Shown: one piece after another, positions 1 through 64,000 of the stretch
Position numbering within the stretch: position 1 is the stretch's first letter
How the letters are laid out: each line of letters begins with the position of its first letter
Assembly: GCF_017348835.2 (NCBI RefSeq)
Contig: NZ_CP071375.1
Length of the DNA stretch: 64,000 nucleotides
Direction: 5' to 3' (one strand)
Source of the DNA: Escherichia coli
GTDB lineage: Bacteria; Pseudomonadota; Gammaproteobacteria; Enterobacterales; Enterobacteriaceae
Position numbers and translations under genes: made by a program
The notes under the pieces: model-generated
The model's input: the letters and a program-made list of their open reading frames with translations, nothing else
What the model was told of the DNA's origin: nothing
Databases searched by the model: none

Positions 1-2330
1 AGTGGCCCGTCAACGTGGATTAAGGTCAGCGGTTCTGGCAGAGAAAGATTGATGGGCGACGATAAACCCGGTTCCAGCATTTGCAGCGCGCTGCCGACCA
101 CTTCTTCCAGCGTTAACCACTCTTTCTTCAAATTAAAGCCGCCGGACTGAATTCGCGCCATATCCAGTAGATTATTCACCAGTCGGGTAGTGTTCAGCAC
201 GTGCTGACGGATCTCGCTGGCCTGGCGGGCGTGGGGTGATCCTTCGCTTGCCAGATCGAGCGTTAAGATTTCTGCCTGACCAAACAGCACCGTAAGCGGA
301 GTGCGTAAATCATGCGAAAGCGCCGCCAGCAGGGCGTTACGGATCTGTTCACGTTCGCTTGCCATCCGCGCCTGTTCTTCGCTGGCGGTCAGCGTCAGCC
401 GCTCAAGCGCATTGGCGACTAACAGCGTAAACGTCTCCAGCAGGCGCTGCTGTTCCGGGATCATCAACTGACGCAGATTCCCCGGTTCCACCACCACCAG
501 CCCGTAGGTTTTCTCACCGCTTTTTAACGGCAAAATCTGGTACGGCACGCCGGGTAACGTGTCGGTGCCCGCACCCGCAGGCAGGCCTTTATCAAAACTC
601 CACTGCGCGATGGCATCGTCCCACGGCGTCATTCCTTGCGGATGTGTTAACGGCTGCAATTTACCGTTGTCATCGGGCAACAACACCTGACTGCGGGCAT
701 GAAACGTGGAGGCAATAAATTGTTCGCTGGTGGCGGCGATGTCCTGCGGACTGCGGCCCACCGCCAGAGCTTTCGACATTTCATATAAGTGCCGTGTGCG
801 TTGCTCGCGGTAACGGGCTACCCGCGCCTGATAACGCACACCCGCAGTAAGGTTCCCGATCACCAGCCCGACGGTTAACATCACCGCGAAGGTCAGCAGA
901 TATTGCACATCAGAGACGGCGAGCGTGCCGCGTGGGGCGATAAAAAAGAGATCGAAACTCACCACATTAATGACGGTAGCAACCACCGAAGGCCAGCGTC
1001 CATAAAATAGCGCCACCACCACCACGCCAAGTAGATACAGCATCACCAGGTTGGCGGCATCAAACGCCATCAGCCACTGCATGGCAATTAAGGTGATAAC
1101 GGCGCATAACGCGGCGGCAACCACGCATCCCTGAATCTGTACCCGCCACTTGTCTTTAAAAGAGCGGCTATCCGGCGCGTTGTTAATCGTGCGGGCGGGT
1201 GGTTCATCAAGCGCGACCAGAACCTGATCGAGATCGGGGGCGATGCGCGCCAGCCGGTCAGCAAACGTTTCCCGACGCCACCAGCGGCGCGAGGCTGGGC
1301 GACCGAGAATAATCTTACCGAGATTATGTTCACGGGCATAACGCACTACCGCTTTCTCTTCCGCTGGATCAGAAAGTGTTGCCGTCTCCGCGCCCAGCTC
1401 CTGCGCCAGACGTAAGGCGCTGAGAATTGCCCGACGTTTTTTCTCCGGTAAGCGATGCAGGGCAGGGGTTTCAACATACACCGCGTGCCAGACGCTCCCC
1501 AGCCGTGACGCCAGCCGCGCCGCCGCGCGGACCAGTTTTTCGCTGCCGGTGTTATGGCCGATGCATAAAAGGATCGCGTCGCGCGTGTGCCAGACTTTCT
1601 CTTCGCCAGGATGCCCCCGCCAGGCGCGCATTTGCTCATCAACGCGATCGGCAGTACGGCGCAGTGCCAGTTCGCGCAGGGCGATCAGATTGCCTTTGCG
1701 GAAAAAATGTTCAATGGCGCGCTCCGCCTGCCCGGCAATATAGACTTTGCCTTCTTTCAGCCGCTGGCGCAGATCGTCCGGGGGCAAGTCCACCAGAACC
1801 ACGTCGTCGGCGGCATCGAAAAAAGGATCGGGCACGGTTTCCCGTACCTGAATTCCGGTGACGCCGCTGACCACATCATTCAGGCTTTCCAGATGTTGAA
1901 CGTTGACGGTAGTGAAAACATCAATACCAACTTCCAGCAGTTCTTCGATATCCTGCCAGCGTTTGGGATGACGGGAACCTGGCGCATTACTGTGCGCCAG
2001 TTCGTCCATTAAGATCAGCGCCGGGCGGCGGGCGAGGGCGGCATCGAGATCAAACTCGCTTATATGCCGCCCACGGTACGCCTGGCGTTTTAACGGCAGA
2101 ACAGCCAGCCCTTCCAGCATGGCGGCGGTATCTTTTCGCCCGTGGGTTTCTACCACGCCAACCACAATATCCAGCCCTTGCGCCCGCAGTCGCTGGGCTT
2201 CTGCCAGCATCGCCCAGGTCTTCCCGACGCCTGCGCAGGCACCGAAGAAAACTTTCAGCTTCCCCCGATGCGGCGCGGCAGTTTGTTCCAGCAGACGATC
2301 GGGGTCGGGACGTAAGGGTTCGTTATTCAT
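1..2330 (-). CDS. kdpD: Sensor histidine kinase KdpD; C-terminal ~115 codons lie outside the window
   Basis: Reverse-strand translation begins [16 protein letters not shown] at 2330 and continues to the window edge in the ...[15 protein letters not shown] region; start overlaps the kdpC stop (GATGAATAA). Confidence 0.9.
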
Positions 2331-2895
2331 CAAGTTTATCCAGCGCCAGATTGAGTTCGACAATGTTGACGATCGGCTGGCCGATATATTTCACCAGTGG
2401 TTGTTGGCTGTATTTTGCGATCAGTTGCGTGAGCTGTTCAACGCTGAGATTACGCGCTTTCGCTACGCGTGGGATCTGCCAGGCCGCCGCTTGTGGGGTG
2501 ATGTTATTGTCCAGCCCGCTTGCCGACGCCGTCACCAGTTCAACCGGAACGTTCGCGCTGGCATCCGGGTTAGTGGCCCGTAATGCAGCAACGCGTGCGG
2601 CTATTAGTTTATTCAGCTCAGGGTTACTGACTGCCAGATTGCTCCCGCCAGAAGCCTGTGGATTATAGGGCATTTCTGCCGTTGCCGACGGGCGACCATG
2701 AAAATAGCCGTTGCCGGTAAAATTCTGCCCGATTAATGCCGAACCGCGCACCGTATCACCTTCACGAATCAACGAACCATTGGCCTGCCAGGGAAACCAC
2801 CATTGCCCCAGCACGGTGGTCAGCAGCGGGTAAACGCCGCCAGTAATCAATAACAGAAAGATAAATGTCGATAATGCCGGACGTAATCCACCCAT
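2323..2895 (-). CDS. kdpC: K+-transporting ATPase subunit C
   Basis: ORF 2323..2919; internal ATG at 2895 ([15 protein letters not shown]...) has a GAGG RBS and gives ~190 aa matching KdpC; 8 nt after the kdpB stop. Confidence 0.9.
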
Positions 2896-2903
2896 GGTAA
2901 ACC

Positions 2904-4952
2904 TCACACCAGACCGCAAACGGTCAGCAGTAAATCAATGACTTTGATACCAATAAACGGCACCAGCAGCCCACCCAGACCGTAAATCCATAAGTTACGG
3001 CGCAACATGGCAGAAGCGGTAAGCGGTTTATAACTCACGCCTTTTAACGCCAGGGGAATCAAAAAGACGATAATCAAGGCGTTGAAAATAACCGCACTGA
3101 GAATGGCGGAGTCGGGCGAATGCAGGCGCATGATGTTCAGCGCATTTAACTGCGGATACGTTACCGCGAATGCCGCCGGAATAATGGCGAAGTATTTCGC
3201 CACATCGTTGGCAATGCTGAAGGTGGTCAGCGAGCCACGGGTCATCAGCATCTGTTTGCCAATATGTACCACCTCGATCAACTTGGTCGGGTTAGAGTCG
3301 AGATCCACCATATTGCCCGCTTCTTTCGCCGCCTGAGTACCAGAGTTCATCGCCACCGCGACATCTGCCTGCGCCAGCGCCGGAGCATCGTTGGTGCCGT
3401 CGCCGGTCATCGCTACCAAACGGCCTTCCGCCTGATACTGACGGATCAATGCCAGCTTGGCCTCCGGTGTCGCTTCGGCGAGAAAATCATCGACGCCCGC
3501 TTCCGCGGCAATGGCGGCGGCAGTCAGACGGTTATCGCCGGTAATCATCACCGTTTTAATACCCATTTTGCGCAGCTGGGCGAAGCGTTCTTTAATGCCG
3601 CCTTTGACGATATCTTTCAACGCAATAACGCCCAGCACACGAGAACCTTCCACCACTACCAGCGGCGTGGCTCCCTGACGCGCAACCTGATCGACTTTTT
3701 GATCAACATCGGCAGGGAAGTGACCACCGTTAGCCTCAACGTGGCGGCGAATGGCATCGACAGAACCTTTACGGATCATGCGGTTGTCGATGTTGATCCC
3801 GCTCATCCGGCTTTGCGCAGTAAACGGTACAAAGGTGGCATGGAGCGACTGCACATCGCGCTCGCGCAGGTTAAAACGCTGCTTGGCGAGGATCACAATA
3901 CTGCGGCCTTCCGGCGTTTCATCAGCCAGCGAAGCCAGTTGTGCGGCGTCAGCCAGCGTTTTTTCATCCACGCCCTGCGCAGGGATAAACTCCGATGCCT
4001 GACGGTTACCGAGCGTGATGGTGCCGGTTTTATCCAGCAGCAAGACGTCAACGTCACCCGCCGCTTCAACCGCCCGCCCGCTGGTGGCAATCACATTCGC
4101 GCCCAGCATCCGACTCATCCCGGCGACGCCGATCGCTGACAACAGGCCGCCAATAGTGGTTGGGATCAGACAGACCAGCAGCGCCACCAGTACCGTTACG
4201 CTGACTGCATTACCGCCCCACGCGGAAAACGGCCACAGTGTGGCGGTTGCCAGTAAAAAGACGATAGTCAGGGCAATCAGCAGGATGGTCAGGGCAATCT
4301 CGTTCGGCGTTTTGCGTCGCTGTGCGCCTTCCACCATCGCGATCATCCGATCCAGAAATGTCTCGCCGGGGTTAACGCTACACTCAATCACCAGCCAGTC
4401 AGAAAGAATACGCGTGCCGCCGGTGACGGAGGCAAAATCGCCGCCGGATTCACGGATCACCGGTGCCGATTCCCCGGTGATGGCGCTTTCATCGACCGAT
4501 GCGCCGCCTTCAATGACTTCACCATCGCAGGGGATAATATCGCCAGCTTCTACCAGCACGATGTCACCTTTACGCAGTTGATCGGCAGGAACTTTGTCTG
4601 CCACAGCGCCATATTTCGGTTCGCGCAGCTTGCGAGCAAAAGCAGTTTTTTTCACTCCTTTCAGACTGTTGGCCTGCGCTTTACTGCGGCCTTCTGCCAG
4701 CGCCTCGGCGAAATTAGCGAACAGTACGGTGATCCACAGCCAACCGCTAATGGCCGCGCTAAACAGCGCATTGCCGGGCATCGCACCGCTTGCCATCGCG
4801 ATGCTAATACAGGTGGTCAGCAGACTGCCGATCCAGACGATAAACATCACCGGATTGCGCCATTGCGCCTGCGGGTTTAATTTTTTCACCGCTTCTTTCA
4901 GCGCCTGAACGACAAGTGTTGGTTCGAATAGCGCCAGTTGTTTACGACTCAT
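2904..4952 (-). CDS. kdpB: K+-transporting P-type ATPase subunit B
   Basis: 682-aa ORF starting [37 protein letters not shown] with P-type ATPase motifs ([21 protein letters not shown]). Confidence 0.95.
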
Positions 4953-4974
4953 ATTCAGTGCTCACTCAATATCA

Positions 4975-6648
4975 TCAGGAGAGATATTCCGCCACCGGAC
5001 CAAGCGCTAGGGCAGGGATAAAGGTCAGTGCGCCAACCAGCAACACGGTGCCGATTAACAGGCCAACAAACAGCGGGCCGTGCGTTGGCAGCGTGCCGGA
5101 GCTGGCGGGTTGGCTCTTTTTACTCACCAGCGAACCGGCAATTGCCATCACCGGGATAATCACCCCGAAGCGACCGACAAACATGCAGAACGCCAGTAAA
5201 CAGTTCCAGAACGGAGAGTTGGCGCTTAATCCGGCAAAGGCGCTGCCGTTGTTGTTAGCGGCGGATGACACGGCGTACAGCACTTCGCTAAAACCATGCG
5301 GGCCAGGGTTGAGCATGGCGCTACGTCCGGCGTCGGTCATCATCGCCAGCGCCGCGCCCATCAGCACCAGTGTTGGAGTAACCAGAATCGCCAGTGCAGT
5401 CAATTTCATCTCACGTACGTCGATTTTTTTACCCAGATATTCCGGTGTACGACCAATCATCAGCCCGGCAATAAACACCGCCAGCAGGACAAACAGCATC
5501 ATGCCGTAAAGACCAGAACCGACACCGCCGAATACCACTTCACCAATTTGCATCAGCCACATCGGCACCATGCCACCGAGAGCGGTAAACGAATCATGCA
5601 TCGCAATCACCGCGCCACAGGAAGCCGCCGTAGTCACGACCGCAAACAGGCTACTGACCAGCACGCCGAAACGGCTCTCTTTACCTTCCATATTGATGCT
5701 GCTGTCCGCGCCCAGTGCCAGCAGATGCGGATTACCCTGAACTTCTGCCCACATCACCACGCCTACGCAGATGACAAAAATCACTGACATCGCCCACAGC
5801 AACATGCGCCCCTGGCGGCGATCGCCCGTCACTTCACCAAAGGCAAAGCACAGCGCTGTTGGGATCAAGAAGATCGCCAGCATCTGCACGAAGTTGGTCA
5901 GTGCGGTTGGGTTTTCAAACGGATGCGACGAGTTGGCATTAAAGAAGCCACCGCCGTTAGTACCGAGCATCTTGATCGCTTCCTGAGAAGCTACTGGCCC
6001 CATGGGTAACAGCTGTTGCGCTCCTTCAACGGTATTCACTGCCTGATAGGGCAGAAAGTTTTGCAGCGCACCTTGTTGAATAAAAAACAGTGCGATCAAC
6101 AACGCCACAGGGACTAGCACCCATAACGTGATGCGTAGCAGATCGACCCAGGCATTCCCGAGTGTGCTCATGCTCTGGCGAGTAAACGCACGGATGAGGG
6201 CAAAAATCACCGCAATCCCGCTGGCGGCAGAAAGAAAGTTTTGTACCGTTAAGCCCGCCATCTGGCTGAAATAGCTCAACGTGGTTTCACCGCTATAAGA
6301 TTGCCAGTTGGTATTGGTGACAAAGCTGACGGCGGTATTCAGCGCCAGATCCCACGACAGCCCCGGCAACTGCTGTGGATTAAGCGGCAGATAGTGCTGA
6401 CCGAGCAACATAAAAAAAAGCACCGCCAGCCCCAGCATGTTCAGGCCGAGAATGGCACAGAGATATTGCTTCCAGTTCATCTCATGGTCAGAGACGCCAG
6501 GTAAACGAAAGAGTACGCGTTCAACGCCCGCTGTACCGGGAAGAGATATGTCATTAATCAGCCGTGCCAGCCCGCTGCCTAAAGGGCGCGCCAGCACCAT
6601 TAACACCAGTAAAAACGTGGCGATCAGTAAGAACCCTTGCGCAGCCAT
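4975..6648 (-). CDS. kdpA: K+-transporting ATPase subunit A
   Basis: ORF 4975..6792; 557-aa product from the internal start [26 protein letters not shown] matches KdpA; polytopic membrane protein. Confidence 0.9.
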
Positions 6649-6737
6649 CAGAACGCCTCCGCATTGATCAGGGCATAAACCAGATAACCCAGTAATAAAA
6701 ACACCAGCAATACGCCGGCTATCACGCCTGCACTCAC
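6648..6737 (-). CDS. kdpF: Small membrane peptide KdpF (29 aa, GTG start)
   Basis: Translation (V)[28 protein letters not shown] immediately upstream of and overlapping the kdpA start; matches the known 29-aa KdpF. Confidence 0.65.
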
Positions 6738-6815
6738 AGTGCACCTCCAGTGGCCTAAAAGTGATACCGGAAGGGTAGAATTCTGGCTGCAAAGATTTCG
6801 CAAAAATCTGCGGGT

Positions 6816-6840
6816 GGGGTGTAAAAAAAGTATAAAAATG
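6816..6840 (-). promoter_or_regulatory. Candidate KdpE binding site / kdpFABC promoter
   Basis: Reverse strand reads CATTTTTATACTTTTTTTACACCCCACCCG about 80 bp upstream of kdpF, resembling the T-rich direct-repeat KdpE box. Confidence 0.5.
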
Positions 6841-7049
6841 GCAAAAGCCATGATTTAACTAATGTTTAGTATTAATTTAACTTTTGTGTAACTTAATTAC
6901 AGGGTGAATGTAAATAAACCATCAATAAGCAAAAATAAGTGGTCGGATGAGTAGTAAAATTACACAAAAGGCGGTACTATTTTCATCAGATAAACAAATT
7001 CATTTTTCCGGTGCTATTCACCGGGTAGATACAAAAGGGGGAGAAAAGT

Positions 7050-7256
7050 ATGGAACTCTACAGAGAATATCCTGCATGGCTTATCTTTTTACGCCGTACT
7101 TATGCGGTTGCAGCGGGCGTTCTGGCGCTGCCTTTCATGCTTTTCTGGAAAGACCGCGCCCGCTTTTACAGCTACCTGCATCGCGTCTGGTCGAAAACCA
7201 GCGATAAACCGGTGTGGATGGATCAGGCCGAAAAGGCAACTGGTGATTTTTACTGA
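7050..7256 (+). CDS. ybfA: Small membrane protein YbfA (DUF2517)
   Basis: 68-aa [38 protein letters not shown]...; divergent from the kdp operon as in E. coli. Confidence 0.8.
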
Positions 7257-7357
7257 TTGCTGAGTTCTGAATACATTGAAAACCGCTAGTGGAAACGCTG
7301 GCGGTTTTTTTCTTTTCGCCGTCTACACTTACTCCTGTAAACCGTTCAGGAGCAGTA

Positions 7358-7867
7358 ATGAATCAGCAACGATTTGATGACAGCACCCTAATCCGTATCT
7401 TCGCCCTTCATGAGTTACATCGACTGAAAGAACATGGCTTAACGCGCGGGGCGCTTCTCGATTATCACAGCCGCTATAAACTCGTCTTTCTGGCTCATTC
7501 CCAGCCGGAATACCGCAAACTTGGCCCGTTCGTGGCTGATATTCACCAGTGGCAAAATCTGGATGACTATTACAACCAGTACCGCCAACGCGTAGTTGTT
7601 TTGCTTTCTCACCCCGCCAACCGACGTGACCACACCAACGTTTTGATGCACGTTCAGGGTTATTTTCGCCCGCATATTGATTCCACAGAACGCCAGCAGC
7701 TGGCTGCGCTTATCGACAGTTATCGCCGTGGCGAGCAACCGCTTCTTGCGCCGCTGATGCGTATCAAACACTATATGGCGCTTTATCCTGACGCCTGGCT
7801 TTCAGGGCAGCGTTATTTCGAACTTTGGCCGCGTGTGATTAACTTGCGCCATTCAGGAGTTTTATGA
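7358..7867 (+). CDS. ybgA: DUF1722 protein YbgA
   Basis: ORF 7289..7867; internal start MNQQRFDDSTLIRIFALHELHRL gives ~169 aa; stop overlaps the phr start. Confidence 0.8.
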   Translation: MNQQRFDDSTLIRIFALHELHRLKEHGLTRGALLDYHSRYKLVFLAHSQPEYRKLGPFVADIHQWQNLDDYYNQYRQRVVVLLSHPANRRDHTNVLMHVQGYFRPHIDSTERQQLAALIDSYRRGEQPLLAPLMRIKHYMALYPDAWLSGQRYFELWPRVINLRHSGVL

Positions 7868-9282
7868 CTACCCATCTGGTCTGGTTTCGCCAGGATTTAC
7901 GTCTGCATGATAATCTCGCGCTGGCTGCCGCCTGCCGCAATTCGTCTGCACGCGTGCTGGCGTTGTATATCGCTACACCACGCCAGTGGGCGGCGCATAA
8001 TATGTCGCCGCGTCAGGCTGAACTTATCAATGCTCAACTGAACGGGCTACAAATCGCGCTGGCGGAAAAAGGCATTCCTTTATTGTTCCGTGAAGTGGAT
8101 GACTTTGCCGCCAGCGTCGAAATAGTTAAACAGGTGTGCGCGGAAAACAGCGTTACTCATCTTTTTTATAACTATCAGTATGAGGTGAATGAGCGGGCGC
8201 GGGATGTGCAGGTTGAGAGAACGCTGCGTAACGTGGTGTGTGAAGGATTTGATGACAGCGTGATCCTGCCGCCTGGCGCGGTGATGACCGGCAATCATGA
8301 GATGTACAAAGTCTTTACGCCTTTTCAAAATGCCTGGCTGAAACGGCTGCGGGAAGGGATGCCGGAGTGCGTCGCTGCACCAAAAGTTCGTAGTAGCGGA
8401 TCGATAAAGCCCGCGCCATCAATTACGCTGAATTATCCTCGTCAGTCTTTCGATACTGCGCATTTTCCGATGGAAGAAAAAGCGGCGATTGCGCAATTAC
8501 GCCAGTTTTGCCAGAACGGTGCCGGAGAATATGAGCAACAACGAGATTTTCCGGCAGTTGAAGGCACCAGCCGTTTGTCCGCCAGCCTGGCAACGGGCGG
8601 GTTATCACCTCGCCAGTGTTTGCATCGCCTGTTGGCGGAACAGCCGCAGGCGCTGGACGGTGGGGCCGGTAGTGTCTGGCTTAGTGAGCTGATCTGGCGC
8701 GAGTTCTACCGTCATCTGATGACGTATTACCCCTCGTTGTGTAAACATCGTCCATTTATTGCCTGGACGGATCGTGTGCAGTGGCAAAGCAATCCCGCCC
8801 ATTTAAAGGCCTGGCAGAAAGGCAAAACGGGATACCCGATTGTTGATGCCGCTATGCGTCAGCTTAACAGCACTGGCTGGATGCATAACCGGCTACGGAT
8901 GATTACAGCCAGTTTTCTGGTGAAAGATTTGTTGATCGACTGGCGCGAAGGCGAGCGATATTTCATGTCGCAGCTGATTGATGGTGATTTGGCAGCCAAT
9001 AACGGTGGCTGGCAGTGGGCGGCTTCTACGGGTACTGATGCAGCGCCGTATTTTCGTATTTTCAACCCGACAACCCAGGGCGAGAAATTTGACCGCGAAG
9101 GCGAGTTTATCCGCCAGTGGCTACCGGAACTACGCAATGTACCGGGGAAATCGGTGCATGAGCCGTGGAAGTGGGCGCAGAAAGCAGGTGTGAAGCTGGA
9201 TTATCCGCAACCGATAGTCGAGCACAAAGAGGCGAGAGTACAAACGTTGGCAGCGTATGAGGCGGCGCGGAAGGGGAAATAA
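7864..9282 (+). CDS. phr: Deoxyribodipyrimidine photolyase
   Basis: 472-aa ORF MTTHLVWFRQDLRLHDNLALAAAC... with photolyase/cryptochrome FAD-binding C-terminal region (WMHNRLRMITASFLVKDL). Confidence 0.95.
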   Translation: MTTHLVWFRQDLRLHDNLALAAACRNSSARVLALYIATPRQWAAHNMSPRQAELINAQLNGLQIALAEKGIPLLFREVDDFAASVEIVKQVCAENSVTHLFYNYQYEVNERARDVQVERTLRNVVCEGFDDSVILPPGAVMTGNHEMYKVFTPFQNAWLKRLREGMPECVAAPKVRSSGSIKPAPSITLNYPRQSFDTAHFPMEEKAAIAQLRQFCQNGAGEYEQQRDFPAVEGTSRLSASLATGGLSPRQCLHRLLAEQPQALDGGAGSVWLSELIWREFYRHLMTYYPSLCKHRPFIAWTDRVQWQSNPAHLKAWQKGKTGYPIVDAAMRQLNSTGWMHNRLRMITASFLVKDLLIDWREGERYFMSQLIDGDLAANNGGWQWAASTGTDAAPYFRIFNPTTQGEKFDREGEFIRQWLPELRNVPGKSVHEPWKWAQKAGVKLDYPQPIVEHKEARVQTLAAYEAARKGK

Positions 9283-9310
9283 CAGACGCGTCAGGCAATC
9301 GAGCCCAGAT

Positions 9311-9416
9311 GCCGGATGCGGCGTGAACGCCTTATCCAGCCTACAAATTTGTGCAAATTCAATAAATTGCAGGAAATACGTAGGCCTGATAAGACGCGTC
9401 AAGCGTCGCATCAGGC
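9311..9416. repeat. REP/BIME palindromic units between convergent phr and dtpD
   Basis: gccggatgcggcgtgaacgccttatccagcctac (9311-9344) and gtaggcctgataagacgcgtcaagcgtcgcatcaggc (9381-9416), typical enterobacterial REP sequences. Confidence 0.85.
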
Positions 9417-9431
9417 ATCGGTGCTGGCCTA

Positions 9432-11096
<1,665 letters not shown>

Positions 11097-11183
11097 TTAA
11101 TATGTCAAAAGATTGGCTATCGACGAACTGGCGAGGTAACGCTATGTTAACGGTGTAGCTATCAGAATACGGAAGGCGCGAAG

Positions 11184-11927
11184 ATGAAAAACACCGAACT
11201 GGAACAACTGATTAACGAAAAACTGAACAGCGCGGCGATTAGTGATTACGCGCCGAATGGTTTGCAGGTAGAAGGCAAAGAGACGGTGCAAAAAATTGTT
11301 ACCGGTGTCACTGCCAGCCAGGCTTTGCTCGATGAGGCAGTGCGTCTGGGCGCGGATGCGGTCATTGTGCATCATGGCTACTTCTGGAAAGGAGAGTCTC
11401 CGGTCATTCGCGGAATGAAGCGTAACCGTTTAAAAACGTTGCTGGCGAATGATATCAACCTGTATGGCTGGCATTTGCCGCTTGACGCACATCCTGAGCT
11501 GGGCAATAACGCACAGCTGGCGGCGTTACTGGGGATCACGGTCATGGGCGAAATTGAGCCGTTGGTGCCGTGGGGCGAACTGACCATGCCTGTGCCGGGA
11601 CTGGAGCTGGCTTCCTGGATTGAAGCGCGTCTGGGACGTAAGCCGTTATGGTGTGGCGATACCGGACCTGAGGTGGTCCAGCGCGTCGCCTGGTGCACGG
11701 GCGGCGGGCAAAGTTTTATCGATAGCGCCGCGCGTTTTGGCGTGGATGCTTTTATTACTGGCGAAGTTTCTGAACAGACCATTCATTCAGCCCGCGAGCA
11801 GGGATTGCATTTTTATGCTGCAGGTCACCATGCCACTGAACGTGGTGGTATTCGCGCATTGAGCGAGTGGCTGAATGAAAATACCGATCTTGATGTGACC
11901 TTTATTGATATTCCTAATCCTGCATAA
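11184..11927 (+). CDS. ybgI: Nif3-family metal-binding protein YbgI
   Basis: 247-aa ORF MKNTELEQLINEKLNSAAISDYAPNGLQVEGKE... Confidence 0.85.
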   Translation: MKNTELEQLINEKLNSAAISDYAPNGLQVEGKETVQKIVTGVTASQALLDEAVRLGADAVIVHHGYFWKGESPVIRGMKRNRLKTLLANDINLYGWHLPLDAHPELGNNAQLAALLGITVMGEIEPLVPWGELTMPVPGLELASWIEARLGRKPLWCGDTGPEVVQRVAWCTGGGQSFIDSAARFGVDAFITGEVSEQTIHSAREQGLHFYAAGHHATERGGIRALSEWLNENTDLDVTFIDIPNPA

Positions 11928-11949
11928 CGAATAATCAGAGGGATCGAAA

Positions 11950-12606
11950 GTGCAACGAGCGCGTTGTTATCTGATAGGTGAAACGGCGGTAGTGCTGGAA
12001 CTGGAACCGCCGGTGACGCTGGCTAGCCAGAAACGGATCTGGCGACTGGCGCAGCGTCTGGTGGATATGCCGAATGTGGTTGAAGCCATTCCCGGCATGA
12101 ACAATATCACGGTGATTTTGCGTAATCCTGAGTCGCTGGCGCTGGATGCCATAGAGCGTTTGCAACGCTGGTGGGAGGAGAGCGAGGCCCTGGAACCTGA
12201 GTCTCGCTTTATTGAAATTCCGGTGGTTTACGGTGGTGCAGGCGGACCGGATTTGGCGGTGGTCGCGGCGCATTGCGGGTTGAGCGAAAAACAGGTTGTT
12301 GAATTGCACTCCTCCGTGGAATACGTGGTCTGGTTTTTAGGTTTTCAACCGGGCTTCCCGTATCTCGGGAGTTTGCCGGAACAACTACACACGCCACGGC
12401 GCGCTGAACCGCGCTTGCTCGTTCCGGCAGGTTCTGTCGGGATCGGCGGGCCGCAGACTGGTGTTTATCCGCTGGCAACGCCGGGTGGCTGGCAGTTGAT
12501 TGGTCATACCTCACTCAGCCTGTTTGATCCGGCGCGTGACGAACCCATCTTATTACGTCCGGGAGACAGCGTGCGCTTTGTACCGCAAAAGGAGGGAGTA
12601 TGCTGA
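11950..12606 (+). CDS. pxpB: 5-oxoprolinase subunit B (allophanate hydrolase subunit 1 family)
   Basis: 218-aa ORF starting (V)[21 protein letters not shown]; position and sequence match ybgJ/pxpB. Confidence 0.8.
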
Positions 12607-13532
12607 AGATTATTCGTGCGGGCATGTATACCACTGTGCAAGATGGCGGTCGTCACGGTTTTCGCCAGTCGGGTATCAGCCACTGCGGCGCACTGGATAT
12701 GCCTGCGTTACGCATTGCTAACCTGCTGGTGGGTAATGACGCCAATGCCCCCGCGCTGGAGATCACGCTCGGTCAGTTAACGGTTGAGTTCGAAACTGAT
12801 GGGTGGTTTGCTCTGACGGGTGCCGGTTGCGAAGCGCGGCTGGATGATAATGCCGTCTGGACCGGCTGGCGATTGCCGATGAAAGCAGGCCAGCGTTTAA
12901 CGCTTAAACGCCCGCAGCACGGGATGCGCAGTTATCTGGCGGTCGCGGGTGGTATTGATGTTCCGCCGGTAATGGGATCATGCAGCACCGATCTCAAAGT
13001 GGGGATTGGCGGGCTGGAAGGCCGTTTACTGAAGGATGGTGACCGACTCCCGATTGGCAAATCGAAGCGTGATTTTATGGAAGCGCAGGGCGTTAAACAG
13101 CTGCTGTGGGGCAACCGCATTCGCGCCTTGCCGGGGCCGGAATATCATGAGTTCGATCGCGCCTCGCAGGATGCATTCTGGCGTTCGCCCTGGCAGCTTA
13201 GCTCGCAAAGTAACCGCATGGGCTATCGCTTACAGGGGCAAATTTTAAAACGCACCACCGATCGCGAACTGTTATCTCACGGTTTGTTACCGGGCGTGGT
13301 GCAGGTGCCGCATAACGGGCAGCCGATTGTGTTGATGAACGACGCACAGACCACCGGTGGTTACCCGCGTATTGCCTGTATCATTGAGGCTGATATGTAC
13401 CATCTGGCGCAAATTCCGCTCGGTCAGCCGATTCATTTTGTCCAGTGTTCACTGGAAGAGGCACTGAAAGCGCGGCAAGATCAGCAACGTTATTTTGAAC
13501 AATTAGCGTGGCGGCTGCACAATGAAAATTGA
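12600..13532 (+). CDS. pxpC: 5-oxoprolinase subunit C (allophanate hydrolase subunit 2 family)
   Basis: 310-aa [36 protein letters not shown]...; overlaps neighbouring genes as in ybgJKL. Confidence 0.8.
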
Positions 13533-14256
13533 CCTGAACGCCGATCTGGGCGAAGGCTGCGCCAGCGACGCAGAGCTATTAACGCTGGTTTCCTCTGCCA
13601 ATATTGCCTGTGGATTTCATGCAGGCGATGCGCAAACCATGCATGCTTGCGTGCGTGAAGCAATAAAAAATGGTGTTGCAATTGGCGCTCACCCGAGTTT
13701 TCCCGACAGGGAAAATTTTGGTCGCAGCGCCATGCAGCTGCCGCCAGAAACCGTTTACGCCCAGACGCTGTATCAAATTGGCGCGCTGGCAACGATTGCC
13801 CGTGCGCAAGGCGGCGTAATGCGTCATGTCAAACCGCACGGCATGTTGTACAACCAGGCGGCGAAAGAAGCACAACTGGCAGACGCCATCGCCAGAGCGG
13901 TATACGCTTGCGATCCAGCATTGGTTCTCGTTGGGCTGGCAGGAAGCGAGCTGATTCGTGCAGGCAAGCAATATGGCCTGACAACGCGCGAGGAAGTGTT
14001 TGCCGATCGCGGTTATCAGGCTGACGGCTCGCTGGTGCCGCGAAGCCAGTCAGGCGCGTTGATTGAAAACGAAGAACAGGCGCTGGCGCAAACGTTGGAG
14101 ATGGTGCAACACGGCAGAGTCAAAAGTATCACCGGCGAATGGGCAACAGTCACGGCGCAAACGGTCTGCCTGCATGGCGACGGCGAGCACGCACTGGCGT
14201 TCGCCCGCCGACTACGCTCTGCATTTGCCGAAAAGGGGATTGTTGTCGCAGCATAA
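13522..14256 (+). CDS. pxpA: 5-oxoprolinase subunit A (LamB/YcsF family)
   Basis: 244-aa [39 protein letters not shown]... Confidence 0.8.
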
Positions 14257-14291
14257 CCCCGATTAATAAAGAATGAAAAAAGGATATCACC

Positions 14292-15083
14292 ATGCCTGAA
14301 GGCCCGGAGATCCGCCGTGCAGCGGATAACCTGGAGGCGGCGATCAAAGGCAAACCACTAACTGAAGTCTGGTTTGCCTTCCCGCAGTTAAAATCTTATC
14401 AATCACCACTTATCGGTCAACACGTTACCCATGTGGAAACGCGTGGTAAGGCGTTGTTAACTCATTTTTCCAACGACTTAACGCTCTACAGCCATAATCA
14501 GCTTTACGGCGTCTGGCGCGTGGTTGATACCGGCGAAGAGCCGCAGACCACGCGAGTATTGCGGGTAAAACTGCAAACGGTTGACAAAACCATTCTGCTT
14601 TATAGCGCCTCGGATATTGAGATGTTGAGGCCGGAACAACTGACCACGCATCCGTTTTTACAACGCGTTGGTCCCGATGTGCTGGATCCGAATCTGACGC
14701 CGGAGGTGGTAAAGGAACGGCTATTGTCGCCGCGCTTTCGTAACCGTCAGTTTGCTGGATTACTGCTCGATCAGGCGTTTCTGGCAGGACTTGGCAATTA
14801 TTTGCGGGTGGAGATCCTCTGGCAGGTTGGGTTGACTGGAAATCATAAAGCGAAAGAACTCAATGCGGCGCAACTGGATGCACTCGCACACGCGTTACTG
14901 GATATTCCTCGATTTTCCTACGCTACGCGGGGGCAGGTGGATGAGAATAAGCATCATGGGGCGCTGTTTCGCTTTAAGGTTTTTCATCGTGATGGCGAAC
15001 TGTGCGAACGCTGTGGCGGCATCATTGAGAAAACCACGCTGTCATCTCGCCCGTTTTACTGGTGTCCGGGCTGCCAGCACTAG
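14292..15083 (+). CDS. nei: Endonuclease VIII (DNA glycosylase/AP lyase)
   Basis: 263-aa [24 protein letters not shown]... with N-terminal PEGPE catalytic motif and C-terminal zinc finger (CERCGG...CPGCQ). Confidence 0.9.
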
Positions 15084-16126
15084 GCCGTACGTTTCGGCGC
15101 ATAGGTTGAAATAAACCGCGCAATGGCAGGCCCTGTCAGCAAAATACTGAACAGGCGCAGGGTTTGCATCGCCATAATGAGCGCCATATCGGCATTGCTC
15201 CCTGCGGCGATGACCGCCACGGTATCAAGCCCGCCGGGGCTGGTGGCGAGGTAGGCAGTCATAAAATCAATGTGCATAAACCGGGTCAGTCCCCACGCCA
15301 TACCCGCACAAATAGCCAGCAGAGCAAAAATCGACAGCAGGATTTGTGGTAGCGGGCGTAGTGCCCGCAGTAAGATTTGTTTATCGAAACCAAGACCAAT
15401 CCGCCAGCCAATTGCCATATACGCCATCGCCAGCAGCCATTCCGGTAGTTCGATGGTGATGAGCTGACCAGACTGGAGCACTGCGCCCGCCAGCATCGGG
15501 ATGAGCATCGTGCCGGAAGGAAGACGCAGCAGGCATCCCACTGTACCGGCAACGACCGCGAGCAAAATAGTAAGCAGGAGATTAATGCTCACTGGCGGGA
15601 ACCAGACGATATGCTGGTTAACCGCTTCAGCGTTATCACCCAGCATCATGCGAGTGACCAGAACAGCGGCCCCCGCGACGAACAGCACTCGCAGATATTG
15701 CATAAACGCCACCAGGCGAATATCTGCGCCGTAATCTTGCGCCATAGCGACCATTGCCGCCGCGCCGCCAGGAGAGGAACCCCAGGCACCGGTATTTCCA
15801 GGCAATGAGCTATAGCGCACCAATAACCAACCCACGATGGCGCTGGAAAGCAGCGTTACCAGTAAAATTGCAAGCACGATCGGCCAGTTGACGGCCAGGG
15901 TGGTGAGAATCGAACCAGTGAGGTTTTGCGCAATCATGCAGCCAAGAATGGCCTGCGCGGCGAGAAAAGCGGAGCGGGGGAGTTGCAGGATAACCCCGCG
16001 CATACTGAAGATGATCCCGGCGATCATCGGCCCAAGTAATAATGCCGCCGGGAGATGTACCGCGAGGAAACCAATAGAAAGGAGAAGTGATAGCACACAT
16101 AACATTCCCCACTGCAAAACTGGCAT
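15080..16126 (-). CDS. abrB: AbrB-family putative transporter
   Basis: ORF 15080..16141; likely start [23 protein letters not shown]; polytopic membrane protein; 4-bp convergent overlap with nei. Confidence 0.8.
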
Positions 16127-16274
16127 CCTTTGCTCCCTCATTATTTACTCTTTGGTGTATCGATACAGCATAAAGAATGCCGGGCATGGAAAAAATAACG
16201 GTAATCAATAAAAGCCGGAAAATTGGCAATTAACCGAAGAAGCCCTCTCCGGCTGGAAAGGGCAATAGGCTAAA

Positions 16275-17336
16275 TCAGTTGTAGTTAATTTTGAAAAGTA
16301 CCACTGTATCAAAGGGACCAACGTCGATGGGCGTACCCGGCGTGGATGACAATTCTGCCGTGTAGGTTTTTTCATACACTAACAGGTCGCTGGTAAAATC
16401 GGCATACTCACTGTATTTGTTGAAAGTATAGGGTGAGGCATTTTCATCCAACAATCGAAGCTTCAGGCCATTGCCAATGAGCAGTGATTTATCTTCGTCG
16501 ATAAGGGTTTCATCGGTATAAAACGAAGAGCTGACTTTAAAACCGTCGGTACACTGGTCGTTTTGTGATTTGGTTGTAGTTATTTTAAATTGCTGCGACA
16601 TCGTATGGCGACGAATATCCAGCACGTTAAATCGGCCAAAATCAACGACCTGGGTTTCAGGTGAGATAGCAAAGTTGACGCTGCAATCCAGCACGCGGAT
16701 ATTTTCCAGACCGGTAATGTGATATTTCAGATTCTTCGCGGTAGGGTCTTCGTTCACGCTGCCTGCGCCATCAAACTGTACGACGATGTAATCGCTGAGT
16801 TTGCTCTGATAATCATGGGGCGGCATGGCGCGAACTTTAACGTAAAGCCGCATACGCGCCACAAACGTCCGCGATTTGTGCATAACGGTTGGATCGCCGG
16901 AGCAAAGTTTATTTTGCCAGCCCATCGCAATGATCTGCTCCGGGGTGTAAATATCAATATTCTTACTGTCGATGCACTGATTCGTGTCGATGCGGCTTTT
17001 CCCAAGGCTTGCGTCATAGTCCACGCCTTCATAGGTTACGCCCAATTGATAATAGGGATCCTGAATACCGGGGTAAGGGTTTACCCAGGCGTAGACGTGC
17101 TCGCTTTCAAAATTACCGTTTGTGTTGTTGTCACAGTAGACCGGAATTTTTATATCGTCAGATTCCCAGATTTTATCGCCGGGTTTGGAATTGGCCGGAA
17201 CGGCGAAGGGCATAATAGCTTCCGATTTTTCTACAGCGCCGTTTGCGGTACCAAAATAGCAGTTCAGCGCCAGCGCCGCTTTTAGCGGCAAAAAAATCAG
17301 ACAGATGGCGAGCAACACGCCTTTGGCGAATCTCAT
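16275..17336 (-). CDS. ybgO: Fimbrial adhesin-like protein (chaperone-usher fimbriae)
   Basis: 353-aa ORF with signal peptide [23 protein letters not shown]; last gene of a four-gene chaperone-usher operon. Confidence 0.75.
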
Positions 17337-18064
17337 TTTTTATTCTCCACCGGCTGCAGGCGGCATTGCCGCTGGCAGGAGAGCGTGTTCATACGCAATG
17401 CGCCGTAGTCGTCCATGTAGCCAAGATAAAACTGCTTGCCGCTATAGCTGCCCGTGCTGGTGGTGACCGAACTGAACGGTGCGACCATCGTGCTTTTAAA
17501 GCCAGGCAGCACGCCTTTCTCATCCCGCCCAAGATAGGCAATAGTCAGATAGTATCCGGTCGGGTTTTTCAGGGTAAGCTGGTTATTCTGCTGGCTAACC
17601 TGTAGCTGTTGCTCAACATGATCGCCCATTTTTTTGCGTAATGCGGCGGGTCGCCAGAATAGCTTAATGCGACTTTGGACGGCGACTTGCAGGATCGCAT
17701 GGCCCTCGCTGCCTTCCGGGACAGGCGGAATTTCACGCAGGTTATAGTAAAAGAGAGATTCGCGATCGGTGGGTAATTTCGCGGTGGCGGCTTGTTTCAT
17801 GATCCGAACCTGCGAAGCCGCTTTTGGCTCCAGTCGCTGGATAGGCGGCAGGGCGACGAGAAATTCATCGCTTTTCTCTCCCTTTTCATTTTCTATCCAT
17901 GAATAGGCGAGGTAGGGGAGTTTATCGCTGCGGTTTTCCACGCGCAGGCTGGTTGCTTTATCTTTGCTATTAAAGATGATGCGCGTGCGGTCAGGCTGCA
18001 CTGCGCCGTGGCTGCACATACTGGCAACCAGAAGAATCAAAGGGAATCCTTTAACAAATGTCAT
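17333..18064 (-). CDS. ybgP: Periplasmic fimbrial chaperone (PapD-like)
   Basis: 243-aa [36 protein letters not shown]...; overlaps ybgO start. Confidence 0.85.
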
Positions 18065-18078
18065 CGTCTTTTCCTTAA

Positions 18079-20538
18079 TTAATGACAGGGTAAAATCAGG
18101 CGCTTAGTCACATCTTCCAGATGTTCCGGCAGATGAATGGCACACGTTTTCTGGTCGCCCCAGTGCACGGTAAATTGTTGATTTTCATCGACCCCACTCA
18201 GCCATGCGTGACCGTTTTCGCCAACCATCCCGACGCTGACACCGCCTTCAGCCTGGCGAACATCGGCACCGAGCGGCGGGAAATGCCCGTTAGCATCGCT
18301 GATAATGACGTTGAGATCTTTCCCGGCGCGGGACGCCAGCGATTTAAAGCCGATGGCGCCTTCGGTCCAGGTTTCTTTCACCACGTTTTCGGAAACGGTA
18401 ACGCCGTCAGGCAAGTCGTTCATATTGACCGCCACCGTCGTAGGCTGGTAGCTGGAAACAAACGGTACCACGGCAATACCAAAGCGGTTGGTGTAGTCAA
18501 TATTGCCCTGAATCGGAATATCGCCCACGCCGTCGGTGCTGACCATCAGGCGTGGTTCATTGGTGGAACTGCGGCGATGGAATGCCGCGCCATGTTGAGT
18601 CGCGGTAAACGAGCCGCTCCAACTGGCACTGGCGGAAGTGTAATCATTGGCGGCATAGGTTCCGGTCAGATCCCATTCCCCCGCCGAACTGAGGTGTTGG
18701 TAATTGCCGCTGACCTGCGCACCGTTATCCGGGCGATCGGATTGTATTCCAGCCGACATTCCCCAACTGTTTCGTTCATCCAGGGTATCGTTCCACGACA
18801 TGCGGTGGGTGGTACTATTACTGTTGTTCTGCATGTCATAACCCAGTCGACCACTTTCCCCAATCGGTAAGGAGATCGAAAAGTAAATCTGGTTGTCGCG
18901 ATCTTTATCTTCATAATGGGTGGTGTTGAACGAGGTCGAGACAGAAATATCTTTCCAGTCGCCAATGTCGACGTTAAAACCGGCGGTAATGTTGGCCGTG
19001 GTGGAGGTATCCGCATTCCACCAGCTCTGATGCAGGATGTTGGCGTAGAGATTAAGATTCAGCGGAGTAATAGGCTGACCGAAGGAGAGGCTGATGGTTT
19101 GCTTTTCATCCTGCGCGTCGGCGTCATTGTATTTGTGATCAATGTAGTTAGCGTAGCTGTGAAAATGGCGATCGGAGAAGCGATAGGCTGCCAATGAGAT
19201 GGTGCTGTTGGTCGCATCAACCTGTTTGCTGTAGTTAAAGCGGTAGCTGTAACCCTGCTCATCCTGTTGAGTATCAAAATGGCTGTCGGCCCAGGTCACG
19301 TCAAACGACAGCGCCCCCAGCCAGAGCATATTTTGCCCAATACCCAGCGCGCCGGAACGATAGTCATCGCCTGCGAGAAGCATGCCGCCATATAGTGAAG
19401 TGTTGGAGAGCATCCCCCAGGAGACTTCATGGCTAATGAAGGTTTCATCCTCGGTGTGGTGCGACATAGAGGAACGCGGGCGACCGGCAGCCAGTTTATA
19501 GCGCACCTGGCCCTGACGCGTCAGGAACGGGGTAGAGGCCGCTGAAACCTGGAAGTTATTCACCCGTCCATCTTCTTCGCTCACTTTGACATCCAGTGTA
19601 CCTTGCACTGACTGATTCAGGTCATCAATAATAAATGGGCCTGGCGGAACTTTTTTCTGGTAAATCACGCGACCAGAATGGCTTATCGTGACCGTGGCGT
19701 TAGTCTGTGCGATGCCGCTGATTTGCGGCGCGTAGCCGCGTAACTCCCAGGGGAGCATTCGATCGTCGCTGGCTAACGCCGCACCGGTATAGGAGAAACC
19801 ATCAAAAATGTTAGAGCTAAAATCGGTTTCGCCCAGGGTTAATCGGGAACCTATTTGCGGTAACGGGCGGAACAGGTAGGTCCGTGAAATCGCCCCGGAT
19901 TGTTCACGGTTGTCGCCGCTATCGGACTGGCTAAGCTGATAATCGCTGCGCAGACGCCATGCCCCGGCGTTGAGGCCCGTGGTGCCATAGGCGTTCAGGT
20001 TGTTGCTGCTGCTGCCGCTTTGTGGGCGATAAGTGCTGGCAAACAGGTTGTAATCCATCAGGAAGCCAGGAATACCGTTATTCCACGTTGAGGGTGGCGT
20101 CCAGTTTTCTGAATGCCACGCCAGCCATGCCTGCGGGATTGTAATATTGAGCTGTTGATTTGCCTGATCGAAAGTAAAGATGATTTCAGGGAAGACACTA
20201 AAATCGACACATTCTTTTATTGCCGGTAATTTTTTACGAAAGTCAGATTTAAGTCCGAAGAGTTCGATCAGCGATTCATTGATACAAGGAATAATTTTAT
20301 CGCCAGATTTTTGCCAGCGAATTTGTTGCCCATTACTGATTTTATTATTATTAACCGTAACACTAACAAAATAATCGCCGGGAGCTACGACGCCTTTTTG
20401 ATTGAGCAACGAAATATCAACGCTATCCCGAATCGACTTATCGAGAACGTTAAGGTTAAATTCAGCTGCCAGCGCAGGAGGGGTTACCATTGCCAGACAG
20501 GAAAGAACAGAGAGTCGATAAATATTCACGGCATCCAT
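18079..20538 (-). CDS. ybgQ: Outer-membrane fimbrial usher
   Basis: 819-aa ORF, signal peptide plus usher-sized beta-barrel protein; positioned between chaperone and major subunit. Confidence 0.85.
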   Translation of the reverse strand: MDAVNIYRLSVLSCLAMVTPPALAAEFNLNVLDKSIRDSVDISLLNQKGVVAPGDYFVSVTVNNNKISNGQQIRWQKSGDKIIPCINESLIELFGLKSDFRKKLPAIKECVDFSVFPEIIFTFDQANQQLNITIPQAWLAWHSENWTPPSTWNNGIPGFLMDYNLFASTYRPQSGSSSNNLNAYGTTGLNAGAWRLRSDYQLSQSDSGDNREQSGAISRTYLFRPLPQIGSRLTLGETDFSSNIFDGFSYTGAALASDDRMLPWELRGYAPQISGIAQTNATVTISHSGRVIYQKKVPPGPFIIDDLNQSVQGTLDVKVSEEDGRVNNFQVSAASTPFLTRQGQVRYKLAAGRPRSSMSHHTEDETFISHEVSWGMLSNTSLYGGMLLAGDDYRSGALGIGQNMLWLGALSFDVTWADSHFDTQQDEQGYSYRFNYSKQVDATNSTISLAAYRFSDRHFHSYANYIDHKYNDADAQDEKQTISLSFGQPITPLNLNLYANILHQSWWNADTSTTANITAGFNVDIGDWKDISVSTSFNTTHYEDKDRDNQIYFSISLPIGESGRLGYDMQNNSNSTTHRMSWNDTLDERNSWGMSAGIQSDRPDNGAQVSGNYQHLSSAGEWDLTGTYAANDYTSASASWSGSFTATQHGAAFHRRSSTNEPRLMVSTDGVGDIPIQGNIDYTNRFGIAVVPFVSSYQPTTVAVNMNDLPDGVTVSENVVKETWTEGAIGFKSLASRAGKDLNVIISDANGHFPPLGADVRQAEGGVSVGMVGENGHAWLSGVDENQQFTVHWGDQKTCAIHLPEHLEDVTKRLILPCH

Positions 20539-20587
20539 ACCTGAACAATATTCGCAAAAGGCGGCTAATCAGCCGCCTTAAAAAGGA

Positions 20588-21154
20588 TTATTGGTAATCC
20601 AGAACGTAAGTTGCGTTAGCAGTAACGGCCCCCGCGGTAACCGAAACTGCGTTATCCATCTGTTCCATCCAGGCAAAGAAGTTTAACGTTTGTTCTGTTG
20701 AACTTGCCAATAAGTCAATTGTTGGCGCTTCTGTTCCCAATACAACAAATGATTCATCTTTGTTCATGAGACGTACGCCAACGCCGGTAGCCTCGCCAGC
20801 ACTGATGTTACTAAGGAGCGGCGTTGCACCTGTCGTTTTAGCTGTGCTGTCGAAGGTCACGCCTACCTTTGAGACCACGCCACCGTTGCCATCATCCCAG
20901 CCTGCAATATCACAGTTGATTAAGCGAATATTGACAGGTTTTTTCTCGCTATGATGTTCTCGATTTATGTGGGATGTGGTTACTTCACCCAAGTCAATGT
21001 TCATATCAAGGTCATTAGGGTGAATTTCACAAGGTGCTTCAATAACTTCACCTTTAAAGTGGATTTCACCAGATCCTTCATCTGCAGCAAAAACAGGTGA
21101 AGCGAATAGTAGAGATATGGCCAGGGCGGCCAGTGTTTTTTGTCCTTTAAACAT
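20588..21154 (-). CDS. ybgD: Fimbrial major subunit-like protein
   Basis: ORF 20588..21169; start MFKGQKTLAALAISLLFASPVFAADEG...; ~188 aa pilin-like with C-terminal YVLDYQ-type strand. Confidence 0.8.
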   Translation of the reverse strand: MFKGQKTLAALAISLLFASPVFAADEGSGEIHFKGEVIEAPCEIHPNDLDMNIDLGEVTTSHINREHHSEKKPVNIRLINCDIAGWDDGNGGVVSKVGVTFDSTAKTTGATPLLSNISAGEATGVGVRLMNKDESFVVLGTEAPTIDLLASSTEQTLNFFAWMEQMDNAVSVTAGAVTANATYVLDYQ

Positions 21155-21481
21155 ACATGAATCCTTCATGGGCTATGATAAAGTATACTAATTATTCCGA
21201 CAGAATAGTGGTTTTTTGTTCATGTAATAATATTAATGTTGCTACATTATGTTTGAGAGTTTCTCAAAGCTCTCGAATCATAAATAAAGTGAATTAATCC
21301 TATTACGAGTTTATTTAATTGTGGGTGCTACCCAATGTATTCTACATCGATTGGCGGGATAACGGTGGTGGTGAATGAAAAATTAGGATTTTATTTAGTT
21401 GTCGGATATGTATTCTTGTAACGTGTAATTATGTATTTGTGTCCGATTACGTTTTTTTGTCGATAGACATAACTAACGAAC

Positions 21482-21513
21482 AAAAAAAAGCCCGCCAGAT
21501 ATTCAGGCGGGCT
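21482..21513 (-). terminator. Rho-independent terminator of gltA
   Basis: Reverse strand: agcccgcctgaatatctggcgggct stem-loop followed by TTTTTTTT, just downstream of the gltA stop. Confidence 0.8.
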
Positions 21514-21540
21514 AAACGATATATGGTTCAAATCAGATAA

Positions 21541-22824
21541 TTAATGTTTAACATCTGATTTAAAGTCTCGTTTTTCATAGCCGGTGTACAACTGGCGCGG
21601 ACGGGCGATCTTCATGCCGTCACTGTGCATTTCGCTCCAGTGAGCGATCCAGCCAACGGTACGGGCCATAGCGAAGATGACGGTGAACATGGAAGACGGA
21701 ATACCCATCGCTTTCAGGATGATACCAGAGTAGAAATCGACGTTCGGGTACAGTTTCTTCTCGATAAAGTACGGGTCGTTCAGCGCGATGTTTTCCAGCT
21801 CCATAGCCACTTCCAGCAGGTCATCTTTGGTGCCCAGCTCTTTCAGAACTTCATGGCAGGTTTCACGCATTACGGTGGCGCGCGGGTCGTAATTTTTGTA
21901 CACGCGGTGACCGAAGCCCATCAGGCGGAAAGAATCATTTTTATCTTTCGCACGACGAACAAATTCCGGAATGTGTTTAACGGAGCTGATTTCTTCCAGC
22001 ATTTTCAGCGCCGCTTCGTTAGCACCACCGTGCGCAGGTCCCCACAGTGAAGCAATACCTGCTGCGATACAGGCAAACGGGTTCGCACCCGAAGAGCCAG
22101 CGGTACGCACGGTGGAGGTAGAGGCGTTCTGTTCATGGTCAGCGTGCAGTATCAGAATACGGTCCATAGCACGTTCCAGAATCGGATTAACTTCATACGG
22201 TTCGCACGGCGTGGAGAACATCATATTCAGGAAGTTACCGGCATAGGAGAGATCGTTGCGCGGATAAACAAATGGCTGACCAATGGAATACTTGTAACAC
22301 ATCGCTGCCATGGTCGGCATTTTCGACAGCAGGCGGAACGCGGCAATTTCACGGTGACGAGGATTGTTAACATCCAGCGAGTCGTGATAGAACGCCGCCA
22401 GCGCGCCGGTAATACCACACATGACTGCCATTGGATGTGAGTCGCGACGGAAAGCGTGGAACAGACGGGTAATCTGCTCGTGGATCATGGTATGACGGGT
22501 CACCGTAGTTTTAAATTCGTCATACTGTTCCTGAGTCGGTTTTTCACCATTCAGCAGGATGTAACAAACTTCCAGGTAGTTAGAATCGGTCGCCAGCTGA
22601 TCGATCGGGAAACCGCGGTGCAGCAAAATACCTTCATCACCATCAATAAAAGTAATTTTAGATTCGCAGGATGCGGTTGAAGTGAAGCCTGGGTCAAAGG
22701 TGAACACACCTTTTGAACCGAGAGTACGAATATCAATAACATCTTGACCCAGCGTGCCTTTCAGCACATCCAGTTCAACAGCTGTGTCCCCGTTGAGGGT
22801 GAGTTTTGCTTTTGTATCAGCCAT
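21541..22824 (-). CDS. gltA: Citrate synthase
   Basis: 427-aa [38 protein letters not shown]... Confidence 0.97.
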
Positions 22825-23532
22825 TTAAGGTCTCCTTAGCGCCTTATTGCGTAAGACTGCCGGAACTTAAATTTGCCTTCGCACATCAACCTGGCTTTAC
22901 CCGTTTGTTATTTGGCTCGCCGCTCTGTGAAAGAGGGGAAAACCTGGGTACAGAGCTCTGGGCGCTTGCAGGTAAAGGATCCATTGATGACGAATAAATG
23001 GCGAATCAAGTACTTAGCAATCCGAATTATTAAACTTGTCTACCACTAATAACTGTCCCGAATGAATTGGTCAATACTTCCACACTGTTACATAAGTTAA
23101 TCTTAGGTGAAATACCGACTTCATAACTTTTACGCATTATATGCTTTTCCTGGTAATGTTTGTAACAACTTTGTTGAATGATTGTCAAATCAGATGATTA
23201 AAAATTAAATAAATGTTGTTATCGTGACCTGGATCACTGTTCAGGATAAAACCCGACAAACTATATGTAGGTTAATTGTAATGATTTTGTGAACGGCCTA
23301 TACTGCCGCCAGGTCTCCGGAACACCCTGCAATCCCGAGCCACCCAGCGTTGTAACGTGTCGTTTTCGCATCTGGAAGCAGTGTTTTGCATGACGCGCAG
23401 TTATAGAAAGGACGCTGTCTGACCCGCAAGCAGACCGGAGGAAGGAAATCCCGACGTCTCCAGGTAACAGAAAGTTAACCTCTGTGCCCGTAGTCCCCAG
23501 GGAATAATAAGAACAGCATGTGGGCGTTATTC
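22825..23532. promoter_or_regulatory. gltA-sdhC divergent intergenic regulatory region
   Basis: ~700-bp non-coding AT-rich interval between divergent gltA and sdhC; individual promoter and operator sites not resolved by eye. Confidence 0.6.
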
Positions 23533-23922
23533 ATGATAAGAAATGTGAAAAAACAAAGACCTGTTAATCTGGACCTACAGACCATCCGGTTCCCCATCAC
23601 GGCGATAGCGTCCATTCTCCATCGCGTTTCCGGTGTGATCACCTTTGTTGCAGTGGGTATCCTGCTGTGGCTTCTGGGTACCAGCCTCTCTTCCCCTGAA
23701 GGTTTCGAGCAAGCTTCCGCGATTATGGGCAGCTTCTTCGTCAAATTTATCATGTGGGGCATCCTTACCGCTCTGGCGTATCACGTCGTCGTAGGTATTC
23801 GCCACATGATGATGGATTTTGGCTATCTGGAAGAAACATTCGAAGCGGGTAAACGCTCCGCCAAAATCTCCTTTGTTATTACTGTCGTGCTTTCACTTCT
23901 CGCAGGAGTCCTCGTATGGTAA
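23533..23922 (+). CDS. sdhC: Succinate dehydrogenase cytochrome b556 subunit
   Basis: ORF 23518..23922; start [31 protein letters not shown] (129 aa). Confidence 0.9.
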
Positions 23923-24263
23923 GCAACGCCTCCGCATTAGGACGCAATGGCGTACATGATTTCATCCTCGTTCGCGCTACCGCTATCGTCCTGACGCTCT
24001 ACATCATTTATATGGTCGGTTTTTTCGCTACCAGTGGCGAGCTGACATATGAAGTCTGGATCGGTTTCTTCGCCTCTGCGTTCACCAAAGTGTTCACCCT
24101 GCTGGCGCTGTTTTCTATCTTGATCCATGCCTGGATCGGCATGTGGCAGGTGTTGACCGACTACGTTAAACCGCTGGCTTTGCGCCTGATGCTGCAACTG
24201 GTGATTGTCGTTGCACTGGTGGTTTACGTGATTTATGGATTCGTTGTGGTGTGGGGTGTGTGA
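23916..24263 (+). CDS. sdhD: Succinate dehydrogenase hydrophobic membrane anchor
   Basis: 115-aa [40 protein letters not shown]... Confidence 0.9.
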
Positions 24264-26029
24264 TGAAATTGCCAGTCAGAGAATTTGATGCAGTTGTGAT
24301 TGGTGCCGGCGGCGCAGGTATGCGCGCGGCGCTGCAAATTTCCCAGAGCGGCCAGACCTGTGCGCTGCTCTCTAAAGTCTTCCCGACCCGTTCCCATACC
24401 GTTTCTGCGCAAGGCGGCATTACCGTTGCGCTGGGTAATACCCATGAAGATAACTGGGAATGGCATATGTACGACACCGTGAAAGGGTCGGACTATATCG
24501 GTGACCAGGACGCGATTGAATATATGTGTAAAACCGGGCCGGAAGCGATTCTGGAACTCGAACACATGGGCCTGCCGTTCTCGCGTCTCGATGATGGTCG
24601 TATCTATCAACGTCCGTTTGGCGGTCAGTCGAAAAACTTCGGCGGCGAGCAGGCGGCACGCACTGCGGCAGCGGCTGACCGTACCGGTCACGCACTGTTG
24701 CACACGCTTTATCAGCAGAACCTGAAAAACCACACCACCATTTTCTCCGAGTGGTATGCGCTGGATCTGGTGAAAAACCAGGATGGCGCGGTGGTGGGTT
24801 GTACCGCACTGTGCATCGAAACCGGTGAAGTGGTTTATTTTAAAGCCCGCGCTACCGTGCTGGCGACTGGCGGAGCAGGGCGTATTTATCAGTCTACCAC
24901 TAACGCCCACATTAACACCGGCGACGGCGTCGGCATGGCTATCCGCGCAGGCGTACCGGTGCAGGATATGGAAATGTGGCAATTCCACCCGACCGGCATT
25001 GCCGGTGCGGGCGTACTGGTCACCGAAGGTTGCCGTGGTGAAGGCGGTTATCTGCTGAACAAACATGGCGAACGCTTTATGGAGCGTTATGCGCCGAACG
25101 CCAAAGACCTGGCGGGCCGTGATGTGGTGGCGCGTTCCATCATGATTGAAATCCGTGAAGGTCGCGGCTGTGATGGTCCGTGGGGGCCACACGCGAAACT
25201 GAAACTCGATCACCTGGGTAAAGAAGTTCTCGAATCCCGTCTGCCGGGTATCCTGGAGCTTTCCCGTACCTTCGCTCACGTTGATCCGGTGAAAGAGCCG
25301 ATTCCGGTTATCCCAACCTGTCACTACATGATGGGCGGTATTCCGACCAAAGTGACCGGTCAGGCGCTGACTGTGAATGAGAAAGGCGAAGATGTGGTTG
25401 TTCCGGGGCTGTTCGCGGTAGGTGAAATTGCCTGCGTATCGGTACACGGTGCTAACCGTCTGGGCGGCAACTCGCTGCTGGACCTGGTGGTCTTTGGTCG
25501 TGCGGCAGGTCTGCATCTGCAAGAGTCTATCGCCGAGCAGGGTGCACTGCGCGATGCCAGCGAGTCTGATGTTGAAGCGTCTCTGGATCGTCTGAACCGC
25601 TGGAACAATAATCGTAACGGTGAAGATCCGGTGGCGATTCGTAAAGCGCTGCAAGAATGTATGCAGCATAACTTCTCGGTCTTCCGTGAAGGTGATGCGA
25701 TGGCGAAAGGGCTTGAGCAGTTGAAAGTGATCCGCGAGCGTCTGAAAAATGCCCGTCTGGATGACACTTCCAGCGAGTTCAACACCCAGCGCGTTGAGTG
25801 CCTGGAACTGGATAACCTGATGGAAACGGCGTATGCAACGGCTGTTTCTGCCAACTTCCGTACCGAAAGCCGTGGCGCGCATAGCCGCTTCGACTTCCCG
25901 GATCGTGATGATGAAAACTGGCTGTGCCACTCCCTGTATCTGCCAGAGTCGGAATCCATGACGCGCCGAAGCGTCAACATGGAACCGAAACTGCGCCCGG
26001 CATTCCCGCCGAAGATTCGTACTTACTAA
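24263..26029 (+). CDS. sdhA: Succinate dehydrogenase flavoprotein subunit
   Basis: ORF 24251..26029; start [24 protein letters not shown] (FAD-binding GxGxxG); 588 aa. Confidence 0.95.
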
Positions 26030-26044
26030 TGCGGAGACAGGAAA

Positions 26045-26761
26045 ATGAGACTCGAGTTTTCAATTTATCGCTATAACCCGGATGTTGATGATGCTCCGCG
26101 TATGCAGGATTACACCCTGGAAGCGGAAGAAGGTCGCGACATGATGCTGCTGGATGCGCTTATCCAGCTGAAAGAGAAAGATCCCAGCCTGTCGTTCCGC
26201 CGCTCCTGCCGTGAAGGTGTGTGCGGTTCCGACGGTCTGAACATGAACGGCAAGAATGGTCTGGCCTGTATTACCCCGATTTCGGCACTCAACCAGCCGG
26301 GCAAGAAGATTGTGATTCGCCCTCTGCCAGGTTTACCGGTGATCCGCGATTTGGTGGTAGACATGGGACAATTCTATGCGCAATATGAGAAAATTAAGCC
26401 TTACCTGTTGAATAATGAACAAAATCCGCCAGCTCGCGAGCATTTACAGATGCCAGAGCAGCGCGAAAAACTCGACGGGCTGTATGAATGTATTCTCTGC
26501 GCATGTTGTTCAACCTCTTGTCCGTCTTTCTGGTGGAATCCCGATAAGTTTATCGGCCCGGCAGGCTTGTTAGCGGCATATCGTTTCCTGATCGATAGCC
26601 GTGATACCGAGACTGACAGCCGCCTCGACGGTTTGAGCGATGCATTCAGCGTATTCCGCTGTCACAGCATCATGAACTGCGTCAGTGTATGTCCGAAGGG
26701 GCTGAACCCGACGCGCGCCATCGGTCATATCAAGTCGATGTTGTTGCAACGTAATGCGTAA
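26045..26761 (+). CDS. sdhB: Succinate dehydrogenase iron-sulfur subunit
   Basis: 238-aa ORF with three Cys clusters (CREGVCGSDG; CILCACCSTSCP; CHSIMNCVSVCP). Confidence 0.95.
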   Translation: MRLEFSIYRYNPDVDDAPRMQDYTLEAEEGRDMMLLDALIQLKEKDPSLSFRRSCREGVCGSDGLNMNGKNGLACITPISALNQPGKKIVIRPLPGLPVIRDLVVDMGQFYAQYEKIKPYLLNNEQNPPAREHLQMPEQREKLDGLYECILCACCSTSCPSFWWNPDKFIGPAGLLAAYRFLIDSRDTETDSRLDGLSDAFSVFRCHSIMNCVSVCPKGLNPTRAIGHIKSMLLQRNA

Positions 26762-26764
26762 ACC

Positions 26765-26883
26765 GTAGGCCTGATAAGACGCGCAAGCGTCGCATCAGGC
26801 AACCAGTGCCGGATGCGGCGTGAACGCCTTATCCGGCCTACAAGTCATTACCCGTAGGCCTGATAAGCGCAGCGCATCAGGCG
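26765..26883. repeat. Cluster of three REP palindromic units (BIME) between sdhB and sucA
   Basis: gtaggcctgataagacgcgcaagcgtcgcatcaggc / gccggatgcggcgtgaacgccttatccggcctac / gtaggcctgataagcgcagcgcatcaggc. Confidence 0.85.
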
Positions 26884-27061
26884 TAACAAAGAAATGCAGG
26901 AAATCTTTAAAAACTGCCCCTGACACTAAGACAGTTTTTAAAGGTTCCTTCGCGAGCCACTACGTAGACAAGAGCTCGCAAGTGAACCCCGGCACGCACA
27001 TCACTGTGCGTGGTAGTATCCACGGCGAAGTAAGCATAAAAAAGATGCTTAAGGGATCACG

Positions 27062-29863
27062 ATGCAGAACAGCGCTTTGAAAGCCTGGTTGGACTCTTCT
27101 TACCTCTCTGGCGCAAACCAGAGCTGGATAGAACAGCTCTATGAAGACTTCTTAACCGATCCTGACTCGGTTGACGCTAACTGGCGTTCGACGTTCCAGC
27201 AGTTACCTGGTACGGGAGTCAAACCGGATCAATTCCACTCTCAAACGCGTGAATATTTCCGCCGCCTGGCGAAAGACGCTTCACGTTACTCTTCAACGAT
27301 CTCCGACCCTGACACCAATGTGAAGCAGGTTAAAGTCCTGCAGCTCATTAACGCATACCGCTTCCGTGGTCACCAGCATGCGAATCTCGATCCGCTGGGA
27401 CTGTGGCAGCAAGATAAAGTGGCCGATCTGGATCCGTCTTTCCACGATCTGACCGAAGCAGACTTCCAGGAGACCTTCAACGTCGGTTCATTTGCCAGCG
27501 GCAAAGAAACCATGAAACTCGGCGAGCTGCTGGAAGCCCTCAAGCAAACCTACTGCGGCCCGATTGGTGCCGAGTATATGCACATCACCAGCACCGAAGA
27601 AAAACGCTGGATCCAACAGCGTATCGAGTCTGGTCGCGCGACTTTCAATAGCGAAGAGAAAAAACGCTTCTTAAGCGAACTGACCGCCGCTGAAGGCCTT
27701 GAACGTTACCTCGGCGCAAAATTCCCTGGCGCAAAACGCTTCTCGCTGGAAGGCGGTGACGCGTTAATCCCGATGCTTAAAGAGATGATCCGCCACGCTG
27801 GCAACAGCGGCACCCGGGAAGTGGTTCTCGGGATGGCGCACCGTGGTCGTCTGAACGTGTTGGTGAACGTGCTGGGTAAAAAACCGCAAGACTTGTTCGA
27901 CGAGTTTGCCGGTAAACATAAAGAACACCTCGGCACGGGTGACGTGAAATACCACATGGGCTTCTCGTCTGACTTCCAGACCGATGGCGGCCTGGTGCAC
28001 CTGGCGCTGGCGTTTAACCCGTCTCACCTTGAGATTGTAAGCCCGGTAGTTATCGGCTCTGTTCGTGCCCGTCTGGACAGACTTGATGAGCCGAGCAGCA
28101 ACAAAGTGCTGCCAATCACCATCCACGGTGACGCCGCAGTGACCGGGCAGGGCGTGGTTCAGGAAACCCTGAACATGTCGAAAGCGCGTGGTTATGAAGT
28201 TGGCGGTACGGTACGTATCGTTATCAACAACCAGGTTGGTTTCACCACCTCTAATCCGCTGGATGCCCGTTCTACACCGTACTGTACTGATATCGGTAAG
28301 ATGGTTCAGGCACCGATTTTCCACGTTAACGCGGATGATCCGGAAGCCGTTGCCTTTGTGACCCGTCTGGCGCTCGATTTCCGTAACACCTTTAAACGTG
28401 ATGTCTTCATCGACCTGGTGTGCTACCGCCGTCACGGCCACAACGAAGCCGACGAGCCGAGCGCAACCCAGCCGCTGATGTATCAGAAAATCAAAAAACA
28501 TCCGACGCCGCGCAAAATCTACGCTGACAAGCTGGAGCAGGAAAAAGTGGCGACGCTGGAAGATGCCACCGAGATGGTTAACCTGTACCGCGATGCGCTG
28601 GATGCTGGCGATTGCGTGGTAGCAGAGTGGCGTCCGATGAACATGCACTCTTTCACCTGGTCGCCGTACCTCAACCACGAATGGGACGAAGAGTACCCGA
28701 ACAAAGTTGAGATGAAGCGCCTGCAGGAACTGGCTAAACGCATCAGCACGGTGCCGGAAGCAGTTGAAATGCAGTCTCGCGTTGCCAAGATTTATGGCGA
28801 TCGCCAGGCAATGGCTGCCGGTGAGAAACTGTTCGACTGGGGCGGCGCGGAAAACCTCGCTTACGCCACGCTGGTTGATGAAGGCATTCCGGTTCGCCTG
28901 TCGGGCGAAGACTCCGGTCGCGGTACCTTCTTCCACCGCCACGCGGTGATCCACAACCAGTCTAACGGTTCCACTTACACGCCGCTGCAACACATCCATA
29001 ACGGCCAGGGCGCGTTCCGTGTCTGGGACTCCGTACTGTCTGAAGAAGCAGTGCTGGCGTTTGAATACGGTTATGCCACCGCAGAACCACGCACTCTGAC
29101 TATCTGGGAAGCTCAGTTCGGTGACTTCGCCAACGGTGCGCAGGTGGTTATCGACCAGTTCATTTCCTCTGGCGAACAGAAATGGGGCCGGATGTGTGGT
29201 CTGGTGATGTTGCTGCCGCACGGTTATGAAGGGCAGGGGCCGGAGCACTCCTCCGCGCGTCTGGAACGTTATCTGCAACTTTGTGCTGAGCAAAACATGC
29301 AGGTGTGCGTACCGTCTACCCCGGCACAGGTTTACCACATGCTGCGTCGTCAGGCGCTGCGCGGGATGCGTCGTCCGCTGGTCGTGATGTCGCCGAAATC
29401 CCTGCTGCGTCATCCGCTGGCGGTTTCCAGCCTCGAAGAACTGGCGAACGGCACCTTCCTGCCAGCCATCGGTGAAATCGACGAGCTTGATCCGAAGGGC
29501 GTGAAGCGCGTAGTGATGTGTTCTGGTAAGGTTTATTACGACCTGCTGGAACAACGTCGTAAGAACAATCAACACGATGTCGCCATTGTGCGTATCGAGC
29601 AACTCTACCCGTTCCCGCATAAAGCGATGCAGGAAGTGTTGCAGCAGTTTGCTCACGTCAAGGATTTTGTCTGGTGCCAGGAAGAGCCGCTCAACCAGGG
29701 CGCATGGTACTGCAGCCAGCATCATTTCCGTGAAGTGATTCCGTTTGGGGCTTCTCTGCGTTATGCAGGCCGCCCGGCCTCCGCCTCTCCGGCGGTAGGG
29801 TATATGTCCGTTCACCAGAAACAGCAACAAGATCTGGTTAATGACGCGCTGAACGTCGAATAA
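27062..29863 (+). CDS. sucA: 2-oxoglutarate dehydrogenase E1 component
   Basis: 933-aa [41 protein letters not shown]... Confidence 0.97.
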
Positions 29864-29877
29864 ATAAAGGATACACA

Positions 29878-31095
29878 ATGAGTAGCGTAGATATTCTGGT
29901 CCCTGACCTGCCTGAATCCGTAGCCGATGCCACCGTCGCAACCTGGCATAAAAAACCCGGCGACGCAGTCGTACGTGATGAAGTGCTGGTAGAAATCGAA
30001 ACTGACAAAGTGGTACTGGAAGTACCGGCATCAGCAGACGGCATTCTGGATGCGGTTCTGGAAGATGAAGGTACAACGGTAACGTCTCGTCAGATCCTCG
30101 GTCGCCTGCGTGAAGGCAACAGCGCCGGTAAAGAAACCAGCGCCAAATCTGAAGAGAAAGCGTCCACTCCGGCGCAACGCCAGCAGGCGTCTCTGGAAGA
30201 GCAAAACAACGATGCGTTAAGCCCGGCGATCCGTCGCCTGCTGGCTGAACACAACCTCGACGCCAGCGCCATTAAAGGCACCGGTGTGGGTGGTCGTCTG
30301 ACTCGTGAAGATGTGGAAAAACATCTGGCGAAAGCCCCGGCGAAAGAGTCTGCTCCGGCAGCGGCTGCTCCGGCGGCGCAACCGGCTCTGGCTGCACGTA
30401 GCGAAAAACGTGTCCCGATGACTCGCCTGCGTAAGCGTGTGGCAGAGCGTCTGCTGGAAGCGAAAAACTCCACCGCCATGCTGACCACGTTCAACGAAGT
30501 CAACATGAAGCCGATTATGGATCTGCGTAAGCAGTACGGTGAAGCGTTTGAAAAACGCCACGGCATCCGTCTGGGCTTTATGTCCTTCTACGTGAAAGCG
30601 GTGGTTGAAGCCCTGAAACGTTACCCGGAAGTGAATGCTTCTATCGACGGCGATGATGTGGTTTACCACAACTATTTCGACGTCAGCATGGCGGTTTCTA
30701 CGCCGCGTGGCCTGGTGACGCCGGTACTGCGTGATGTCGATACCCTCGGCATGGCAGACATCGAGAAGAAAATCAAAGAGCTGGCAGTTAAAGGCCGTGA
30801 CGGCAAGCTGACGGTTGAAGATCTGACCGGTGGTAACTTCACCATCACCAACGGTGGTGTGTTCGGTTCCCTGATGTCTACGCCGATCATCAACCCGCCG
30901 CAGAGCGCAATCCTGGGTATGCACGCTATCAAAGATCGTCCGATGGCGGTGAATGGTCAGGTTGAGATCCTGCCGATGATGTACCTGGCGCTGTCCTACG
31001 ATCACCGTCTGATCGATGGTCGCGAATCCGTGGGCTTCCTGGTAACGATCAAAGAGTTGCTGGAAGATCCGACGCGTCTGCTGCTGGACGTGTAG
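29878..31095 (+). CDS. sucB: Dihydrolipoyllysine-residue succinyltransferase (E2 of 2-oxoglutarate dehydrogenase)
   Basis: 405-aa ORF with N-terminal lipoyl domain ([11 protein letters not shown]) and C-terminal catalytic motif (DHRLIDG). Confidence 0.97.
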
Positions 31096-31111
31096 TAGTT
31101 TAAGTTTCACC

Positions 31112-31287
31112 TGCACTGTAGACCGGATAAGACATTATCGCCTTCTCCGGCAATTGAAGCCTGATGCGACGCTTAACGCGTCTTATCAGGCCTACGGGAA
31201 GCACCGATGTAGGTCGGATAAGGCGCTCGCGCCGCATCCGACAAGCGATGCCAGATGCGACGCTTACACGTCTTATCAGGCCTACGG
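31112..31287. repeat. REP/BIME cluster between sucB and sucC
   Basis: Several copies of gcctgatgcgacgc...gtcttatcaggcctac and gtaggtcggataaggcgctcgcgccgcatccgac type palindromes. Confidence 0.85.
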
Positions 31288-31370
31288 GTGACCGACAATA
31301 CCCGGAAGCGATACGAAATATTCGGTCTACGGTTTAAAAGATAACGATTACTGAAGGATGGACAGAACAC

Positions 31371-32537
31371 ATGAACTTACATGAATATCAGGCAAAACAA
31401 CTGTTTGCCCGCTATGGCTTACCAGCACCGGTGGGTTATGCCTGTACTACTCCGCGCGAAGCAGAAGAAGCCGCTTCAAAAATCGGTGCCGGTCCGTGGG
31501 TAGTGAAATGTCAGGTTCACGCTGGTGGCCGCGGTAAAGCGGGCGGTGTGAAAGTTGTAAACAGCAAAGAAGACATCCGTGCTTTTGCAGAAAACTGGCT
31601 GGGCAAGCGTCTGGTAACGTATCAAACAGATGCCAATGGCCAACCGGTTAACCAGATTCTGGTTGAAGCGGCGACCGATATCGCTAAAGAGCTGTATCTC
31701 GGTGCCGTTGTTGACCGTAGTTCACGTCGCGTGGTCTTTATGGCCTCTACCGAAGGCGGCGTGGAAATCGAAAAAGTGGCGGAAGAAACTCCGCACCTGA
31801 TCCACAAAGTTGCGCTTGATCCGCTGACTGGCCCGATGCCGTATCAGGGACGCGAGCTGGCGTTCAAACTGGGTCTGGAAGGTAAACTGGTTCAGCAGTT
31901 CACCAAAATCTTCATGGGCCTGGCGACCATTTTCCTGGAGCGCGACCTGGCGCTGATCGAAATCAACCCGCTGGTCATCACCAAACAGGGTGATCTGATT
32001 TGCCTCGACGGCAAACTGGGCGCTGATGGCAACGCCCTGTTCCGCCAGCCTGATCTGCGCGAAATGCGTGACCAGTCGCAGGAAGATCCACGTGAAGCAC
32101 AGGCTGCACAGTGGGAACTGAACTACGTTGCGCTGGACGGTAACATCGGTTGTATGGTTAACGGCGCAGGTCTGGCGATGGGTACGATGGACATCGTTAA
32201 ACTGCACGGCGGAGAACCGGCTAACTTCCTGGACGTTGGCGGCGGCGCAACCAAAGAACGTGTAACCGAAGCGTTCAAAATCATCCTCTCTGACGACAAA
32301 GTGAAAGCCGTTCTGGTTAACATCTTCGGCGGTATCGTTCGTTGCGACCTGATCGCTGACGGTATCATCGGCGCGGTAGCGGAAGTGGGTGTTAACGTAC
32401 CGGTCGTGGTACGTCTGGAAGGTAACAACGCCGAACTCGGCGCGAAGAAACTGGCTGACAGCGGCCTGAATATTATTGCAGCAAAAGGTCTGACGGATGC
32501 AGCTCAGCAGGTTGTTGCCGCAGTGGAGGGGAAATAA
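31371..32537 (+). CDS. sucC: Succinyl-CoA synthetase beta subunit
   Basis: 388-aa [42 protein letters not shown]... Confidence 0.97.
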
Positions 32538-33406
32538 TGTCCATTTTAATTGATAAAAACACCAAGGTTATCTGCCAGGGCTTTACCGGTAGCCAGGGGA
32601 CTTTCCACTCAGAACAGGCCATTGCATACGGCACTAAAATGGTTGGTGGCGTAACTCCAGGTAAAGGCGGCACTACCCACCTCGGCCTGCCGGTGTTCAA
32701 CACCGTGCGTGAAGCTGTTGCTGCTACTGGTGCTACCGCGTCTGTTATCTACGTACCAGCACCGTTCTGCAAAGACTCCATTCTGGAAGCCATCGACGCA
32801 GGCATCAAACTGATTATCACCATCACTGAAGGTATCCCGACGCTGGATATGCTGACCGTGAAAGTGAAACTGGACGAAGCAGGCGTTCGTATGATCGGCC
32901 CGAACTGCCCAGGCGTTATCACCCCGGGTGAATGCAAAATCGGTATCCAGCCGGGTCACATTCACAAACCGGGTAAAGTGGGTATCGTTTCCCGTTCCGG
33001 TACACTGACCTATGAAGCGGTTAAACAGACCACGGATTACGGTTTCGGTCAGTCGACCTGTGTCGGTATCGGCGGTGACCCGATCCCTGGCTCTAACTTT
33101 ATCGACATTCTCGAAATGTTCGAAAAAGATCCGCAGACCGAAGCGATCGTGATGATCGGTGAGATCGGCGGTAGCGCAGAAGAAGAAGCTGCTGCGTACA
33201 TCAAAGAGCACGTTACCAAGCCAGTTGTAGGTTACATCGCTGGTGTGACTGCGCCGAAAGGCAAACGTATGGGCCACGCGGGTGCCATCATTGCCGGTGG
33301 GAAAGGGACTGCGGATGAGAAATTCGCTGCTCTGGAAGCCGCAGGCGTGAAAACCGTTCGCAGCCTGGCGGATATCGGTGAAGCACTGAAAACTGTTCTG
33401 AAATAA
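32537..33406 (+). CDS. sucD: Succinyl-CoA synthetase alpha subunit
   Basis: 289-aa [42 protein letters not shown]... Confidence 0.97.
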
Positions 33407-33508
33407 ATATCTGTAATAAGAAATAGCCCTCGCCGCTTCCCTCTACAGGAATGGCGAAGGGCTGTCGGTTTCGACATGGTTGGCCATCGTATGATGGCCT
33501 TTTTTATG
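33407..33508 (+). ncRNA. sdhX: 3'-UTR-derived small RNA SdhX (RybD) ending at the operon terminator
   Basis: Segment directly after the sucD stop with hairpin agccctcgcc...ggcgaagggct and terminator hairpin ggccatcgtatgatggcc + TTTTTT; matches my recollection of the sRNA made from the sdh-suc 3' UTR. Confidence 0.55.
33482..33508 (+). terminator. Rho-independent terminator of the sdhCDAB-sucABCD transcript
   Basis: ggccatcgtatgatggcc stem-loop followed by TTTTTT. Confidence 0.85.
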
Positions 33509-34072
33509 CCTTAAACGGTTAACCACGGTCGAAATCTGACTGCAGGCTTGACTGCATGACCACAGCCACTGTGGATTGTCGCAACCGACCGCAAGCCACG
33601 AATAAGAACGACGGCGAATTTCGAATCGTTACCTGATGCACTGGCTTCCCAGCGTTTGACCGTAGCGTTAAGTAAATCAACAAAAGCGATGTTCACCGCT
33701 TTTCGTCAAGTCGTGCCATTTGTCAGCCAGGATCGGGTCTTTACCCCGGATATTGCAGCATCGCAAAAATTCTTAGAGGGATATGCTATAAATCAAAAAT
33801 AAAATCTTTGTTGATTGTTTATCATAATATCCACAGATATGATAAATGATATCAATTTAATAATTTTCACTTAATGTGATTCCGGATAATTCGAAAGGCG
33901 CTGTGCTTTTCGGATTATTATTATCTGATTAAGATATTTGTCACGCCAGGCTTACTGGTTTATAAATGTCAATCATGATTCTTATAAATTATTTATTGCT
34001 GCTTTGGTTACCATTACTTCGTAATAAGTAATGTATTTTTGATTGTTTAAACTATTTTTAAGGGACGGCATT

Positions 34073-34978
34073 ATGCGAGGGAAAATACCTAAAACGGAAC
34101 TGCTGGTGACTTTTGAGGTCGTCGCACGTCATGAAAGTTATACCAGAGCGGCAGAGGAGTTAGCGTTAACCCAAAGTGCAGTATTCAGACAAGTAAGTGC
34201 GCTGGAGGAATTTTTACGTACTCCGTTATTTTCACACTCTAAAAAACGTATTTTTCTTAATGATGCAGGGAAGTATTACCTGGGGATAGTAAAAGAAACA
34301 TTAAATAAGCTGGAACGCGATACCAATACCATTATGACCTGGCAGCCTACGGTTCAGGTTATTGAACTTGCCGTTAATCCTACTTTTAGTACCCACTGGT
34401 TAATCCCAAATTTACATGAATTCACAAAGTTACATCCCGATATTATTGTTAATATTCATTCTTTAGCTAATAACGGCGATTTTCTTAATCGGGAGTACGA
34501 TGCTGTCATTATGCGCGAAAATTTTTGCGCGCCCTGGGCGGAAGTAGAATATCTCTTTGATGAGGAGATTTTGCCGGTATGCAGCGGCAGTTTGCTTGCA
34601 ATGTCCGATCAAAAACTGTCAGTGGCAGAACTGCTTACTGAGTTACCGCTTCTGCATCAAAGCACCCGTATTACTGGCTGGGAAGAGTGGTTTGCTTTAT
34701 CTGGCGTTAGCAGTCCGCTGGTCAATAACGGACCACGTTTCGATTTGCTATCAATGCTGATTGCCGCCGTGCGCTCTAATCTCGGCGTGGCGCTGTTACC
34801 ACGTTTCGCTATTCAACATGATTTGGATAGTGGCGATATGGTGATCCCCTGTGATGTGCCTATTCGTACCGGTAATCGTTTTATTATGACGTGGCAGGAA
34901 GAGAAGTCTGACTCACCGCACTTGCAGCAATTTCGTGAATGGTTGCTGGTGAAATCGGTCGTACCGCAGGAGATGTAA
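34073..34978 (+). CDS. LysR-type transcriptional regulator (candidate regulator of the adjacent operon)
   Basis: ORF 34043..34978; ATG at 34073 with AGGGA RBS; N-terminal HTH (ELLVTFEVVARHESYTRAAEELALTQSAVFRQVSALEEFL) typical of LysR regulators plus a C-terminal substrate-binding domain. Confidence 0.85.
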   Translation: MRGKIPKTELLVTFEVVARHESYTRAAEELALTQSAVFRQVSALEEFLRTPLFSHSKKRIFLNDAGKYYLGIVKETLNKLERDTNTIMTWQPTVQVIELAVNPTFSTHWLIPNLHEFTKLHPDIIVNIHSLANNGDFLNREYDAVIMRENFCAPWAEVEYLFDEEILPVCSGSLLAMSDQKLSVAELLTELPLLHQSTRITGWEEWFALSGVSSPLVNNGPRFDLLSMLIAAVRSNLGVALLPRFAIQHDLDSGDMVIPCDVPIRTGNRFIMTWQEEKSDSPHLQQFREWLLVKSVVPQEM

Positions 34979-34981
34979 AAC

Positions 34982-35008
34982 CTGCGCCTGGCGGGATGCC
35001 AGGCGCAG
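34982..35008. terminator. Bidirectional hairpin terminator between the convergent LysR gene and adenosyltransferase gene
   Basis: ctgcgcctgg-cgggatg-ccaggcgcag perfect 10-bp stem flanked by T-rich sequence on both strands. Confidence 0.7.
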
Positions 35009-35011
35009 TTA

Positions 35012-35614
35012 TTACCAGTCGATACCCGGCTGGGCCTGAATGCCGTTATCAAAAGCATGTTTGACGGGGCGGATTTCGCTTACCGTATCCGCCATTTTTA
35101 ATATCTGACTGTGGCAACCGCGTCCGGTGACAATGACACTTTGTTGTGCCGGGCGGTTTTGCAGAGAAGCGATCACTTCTTCGGTATCCAAATAATGGTA
35201 AGCCAGCATATAGGTCAGCTCATCAAGCACCACTAAGTCGTAACGCTTGTCAGCCAGCATCCGTTTGCTTTCCGACCAGACCTCTTTCGCCGCGTCGATA
35301 TCCGCTTGCCGGTTCTGTGTCTCCCAGGTAAAACCAGTTCCCATAATATGAAACTCAACCCCCAGCGGCTGGAGAAGGTTGTATTCGCCGTTGTCCCATT
35401 GCCCCTTGATGTACTGCGCAACCCCCACCGTTTTGCCATGACCCACCGCGCGCGTCACAGTACCAAACGCGGCAGTGGATTTCCCTTTGCCGTTGCCGGT
35501 GAAAACAATCAAGATCCCTTTTTTCTCTATCGCCGCTGCGACGCGCGTATCGACCTGTTCCTTCAATTTCTGTTGGCGCTGCACATGCCGTTCAGTTGAA
35601 ATTCGCGCTTCCAT
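35012..35614 (-). CDS. ATP:cob(I)alamin adenosyltransferase (BtuR/CobO/CobA family) paralogue
   Basis: 200-aa ORF MEARISTERHVQRQQKLKEQVDTRVAAAIEKKGILIVFTGNGKGKSTAAFG... closely parallels E. coli BtuR (IIIVFTGNGKGKTTAAFG P-loop, RPVKHAFD); last gene of the operon. Confidence 0.85.
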   Translation of the reverse strand: MEARISTERHVQRQQKLKEQVDTRVAAAIEKKGILIVFTGNGKGKSTAAFGTVTRAVGHGKTVGVAQYIKGQWDNGEYNLLQPLGVEFHIMGTGFTWETQNRQADIDAAKEVWSESKRMLADKRYDLVVLDELTYMLAYHYLDTEEVIASLQNRPAQQSVIVTGRGCHSQILKMADTVSEIRPVKHAFDNGIQAQPGIDW

Positions 35615-35623
35615 TCATTTTCC

Positions 35624-37276
35624 TTAATGTCCCGCAGGGCAACTGGCGCAGCGATGTTGCTGCTCAAACTGACTAAAGAAATTATTGCCTTTATCATCTA
35701 CCAGGATGAATGCGGGCAGATTTTCCACTTCCATCATCCACACCGCTTCCATACCCAGCTCCGGATATTCCAGGCAACGCAGACTTTTGACATATTCTTG
35801 CGCCAGTAACGCAGCTGCACCGCCAATACTTCCCAGATTGAAGCCGCCATGTTTGTGACAGGCATCGGTGACCTGCTGGCTGCGGTTACCTTTCGATAAC
35901 ATCACCAGACTGCCGCCAGCCGCCTGGAAGGTATCGATATAACGGTCCATTCGACCGCCCGTGGTTGGACCCAGTGAACCGCAGGCCATGTTCTCCGGTG
36001 TTTTCGCCGGGCCAGCGTAATAGACAATATGATGCTTCAGGTACTCCGGCATCGATTCGCCGCTATCCAGCCGCGCTTTTATTTTGGCGTGGGCGATATC
36101 GCGCGCCACTACGATGGGACCACTTAACGACACGCGGGTGCCTACCGGTAATCTGGCGAGATCCAGCATCACGTCACGCAACGGACGGTTTAGATCCAGT
36201 TGTACATGTTGCGCGTGATTTTCTTCCCGCAATGAGGCTGGAATATATTGCCCCGGATTGTGTTCGAGTTTTTCCAGCCAGATACCGTGTTTGTTAATTT
36301 TTGCTTTGATATTGCGATCGGCAGAACAGGAGAGCGCCATAGCTATCGGGCAAGAGCCACCGTGACGCGGCAGACGAATGACGCGAATATCATGAGCGAA
36401 ATATTTCCCCCCAAATTGTGCACCAATACCAAATTGCTGACTGGCCTCGAGCAACACTTTTTCCAGCTCAATATCACGGAATGCTTGTCCCTGCTCGTTT
36501 CCGCTGGTGGGCAAATTGTCGTAATATTTCGTTGAGGCCAGCTTGGCAACTTTTAAGGTTTGATCGGCTGAAAGCCCTCCGACGGCAAAGGCGATGTGGT
36601 AAGGCGGGCAGGCAGCGGTGCCCAGCGATTTCATTTTTTCGATTAAAAATGCGGTCAGTTTTTCTGGTTGCAATAAGGATTTGGTTTCCTGATAAAGCGC
36701 GGCTTTATTGGCAGAGCCGCCTCCTTTATTAACACAGAGGAAATGGTACTCATCACCAGCGACAGCGCTGATATCAATCTGCGCCGGGAGATTGGTTTGC
36801 GTATTGACTTCGGTATACATATCCAGCGGCGCATTTTGTGAAAAGCGCAGATTATTTTCCTGGAAAGTACTGTAAATGCCTTTACTTAAGGCTTCGGCGT
36901 CGTTACTTCCGGTCCATATCTGTTGCCCTTTACTGGCAACAATAGTTGCGGTGCCGGTATCCTGACAGTTGGGTAATACCCCTTTTGCTGAGACTTCAGC
37001 ATTACGTAATAACTGCAACGCAACGTATTTATCATTACTACTGGCCTGCTGATCGTTAAGAATGCTGGCGACCTGTTGCAAATGAGTGGAACGTAAGAAA
37101 AAAGAGGCTTCATAAAATGCCTGCCGGGCAAGCAGCGTTAATGCTTCAGGAGTGATTTTTATCACTTCTTCGCCGTCTAATTCCGTTACTGTAATATGTT
37201 GATCGCTAATTAATGTATATTCTGTACCGTCTTTATTTTGTAGAAACGGTTCTTGCCAGATAAATGGTTTGGACAT
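35624..37276 (-). CDS. fumD: Class I fumarate hydratase paralogue; probable mesaconase (2-methylfumarate hydratase)
   Basis: 550-aa ORF collinear with FumA/FumB ([45 protein letters not shown]); mesaconase role inferred from operon context. The fumD symbol is from memory of an O157:H7 report. Confidence 0.8.
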
Positions 37277-37383
37277 ATTTCACTTTTCACCTTAAACGTT
37301 AGTGTTACTTAATTGCCGTCTAACTTCATGATCCGGCTTATAAAAATGCGTAGTCATTGGCTTCAGATTGCTTAAGAGCCCCC

Positions 37384-38664
37384 TCAGGGCAGAGCAACGT
37401 TCGATTCATTGGTTTTTAATGCTTTACCCCGACAGCCCTCGCCGAAATGTTCGCCTTCCCACCGACTCACCATCGCAGCGCCCATTGCGTTACTCATGAC
37501 GTTTGTCGCGGAACGCCCCATATCAAGGAACGGATCAACGCCCATCAGCAAGATCAGCCCCGCTTCCGGAATATTGAACTGGTTGAGCGTGGCGGCGATA
37601 ACCACCATTGAGGCGCGTGGTACGCCAGCCATTCCTTTCGAGGTCAACATCAGGATCAACAGCATGGTGATTTGCTCACCGATGGATAAATGGATATTGC
37701 AGGCCTGGGCGATGAAAACTGTGGCGAAGGAGCAGTAGGCCATTGATCCAACGAGATTAAATGAGTAGCCAATGGGTAAGACAAAGCTGGCAATTTTGGG
37801 GGAAACGCCAAATTGCTCCAGTTTTTCAAGCGTTCCCGGAAAAGCCGCTTCAGAACTGGATGTGGTAAATGCCAACAGGGCGGGTTCCGAAAGGGCGCGG
37901 GTCAGGCGTCTGATGCAGGGGCCGACATAAACGATGGCCAGACCGATAAGCAGCACCCAAAGTAATAACATGGTGAAATAAAATTCACCCATAAAGATCC
38001 CGGCGCTCACCATAACGGCCAGTCCTCGTTCAGCAATCAATGCTGAAATAGCGGCGAATACGGTCAGGGGAGCGAAGAGCATGACGTAGCCAGTGAGCTT
38101 TAACATGGCATGTGCCAGCGAATCTAAGGCGTGAACGATGGCGCTGCCTTTCTCGCCAATCGCCGTCAGGCTACAGCCGAGGAAAATTGAGAACACCACG
38201 ATTTGCAAAATTTCATTGTGCGCCATGGCATCGACAATGCTGGTGGGGAAAGCATGCGAAATAAATACTTTTAGCGTAAAGGGTTCTGCCGCGACCACTC
38301 CGGTGGTTTCGGCACCGTGTGCAACAAAATTAATTCCTGTACCTGGCATGAAGAAATTTACCGTTATCAAGCCTAAGGCAATTGACAGCAATGAGGCGCA
38401 AATAAATAAAAAGAGTGTTTTAGAAAAAATACGACCAAGGGCTTTAGCATCGCCCATTTTAGCAATACCTACCACCAGGGTAGAAACCACTAACGGAGCG
38501 ATAATCATTTTTATCAGTCGTAAGAAAATCGTCGTGAATATCGATATTTCTTGCGCATAGAGTTTTGCTGTTTCCGGTGAAGCAGTGTTATTGAGCACTA
38601 CGCCGATAATCATTCCAAGTACCAGCGCCAAAAGAATCATCGTGGTTAAACTTATTTTCTTCAT
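37384..38664 (-). CDS. Dicarboxylate/amino acid:cation symporter (DAACS, GltP/DctA-like)
   Basis: ORF 37384..38685; start MKKISLTTMILLALVLGMIIG preceded by GGAGG RBS; multi-pass membrane protein of the DAACS family. Confidence 0.8.
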   Translation of the reverse strand: MKKISLTTMILLALVLGMIIGVVLNNTASPETAKLYAQEISIFTTIFLRLIKMIIAPLVVSTLVVGIAKMGDAKALGRIFSKTLFLFICASLLSIALGLITVNFFMPGTGINFVAHGAETTGVVAAEPFTLKVFISHAFPTSIVDAMAHNEILQIVVFSIFLGCSLTAIGEKGSAIVHALDSLAHAMLKLTGYVMLFAPLTVFAAISALIAERGLAVMVSAGIFMGEFYFTMLLLWVLLIGLAIVYVGPCIRRLTRALSEPALLAFTTSSSEAAFPGTLEKLEQFGVSPKIASFVLPIGYSFNLVGSMAYCSFATVFIAQACNIHLSIGEQITMLLILMLTSKGMAGVPRASMVVIAATLNQFNIPEAGLILLMGVDPFLDMGRSATNVMSNAMGAAMVSRWEGEHFGEGCRGKALKTNESNVALP

Positions 38665-38719
38665 TTTTTCCTCCATCAGGTGCACGGCGATAAATCAGAA
38701 TCAGGAGAAGTAGATGCCT

Positions 38720-47531: not shown

Positions 47532-47867
47532 TTTTAATTCTTGAAAAAAATCTGCAAAACACGATAAATTGTCGTAGATCAAATTGGTGAGATCGTGACA
47601 ATTTCGCTATAAATTGATCACTGTCGAAAAATGCAAATTTGCTCAATAAAAACCTGTTTATTGTAAGGATTTTGCGGCGTAATATAATTACGGGATCAAT
47701 TTGGTTTATTCATTAACATATTTGTAACTTTTTTATCATTGTCTTTTCCTCTTTTGATGAAATGGCAACGATAGAGGCGAGCAAATAATTTTGTATTGGG
47801 GCATGCGTGTGACCCTTTCTAACGGGGTTCACTCTCGGAGTCTTCATGCGATGAGCAAGGAGTCATG

Positions 47868-49436
47868 ATGTTAGATATAGTCGAACTGTCGCGCTTACAG
47901 TTTGCCTTGACCGCGATGTACCACTTCCTTTTTGTGCCACTGACGCTCGGTATGGCGTTCCTGCTGGCCATTATGGAAACGGTCTACGTCCTTTCCGGCA
48001 AACAGATTTATAAAGATATGACCAAGTTCTGGGGCAAGTTGTTTGGTATCAACTTCGCTCTGGGTGTGGCTACCGGTCTGACCATGGAGTTCCAGTTCGG
48101 GACTAACTGGTCTTACTATTCCCACTATGTAGGGGATATCTTCGGTGCGCCGCTGGCAATTGAAGGTCTAATGGCCTTCTTCCTCGAATCCACCTTTGTA
48201 GGTCTGTTCTTCTTCGGTTGGGATCGTCTGGGTAAAGTTCAGCATATGTGTGTCACCTGGCTGGTGGCGCTCGGTTCAAACCTGTCCGCACTGTGGATTC
48301 TGGTTGCGAACGGCTGGATGCAAAACCCAATCGCGTCCGATTTCAACTTTGAAACTATGCGTATGGAGATGGTGAGCTTCTCCGAGCTGGTGCTTAACCC
48401 GGTTGCTCAGGTGAAATTCGTTCACACTGTAGCCTCTGGTTATGTGACTGGCGCGATGTTCATCCTCGGTATCAGCGCATGGTATATGCTGAAAGGTCGT
48501 GACTTCGCCTTCGCTAAACGCTCCTTTGCTATCGCTGCCAGCTTCGGTATGGCTGCCGTTCTGTCTGTTATTGTTCTGGGTGATGAATCCGGCTACGAAA
48601 TGGGCGACGTGCAGAAAACCAAACTGGCTGCTATTGAAGCTGAGTGGGAAACGCAACCTGCGCCTGCTGCCTTTACTCTGTTCGGCATTCCTGATCAGGA
48701 AGAGGAGACGAACAAATTTGCTATCCAGATCCCTTACGCGCTGGGCATCATTGCAACGCGTTCCGTGGATACTCCAGTTATCGGCCTGAAAGAACTGATG
48801 GTGCAGCATGAAGAACGCATTCGTAACGGGATGAAGGCGTACTCTCTGCTTGAGCAACTGCGTTCTGGTTCTACCGACCAGGCGGTTCGTGACCAGTTCA
48901 ATAGCATGAAGAAAGACCTCGGTTACGGTCTGCTGCTGAAACGCTATACGCCAAACGTGGCTGATGCGACTGAAGCTCAGATTCAACAGGCAACCAAAGA
49001 CTCCATTCCGCGTGTAGCGCCGCTGTACTTCGCGTTCCGTATCATGGTGGCGTGTGGCTTCCTGCTGCTGGCAATCATCGCGCTCTCTTTCTGGAGTGTC
49101 ATCCGCAACCGCATTGGCGAGAAAAAATGGCTGCTGCGCGCCGCGCTGTACGGTATTCCGCTGCCGTGGATTGCTGTAGAAGCGGGCTGGTTCGTGGCTG
49201 AATATGGCCGCCAACCGTGGGCTATCGGTGAAGTGCTGCCGACAGCTGTGGCGAACTCGTCACTGACCGCAGGCGATCTCATCTTCTCAATGGTGCTGAT
49301 TTGCGGCCTGTATACCCTGTTCCTGGTGGCAGAATTGTTCTTAATGTTCAAGTTTGCACGCCTCGGCCCAAGCAGCCTGAAAACCGGTCGCTATCACTTT
49401 GAGCAGTCTTCCACGACTACTCAGCCGGCACGCTAA
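47868..49436 (+). CDS. cydA: Cytochrome bd-I ubiquinol oxidase subunit I
   Basis: 522-aa product [41 protein letters not shown]... (ORF track starts one Met earlier). Confidence 0.97.
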
Positions 49437-49451
49437 GACAGGAGTCGTCAA

Positions 49452-50591
49452 ATGATCGATTATGAAGTATTGCGTTTTATCTGGTGGCTGCTGGTTGGCG
49501 TTCTGCTGATTGGTTTTGCAGTCACTGACGGTTTCGACATGGGGGTGGGCATGCTCACCCGTTTCCTCGGTCGTAACGACACCGAGCGTCGAATTATGAT
49601 TAACTCCATTGCACCACACTGGGACGGTAACCAGGTTTGGCTGATCACCGCAGGCGGCGCACTGTTTGCTGCCTGGCCGATGGTCTATGCCGCTGCGTTC
49701 TCCGGCTTCTATGTGGCGATGATCCTCGTGCTGGCGTCTTTGTTCTTCCGTCCGGTCGGTTTTGACTACCGCTCCAAGATTGAAGAAACCCGCTGGCGTA
49801 ACATGTGGGACTGGGGCATCTTCATTGGTAGCTTCGTTCCGCCGTTGGTGATTGGTGTAGCGTTCGGTAACCTGTTGCAGGGCGTACCGTTCAACGTTGA
49901 TGAATATCTGCGTCTGTACTACACCGGTAACTTCTTCCAGCTGCTTAACCCGTTCGGCCTGCTGGCAGGCGTGGTGAGCGTAGGGATGATCATTACTCAG
50001 GGCGCGACTTATCTGCAGATGCGTACCGTGGGCGAACTGCACCTGCGTACCCGTGCAACGGCTCAGGTGGCGGCACTGGTGACACTGGTCTGCTTCGCAC
50101 TAGCTGGCGTATGGGTGATGTACGGTATCGATGGTTATGTCGTGAAATCGACAATGGACCATTACGCAGCCTCTAACCCGCTGAATAAAGAAGTGGTTCG
50201 TGAAGCTGGCGCATGGCTGGTTAACTTCAACAACACGCCAATTCTGTGGGCTATTCCGGCACTGGGTGTGGTTCTGCCGCTGCTGACCATCCTGACTGCA
50301 CGTATGGATAAAGCCGCGTGGGCGTTTGTGTTCTCCTCCCTGACGCTGGCCTGCATCATCCTGACTGCCGGTATCGCAATGTTCCCGTTTGTGATGCCGT
50401 CCAGCACCATGATGAACGCAAGTCTGACAATGTGGGATGCAACTTCCAGCCAGCTGACACTTAACGTCATGACCTGGGTTGCGGTGGTTCTGGTACCGAT
50501 CATTCTGCTCTACACCGCCTGGTGTTACTGGAAAATGTTCGGTCGTATCACCAAAGAAGATATTGAACGTAACACCCACTCTCTGTACTAA
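49452..50591 (+). CDS. cydB: Cytochrome bd-I ubiquinol oxidase subunit II
   Basis: 379-aa ORF MIDYEVLRFIWWLLVGVLLIGFAVTDGFDMGVGMLTRFL... Confidence 0.97.
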   Translation: MIDYEVLRFIWWLLVGVLLIGFAVTDGFDMGVGMLTRFLGRNDTERRIMINSIAPHWDGNQVWLITAGGALFAAWPMVYAAAFSGFYVAMILVLASLFFRPVGFDYRSKIEETRWRNMWDWGIFIGSFVPPLVIGVAFGNLLQGVPFNVDEYLRLYYTGNFFQLLNPFGLLAGVVSVGMIITQGATYLQMRTVGELHLRTRATAQVAALVTLVCFALAGVWVMYGIDGYVVKSTMDHYAASNPLNKEVVREAGAWLVNFNNTPILWAIPALGVVLPLLTILTARMDKAAWAFVFSSLTLACIILTAGIAMFPFVMPSSTMMNASLTMWDATSSQLTLNVMTWVAVVLVPIILLYTAWCYWKMFGRITKEDIERNTHSLY

Positions 50592-50605
50592 GTAAGGAGC
50601 TAAAA

Positions 50606-50719
50606 ATGTGGTATTTCGCATGGATTCTGGGAACGCTTCTTGCCTGTTCGTTTGGGGTAATCACCGCGCTGGCGCTTGAGCACGTCGAATCAGGCAAAGC
50701 CGGTCAAGAAGACATCTGA
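50606..50719 (+). CDS. cydX: Cytochrome bd-I oxidase small subunit CydX (37 aa)
   Basis: MWYFAWILGTLLACSFGVITALALEHVESGKAGQEDI with AGGAG RBS; below the ORF-track size cut-off, found by reading the sequence. Confidence 0.8.
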   Translation: MWYFAWILGTLLACSFGVITALALEHVESGKAGQEDI

Positions 50720-51012
50720 TGAGTAAGATTATCGCAACCTTGTATGCGGTAATGGACAAGCGCCCCCTGCGGGCGCTTTCCTTCGTGATGGCGCTTCTGT
50801 TAGCAGGATGTATGTTTTGGGACCCATCTCGTTTTGCCGCGAAGACCAGTGAACTGGAAATCTGGCATGGTTTATTGCTGATGTGGGCCGTCTGTGCTGG
50901 TGTGATTCACGGCGTGGGCTTTCGTCCGCAGAAGGTTCTTTGGCAAGGGATTTTTTGCCCATTGCTTGCCGATATTGTTCTCATTGTCGGGCTGATTTTC
51001 TTCTTCTTTTAA
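50719..51012 (+). CDS. ybgE: cyd operon protein YbgE
   Basis: 97-aa ORF MSKIIATLYAVMDKRPLRALSFVMALLLAGCMFWD... Confidence 0.8.
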   Translation: MSKIIATLYAVMDKRPLRALSFVMALLLAGCMFWDPSRFAAKTSELEIWHGLLLMWAVCAGVIHGVGFRPQKVLWQGIFCPLLADIVLIVGLIFFFF

Positions 51013-51161
51013 ATCAGAATTCTCTTTAAAAAATTATGGGCCGCTCCAGGCCCATAAATTTTTACGCTCCCTTAACTTGCCCTCATTCCCAAACCTCAAT
51101 CGCGCGCGTATAGTAGCAGCGTTTAAAAGCTCTAACTTTTGTTGCATTACCGGGATGTAAA

Positions 51162-52255
<1,094 letters not shown>

Positions 52256-52258
52256 GCC

Positions 52259-52687
52259 ATGGCCAGAGCGCGTGGACGAGGTCGTCGCGATCTCAAGTCC
52301 GAAATCAACATTGTACCGTTGCTGGACGTACTGCTGGTGCTGTTGCTGATCTTTATGGCGACAGCGCCCATCATCACCCAGAGCGTGGAGGTCGATCTGC
52401 CAGACGCTACTGAATCACAGGCGGTGAGCAGTAACGATAATCCGCCAGTGATTGTTGAAGTGTCTGGTATTGGTCAGTACACCGTAGTGGTTGAGAAAGA
52501 TCGCCTGGAGCGTTTACCACCAGAGCAGGTGGTGGCGGAAGTGTCCAGCCGTTTCAAGGCCAACCCGAAAACGGTCTTTCTGATCGGTGGCGCAAAAGAT
52601 GTGCCTTACGATGAAATAATTAAAGCACTGAACTTGTTACATAGTGCGGGTGTGAAATCGGTTGGTTTAATGACGCAGCCTATATAA
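52259..52687 (+). CDS. tolR: Tol-Pal system protein TolR
   Basis: 142-aa ORF MARARGRGRRDLKSEINIVPLLDVLLVLLLIFMATAPIIT... Confidence 0.95.
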   Translation: MARARGRGRRDLKSEINIVPLLDVLLVLLLIFMATAPIITQSVEVDLPDATESQAVSSNDNPPVIVEVSGIGQYTVVVEKDRLERLPPEQVVAEVSSRFKANPKTVFLIGGAKDVPYDEIIKALNLLHSAGVKSVGLMTQPI

Positions 52688-52751
52688 ACATCTGCGTTTC
52701 CCTTGCTTGAAAGAGAGCGGGTAACAGGCGAACAGTTTTTGGAAACCGAGA

Positions 52752-54017
52752 GTGTCAAAGGCAACCGAACAAAACGACAAGCTCAAGCGGGCGATAATTA
52801 TTTCAGCAGTGCTGCATGTCATCTTATTTGCGGCGCTGATCTGGAGTTCGTTCGATGAGAATATAGAAGCTTCAGCCGGAGGCGGCGGTGGTTCGTCCAT
52901 CGACGCTGTCATGGTTGATTCAGGTGCGGTAGTTGAGCAGTACAAACGCATGCAAAGCCAGGAATCAAGCGCGAAGCGTTCTGATGAGCAGCGCAAGATG
53001 AAGGAACAGCAGGCTGCTGAAGAACTGCGTGAGAAACAAGCGGCTGAACAGGAACGCCTGAAGCAACTTGAGAAAGAGCGGTTAGCTGCTCAGGAACAGA
53101 AAAAGCAGGCTGAAGAAGCCGCAAAACAGGCCGAGTTAAAGCAGAAGCAAGCGGAAGAGGCGGCAGCGAAAGCGGCGGCAGATGCTAAAGCGAAGGCCGA
53201 AGCGGATGCTAAAGCTGCGGAAGATGCAGCGAAGAAAGCGGCTGCAGATGCGAAGAAAAAAGCAGAAGCAGAAGCCGCCAAAGCCGCAGCCGAAGCGCAG
53301 AAAAAAGCCGAGGCAGCAGCTGCGGCGCTGAAGAAGAAAGCGGAAGCGGCAGAAGCAGCTGCAGCTGAAGCAAGAAAGAAAGCGGCAACTGAAGCTGCTG
53401 AAAAAGCCAAGGCAGAAGCTGAGAAGAAAGCGGCTGCTGAAAAGGCTGCAGCTGATAAGAAAGCGGCAGCAGAGAAAGCTGCAGCCGACAAAAAAGCAGC
53501 AGAAAAAGCGGCTGCTGAAAAGGCAGCAGCTGATAAGAAAGCAGCGGCAGAAAAAGCCGCCGCAGACAAAAAAGCGGCAGCTGCAAAAGCAGCAGCTGAA
53601 AAAGCCGCTGCAGCAAAAGCTGCCGCAGAGGCAGATGATATTTTCGGTGAGCTAAGCTCTGGTAAGAATGCACCGAAAACGGGGGGAGGGGCGAAAGGGA
53701 ACAATGCTTCGCCTGCCGGGAGTGGTAATACTAAAAACAATGGCGCATCAGGGGCCGATATCAATAACTATGCCGGGCAGATTAAATCTGCTATCGAAAG
53801 TAAGTTCTATGACGCATCGTCCTATGCAGGCAAAACCTGTACGCTGCGCATAAAACTGGCACCCGATGGTATGTTACTGGATATCAAACCTGAAGGTGGC
53901 GATCCCGCACTTTGTCAAGCTGCGTTGGCAGCAGCTAAACTTGCGAAGATCCCGAAACCACCAAGCCAGGCAGTATATGAAGTGTTCAAAAACGCGCCAT
54001 TGGACTTCAAACCGTAA
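52752..54017 (+). CDS. tolA: Tol-Pal system protein TolA
   Basis: 421-aa ORF with N-terminal TM anchor, long Ala/Lys/Glu-rich helical domain II and C-terminal domain III. Confidence 0.95.
   Translation: MSKATEQNDKLKRAIIISAVLHVILFAALIWSSFDENIEASAGGGGGSSIDAVMVDSGAVVEQYKRMQSQESSAKRSDEQRKMKEQQAAEELREKQAAEQERLKQLEKERLAAQEQKKQAEEAAKQAELKQKQAEEAAAKAAADAKAKAEADAKAAEDAAKKAAADAKKKAEAEAAKAAAEAQKKAEAAAAALKKKAEAAEAAAAEARKKAATEAAEKAKAEAEKKAAAEKAAADKKAAAEKAAADKKAAEKAAAEKAAADKKAAAEKAAADKKAAAAKAAAEKAAAAKAAAEADDIFGELSSGKNAPKTGGGAKGNNASPAGSGNTKNNGASGADINNYAGQIKSAIESKFYDASSYAGKTCTLRIKLAPDGMLLDIKPEGGDPALCQAALAAAKLAKIPKPPSQAVYEVFKNAPLDFKP
53150..53640 (+). repeat. Degenerate tandem coding repeats (Ala/Lys/Glu-rich) inside tolA domain II
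   Basis: Reiterated gcggcagcagagaaagctgcagccgacaaaaaagca-type units encoding (E/D)KAAA...KKAA repeats. Confidence 0.8.
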
Positions 54018-54149
54018 TCGCGATGTTGACTGTTCCGACGGTCAACATCAGGCACCGGTTGCCACGGGGTTCTGGTAGTTTTGTGTATTTTAGTTTGTTA
54101 ACATTCTGCTAAATTATCGTGGGCCATCGGTCCAGATAAGGGAGATATG

Positions 54150-55442
54150 ATGAAGCAGGCATTACGAGTAGCATTTGGTTTTCTCATACTGTGGGCATCA
54201 GTTCTGCATGCTGAAGTCCGCATTGTGATCGACAGCGGTGTAGATTCCGGTCGTCCTATTGGTGTTGTTCCTTTCCAGTGGGCGGGTCCTGGTGCGGCAC
54301 CTGAAGATATTGGCGGCATCGTTGCTGCCGACTTGCGTAACAGCGGTAAATTTAATCCGTTAGATCGCGCTCGTCTGCCACAGCAGCCGGGTAGTGCGCA
54401 GGAAGTACAACCAGCTGCATGGTCCGCGCTGGGTATTGACGCTGTAGTTGTCGGTCAGGTCACTCCGAATCCGGATGGTTCTTACAATGTTGCTTATCAA
54501 CTTGTTGACACTGGCGGCGCACCGGGTACTGTACTTGCTCAGAACTCGTACAAAGTGAACAAGCAGTGGCTGCGTTATGCTGGTCATACCGCCAGTGATG
54601 AAGTGTTTGAAAAACTGACCGGCATTAAAGGTGCGTTCCGTACCCGTATTGCCTACGTTGTTCAGACCAACGGCGGTCAGTTCCCGTATGAACTGCGCGT
54701 ATCTGACTATGACGGTTACAACCAGTTTGTCGTTCACCGTTCACCACAGCCGCTGATGTCCCCGGCGTGGTCACCAGACGGTTCTAAACTGGCTTATGTG
54801 ACCTTCGAAAGCGGTCGTTCCGCGCTGGTTATCCAAACGCTGGCAAACGGCGCTGTACGTCAGGTGGCTTCATTCCCGCGTCACAACGGTGCGCCTGCAT
54901 TCTCGCCAGACGGCAGCAAACTGGCATTCGCCTTGTCGAAAACCGGTAGCCTGAACCTGTACGTAATGGATTTGGCTTCTGGCCAGATCCGCCAGGTGAC
55001 TGATGGTCGCAGTAACAATACCGAACCGACCTGGTTCCCGGACAGCCAGAACCTGGCATTTACTTCTGACCAGGCCGGTCGCCCACAGGTTTATAAAGTG
55101 AATATCAACGGCGGTGCGCCACAACGTATTACCTGGGAAGGTTCGCAGAACCAGGATGCGGATGTCAGCAGCGACGGTAAATTTATGGTAATGGTCAGCT
55201 CCAACGGTGGGCAGCAGCACATTGCCAAACAAGATCTGGCAACGGGAGGCGTACAAGTTCTGTCGTCCACGTTCCTGGATGAAACGCCAAGTCTGGCACC
55301 TAACGGCACTATGGTAATCTACAGCTCTTCTCAGGGGATGGGATCCGTGCTGAATTTGGTTTCTACAGATGGGCGTTTCAAAGCGCGTCTTCCGGCAACT
55401 GATGGACAGGTCAAATTCCCTGCCTGGTCGCCGTATCTGTGA
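54150..55442 (+). CDS. tolB: Tol-Pal system periplasmic protein TolB
   Basis: ORF 54147..55442; [21 protein letters not shown] signal peptide followed by beta-propeller domain. Confidence 0.95.
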
Positions 55443-55452
55443 TAATAATTAA

Positions 55453-55998
<546 letters not shown>

Positions 55999-56007
55999 GA
56001 GAATTGC

Positions 56008-56799
56008 ATGAGCAGTAACTTCAGACATCAACTATTGAGTCTGTCGTTACTGGTTGGTATAGCGGCCCCCTGGGCCGCTTTTGCTCAGGCACCAATCAGT
56101 AGTGTCGGCTCAGGCTCGGTCGAAGACCGCGTCACTCAACTTGAGCGTATTTCTAATGCTCACAGCCAGCTTTTAACCCAACTCCAGCAACAACTCTCTG
56201 ATAATCAATCCGATATTGATTCCCTGCGTGGTCAGATTCAGGAAAATCAGTATCAACTGAATCAGGTCGTGGAGCGGCAAAAGCAGATCCTGTTGCAGAT
56301 CGACAGCCTCAGCAACGGTGGTGCAGCGGCGCAATCAACCAGCGGTGATCAAAGCGGTGCGGCGGCATCAACGACGCCGACAGCTGATGCTGGTACTGCG
56401 AATGCTGGCGCGCCGGTGAAAAGCGGTGATGCAAACACGGATTACAATGCAGCTATTGCGCTGGTGCAGGATAAATCCCGCCAGGATGACGCAATGGTGG
56501 CATTTCAGAATTTCATCAAAAATTACCCTGATTCAACTTACCTGCCAAACGCCAATTATTGGCTGGGTCAGTTAAACTACAACAAGGGTAAAAAAGATGA
56601 TGCGGCGTACTATTTTGCTTCGGTAGTGAAAAACTATCCGAAGTCACCAAAGGCTGCAGATGCGATGTTTAAAGTCGGCGTCATCATGCAGGACAAAGGT
56701 GACACCGCAAAAGCGAAAGCCGTATACCACCAGGTTATCAGTAAATACCCTGGTACTGATGGCGCTAAACAGGCACAAAAACGTCTGAACGCGATGTAA
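56008..56799 (+). CDS. cpoB: Cell division coordinator CpoB (YbgF)
   Basis: 263-aa ORF MSSNFRHQLLSLSLLVGIAAPWAAFAQA... with coiled-coil and TPR-like C-terminal region. Confidence 0.9.
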   Translation: MSSNFRHQLLSLSLLVGIAAPWAAFAQAPISSVGSGSVEDRVTQLERISNAHSQLLTQLQQQLSDNQSDIDSLRGQIQENQYQLNQVVERQKQILLQIDSLSNGGAAAQSTSGDQSGAAASTTPTADAGTANAGAPVKSGDANTDYNAAIALVQDKSRQDDAMVAFQNFIKNYPDSTYLPNANYWLGQLNYNKGKKDDAAYYFASVVKNYPKSPKAADAMFKVGVIMQDKGDTAKAKAVYHQVISKYPGTDGAKQAQKRLNAM

Positions 56800-56963
56800 T
56801 GCATAACACACGACCAGAAGTCGCATTATTTCTGGTCGTGTCGTGCGAATCATAAGCAGTTGAGTGATCTACATCGAAATTTTTGTTGCGCTCAAGTCTG
56901 AAATCAGTAATATATGCCGCCGTTGCCACGGGATATCAAACAAACCGAAAGCAACGAAAAAGT

Positions 56964-57039
56964 GGGTCGTTAGCTCAGTTGGTAGAGCAGTTGACTTTTA
57001 ATCAATTGGTCGCAGGTTCGAATCCTGCACGACCCACCA
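56964..57039 (+). tRNA. lysT: tRNA-Lys (anticodon UUU)
   Basis: GGGTCGTTAGCTCAGTTGGTAGAGCAGTTGACTTTTAATCAATTGGTCGCAGGTTCGAATCCTGCACGACCCACCA, 76 nt. Confidence 0.95.
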
Positions 57040-57074
57040 CTAACCTAGTTAGTTGTAGTATCCAGCGTAGTATC

Positions 57075-57150
57075 GGGTGATTAGCTCAGCTGGGAGAGCA
57101 CCTCCCTTACAAGGAGGGGGTCGGCGGTTCGATCCCGTCATCACCCACCA
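57075..57150 (+). tRNA. valT: tRNA-Val (anticodon UAC)
   Basis: GGGTGATTAGCTCAGCTGGGAGAGCACCTCCCTTACAAGGAGGGGGTCGGCGGTTCGATCCCGTCATCACCCACCA, 76 nt. Confidence 0.95.
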
Positions 57151-57152
57151 CC

Positions 57153-57228
57153 GGGTCGTTAGCTCAGTTGGTAGAGCAGTTGACTTTTAATCAATTGGTC
57201 GCAGGTTCGAATCCTGCACGACCCACCA
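57153..57228 (+). tRNA. lysW: tRNA-Lys (anticodon UUU)
   Basis: Identical to the first tRNA-Lys; begins 2 nt after tRNA-Val. Confidence 0.95.
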
Positions 57229-57279
57229 TTAATTACGGTGGGTTCGGTGGAAGTAGTTTGTAGTATCCAACGCAGTATC

Positions 57280-57355
57280 GGGTGATTAGCTCAGTTGGTA
57301 GAGCAGTTGACTTTTAATCAATTGGTCGCAGGTTCGAATCCTGCACGACCCACCA
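57280..57355 (+). tRNA. Chimeric tRNA: valine-type 5' acceptor strand (GGGTGAT) fused to a tRNA-Lys(UUU) body; possibly a pseudo-tRNA
   Basis: GGGTGATTAGCTCAGTTGGTAGAGCAGTTGACTTTTAATCAATTGGTCGCAGGTTCGAATCCTGCACGACCCACCA; differs from tRNA-Lys only at positions 5-6 (GA instead of CG), giving G5-G68 and A6-C67 mismatches; upstream spacer is valT-like. Confidence 0.7.
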
Positions 57356-57434
57356 ATTTTAACATCAAACTCAGATGTTAAGCGTGAAGGATAACGTTGC
57401 GCCAGCAACGGCCCGTAGGGCGAGCGAAGCGAGT

Positions 57435-57452
57435 CATCCTGCACGACCCACC
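57435..57452 (+). other. Orphan 3' fragment of a tRNA-Lys gene
   Basis: atcctgcacgacccacca, identical to the last 18 nt of tRNA-Lys, standing alone in the spacer between the chimeric tRNA and the next tRNA-Lys. Confidence 0.7.
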
Positions 57453-57501
57453 AATCTTAAAGATTGGCCCCGAGTAAAAATCTTTCAGGTAACACCCGTA
57501 T

Positions 57502-57577
57502 GGGTCGTTAGCTCAGTTGGTAGAGCAGTTGACTTTTAATCAATTGGTCGCAGGTTCGAATCCTGCACGACCCACCA
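57502..57577 (+). tRNA. tRNA-Lys (anticodon UUU)
   Basis: Same 76-nt sequence as lysT. Confidence 0.95.
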
Positions 57578-57610
57578 TCCTGAATGATTAAAGCAGCATA
57601 ATCCCGCAAG

Positions 57611-57686
57611 GGGTCGTTAGCTCAGTTGGTAGAGCAGTTGACTTTTAATCAATTGGTCGCAGGTTCGAATCCTGCACGACCCACCA
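57611..57686 (+). tRNA. tRNA-Lys (anticodon UUU)
   Basis: Same 76-nt sequence as lysT; last gene of the tRNA operon. Confidence 0.95.
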
Positions 57687-57693
57687 ATGTAAG

Positions 57694-57717
57694 AAAGCGC
57701 CCTAAAGGCGCTTTTTT
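57694..57717 (+). terminator. Rho-independent terminator of the tRNA operon
   Basis: aaagcgccctaaaggcgcttttttg: GC stem followed by T6. Confidence 0.85.
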
Positions 57718-57873
57718 GCTATTCAGGCATCCCTCAATTTAACTTTGTAAACCTGATGACATAGTCAGAGCTTACTGTGCAAGCAACTCTATGTCGGTGG
57801 AATTAGGCGTAAAATGACGCATCCTGCACATTAGGCGTAATTCGAGTGACTTTTCCCCACCATTCGACTATCT

Positions 57874-57891
57874 TGTTTAGCATATAAAACA
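57874..57891 (+). promoter_or_regulatory. Candidate NadR operator upstream of nadA
   Basis: TGTTTAGCATATAAAACA, near-palindrome of the TGTTTA...TAAACA type ~70 bp upstream of the nadA start. Confidence 0.5.
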
Positions 57892-57963
57892 AATTACACC
57901 GATAACAGCGAATATGACGCTTATGTCGGTTTTAACGTTAAGCCTGTAAAACGAGATGGTAAG

Positions 57964-59007
57964 ATGAGCGTGATGTTTGATCCAGACACGGCGATTTATC
58001 CTTTCCCCCCGAAGCCGACGCCGTTAAGCATTGATGAAAAAGCGTATTACCGCGAGAAGATAAAACGTCTGCTAAAAGAACGTAATGCGGTGATGGTTGC
58101 CCATTACTATACCGATCCCGAAATTCAACAACTGGCAGAAGAAACCGGTGGCTGTATTTCTGATTCTCTGGAAATGGCGCGTTTCGGTGCAAAGCATCCC
58201 GCTTCTACGTTGTTAGTCGCTGGGGTGAGATTTATGGGAGAAACCGCCAAAATTCTCAGTCCGGAAAAAACAATTCTGATGCCGACACTTCAGGCTGAAT
58301 GTTCACTGGATCTCGGCTGCCCTGTTGAAGAATTTAACGCATTTTGCGATGCCCATCCCGATCATACTGTCGTCGTCTACGCCAACACTTCTGCTGCGGT
58401 AAAAGCGCGGGCAGATTGGGTGGTAACTTCAAGCATTGCCGTCGAACTTATTGATCATCTGGATAGTTTGGGTGAAAAAATCATCTGGGCACCCGACAAA
58501 CATCTGGGGCGTTACGTGCAAAAAAAGACGGGCGCAGACATTTTATGCTGGCAGGGTGCCTGCATTGTGCATGATGAGTTTAAGACTCAGGCGTTAACCC
58601 GCTTGCAAGAAGAATATCCGGATGCTGCCATACTGGTGCATCCAGAATCACCACAAGCTATTGTCGATATGGCGGATGCGGTCGGTTCCACCAGTCAACT
58701 GATCGCTGCTGCAAAAGCATTGCCTCATCAGAGGCTTATTGTGGCAACCGATCGGGGTATTTTCTACAAAATGCAGCAGGCGGTGCCAGATAAAGAGTTA
58801 CTGGAAGCACCAACCGCAGGTGAGGGCGCAACCTGTCGCAGCTGCGCGCATTGTCCGTGGATGGCCATGAATGGCCTTCAGGCCATCGCAGAGGCATTAG
58901 AACAGGAAGGAAGCAATCACGAGGTTCATGTTGATGAAAGGCTGCGAGAGAGGGCGCTGGTGCCGCTCAATCGTATGCTGGATTTTGCGGCTACACTACG
59001 TGGATAA
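57964..59007 (+). CDS. nadA: Quinolinate synthase A
   Basis: 347-aa [58 protein letters not shown]... Confidence 0.95.
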
Positions 59008-59044
59008 CGAATAATAAGGCGTAACGTTACGCTTTGGGGGAAAG

Positions 59045-64000: not shown

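Follow-up and report, generated by a model that had tools for sequence, protein, structure and literature searches.

The window examined here, a stretch of 64,000 nucleotides of Escherichia coli DNA, carries a methylaspartate/FumD island in the slot between sucD and cydA; its genes were assigned from a list of open reading frames (ORFs) and from the RefSeq annotation of strain PE164, which is 100% identical to it. SucD is encoded by the last gene of sdhCDAB-sucABCD (32537-33406, plus strand), which is 98% identical to its K-12 counterpart and ends with the stop codon at 33404-33406. The sucD 3' untranslated region, which is the small RNA SdhX (33407-33505, plus strand), runs to the end of a T6 tract; about 570 bp without an annotated gene separate that tract from the ATG, at 34073, of a LysR-family regulator (34073-34978, plus strand; identified by annotation and by the Pfam domains HTH_1 and LysR_substrate), the first intact gene of the island. 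The remainder of the island, two hypothetical genes included, lies on the minus strand (35012-47491; PE164 annotation and ORFs), and the order after the LysR gene is cobO, fumD (encoding a class I fumarase/mesaconase), a gltP-like symporter gene, the DUF4387 and AtuA-like genes, the methylaspartate ammonia-lyase (MAL) gene, glmE, glmL and glmS. At its right end the island has two minus-strand ORFs (45614-47062; 140 and 314 amino acids) without a Pfam match. The GC content is 49-50% over 33400-33700 as against 27-33% over 33700-34100, which bears out the original prediction, made from the letters of this DNA, that 33510-33700 is normal in composition and that the region upstream of the LysR gene (33700-34072) is AT-rich. 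Farther to the left, the spacer between sucB and sucC (31125-31322 in the window) is 275 bp long in the window and in K-12 and about 94 bp long in strains carrying the rtcB-hut module described below; in the window and K-12 it holds REP-like palindromic repeats (GCCTGATGCGACGCT... and GCCGGATAAGGCG-like).

SdhX (RybD) is an Hfq-dependent small RNA that arises by processing of the sdhCDAB-sucABCD 3' UTR (Miyakoshi et al. 2019, PMC6393394), and its published seed, UUCGACAUGGU (core CGACAU), lies immediately 5' of the terminator (PMC6393394). In the window the seed TTCGACATGGT occupies 33470-33480, directly before the terminator hairpin found by a terminator scan: a stem-loop at 33482-33499 with a GC-rich stem of 7 bp, followed by T6 at 33500-33505. 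The 101-nt 3' UTR folds at -41.3 kcal/mol (z = -4.7), well under shuffled controls. Across 33407-33505 the window and K-12 are 100% identical, and mismatch begins only at 33506 (A for G). The terminator that had been proposed to close the sdh-suc transcript and to form the 3' end of SdhX is thus in its expected place, and both it and the SdhX 3' end are unaltered relative to K-12. The naming of the RNA as SdhX rests on K-12 identity and on the published seed because an Rfam scan of 33000-34500 at E <= 1 gave no match to the SdhX family, returning two spurious AT-rich matches, RsaOG and Ricks_sRNA10 (E about 1). Given its sequence, the window RNA would be expected to share the RNase E processing, the Hfq binding and the repression of ackA of the K-12 RNA. 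Salmonella lacking the whole sucD 3' UTR has lowered SucD and is impaired in growth on acetate (PMC6393394). SdhX is polymorphic across the cassette types of E. coli considered next (alignment of the equivalent of 33420-33500): the base in the terminator loop varies (G, A or T), in the upstream hairpin GGAGGGGCG replaces GGAATGGCG in the TPR-only type, and one partial-mngR strain has a 7-nt deletion in that hairpin; the seed is invariant across the aligned types.

The end of sucD is common to all 5425 E. coli genomes having a match, and K-12-type genomes lose the match at about 33513. K-12 homology ends at the T-tract, where K-12 carries the convergent gene mngR, with its stop codon starting 4 nt past T6. 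Five independent cassette types were aligned (K-12 mngRAB, a partial-mngR type, a TPR-only type, rtcB-hut and the window), and all of them diverge 0-5 nt past the T-tract, immediately after GGCCTTTTTT. The accessory DNA does abut the terminator, as the original prediction held, and the alignment with genomes lacking the island puts the junction at the T-tract, where the cassettes of this replacement hotspot have their left border in common. At its other end the island gives way to K-12 homology raggedly, near 47491/47492 and ahead of cydA (47865). The raggedness extends into the cydA promoter region; the cydAB upstream region (47400-47800) is a mosaic with respect to K-12, with 49%, 67%, 91% and 60% identity in 100-bp bins and about 100% from 47800 on. 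The features of a classical integrative genomic island, a tRNA or tmRNA att site and an integrase, were not found: tRNA genes were searched in 30000-50000, an integrase among the RefSeq-annotated genes, and repeats within 33380-34100. Alternative cassettes at the locus have common borders. With no tRNA gene, no annotated integrase and common borders, the locus fits an exchange of cassettes through homologous recombination in its flanks, sucD and cydA, which is the probable mode of turnover.

What, then, occupies the DNA between the T-tract and the LysR gene? It is not conserved core sequence; nor is it, as had been thought, devoid of recognizable identity, for it aligns to rtcB and HAL as they occur in other E. 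coli strains. A sensitive search of other E. coli genomes with the 274 bp past the terminator returned "RtcB family protein" for query positions 1-99 and "HAL/PAL/TAL family ammonia-lyase" for 103-274. Intact alleles of both genes (Pfam RtcB, PF01139, at 1.4e-95; HAL, PF00221, at 4.2e-123 over amino acids 34-526) allow the segment to be laid out against strain CLSC36 (locus L006, NZ_CP041300). Blastn of window 33300-34200 against L006 yields four collinear blocks separated by three gaps: 33300-33546 corresponds to L006 6432-6677 (97%; sucD end, SdhX and rtcB 3' end), 33549-33605 to 6853-6909 (89%; rtcB), 33609-33669 to 16001-16061 (87%; HAL), and 33665-34200 to 16405-16940 (89%; HAL 3' end, spacer and LysR start).

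The rtcB and HAL genes are each represented by two remnants, amounting to 40 + 57 bp of rtcB and 56 + 138 bp of HAL. rtcB remnant a (33507-33546, minus strand; L006 6638-6677 by blastn) is the last 13 or so codons of the RtcB-family gene (PAVRFRPWLT...); in tblastn it reads VKPAVRFRPWLT against IHPAVRFRPWLT in the intact protein (RtcB amino acids 451-462). rtcB remnant b (33549-33605, minus strand; L006 6853-6909, 89.5%) covers RtcB amino acids 376-394 (YSWLAVGCDNPQWLWSCS), and the two remnants are in different minus-strand frames (E = 8e-5 for a and 2e-11 for b). The segment at 33606-33664 (plus strand) consists of the rtcB/HAL junction (GAACGACGGCG) and, from 33609, HAL remnant a, with HAL amino acids 378-397 (TANFESLPDALASQRLTVAL; L006 16001-16061, 87%; 18/20 residues identical by tblastn); HAL remnant b (33665-33802, plus strand; L006 16405 onward) is the last 46 codons and the stop of the HAL/PAL/TAL ammonia-lyase gene (40/46 identical by tblastn). 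These two are joined in one plus-strand frame (tblastn E = 9e-8 for a and 3e-24 for b). In strains with an intact rtcB the coding sequence ends at the equivalent of 33504, and the stop codon is made of the last two Ts of the SdhX T-tract and A33506; in remnant a an additional G near 33518 shifts the stop from 33504-33506 to 33511-33513.

Full-length domains are a long way off: the window covers only amino acids 376-394 and 451-462 of RtcB, in two frames, and retains only amino acids 378-397 and 511-556 of HAL, and Pfam gave no match for either the RtcB remnant or the 63-amino acid HAL-frame remnant. When the HAL-frame remnant was used in a large protein search, nine short Escherichia/Shigella fragments came back and no full-length relatives; some NCBI records call the 48-amino acid remnant ORF "histidine ammonia-lyase". 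The rtcB and HAL pieces are pseudogene fragments, and there is very little doubt that 33507-33802 is a composite, non-functional deletion scar of an rtcB-family gene and a HAL gene. Its normal GC content (33510-33760) follows from its being former coding sequence. The original prediction was right in suspecting a remnant and mistaken about its source and extent: the debris does not come from an earlier occupant of the site, it is what is left of the island's own lost left module (rtcB and a six-gene hut operon), and it continues past 33700 to 33802, on both strands (rtcB on the minus strand, HAL on the plus strand).

The full-length island is seen in CLSC36, in which the order is sucD, rtcB (minus strand), hutU, a permease gene, hutD, hutI, hutG, HAL, LysR, cobO, fumarase, symporter, DUF4387, AtuA, MAL, glmE, glmL, glmS, two hypothetical genes and cydA. 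The rtcB paralogue, convergent to sucD, and the hut module, which runs from hutU to an atypical HAL of 556 amino acids, lie upstream of the methylaspartate/FumD cluster (6636-16542 at L006; 9205-18246 in NZ_OZ501657), and the hut operon ends 270 bp upstream of the LysR gene. Such an island encodes HAL, HutU, HutI, HutG, HutD and the permease beside glutamate mutase and MAL: a complete gene route from histidine to glutamate to mesaconate. Among 5426 complete E. coli genomes, the mal gene, which marks the presence of the island, is found in 1122; the window-type scar, O157:H7 included, in 832-835; and hutU in 145; about 145 of the genomes keep the whole arrangement seen in CLSC36. A third state, in which an intact rtcB is followed by 456 bp of unrelated AT-rich DNA and then by the LysR gene, accounts for 145-151 of the 5426. 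The 456 bp (for example, NZ_CP098223, 15511-15966) are unrelated to both the hut module and the window spacer. The three states of the island (hut-positive, rtcB-LysR and scar) come together about 18 bp before the LysR ATG.

Outside Escherichia, the closest intact relatives of the HAL are those of Sutterella and Turicimonas, at 56-57% identity. A contig scan with HAL returned the scars of Escherichia sp. E1V33 and E. whittamii, a contig of a "Citrobacter sp." metagenome-assembled genome (MAG) and a set of homologues at 43-57% identity, but among these no intact allele nearer to the window remnants. The MAG contig (DXKH01000067.1) has a 12.9-kb stretch, sucD included, that is 99.7% identical to E. 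coli L006, with a HAL that is 100% identical, and is probably mis-binned E. coli.

Comparison of these loci shows what the ancestral sucD-cydA island looked like, opening with a convergent rtcB followed by hutU, the permease gene, hutD, hutI, hutG and HAL, and shows that at least four deletions removed about 9.6 kb of it in the window lineage. The first, of about 175 bp, lies inside rtcB, between remnants a and b; CGCTGG repeats flank it in the E1V33-like state, and the window lacks a further 13 bp. The second, of about 8.9 kb, begins at rtcB codon ~376, ends midway through HAL and joins rtcB ...CACGAATAA to HAL GAACGACGG... (L006 15811) with no clear microhomology. The third, of 190 bp, is specific to the window and lies between the 8-bp direct repeats CGACGGTG (L006 15814) and CGACGGCG (L006 16001). 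The fourth removed about 343 bp in frame inside HAL, between the imperfect 9-10-bp repeats GCGTTGGTA and GCATTAGGTA. The rtcB/HAL junction is the same in Escherichia sp. E1V33, which keeps the 190 bp and the 13 bp and so represents an intermediate state; its HAL-internal deletion (L006 16196-16455) overlaps that of the window but is not identical to it, and so is of independent origin. In E. whittamii the island, again at this sucD site, bears other scars, among them a 134-bp piece of hutU. The order and place of these events are what we infer from the alignments, the immediate full-length parent being unsampled: the remnants are 86-89% identical to L006, as against 98-99% for the rest of the island.

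Five diverse scar-type strains, O157:H7 86-24 among them, have identical junctions and differ in 1-bp indels. The identical junctions argue for a single origin of the scar, and the lineage-specific indels for ongoing neutral decay: of the five strains compared, only the window and O157:H7 86-24 carry the extra G near 33518, and one scar-type strain is frameshifted in the HAL remnant. O157:H7 strains are 99.6% identical to the window over the scar.

The AT-rich stretch that precedes the LysR gene is the old HAL-LysR spacer (33803-34072, plus strand; GC 27-33%), kept from the full-length island and collinear with L006 16543-16812. A promoter scan of this LysR upstream spacer gave no plus-strand sigma-70 match. 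It contains a hairpin with a 15-bp stem (33885-33899/33905-33919) that is conserved in four lineages, including E. coli, E. sp. E1V33 and E. whittamii, and the three stem substitutions of the window all keep pairing (G·U, U·G and A-U); the hairpin may be the old terminator of the lost hut operon.

The spacer is also the place at which the history of the scar becomes complicated. Its identity to the intact E. coli allele is 86%, and 22 singleton changes in it are specific to the window. Across 33507-34081 the window is 86-89% identical to L006; from the LysR gene to cydA it is 98-99% identical in most 500-bp bins (the lowest, at 45165, being 93.4%). The switch near the LysR start is sharp: 57 differences over 33667-34081 are followed by 5 over about 570 bp (34082-34648), and the LysR gene is 98.9% identical to that of L006, with only 2 amino acid differences. 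(At the other end of the island, 45165-46164 is less conserved relative to L006, at 93-95%, than the remaining island.) When the spacers of four lineages are compared, L006, E1V33 and E. whittamii are 91.5-93% identical among themselves, and the window is the outlier, at 86-87.5%; from the LysR gene on, the window goes with L006 (98.9%) and is 85% identical to the other species. This incongruence suggests either an old haplotype that has been kept apart or introgression from an unsampled Escherichia lineage.

On the second of these, the scar haplotype, 33507-34081, would not have decayed in place from the full-length E. coli island of today: a divergent Escherichia lineage would have formed it or passed it on, and homologous recombination, crossing over in sucD/SdhX and near the start of the LysR gene, would have brought it into E. 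coli. We give this an even chance. It bears only on where the scar came from and not on what the segment is. The abrupt step from 86-89% to about 99% identity at 34082 is what it would lead one to see; the divergence of the segment equals that from other Escherichia species; the window's 22 spacer singletons compare with 5-9 in the three other lineages; and the rtcB/HAL junction is common to E1V33, in which rtcB remnant b is 96.5% identical. Set against this, no donor more than 96% identical over the whole segment was found, nor did the search of E. coli genomes and the contig scan with HAL turn up a closer intact parent of the scar haplotype; relaxed constraint after hut loss could add divergence, and suppressed recombination beside a 9-kb indel could preserve an old haplotype within the species. 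Whichever way the haplotype came, the reading of 33507-33802 as a deletion scar is the same.

Two other readings do challenge what the segment is. A minus-strand ORF of 61 amino acids with a GTG start does span the scar (33511-33696; ORF list), as the original prediction had pointed out, yet its own frame is not a gene remnant: just its last 10 or so codons are in the rtcB frame, the remainder being out-of-frame rtcB and antisense HAL, and Pfam gave no match for its product. That it encodes a real small protein, a new gene born of the scar, is very improbable. The frame is open in 5/5 scar-type strains examined, but among strains that are 97-100% identical the openness of 61 codons means nothing; besides the GTG start and the missing Pfam match, a Shine-Dalgarno sequence is not evident, the frame does not agree with that of the longer rtcB fragment and runs antisense to HAL, its C-terminus varies with a 1-bp indel between scar-type strains, and RefSeq has no annotation there in most genomes (the one "hypothetical protein" inspected is on the plus strand). 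To all appearances the ORF is no gene but a frame that by chance is open across the scar. The proposal that the segment is a relic of mngR, the displaced K-12-type occupant, has next to nothing to recommend it beyond the K-12 mngR stop lying at almost the same position, 4 nt past the T-tract, and is rejected: nothing aligns beyond the T-tract (the K-12 match ends at ~33505-33513), the C-terminal residues of MngR are found in none of the frames, there is no similarity to K-12 mngR DNA or protein, and the segment aligns to rtcB and HAL instead.

If a deletion scar it is, how was it made, and why does it stop where it does? The deletions would have arisen by slipped-strand or illegitimate recombination. 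On the left, decay would have been halted at the T-tract by selection on the SdhX seed and terminator; on the right, it would have been halted at the LysR upstream spacer by retention of the methylaspartate module. The presumable loss is the histidine-to-glutamate route feeding the glutamate mutase/MAL/FumD pathway of the island, with SdhX left as it was. Turnover of islands at this hotspot has, in other words, left SdhX intact to the last U, and the unannotated 300 bp beside it in O157:H7 and about 830 complete genomes are pseudogene debris rather than a gene or a regulatory RNA.

A broader reading can be put forward, although we hold it somewhat less probable than its opposite: the O157:H7-type FumD/methylaspartate island would be a truncated form of a larger island, old within the genus, that combines a complete Hut pathway with B12-dependent glutamate fermentation; about 2.7% of complete E. 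coli genomes would still have it in working order, and the scar haplotype, carried by about 15% of E. coli, would have been introgressed from a divergent Escherichia lineage. Were it true, hut-positive E. coli would be a metabolically distinct subgroup and the larger island could be thought of as an "oxidative histidine fermentation" island; E. coli is generally regarded as unable to use histidine. By the deletion-scar reading itself, the well-studied FumD/glutamate-fermentation cluster is the surviving half of a histidine-plus-glutamate catabolic island, which matters for the lack of a clear physiological role of that cluster in O157:H7-type strains; the hut-positive strains are the ones to examine for island function. 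In the searchable literature, neither the rtcB-hut module nor the rtcB'/'HAL scar and its junction was found to be described.

The components of this locus all have known counterparts. Compared with SdhX of K-12, the window RNA is the same in its seed, its terminator hairpin and its U-tract, and only the DNA past T6 departs. The K-12 mngR-mngA-mngB cassette sits in the same sucD-cydA slot and likewise has a convergent gene ending a few bases past the SdhX T-tract, but it is unrelated in sequence and occupies 5.9 kb as against about 14 kb in the window. Decay of pseudogenes through deletion at short direct repeats reflects the known deletional bias of bacterial genomes, and the scar is alike in kind, with nested deletions, several of them associated with 6-10-bp direct repeats, and lineage-specific indels. 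The window genes belong to the methylaspartate/FumD cluster, by PE164 annotation and by matching ORFs, and are the same, in the same order, as those of the O157:H7 glutamate-fermentation/FumD cluster in the passages of Kronen & Berg (2015) drawn on here, which describe a LysR-type regulator (LTTR), a cobalamin adenosyltransferase, FumD, GltP, a DUF1446/AtuA-like protein, MAL and GlmE/L/S, and which make no mention of rtcB or hut remnants or of a longer, hut-bearing form (PMC4682846). Gut anaerobes combine the Hut and methylaspartate pathways in an "oxidative histidine pathway", for which E. coli has served as a non-histidine-metabolising control (bioRxiv 10.64898/2026.06.22.733842); the full-length E. 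coli island has the same pathway logic. Relative to Hut operons, the window retains just 194 bp of HAL, and the module is dead. SdhX, the FumD cluster, the Hut genes and deletional decay are all familiar, and the scar is an ordinary pseudogene scar at a known replacement hotspot; the most interesting by-product of the comparison is the island that joins hut genes to the methylaspartate pathway in a minority of E. coli.

Follow-up and report, generated by a model that had tools for sequence, protein, structure and literature searches.

A CobA-type adenosyltransferase gene, cobO, at the end of the methylaspartate-pathway island of Escherichia coli

Why should a glutamate-mutase island of Escherichia coli carry its own corrinoid adenosyltransferase gene, cobO, when the host already possesses BtuR, whose presence counts against the need for a second enzyme? 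We analysed this question in a stretch of 64,000 nucleotides from contig NZ_CP071375.1 (hereafter, the window). The ordinary reading, in which a CobA-type enzyme serves glutamate mutase, proved to be the best supported, and the view taken in a preliminary description of the sequence largely holds. The gene itself is already known: Kronen & Berg 2015 (PLoS One, PMC4682846) drew it in their Fig 5 as 'CobA, cob(I)alamin adenosyltransferase' within the 'glutamate fermentation' cluster of O157:H7, where the same gene was labelled and not analysed, and RefSeq/PGAP names the identical gene of strain PE164 cobO (WP_000388207.1). The finding is an ordinary one because cobO was thus already annotated and drawn in 2015, and the observation amounts to a correct annotation with modest consequences. 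No further paper treating island cobO was recovered by our literature search. What we add is incremental, namely the clade structure of the protein, the selection acting on it, the restriction of the linkage to Enterobacterales, the existence of variants without cobO and a difference at Arg165.

The island is inserted at ~33.5-47.8 kb of the window, after sdhCDAB-sucABCD and before cydAB, and the pig isolate PE164 is 100% identical to the window over 14.5 kb. The genes follow each other on the minus strand in the order glmS-glmL-glmE-mal-DUF1446-DUF4387-gltP-fumD-cobO (Table 1). The gene had initially been described as closing the operon, and it is indeed the last of the minus-strand run, its stop codon being followed by a hairpin which is the top-ranked terminator-like site within 33400-47900. 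Proteins GlmS, GlmL, GlmE, Mal and FumD all scored above their equivalog cut-offs and their genes are contiguous on the minus strand; the island is thus the enterobacterial methylaspartate-pathway (FumD) cluster of Kronen & Berg 2015. The published order of the cluster (GltP, FumD, CobA, LysR regulator) agrees with that of the window, and the O157:H7 orthologue of FumD has been biochemically characterised (PMC4682846). No citrate or citramalate lyase gene was found between sucD and cydA, so that the complete pathway of the Clostridium type is not encoded there.

Table 1. Features of the cobO region and of the island genes in the window
Feature	Position	Strand	Evidence or remark
LysR-family regulator, convergent with cobO	34073..34978	+	next to cobO or fumD in every enterobacterial version inspected
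Terminator-like hairpin, 11 pairs (9 G-C) then GTTTT	34982..35008	-	between cobO stop and convergent LysR gene
cobO: CobA/CobO/BtuR-type ATP:co(I)rrinoid adenosyltransferase, 200 aa	35012..35614	-	profiles, structure match, RefSeq cobO
fumD-cobO junction, 9 nt	35615..35623	-	fumD stop TAA overlaps Shine-Dalgarno TAAGGAA
fumD: class I fumarate hydratase / mesaconase	35624..37276	-	NF011921, 1271 bits vs cut-off 1060
gltP/dctA-like dicarboxylate/amino acid:cation symporter	37384..38664	-	start codon per RefSeq annotation
DUF4387 protein	38825..39142	-	Pfam PF14330, E 7.6e-39
AtuA-family (DUF1446) protein	39139..40509	-	Pfam PF07287, E 6e-18
mal: methylaspartate ammonia-lyase	40513..41754	-	TIGR01502, 544.9 bits
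glmE: glutamate (methylaspartate) mutase subunit E	41754..43199	-	TIGR01503, 866 bits
glmL/mutL: glutamate mutase accessory (reactivating) protein	43218..44606	-	NF040745, 509 bits vs 475; Pfam MutL
glmS: B12-binding subunit S, DCHAVG (DxHxxG) base-off/His-on motif	44606..45055	-	PDB 1I9C, E 1e-49

The region between glmS and cydA has a different composition. It is AT-rich over 45100-47860, with a GC content of 0.35-0.37 vs ~0.52 in the island core, and it contains the minus-strand promoter-like sites closest to glmS on the upstream side. Two minus-strand open reading frames of this stretch, 45614-46036 and 46118-47062, gave no match (Pfam for both; NCBIfam for the first). In K-12 this position is occupied by mngR-mngA-mngB, which are absent here.

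The cobO open reading frame is complete from its ATG to its stop codon. Its product matched the Pfam family PF02572 (CobA_CobO_BtuR) with an E-value of 4.7e-64 and 216 bits for a cut-off of 25.7, covering positions 1-172 of the 172 of the profile. It also scored 295.6 bits against NCBIfam NF004637 (cut-off 185) and 246.6 bits against TIGR00708 cobA (cut-off 167.75). These scores are far beyond chance. The P-loop GNGKGKST spans residues 40-47, so that the BtuR/CobO-like paralogue bearing this motif which had been read from the letters was recovered by both the motif and the PF02572 and TIGR00708 matches. The structure of Salmonella CobA (PDB 1G5R) aligned with the protein from end to end with no gap (E 2.5e-88, ~70% identity), and two further Salmonella CobA structures, 1G64 and 4HUT, aligned without internal gaps; identity to K-12 BtuR is 67%. 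Residues F95 and W97 correspond to F91 and W93 of Salmonella CobA, whose importance is reported by Moore et al. 2012. The other adenosyltransferase families left no trace in the protein: the Pfam search at E <= 0.01 returned only PF02572 and PF12557, hence no PduO-type match (PF01923), and neither the Pfam nor the NCBIfam scan reported a EutT-type family.

We next considered which enzyme this protein would serve. The B12-binding subunit GlmS retains the DxHxxG cobalamin-binding motif, and GlmL and GlmE are intact. Since the motif is kept, the need for adenosylcobalamin is a real one, as had been assumed of glutamate mutase from the start. The gene cobO probably encodes a functional CobA-type adenosyltransferase, made together with FumD and supplying adenosylcobalamin to the mutase. 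In the mechanism that we propose, CobO would move the 5'-deoxyadenosyl group of ATP onto reduced cob(I)alamin or other corrinoids, and the resulting adenosylcobalamin would serve GlmS/GlmE. GlmL would free damaged cofactor and CobO would adenosylate it again, the whole forming a module of local supply and repair. The data establish the family of CobO, its retained catalytic motifs, the order of the genes, the selection and the distribution; the activity of CobO, its co-expression with the mutase and its link to GlmL are what we infer here.

The gene organisation bears on the co-expression. The 9-nt gap between fumD and cobO is also found in Salmonella, Enterobacter, Citrobacter, [E.] lignolyticus and a divergent Escherichia, and the Shine-Dalgarno sequence at the fumD stop reads TAAGGAG in the other genera vs TAAGGAA in this E. 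coli. The overlap of stop codon and Shine-Dalgarno sequence suggests that fumD and cobO are translationally coupled. Further upstream, intergenic stretches of 107 nt and 160 nt precede fumD and gltP, respectively, so that the co-transcription of cobO with glmSLE is plausible but unproven. As far as coupling can be read from the letters, cobO appears tightly coupled to fumD only. A search of 33000-48000 for a cobalamin riboswitch or any other Rfam family returned none at E <= 1.

One alternative is that cobO is decaying or has become a non-functional duplicate. The presence of btuR would make its function redundant, and Kronen & Berg detected neither methylaspartase activity nor expression of the cluster in the single strain tested (PMC4682846). 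In the same work, glutamate had no effect on growth, with or without hydroxo-, cyano- or adenosylcobalamin, and citramalate lyase activity was likewise not found. Citrobacter amalonaticus does express methylaspartase according to Kato & Asano 1997, as cited there. Against decay, island cobO was detected in 1121 of 5426 complete E. coli genomes, in 1122 copies, all of them full-length and 97.3-100% identical; the O157:H7 copies show 99.2% DNA identity. Pairwise dN/dS between genera is ~0.05 (0.04-0.06) for cobO where dS is unsaturated, compared with 0.02-0.05 for the neighbouring glmE, mal and fumD, and the catalytic motifs are invariant. These data on selection and intactness effectively rule out a pseudogene, and we hold a decaying duplicate to be so improbable as to be negligible.

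The same genomes were used to verify that the housekeeping copy is present as well. In a search for distant matches, the number of places exceeded the number of matching records by 1121, exactly the count of island carriers, and PE164, the identical strain, has two matching adenosyltransferase places. This equality of surplus and carriers indicates that the island carriers also keep btuR, in agreement with the housekeeping btuR that the preliminary description had set alongside the island copy. As the island copies are intact, evolve at a dN/dS of ~0.05 and keep their conserved coupling to fumD, cobO is under strong purifying selection and is maintained for function alongside btuR. Near matches on possible plasmids (H76-H79) occurred only in records of 0.4-4.9 Mb, with no sign of plasmid mobility; the fumD-cobO records of the plasmid collection are apparently mislabelled chromosomes or megareplicons.

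To compare the two copies at the residue level, an alignment of 117 island-type and 119 housekeeping-type protein sequences was built. In 102 columns, the two groups share one residue with a conservation of at least 98% in each. The shared residues comprise, in S. enterica numbering, G36-N-G-K-G-K41, T43, R51, F91, W93, D127, E128, Y131 and R161, and the equivalents of F91 and W93 are invariant in all 117 and 119 sequences. In the P-loop, Ser replaces Thr42 in 117/117 sequences of the island clade, the remaining positions being invariant in both clades. CobO thus resembles Salmonella CobA and E. coli BtuR by its family, its length class, its 67-70% identity without internal gaps and its retention of the P-loop, F91/W93, D127/E128 and R161.

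The two groups nevertheless form distinct clades. The island-type clade of 200 aa is found in E. coli, Salmonella, Citrobacter, Enterobacter, [E.] lignolyticus, Klebsiella oxytoca and Lelliottia. Identity is at least 82% within each clade and 63-72% between the island clade and the 196-aa housekeeping clade; both forms coexist within Citrobacter koseri and likewise within C. portucalensis. The clades differ in 17 substituted columns that are at least 95% fixed, including T42S, P70D, R74Y, D136H, K189Q and Y196W, and in a two-residue N-terminal insertion; the N-terminal extension of the island clade amounts to 4 residues. Arg165, present in 119/119 housekeeping proteins, is never found in the island clade, where it is mostly replaced by Ala, Ser or Thr (Ser in the window protein). 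The window protein retains the equivalent of Arg9 (R13); Arg9 and Arg165 of Salmonella CobA have been reported to dock flavodoxin (FldA). CobO therefore departs from CobA and BtuR by its N-terminal extension, by T42S and Y196W, by the loss of Arg165 and by its genomic context, btuR being found in the order yciK-btuR and island cobO after fumD in a catabolic island.

These differences raise the possibility that CobO is a specialised variant of CobA, with another electron donor for the reduction of Co(II) to Co(I), another corrinoid range, or a direct hand-off of adenosylcobalamin to GlmS. The 17 fixed columns, the N-terminal extension and the replacement, throughout the main island clade, of an Arg165 that is invariant in the housekeeping proteins all point in this direction. 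However, fixed differences are expected in any old pair of paralogues at 67% identity, every residue checked near ATP and the corrin is conserved, and the docking role of Arg165 can serve as a lead only. Moreover, Arg165, Thr42 and Lys189 are all still present in the fumD-linked CobO of Yersinia aldovae, and position 165 is a Lys in the fumD-linked copy of Enterobacter sp. ENT03; the substitutions of the clade are thus no requirement of the linkage to glm. We consider such a variant unlikely. The fuller version, of a CobO that is not redundant because it uses another reductant or corrinoid range, or because it loads GlmS in a closed repair cycle with GlmL, strikes us as equally doubtful. If true, it would make CobO the first CobA-type enzyme dedicated to one B12 enzyme. 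As for the origin of the island clade, a duplication inside Enterobacterales is hinted at by the mixed signature of the Y. aldovae copy.

We then determined how widely the adenosyltransferase accompanies glutamate mutase. A GlmE scan using a 3-sequence alignment as query, with one genome per species, recovered 80 loci. A CobA-type gene lies within 10 kb in 12 of these 80 loci, all from Enterobacterales, and in 0 of the 64 non-enterobacterial glutamate-mutase loci. Among the loci scanned, linkage of cobO is confined to Enterobacterales, and glutamate mutase therefore does not as a rule need a dedicated adenosyltransferase. A PduO-type gene was likewise found near none of the mutase loci of the 80 species at E <= 1e-3, a single-sequence phmmer search that may miss distant members; the query was a Lactobacillus PduO sequence, which scored 200 bits against PF01923.

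Within Enterobacterales, island-type cobO follows fumD in the glm-mal cluster of Salmonella, E. cloacae, C. amalonaticus, [E.] lignolyticus and a divergent Escherichia. Pseudescherichia vulneris (locus L024, 15793-18354) and Escherichia sp. ESNIH1 (locus L023) have an island at the same sucD site that runs from glmS to fumD without cobO. Because these islands exist, cobO is not obligatory, and it is dispensable to the island within Enterobacterales. In the islands without cobO, fumD and the convergent LysR gene share 18 nt, and no remnant of cobO is visible. In Budvicia and Morganella, both fumD and cobO are missing within 10 kb of the glm cluster. In Yersinia aldovae, fumD-cobO forms a separate unit on the opposite strand, ~3.8 kb from glmS. 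The tight linkage of cobO is thus to fumD and not to the mutase genes. The AtuA-family gene of Y. aldovae (locus L021, 12674-14061) appears split into two open reading frames (443 and 345 bits), which suggests a frameshift or a pseudogene.

This distribution invites another explanation, that cobO is a generic second adenosyltransferase travelling with fumD, which adds to the adenosylcobalamin pool and has no special tie to the mutase. Its invariant tight partner encodes an Fe-S hydratase that is no B12 enzyme, the pair stands apart from glmS on the opposite strand in Y. aldovae, and some islands do without cobO. The divergence of the pair also exceeds that of glmE and mal: between E. coli and the other genera, dS is saturated and dN is ~0.09-0.10 for fumD and cobO, compared with a dN of ~0.04 and a dS of ~1.2 for glmE and mal, which suggests that the 3' module has its own history. 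Conversely, fumD belongs to the same pathway as the mutase, all the island-type cobO genes whose context was examined lie in or beside a glm-mal cluster, and selection acts as strongly on cobO as it does on the enzymes of the pathway. A generic enzyme with no tie to the mutase is, in our estimate, distinctly unlikely, and supply of the mutase remains the preferred role.

The 3' end of the E. coli island (35012-37383) looks mosaic. A glutaminase gene lies between gltP and fumD in Salmonella, Citrobacter, Enterobacter and [E.] lignolyticus and is absent from E. coli. Beyond the LysR gene, Salmonella enterica (loci L003/L004, 11993-13644) and C. amalonaticus (locus L009, 11979-13630) carry a TP_methylase gene and a PocR-domain AraC-family regulator. 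The TP_methylase resembles uroporphyrinogen-III methyltransferase, and these B12-related neighbours are missing from E. coli.

The origin of the corrinoid differs between hosts. E. coli does not synthesise B12 de novo and has a salvage route only, so that corrinoid has to come from outside. Salmonella, Citrobacter and Klebsiella are B12 producers, and the fumD-cobO module is also found in them; there, endogenous corrinoid would feed the same gene. Dependence on exogenous corrinoids, which the gene had been taken to suggest, thus stands for E. coli as a host but does not follow from cobO, since the module resides in genera that produce B12. In the gut, activity of the E. coli island would depend on corrinoid cross-feeding from other microbes. 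About one fifth of E. coli strains, O157:H7 included, would hold a B12-dependent route from glutamate to citramalate as well as the final coenzyme-activating step, and this built-in activation would be useful for designing conditions that switch the pathway on.

Other B12-dependent systems offer points of comparison. The pdu and eut clusters, like the island, combine a B12-dependent pathway with its own adenosyltransferase beside a reactivating factor: PduO is paired with PduGH/PduS and EutT with EutA, as CobO would be here with GlmL. PduO and EutT belong, however, to protein families unrelated to the CobA-type CobO, and the island encodes neither a microcompartment nor a corrin reductase of its own like PduS. 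In Salmonella, cobA compensates only partly for the loss of pduO (PMC4923194), a precedent for the overlap of a housekeeping adenosyltransferase with one borne by an operon. The clostridial cluster, glmS/mutS-mutL-glmE/mutE-mal-mesAB-citramalate lyase, shares with the island the mutase, the reactivating protein and methylaspartase, GlmS being similar to the sigma subunit of Clostridium glutamate mutase (PDB 1I9C). It differs from the enterobacterial island, which has a fused FumD, the AtuA/DUF4387 pair and cobO, and no citramalate lyase.

Finally, the gene pair AtuA/DUF1446 and DUF4387 recurs directly after mal in 41-44 of the 80 loci, usually together with a fused class I fumarase. It is found in Enterobacterales and in phyla that include Aminicenantes, Riflebacteria and Verrucomicrobia. 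Loci of the Firmicutes type mostly do not have the pair and give weak FumD matches of ~100-120 bits, consistent with a two-subunit mesaconase. The AtuA/DUF4387 pair may supply the step that follows mesaconate or citramalate, whose fate was left open by Kronen & Berg.

Follow-up and report, generated by a model that had tools for sequence, protein, structure and literature searches.

A chimeric Val/Lys tRNA gene in the lysT operon of an Escherichia coli strain and its probable origin in a 79-bp deletion between valZ and lysY

The lysT operon and its fourth tRNA gene

We analysed a 64-kb stretch of E. coli DNA (64,000 nucleotides; hereafter the window), in which positions 56,000-58,000 correspond to the locus made up of cpoB, the lysT tRNA operon and nadA. 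The DNA flanking the operon is 95-100% identical to that of essentially all complete E. coli genomes searched (5,426). ARAGORN predicts a cluster of six tRNA genes, which run Lys, Val, Lys, Lys, Lys, Lys. These genes and the other features of the operon are:

56964..57039, + strand: lysT, intact tRNA-Lys(UUU), the first gene of the operon (ARAGORN; Rfam tRNA model, 79.2 bits)
57075..57150, + strand: valT, intact tRNA-Val(UAC), the only Val gene remaining in the operon (ARAGORN; Rfam, 65.9 bits)
57153..57228, + strand: lysW, intact tRNA-Lys(UUU) (ARAGORN, Rfam)
57229..57279, + strand: lysW-valZ spacer, which is the valZ leader (alignment; identical to the pig isolates PE164 and F2_81)
57280..57355, + strand: valZ'-'lysY fusion gene, with Val positions 1-6, shared positions 7-15 and Lys positions 16-76; anticodon TTT, A73 and encoded CCA
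57284..57285, + strand: G5 A6 of the fusion gene, Val-derived and unpaired with G68 and C67 (both pairs marked non-canonical by cmscan; alignment)
57286..57294, + strand: TTAGCTCAG, the 9-bp microhomology that holds the deletion joint; one of two parental copies is kept
57346..57347, + strand: C67 G68 of the fusion gene, Lys-type 3' strand facing A6 and G5 (from the sequence and the covariance-model match)
57356..57501, + strand: lysY-lysZ spacer with an RtT-like element and an orphan tRNA-Lys 3' end, unchanged relative to close relatives
57502..57577, + strand: lysZ, intact tRNA-Lys(UUU) (ARAGORN, Rfam)
57611..57686, + strand: lysQ, intact tRNA-Lys(UUU) (ARAGORN, Rfam)
57696..57717, + strand: Rho-independent terminator, a GC-rich hairpin (AGCGCC-CTAAA-GGCGCT) followed by T6 (read from the sequence)

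A terminator of the lysT operon has been described (PMC4176162). A simple promoter/terminator scan of the operon listed no promoter, and it also missed the terminator that is visible in the sequence.

The seven-gene order of the lysT operon is the K-12 arrangement, as reported in 2014 (PMC4176162). PE164 and F2_81 also have seven genes, against the six that ARAGORN finds here, in agreement with the gene counts given in the initial annotation. The window is like the K-12-type operon in its location between cpoB and nadA, in its leader, in its spacers (which are as in PE164) and in its terminator; five of the K-12-type genes are unchanged, which makes all but one of the six genes here intact. 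It is unlike the K-12-type operon in that a single fused gene takes the place of valZ and lysY.

The fused gene is the fourth tRNA gene of the cluster (57280-57355, +). Its sequence is GGGTGATTAGCTCAGTTGGTAGAGCAGTTGACTTTTAATCAATTGGTCGCAGGTTCGAATCCTGCACGACCCACCA, laid out as GGGTGAT-TAGCTCAG-TTGGTAGAGCAG..., and positions 5-6, GA rather than CG, are all that sets it apart from the window's four intact tRNA-Lys(UUU) copies. Positions 1-15 and the preceding spacer are those of tRNA-Val and a valZ-type leader. Because all 70 of the 70 bases 3' of the junction match Lys, and the 51-nt spacer and the 15 bases 5' of it match valZ, a chance resemblance can be ruled out. The initial annotation had described a Val-type 5' end on a Lys body; the sequence, ARAGORN and the alignment agree on this, with the first six bases being Val and identity to Lys beginning at position 7.

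ARAGORN calls the fusion gene a tRNA-Lys with anticodon ttt at position 34. In the Infernal scoring that the initial annotation had proposed as a check, the gene matches the Rfam tRNA model (RF00005) over its full length (1-71 of 71) at 68.0 bits, compared with 79.2 bits for the intact Lys copies, 65.9 bits for the intact tRNA-Val and a gathering score of 29 bits. The G5-G68 and A6-C67 mismatches that had been predicted are exactly the two pairs that the covariance model flags as non-canonical in the acceptor stem, 5-68 (G·G) and 6-67 (A·C), and the gene thus lacks the seven-pair acceptor helix of tRNA-Lys(UUU). It retains UUU at positions 34-36 and the discriminator A73, which is the A at window position 57352 and is followed by CCA. 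The A35 and C36 of the tRNA-Val(UAC) anticodon are absent, positions 35 and 36 being U and U. Sub-threshold Rfam hits to the YrlA and plastid UTR families over the tRNA genes were set aside, as they reflect tRNA-likeness only.

Two further elements lie near the fusion gene. One is an RtT-like element at 57287-57453 (Rfam RF00391, 54.4 bits; gathering score, 45), and the other, in the spacer between the fusion gene and lysZ, is an orphan tRNA-Lys 3' end (ATCCTGCACGACCCACCA; 57436-57455). PE164 and F2_81 have the same sequence for each, so neither has to do with the deletion considered below. The architecture of the lysT operon is in general highly polymorphic: at least 80% of positions 56800-57760 is covered in one place in 427 of the 5,426 E. 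coli genomes, spacers are short or long (35 versus 135 nt, 51 versus 149 nt) and differ by RtT-like units, and the number of genes varies.

A 79-bp gap bounded by a 9-bp repeat

The two best-matching genomes are those of the pig isolates PE164 (NZ_CP114128.1) and F2_81 (NZ_CP043542.1). In both of these seven-gene operons valZ and lysY are separate, intact and 3 nt apart. Alignment of the window with either genome shows the operon to be 100% identical save for one 79-bp gap, which extends from position 8 of valZ to position 7 of lysY and has the 9-bp repeat TTAGCTCAG at both borders. The 79 bases absent from the window relative to PE164 are TAGCTCAGCTGGG...CTCGGGTCGT, also given as TAGCTCAGCTGGG...CACCACTCGGGTCGT. 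PE164 and F2_81 have two copies of TTAGCTCAG, 79 bp apart, and the window has one; the junction reads GGGTGATTAGCTCAGTTGG, and the k-mer that identifies it is GGGTGATTAGCTCAGTTGGTAGAGCAG. This arrangement, with a direct repeat at both parental borders and one copy in the product, is that of a short-homology deletion, and the single gap bears out the earlier suggestion that valZ and lysY were joined by a microhomology-mediated event. The 5' ends of valZ and lysY are identical at 22 of 26 positions, including the exact 9-bp TTAGCTCAG, and are in direct orientation with a period of 79 bp.

Apart from the 79-bp gap there are no indels between the window and PE164, and two SNPs (positions 8698 and 45591) are the only other differences in the entire 64 kb. 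The SNP at 8698 falls in phrB; the window's allele there is the widespread one, and that of PE164 is private. On this ground we regard the window as coming from a sibling strain of the PE164 clone. Among the listed draft genomes that share a rare cpoB allele with the window, valZ is intact in GCA_034296255.1 and GCA_032490375.1, and the contigs of others end short of the cluster. The undeleted state is thus present in the closest relatives, namely PE164, F2_81 and two drafts. As the seven-gene order is also the K-12 arrangement, the polarity of the change is clear and points to a very recent deletion in one lineage. Together, these comparisons support a strain-specific 79-bp deletion that appears to have fused the start of valZ to the body of lysY in the lysT operon.

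The deletion could have arisen as follows. In the parent, valZ and lysY would have been adjacent and head to tail, 3 nt apart, and because their 5' ends are 22/26 identical, including the 9-bp run, they could act as direct repeats spaced 79 bp apart. Slipped-strand mispairing during replication, or a different form of short-homology recombination, would then remove one 79-bp period and leave behind a single gene in which the Lys body follows the valZ leader and Val bases 1-6. Slipped mispairing between short direct repeats was reportedly described as a source of spontaneous deletions by Albertini and colleagues in 1982 and by Bzymek and Lovett in 2001. The event considered here is like these deletions in that the repeats are separated by under 100 bp, the product lacks one of them along with the DNA in between, and the joint falls within the repeat sequence. 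Unlike in the classic cases, the 9 exact bases sit inside an imperfect homology of 22/26, and slippage is here the putative mechanism.

Frequency of the allele and related Val/Lys chimeras

We searched for the junction in other genomes. Junction-spanning queries found an exact match in none of the 5,426 complete E. coli genomes (0/5,426), and a scan of metagenome contigs with a 40-nt junction sequence found no match. The possibility, raised in the initial annotation, that this is the standard wild-type allele is rejected by the same count. Comparison across strains, which had also been proposed there, returned intact relatives on the one hand and related chimeras in LSJC7, in 14 E. coli genomes and in EcPF14 on the other. 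Judged from these sequences, the fusion in the window is not a singular case.

In Enterobacteriaceae bacterium LSJC7 (AMFN01000003.1), a Val-Val-Val-Lys operon ends in a gene whose 76-nt sequence is identical to that of the chimera. Although the 76 nt are the same as in the window, the species is different and the operon is of the valU-valX-valY-lysV type, so we take the LSJC7 chimera to represent an independent event. The Val genes of LSJC7 share the Lys-type D-arm, so that the crossover there could lie anywhere in positions 7-26. Another tRNA of the LSJC7 operon (2106-2181 of the extracted locus) has a valine body with anticodon TCC and is called Gly by ARAGORN; a single base separates it from two Val(TAC) neighbours, and either an anticodon-shift mutation or a sequencing error might account for it.

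A sister chimera, formed between valT and lysW, is present in 14 complete E. coli genomes, including that of APEC O2-211, with its crossover in AGAGCA (positions 21-26; junction k-mer CTGGGAGAGCAGTTGAC). Eleven of the 14 match exactly and are mostly from poultry; the remaining three, two from pigs and one from a chicken, are variant at position -1. The genomes originate from several countries and represent two backgrounds, whose cpoB flanks diverge by 1.2% and whose spacers are arranged differently. The APEC O2-211 fusion is like that of the window in having a Val 5' end and a Lys body, the G5·G68 and A6·C67 mismatches, and a location in the same operon, with six genes left. It differs in that it involves the first rather than the second Val-Lys pair and in that its crossover lies further in, giving it a Val D-loop with C16 and G20.

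A third type of junction occurs in EcPF14 (NZ_CP054230.1; junction k-mer GGCGGTTCGAATCCTGC), making three Val/Lys junction types found in all. The EcPF14 chimera is Val as far as GGTTCGA in the T-arm, where it is joined to a Lys T-loop and 3' end, and its origin is a tandem duplication, 111 bp long, of the lysT-valT interval. It occupies 865-940 of the extracted locus, and its T-stem and acceptor stem both contain mismatches. All of the chimeras keep the Lys-type 3' strand, and none has a compensatory change at 67 or 68. Clean Val deletions, in which a crossover in TCGGGT would leave a Val leader in front of an intact Lys gene, were not found. Reciprocal Lys-5'/Val-3' chimeras were found neither at the T-arm nor at the D-arm junction, where a tRNA-Val with a point change, present in one strain, was the sole hit. 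This tRNA-Val, in strain 10035210-2 (NZ_CP159152.1, 2860066-2860098), agrees with the artificial Lys-5'/Val query in 32 of 33 bases and is a single-base variant at acceptor position 5 or 6.

Automatic annotation does not mark these genes as unusual. The valT-lysW chimeras are all annotated as tRNA-Lys in RefSeq, and the EcPF14 chimera is annotated as tRNA-Val. Because pipelines label fusions as ordinary tRNA-Lys or tRNA-Val, tRNA gene counts based on annotation slightly overstate functional copy number. Non-canonical or partial tRNA genes reported as standard by automatic annotation have been described previously (van der Gulik et al. 2023, PMC9897764). The fusion gene resembles those cases in that a flawed tRNA gene passes the covariance threshold and is named as an ordinary tRNA; unlike it, they derive mainly from integrated elements or CRISPR-Cas activity rather than from fusion of neighbouring tRNA genes. 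In a literature search of incomplete coverage, we found no published description of Val/Lys fusions in the lysT operon. The allele in the window is new, and its class is a known one, a tRNA gene fused by short-homology deletion in a tandem cluster being a textbook type of mutation.

Predicted properties of the fused tRNA and competing readings

We used nearest-neighbour folding to predict the effect of the two mismatches. The intact tRNA-Lys cloverleaf has a predicted energy of -26.4 kcal/mol and the best cloverleaf-like form of the chimera one of -20.0 kcal/mol, a loss of about 6 kcal/mol that is an indication and not a measurement, as the model ignores tertiary contacts and modifications. 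A competing non-cloverleaf fold of the chimera, in which G45-C48 pairs with G68-C71 and the 5' end is shifted by one register, is predicted at -24.4 kcal/mol, and the acceptor pairs, whose predicted probability is about 1.0 in intact tRNA-Lys, drop to about 0.2 in the chimera. Because tertiary contacts and modifications are ignored, the predicted misfold may overstate the defect.

The mismatches may also affect maturation. Release of tRNAs from the lysT operon transcript requires RNase P, which works 3' to 5', and RNase E cuts the longer spacers, with sites upstream of valZ and lysZ (PMC4176162). The operon is transcribed as one polycistron within which the fusion gene sits, and the fused gene would still be co-transcribed with it. 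Given the RNase E sites upstream of valZ and lysZ, poor handling of the chimera by RNase P should not keep the neighbouring genes from maturing. The chimera itself, with two adjacent acceptor mismatches, is expected to fold, to be cut by RNase P and to persist less well than tRNA-Lys. In the classical genetics of tRNA-Tyr su3, acceptor-stem mismatches reportedly lower the levels of mature tRNA.

Charging is likely to be less affected. Lysine identity in E. coli resides in the anticodon triplet and A73, read by a class II LysRS, whereas valine identity resides in A35, together with A73, the minor determinants G20 and G45, and the G3-C70 and U4-A69 pairs (PMC9976931). The chimera keeps the UUU anticodon and A73, has U20, and lacks the valine anticodon determinants; once matured, it should thus carry lysine, read AAA and AAG, and not serve ValRS. 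The initial annotation had offered a choice between an unstable pseudo-tRNA and a lysine-reading tRNA of uncertain charging. Damage to the acceptor stem is consistent with the predicted fold, but the identity of the tRNA is less uncertain than was thought, since the anticodon and A73 are intact.

On this modelling, the product is most likely a hypomorphic, lysine-specific tRNA, and the gene is best described as a damaged lysine tRNA gene rather than a new isoacceptor. The net effect would be loss of one tRNA-Val(UAC) gene and of most of the output of one tRNA-Lys gene. Because four intact Lys genes and valT remain in the operon to buffer this loss, the change is probably close to neutral. A recent deletion that yielded a hypomorphic lysine-specific tRNA of nearly neutral effect is the explanation that we favour overall, with moderate confidence.

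The chimera may work better than we infer, given that its sister persists in 14 genomes and that its score of 68 bits exceeds that of intact tRNA-Val. In its full form, this alternative holds that the gene encodes a fully functional, or even selected, tRNA-Lys in which the mismatches are tolerated, maturation and lysylation are normal and only the Val gene is truly lost. It would fit the intact set of lysine identity elements, the Rfam score far over the 29-bit threshold, the presence of the same two mismatches in the sister chimera in several countries and two backgrounds, and the occurrence of the identical molecule in LSJC7. However, the competing fold is predicted to dominate after the loss of about 6 kcal/mol from the cloverleaf, none of the chimeras has acquired a compensatory change at 67 or 68, and all are rare (at most 14 of 5,426 genomes). 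The su3 precedent also speaks for lowered mature tRNA, and a neutral pseudogene in a redundant family would persist equally. We therefore consider full function improbable, although it is the strongest of the alternatives.

Somewhat less probable is an artefact of assembly or polishing, in which the strain would have intact valZ and lysY genes and the 79 bases would have been lost in assembling the repeated tRNA cluster. Near-identical 76-nt repeats, such as those of which the cluster is built, are a classic trouble spot for assemblers, and the allele is unique among 5,426 complete genomes, with intact sibling genomes. Collapse of repeats, however, removes whole units (periods of 78, 109, 111, 127 or 222 bp) and leaves intact genes, and 79 bp is not among these periods. 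The joint in the window lies not in a long identical repeat with loss of a whole unit but in only 9 bp of identity, which is too short for a k-mer or overlap step. Furthermore, the rest of the 64 kb is without an indel relative to PE164, which points to a clean consensus, and analogous fusions are present in many independent complete assemblies. The window is also unlikely to be an older assembly of PE164 (the PE164 record is version 2), given the difference in the phrB allele (common in the window, a private SNP in PE164).

A more speculative idea, to which we give little credence, is that Val-Lys fusions are expressed and lysylated and that their altered acceptor helix confers a distinct property that explains their recurrence and persistence in several enterobacterial lineages. 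Such a property might be escape from a tRNA-Lys-directed nuclease or toxin, or altered handling by RNase P or EF-Tu. Escape from PARIS AriB, which cleaves tRNA-Lys, is unsupported, as the mapped cleavage site (U36-A41) is unchanged in the chimera. Least credible of all is an ambiguous or switched identity, with valine or another amino acid being delivered to lysine codons and causing mistranslation: the 5' acceptor strand is Val-type and Val and Lys share A73, G3-C70 and U4-A69, but ValRS needs A35, with C36 as a further determinant, and the chimera has U35 and U36 as well as U20 in place of the minor determinant G20, neither G3·U70 nor any other foreign determinant has been created, and a mistranslating tRNA would probably be selected against, yet the sister chimeras persist.

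Under the favoured reading of a recent, nearly neutral deletion, the consequence for the strain itself would be small, with one redundant valine tRNA gene gone and one of the five lysine genes of the operon damaged. More generally, Val-Lys pairs that lie close together in enterobacterial tRNA operons give rise again and again to fused genes by short-homology deletion or duplication, and the chimeras provide natural test cases of how far acceptor-stem damage is tolerated in vivo by RNase P, LysRS and tRNA quality control.

Elsewhere in the window, transfer of the PE164 annotation places a methylaspartate mutase island at about 35012-45055 on the - strand, between the cydAB side and sucD. It encodes glmS, glmL and subunit E of the mutase and methylaspartate ammonia-lyase, together with a class I fumarate hydratase, a dicarboxylate symporter and cobO, and is presumably not part of the K-12 backbone.

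Follow-up and report, generated by a model that had tools for sequence, protein, structure and literature searches.

Within a cluster of tRNA genes in the Escherichia coli DNA analysed here (one stretch of 64,000 nucleotides, called the window below), the last 18 nucleotides of tRNA-Lys occur once more in a spacer, detached from any recognisable tRNA gene. We asked what this copy is: a leftover of recombination or integration, the remains of a decayed gene, or part of a larger element.

The fragment and its setting in the lysT operon

An exact-match search placed the 18-mer ATCCTGCACGACCCACCA at 57436-57453 on the + strand. An earlier sequence-only reading of the window had correctly recognised the fragment and had placed it one base too far to the left, at 57435-57452; position 57435 is the C of ...GAGTC. 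Six exact copies are present in the window. Five are the 3' ends of tRNA-Lys-type genes (56964-57039, 57153-57228, 57280-57355, 57502-57577 and 57611-57686, the third of these a chimera) and the sixth is the fragment, whereas the number of matches expected by chance was 0.00 even with two mismatches allowed, as judged from dinucleotide-preserving shuffles. As had been claimed, the fragment does duplicate the 3' end of tRNA-Lys (18/18 exact); it comprises the end of the T-loop, the 3' strand of the T-stem, the 3' strand of the acceptor stem, the discriminator and CCA.

The copy lies in the 146-nt spacer 3' of the chimeric tRNA, the last 18 nt of which (57338-57355) are identical to it (18/18), so that the intervening DNA is bounded by a direct repeat. 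The exact match between the two copies extends to 20 bases (…CCAAT), after which four of the next five bases also match. No tRNA was found at the fragment by ARAGORN or by the Rfam tRNA model, and the region 57356-57453 likewise gave no Rfam tRNA match at E <= 1 and none by ARAGORN. The gene order reported by ARAGORN was Lys, Val, Lys, a Lys-type gene with a valine-type 5' end (57280-57355), Lys and Lys. The main features of the operon are as follows.

56964..57686, + strand: lysT tRNA operon, between cpoB and nadA; six tRNA genes, compared with seven in K-12 and PE164
57280..57355, + strand: host tRNA, a chimera of valZ bases 1-15 and lysY bases 16-76; its last 18 nt (57338-57355) are the upstream repeat copy
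57356..57453, + strand: whole RtT-family unit (98 nt), from the base after the upstream tRNA's CCA to the fragment's CCA (Rfam RF00391, K-12 identity, fold)
57436..57453, + strand: the fragment, an exact copy of tRNA-Lys A59 to A76, at the 3' end of the RtT-type unit
57454..57501, + strand: 48-nt spacer from the fragment to the next tRNA-Lys; it directly follows the tRNA in strains in which the site is empty
57696..57717, + strand: operon terminator, a hairpin and T-run after the last tRNA-Lys (read from the sequence and compared with K-12)

A simple promoter and terminator scan gave nothing useful and missed the operon terminator at 57696..57717. Just upstream of the operon, the Rfam CpoB/ybgF thermometer element was matched at 55899-56037 (+) with 142 bits, overlapping the start of cpoB. 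Elsewhere in the window, Rfam naRNA4 was above threshold at 26768-26838 (-) and 31212-31282 (+) and ES036 at 9345-9387 (+); these are REP-type repeat RNAs and are unrelated to the fragment.

The 98-nt RtT-family unit and its fold

The fragment had been described as an orphan standing alone in the spacer. It is very probably instead the 3' end of a spacer element of the RtT family (RF00391), a 98-nt unit with a conserved fold. An Rfam match to RtT spans 57287-57453 and ends exactly at the fragment's CCA, with 54.4 bits against a gathering score of 45; the same score was obtained in a 1.2-kb search and in a whole-window search with all Rfam families. As the upstream tRNA was used for model positions 1-60 in this alignment, with a 44-nt insertion, the score derives partly from tRNA sequence, and the homology therefore rests more safely on an alignment of the core. 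Sub-threshold Rfam matches to YrlA and plastid UTR families were rejected, as they were caused by the tRNA genes themselves.

In alignment A1, the window unit (57356-57453) was compared with five units of K-12 and two of the tyrT operon, the repeats of which are the founding members of RtT. All share a common core, AACGTTGC…GCAACGGCCCGNAGGGCGAG…GAGTNATCC, and in all of them the core is followed by the tail of the preceding tRNA, TGCACGACCCACCA in the Lys units and TTCCCCCACCACCA in the Tyr units. The 38 columns that are invariant across Lys and Tyr units fall mostly in AACG..GC..ACG.CCCG.AGGG.GA and ..ATCC. The unit also has the position of an RtT element, directly 3' of the tRNA at 57280-57355, on the same strand and inside the lysT operon, and RefSeq annotates an 'RtT sRNA' in the lysT operon of several other strains. 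The 80 nt before the fragment showed no tRNA similarity and no credible ORF, the ORF listing containing only spurious frames that run through tRNA genes. Covariance-model score, position, 3'-end copy, the core shared with the tyrT units and conserved structure all place the unit in the family.

Folding of the 98-nt unit gave -32.7 kcal/mol (z = -3.55 relative to shuffles). The predicted elements, in order along the unit, are listed below.

57359..57381, + strand: first hairpin, at the unit's 5' end just behind the tRNA, UUAACAUC / GAUGUUAA (centroid fold)
57383..57392, + strand: 5' strand of the closing helix P1, CGUGAAGGAU (folds, RNAalifold consensus, covariation count)
57395..57410, + strand: conserved RtT core hairpin CGUUGC-GCCA-GCAACG (alignment A1, fold, RNAalifold)
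57411..57421, + strand: conserved RtT core hairpin GCCC-GUA-GGGC (alignment A1, fold, RNAalifold), also included in the pattern of the cross-species scan described below
57436..57445, + strand: 3' strand of P1, AUCCUGCACG, the paired part of the fragment (fold, covariation, RNAalifold)
57446..57453, + strand: unpaired tRNA-like tail ACCCACCA (fold)

Pairing is predicted between the 5' strand of P1 and nucleotides 1-10 of the fragment, apart from one A·G mismatch. RNAalifold, applied to 25 short Lys and Arg units, independently recovered the closing helix and the two core hairpins. The 10 bp of the closing helix were then scored in 46 distinct units, with the upstream strand anchored on conserved landmarks and not on complementarity. 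Pairing reached 80.7%, compared with 71.7 ± 1.1 in column shuffles that ignore relatedness among the units (0 of 500 reached the observed value), and was at most 51% when one strand was slid against the other; changes on both sides were seen in seven of the ten pairs. In the Arg units of Pseudescherichia and Hafnia, an altered tRNA tail is matched by an altered upstream strand, a compensation within one host group. G·U pairs are tolerated in the helix, which points to pairing at the RNA level of this strand. As the shuffles take no account of relatedness, these results are good support, rather than proof, for covariation of the closing helix with the tRNA-derived tail.

Variation among E. coli strains and the neighbouring chimera

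In K-12 MG1655 the lysT operon comprises seven tRNA genes, and five RtT matches in it exceed the threshold, each ending in ATCCTGCACGACCCACCA, with one unit behind each tRNA-Lys gene. The suggestion that the fragment may occur in reference strains too was therefore correct, MG1655 having the same fragment in the same spacer and four more in the operon. The orthologous site is the lysY-lysZ spacer (NC_000913.3 781223-781368). Its unit, which also scored 54.4 bits and is followed by the same downstream allele, ATCTTAAAG, differs from the window unit at one base only, the one next to the CCA of the tRNA, where the window has A and K-12 has G. The two copies differ in their surroundings: the K-12 unit has intact lysY as its host and four sister units, whereas the window unit has a valZ/lysY chimera as its host and no sister units. 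The element is already known and the finding is an ordinary one, the window copy being the orthologue of that in K-12.

Written with spacer lengths, the window layout is K-35-V-2-K-51-K*-[unit]-48-K-33-K, in which the fragment's site alone is filled and four sites are empty. Three of the empty sites lie between tRNA genes.

57040..57074, + strand: RtT site, empty here; in K-12 a 100-nt unit separates lysT from this 35-nt spacer
57229..57279, + strand: RtT site, empty here; in K-12 a 98-nt unit separates lysW from this 51-nt spacer
57578..57610, + strand: RtT site, empty here; in K-12 a 99-nt unit separates lysZ from this 33-nt spacer

After its last tRNA-Lys, K-12 has a 156-nt long-form unit that includes a second copy of the terminator and is absent in the window. 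From first to last tRNA base the operon measures 723 nt here, compared with approximately 1255 nt in K-12 when counted to the end of its last unit. Relative to K-12, the window strain has lost four units by precise deletion.

Twenty loci were fetched from E. coli strains, of which 18, from complete genomes, were parsed, while PE164 and F2_81 were compared separately. In the 18 complete genomes each of the five sites was either filled or precisely empty, an empty site consisting of the tRNA followed at once by the usual post-fragment spacer. The number of units ranged from 0 (strains 536 and AVS0971) to 5 (K-12) and that of tRNA genes from 5 to 7. In strain GPEC859, lysQ is followed by a tandem pair of long-form units, both of which carry a terminator copy of their own (L017 3403-3714). 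Strain 14EC047 has a hybrid unit (L013 1579-1708) and one tRNA-Lys fewer, as expected from unequal recombination between units.

The lysY site was next scored in 5426 complete E. coli genomes by means of 33-mers that cover its junctions, designed so that any 28-base word within them reaches into the diagnostic sequence on either side. These were used in place of a whole-locus megablast, which joined the repeated tRNA pieces unpredictably and gave uninformative coverage. The site was filled in at least 3919 of the 5426 genomes (1000 + 765 + 1422 + 732 genomes per allele) and precisely empty in at least 1234 (9 + 189 + 1036), with about 5% unclassified. In 2154 of the genomes with a filled site (1422 + 732), the copy differs from the tRNA tail by one base in the unpaired part, the P1 part being unchanged; the match between copy and tail is thus not always maintained. 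Among the fetched loci, the substituted fragments at the lysY site were ACACACCA (L002, L006, L009 and L011) and AGCCACCA (L008 and L015). A survey of the operon across strains, proposed in the sequence-only reading, accordingly confirmed structural variation between strains, both in the fetched loci and in the junction counts. That reading had set against itself the case of an invariant feature of the standard spacer; the fragment is indeed standard in the reference spacer, but the locus is structurally variable among strains.

The chimeric tRNA immediately upstream was examined through the closest relatives of the window strain. Over window positions 30000-52000 (22 kb), the sequence is 100.0% identical to the pig isolates PE164 (China) and F2_81 (Australia), the next best genomes reaching approximately 98.8%; genes for methylaspartate mutase and of the AtuA family lie in this region. 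Over 56000-58250, comparison of the window with PE164 showed a single 79-bp gap and not one substitution, and F2_81 shows one substitution. The gap corresponds to the segment between the 9-mer TTAGCTCAG in valZ and the same 9-mer in lysY, and its removal yields the chimera, which has two acceptor-stem mismatches, at pairs 5-68 and 6-67. In PE164 and F2_81, valZ and lysY are intact and the same fragment is present; Z142-7 and K-12 likewise have the fragment without the chimera. As relatives keep the fragment with both genes intact, the chimera is unrelated to the fragment's origin. The proposal that fragment and chimera together point to past recombination therefore fails, the chimera being a separate 79-bp deletion. 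Its junction occurred in none of the 5426 complete E. coli genomes, where the sole match was a valine gene with a SNP, and was not found in the metagenome contigs scanned. The chimera is therefore a private event, perhaps a very recent deletion, or else an assembly error.

Units behind other tRNA genes, origin and turnover

Other species were scanned with the core pattern, one genome per species, which returned at least 120 loci, about half of them chance matches in GC-rich genomes without a nearby tRNA. Among the loci listed (L021-L139, for example L027, L033, L073, L109 and L117), many from Enterobacterales and a few from other Gammaproteobacteria had the core 50-125 nt 3' of tRNA-Lys(UUU), Tyr(GUA), Pro(CGG/UGG), Arg(ACG/CCG) or Gln(UUG), a host range that is a sample and not a census. 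At least 60 units (59 distinct) end in an exact copy of the 3' end of the upstream tRNA, 16-19 nt long overall and 18-19 nt in all but one. In the units examined, the host tRNAs all have the T-loop TTCGAAT and the copy always begins at A58 or A59. A literature search did not find a published statement of this general rule of a 3'-end copy. Units also stand at some positions of the orthologous cpoB-nadA cluster in Citrobacter, Enterobacter, Pluralibacter, Phytobacter and Pseudescherichia. They are accordingly older than these genera, and most of the empty sites in E. coli are probably losses.

Two further observations concern arrangement and form. In Arg(ACG) clusters, up to four RtT units stand in a row. 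In long-form units, such as that downstream of lysQ in K-12 (L001 1354-1509), the tyrT units (L003) and others, the arms of an inner hairpin copy the T-stem of the host tRNA: AACCTTC…AAGGTTCGA in Tyr, AACCTGC…GCAGGTTCGA in Lys and AACCTCC…GAGGTTCGA in Pro units. The sequence of such a unit resembles a T-arm with the core placed inside its loop.

The window unit was also set beside the tyrT-tyrV system (rtT/rttR, with 178-bp repeats). Both stand behind a tRNA gene on the same strand, occur as repeats, and have the core hairpins, an 18-19-nt copy of the host tRNA 3' end with CCA, and a closing helix formed with an upstream strand. Unlike the tyrT units (approximately 175 nt), the window unit is of the short form (98 nt), lacks their inner T-arm-like hairpin and GAUGAG segment, has no tpr-like ORF and follows tRNA-Lys instead of tRNA-Tyr.

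Other origins of the fragment were weighed against membership in the RtT family. Homologous recombination between near-identical tRNA genes could have left the fragment as debris, through an event of the kind that made the chimera; this would suit a locus that does rearrange between repeats (5 to 7 tRNA genes, one hybrid unit) and a chimera that lies immediately upstream of the fragment's unit. We nevertheless regard it as extremely unlikely: PE164 (no substitutions) and F2_81 (one) carry the fragment with valZ and lysY intact and differ in structure by the 79-bp deletion only, K-12 has the same fragment, and the sequence before it is RtT core, which is not tRNA-derived and is homologous to the units behind Tyr, Arg, Pro and Gln tRNAs. 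Next to no credence can be given to a decayed tRNA-Lys pseudogene of which only the last 18 nt are recognisable. Identity with the 3' end of tRNA-Lys agrees with such descent, as do the long-form units with their T-arm-like hairpins resembling the host tRNA, but neither ARAGORN nor the Rfam tRNA model (E <= 1) gave a tRNA signal, the presence of the core behind Tyr, Arg, Pro and Gln tRNAs is incompatible with descent from tRNA-Lys, and decay would not have spared an exact 3' end together with its compensating 5' strand. A scar of site-specific integration had been suggested as well, and a small insertion element could have left a similar one; here an insertion into the T-loop would have restored the gene and displaced its original 3' end, leaving the 80 nt as a remnant. 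In its geometry the duplicate agrees with such a scar: for every host tRNA it extends from the T-loop (A58 or A59) to CCA, as at attachment sites of the T-loop type. In addition, filled and empty alleles differ by exactly one unit and one repeat copy, the T-loop TTCGAAT is common to all host tRNAs, and the same core stands behind five tRNA species. Only this geometry fits, however. The 80-nt insert has no credible ORF, and no integrase or mobile genes lie between cpoB and nadA, which are themselves core genes. The RtT core is shared by different genera, is present at orthologous operons and is not lineage-specific. A covarying RNA helix with the duplicate is not expected of a decaying scar, five units in K-12 would require five integrations with an identical remnant, and slippage between repeats of 18-20 bp explains precise loss equally well. 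We consider such a scar very unlikely.

The likeness to integrative-element attachment sites (T-loop sublocation) extends to a T-loop-to-3'-end repeat flanking an insert behind an intact tRNA gene and to precisely filled and empty alleles, as at the lysT-operon sites; unlike those elements, the insert here is 80 nt, noncoding and a conserved structured RNA of many genera, with up to five per operon. Given the fixed T-loop boundary and the variety of host tRNAs, a further reading, though unlikely, is that RtT units are, or descend from, small non-autonomous modules that home to TTCGAAT T-loops and copy the last 18-19 nt of the host. Not exclusive of this, the closing helix with its free ACCA-type tail might mimic an uncharged acceptor/T-arm minihelix. 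If modules home, the filled and empty alleles of E. coli would include true insertions. If the units are minihelix mimics, they would be readable by 3' exonucleases, the CCA-adding enzyme or RelA, which would offer a mechanism for the reported effect of rtT on the stringent response.

We return to the fragment as the end of an ordinary RtT unit. The K-12 lysT operon is expressed as one transcript of approximately 1100 nt, from which the tRNAs are separated by RNase P; this cleavage leaves Lys pre-tRNAs with 3' trailers of up to 150 nt, which are removed by RNase II and PNPase and then RNase T, and RNase E is able to cut the long spacers when RNase P is missing (PMC4176162). The long spacers of that study are RtT units. 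Northern analysis with spacer probes in the K-12 lysT operon detected only precursors in RNase mutants and no stable spacer RNA of approximately 98 nt (PMC4176162). In PMC4986893, RtT RNAs are described as being released from tyrT and other tRNA operons. Release as a stable RNA, and a proposed modulation of the stringent response to amino-acid starvation, are reported for the tyrT product only, on the evidence of Bösl and Kersten 1991 (cited in PMC4986893).

A fate for the unit can be proposed along these lines. It is co-transcribed with the seven-gene operon and, after RNase P cleavage at the following tRNA, would belong to the 3' trailer of the tRNA-Lys in front of it. At the RNA level, nucleotides 1-10 of the copy are predicted to pair with a complementary stretch near the start of the core, forming the closing helix that extends the pairing of the T-stem, while the last 8 nt, ACCCACCA, stay free and resemble a tRNA acceptor end. 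A helix ending in CCA could act as a second tRNA-like stopping point for 3' exonucleases, and the helix may also prevent the additional tRNA tail from pairing wrongly with tRNAs nearby. A functional spacer of another tRNA transcript is the 3' external transcribed spacer of leuZ, which serves as an sRNA sponge. The RtT unit is likewise a by-product of tRNA operon processing and could have a role of its own; in sequence it is unrelated to the leuZ spacer.

At the DNA level, the tRNA tail and its copy form direct repeats of 18-20 bp, 80 bp apart, which could lead to precise loss of a unit, and sometimes to its gain or doubling, by slippage or unequal recombination. Loss by replication slippage between such direct repeats is well established in E. 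coli generally, and we infer that it may also be the loss mechanism for the units of the lysT operon. Turnover of this kind would result in E. coli strains with 0 to 5 units and in a window strain that keeps only one. As strains without a unit in the operon (e.g. 536) are viable, the function of each copy is dispensable or redundant, and we infer that the presence or absence of a single copy is close to neutral.

About the window strain the fragment says nothing special: it is a regular component of a known repeat family and matches the K-12 copy exactly. The lysT operon itself is a hot spot of small structural variation (0 to 5 units, 5 to 7 tRNA genes), which can confuse assembly and typing. 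More widely, 'orphan' tRNA tails 3' of Lys, Tyr, Arg, Pro and Gln tRNA genes in enterobacteria should not be taken for integration scars or recombination debris. With a closing helix that depends on the tRNA tail and covaries with it, the RtT units present a small puzzle of tRNA operon biology.
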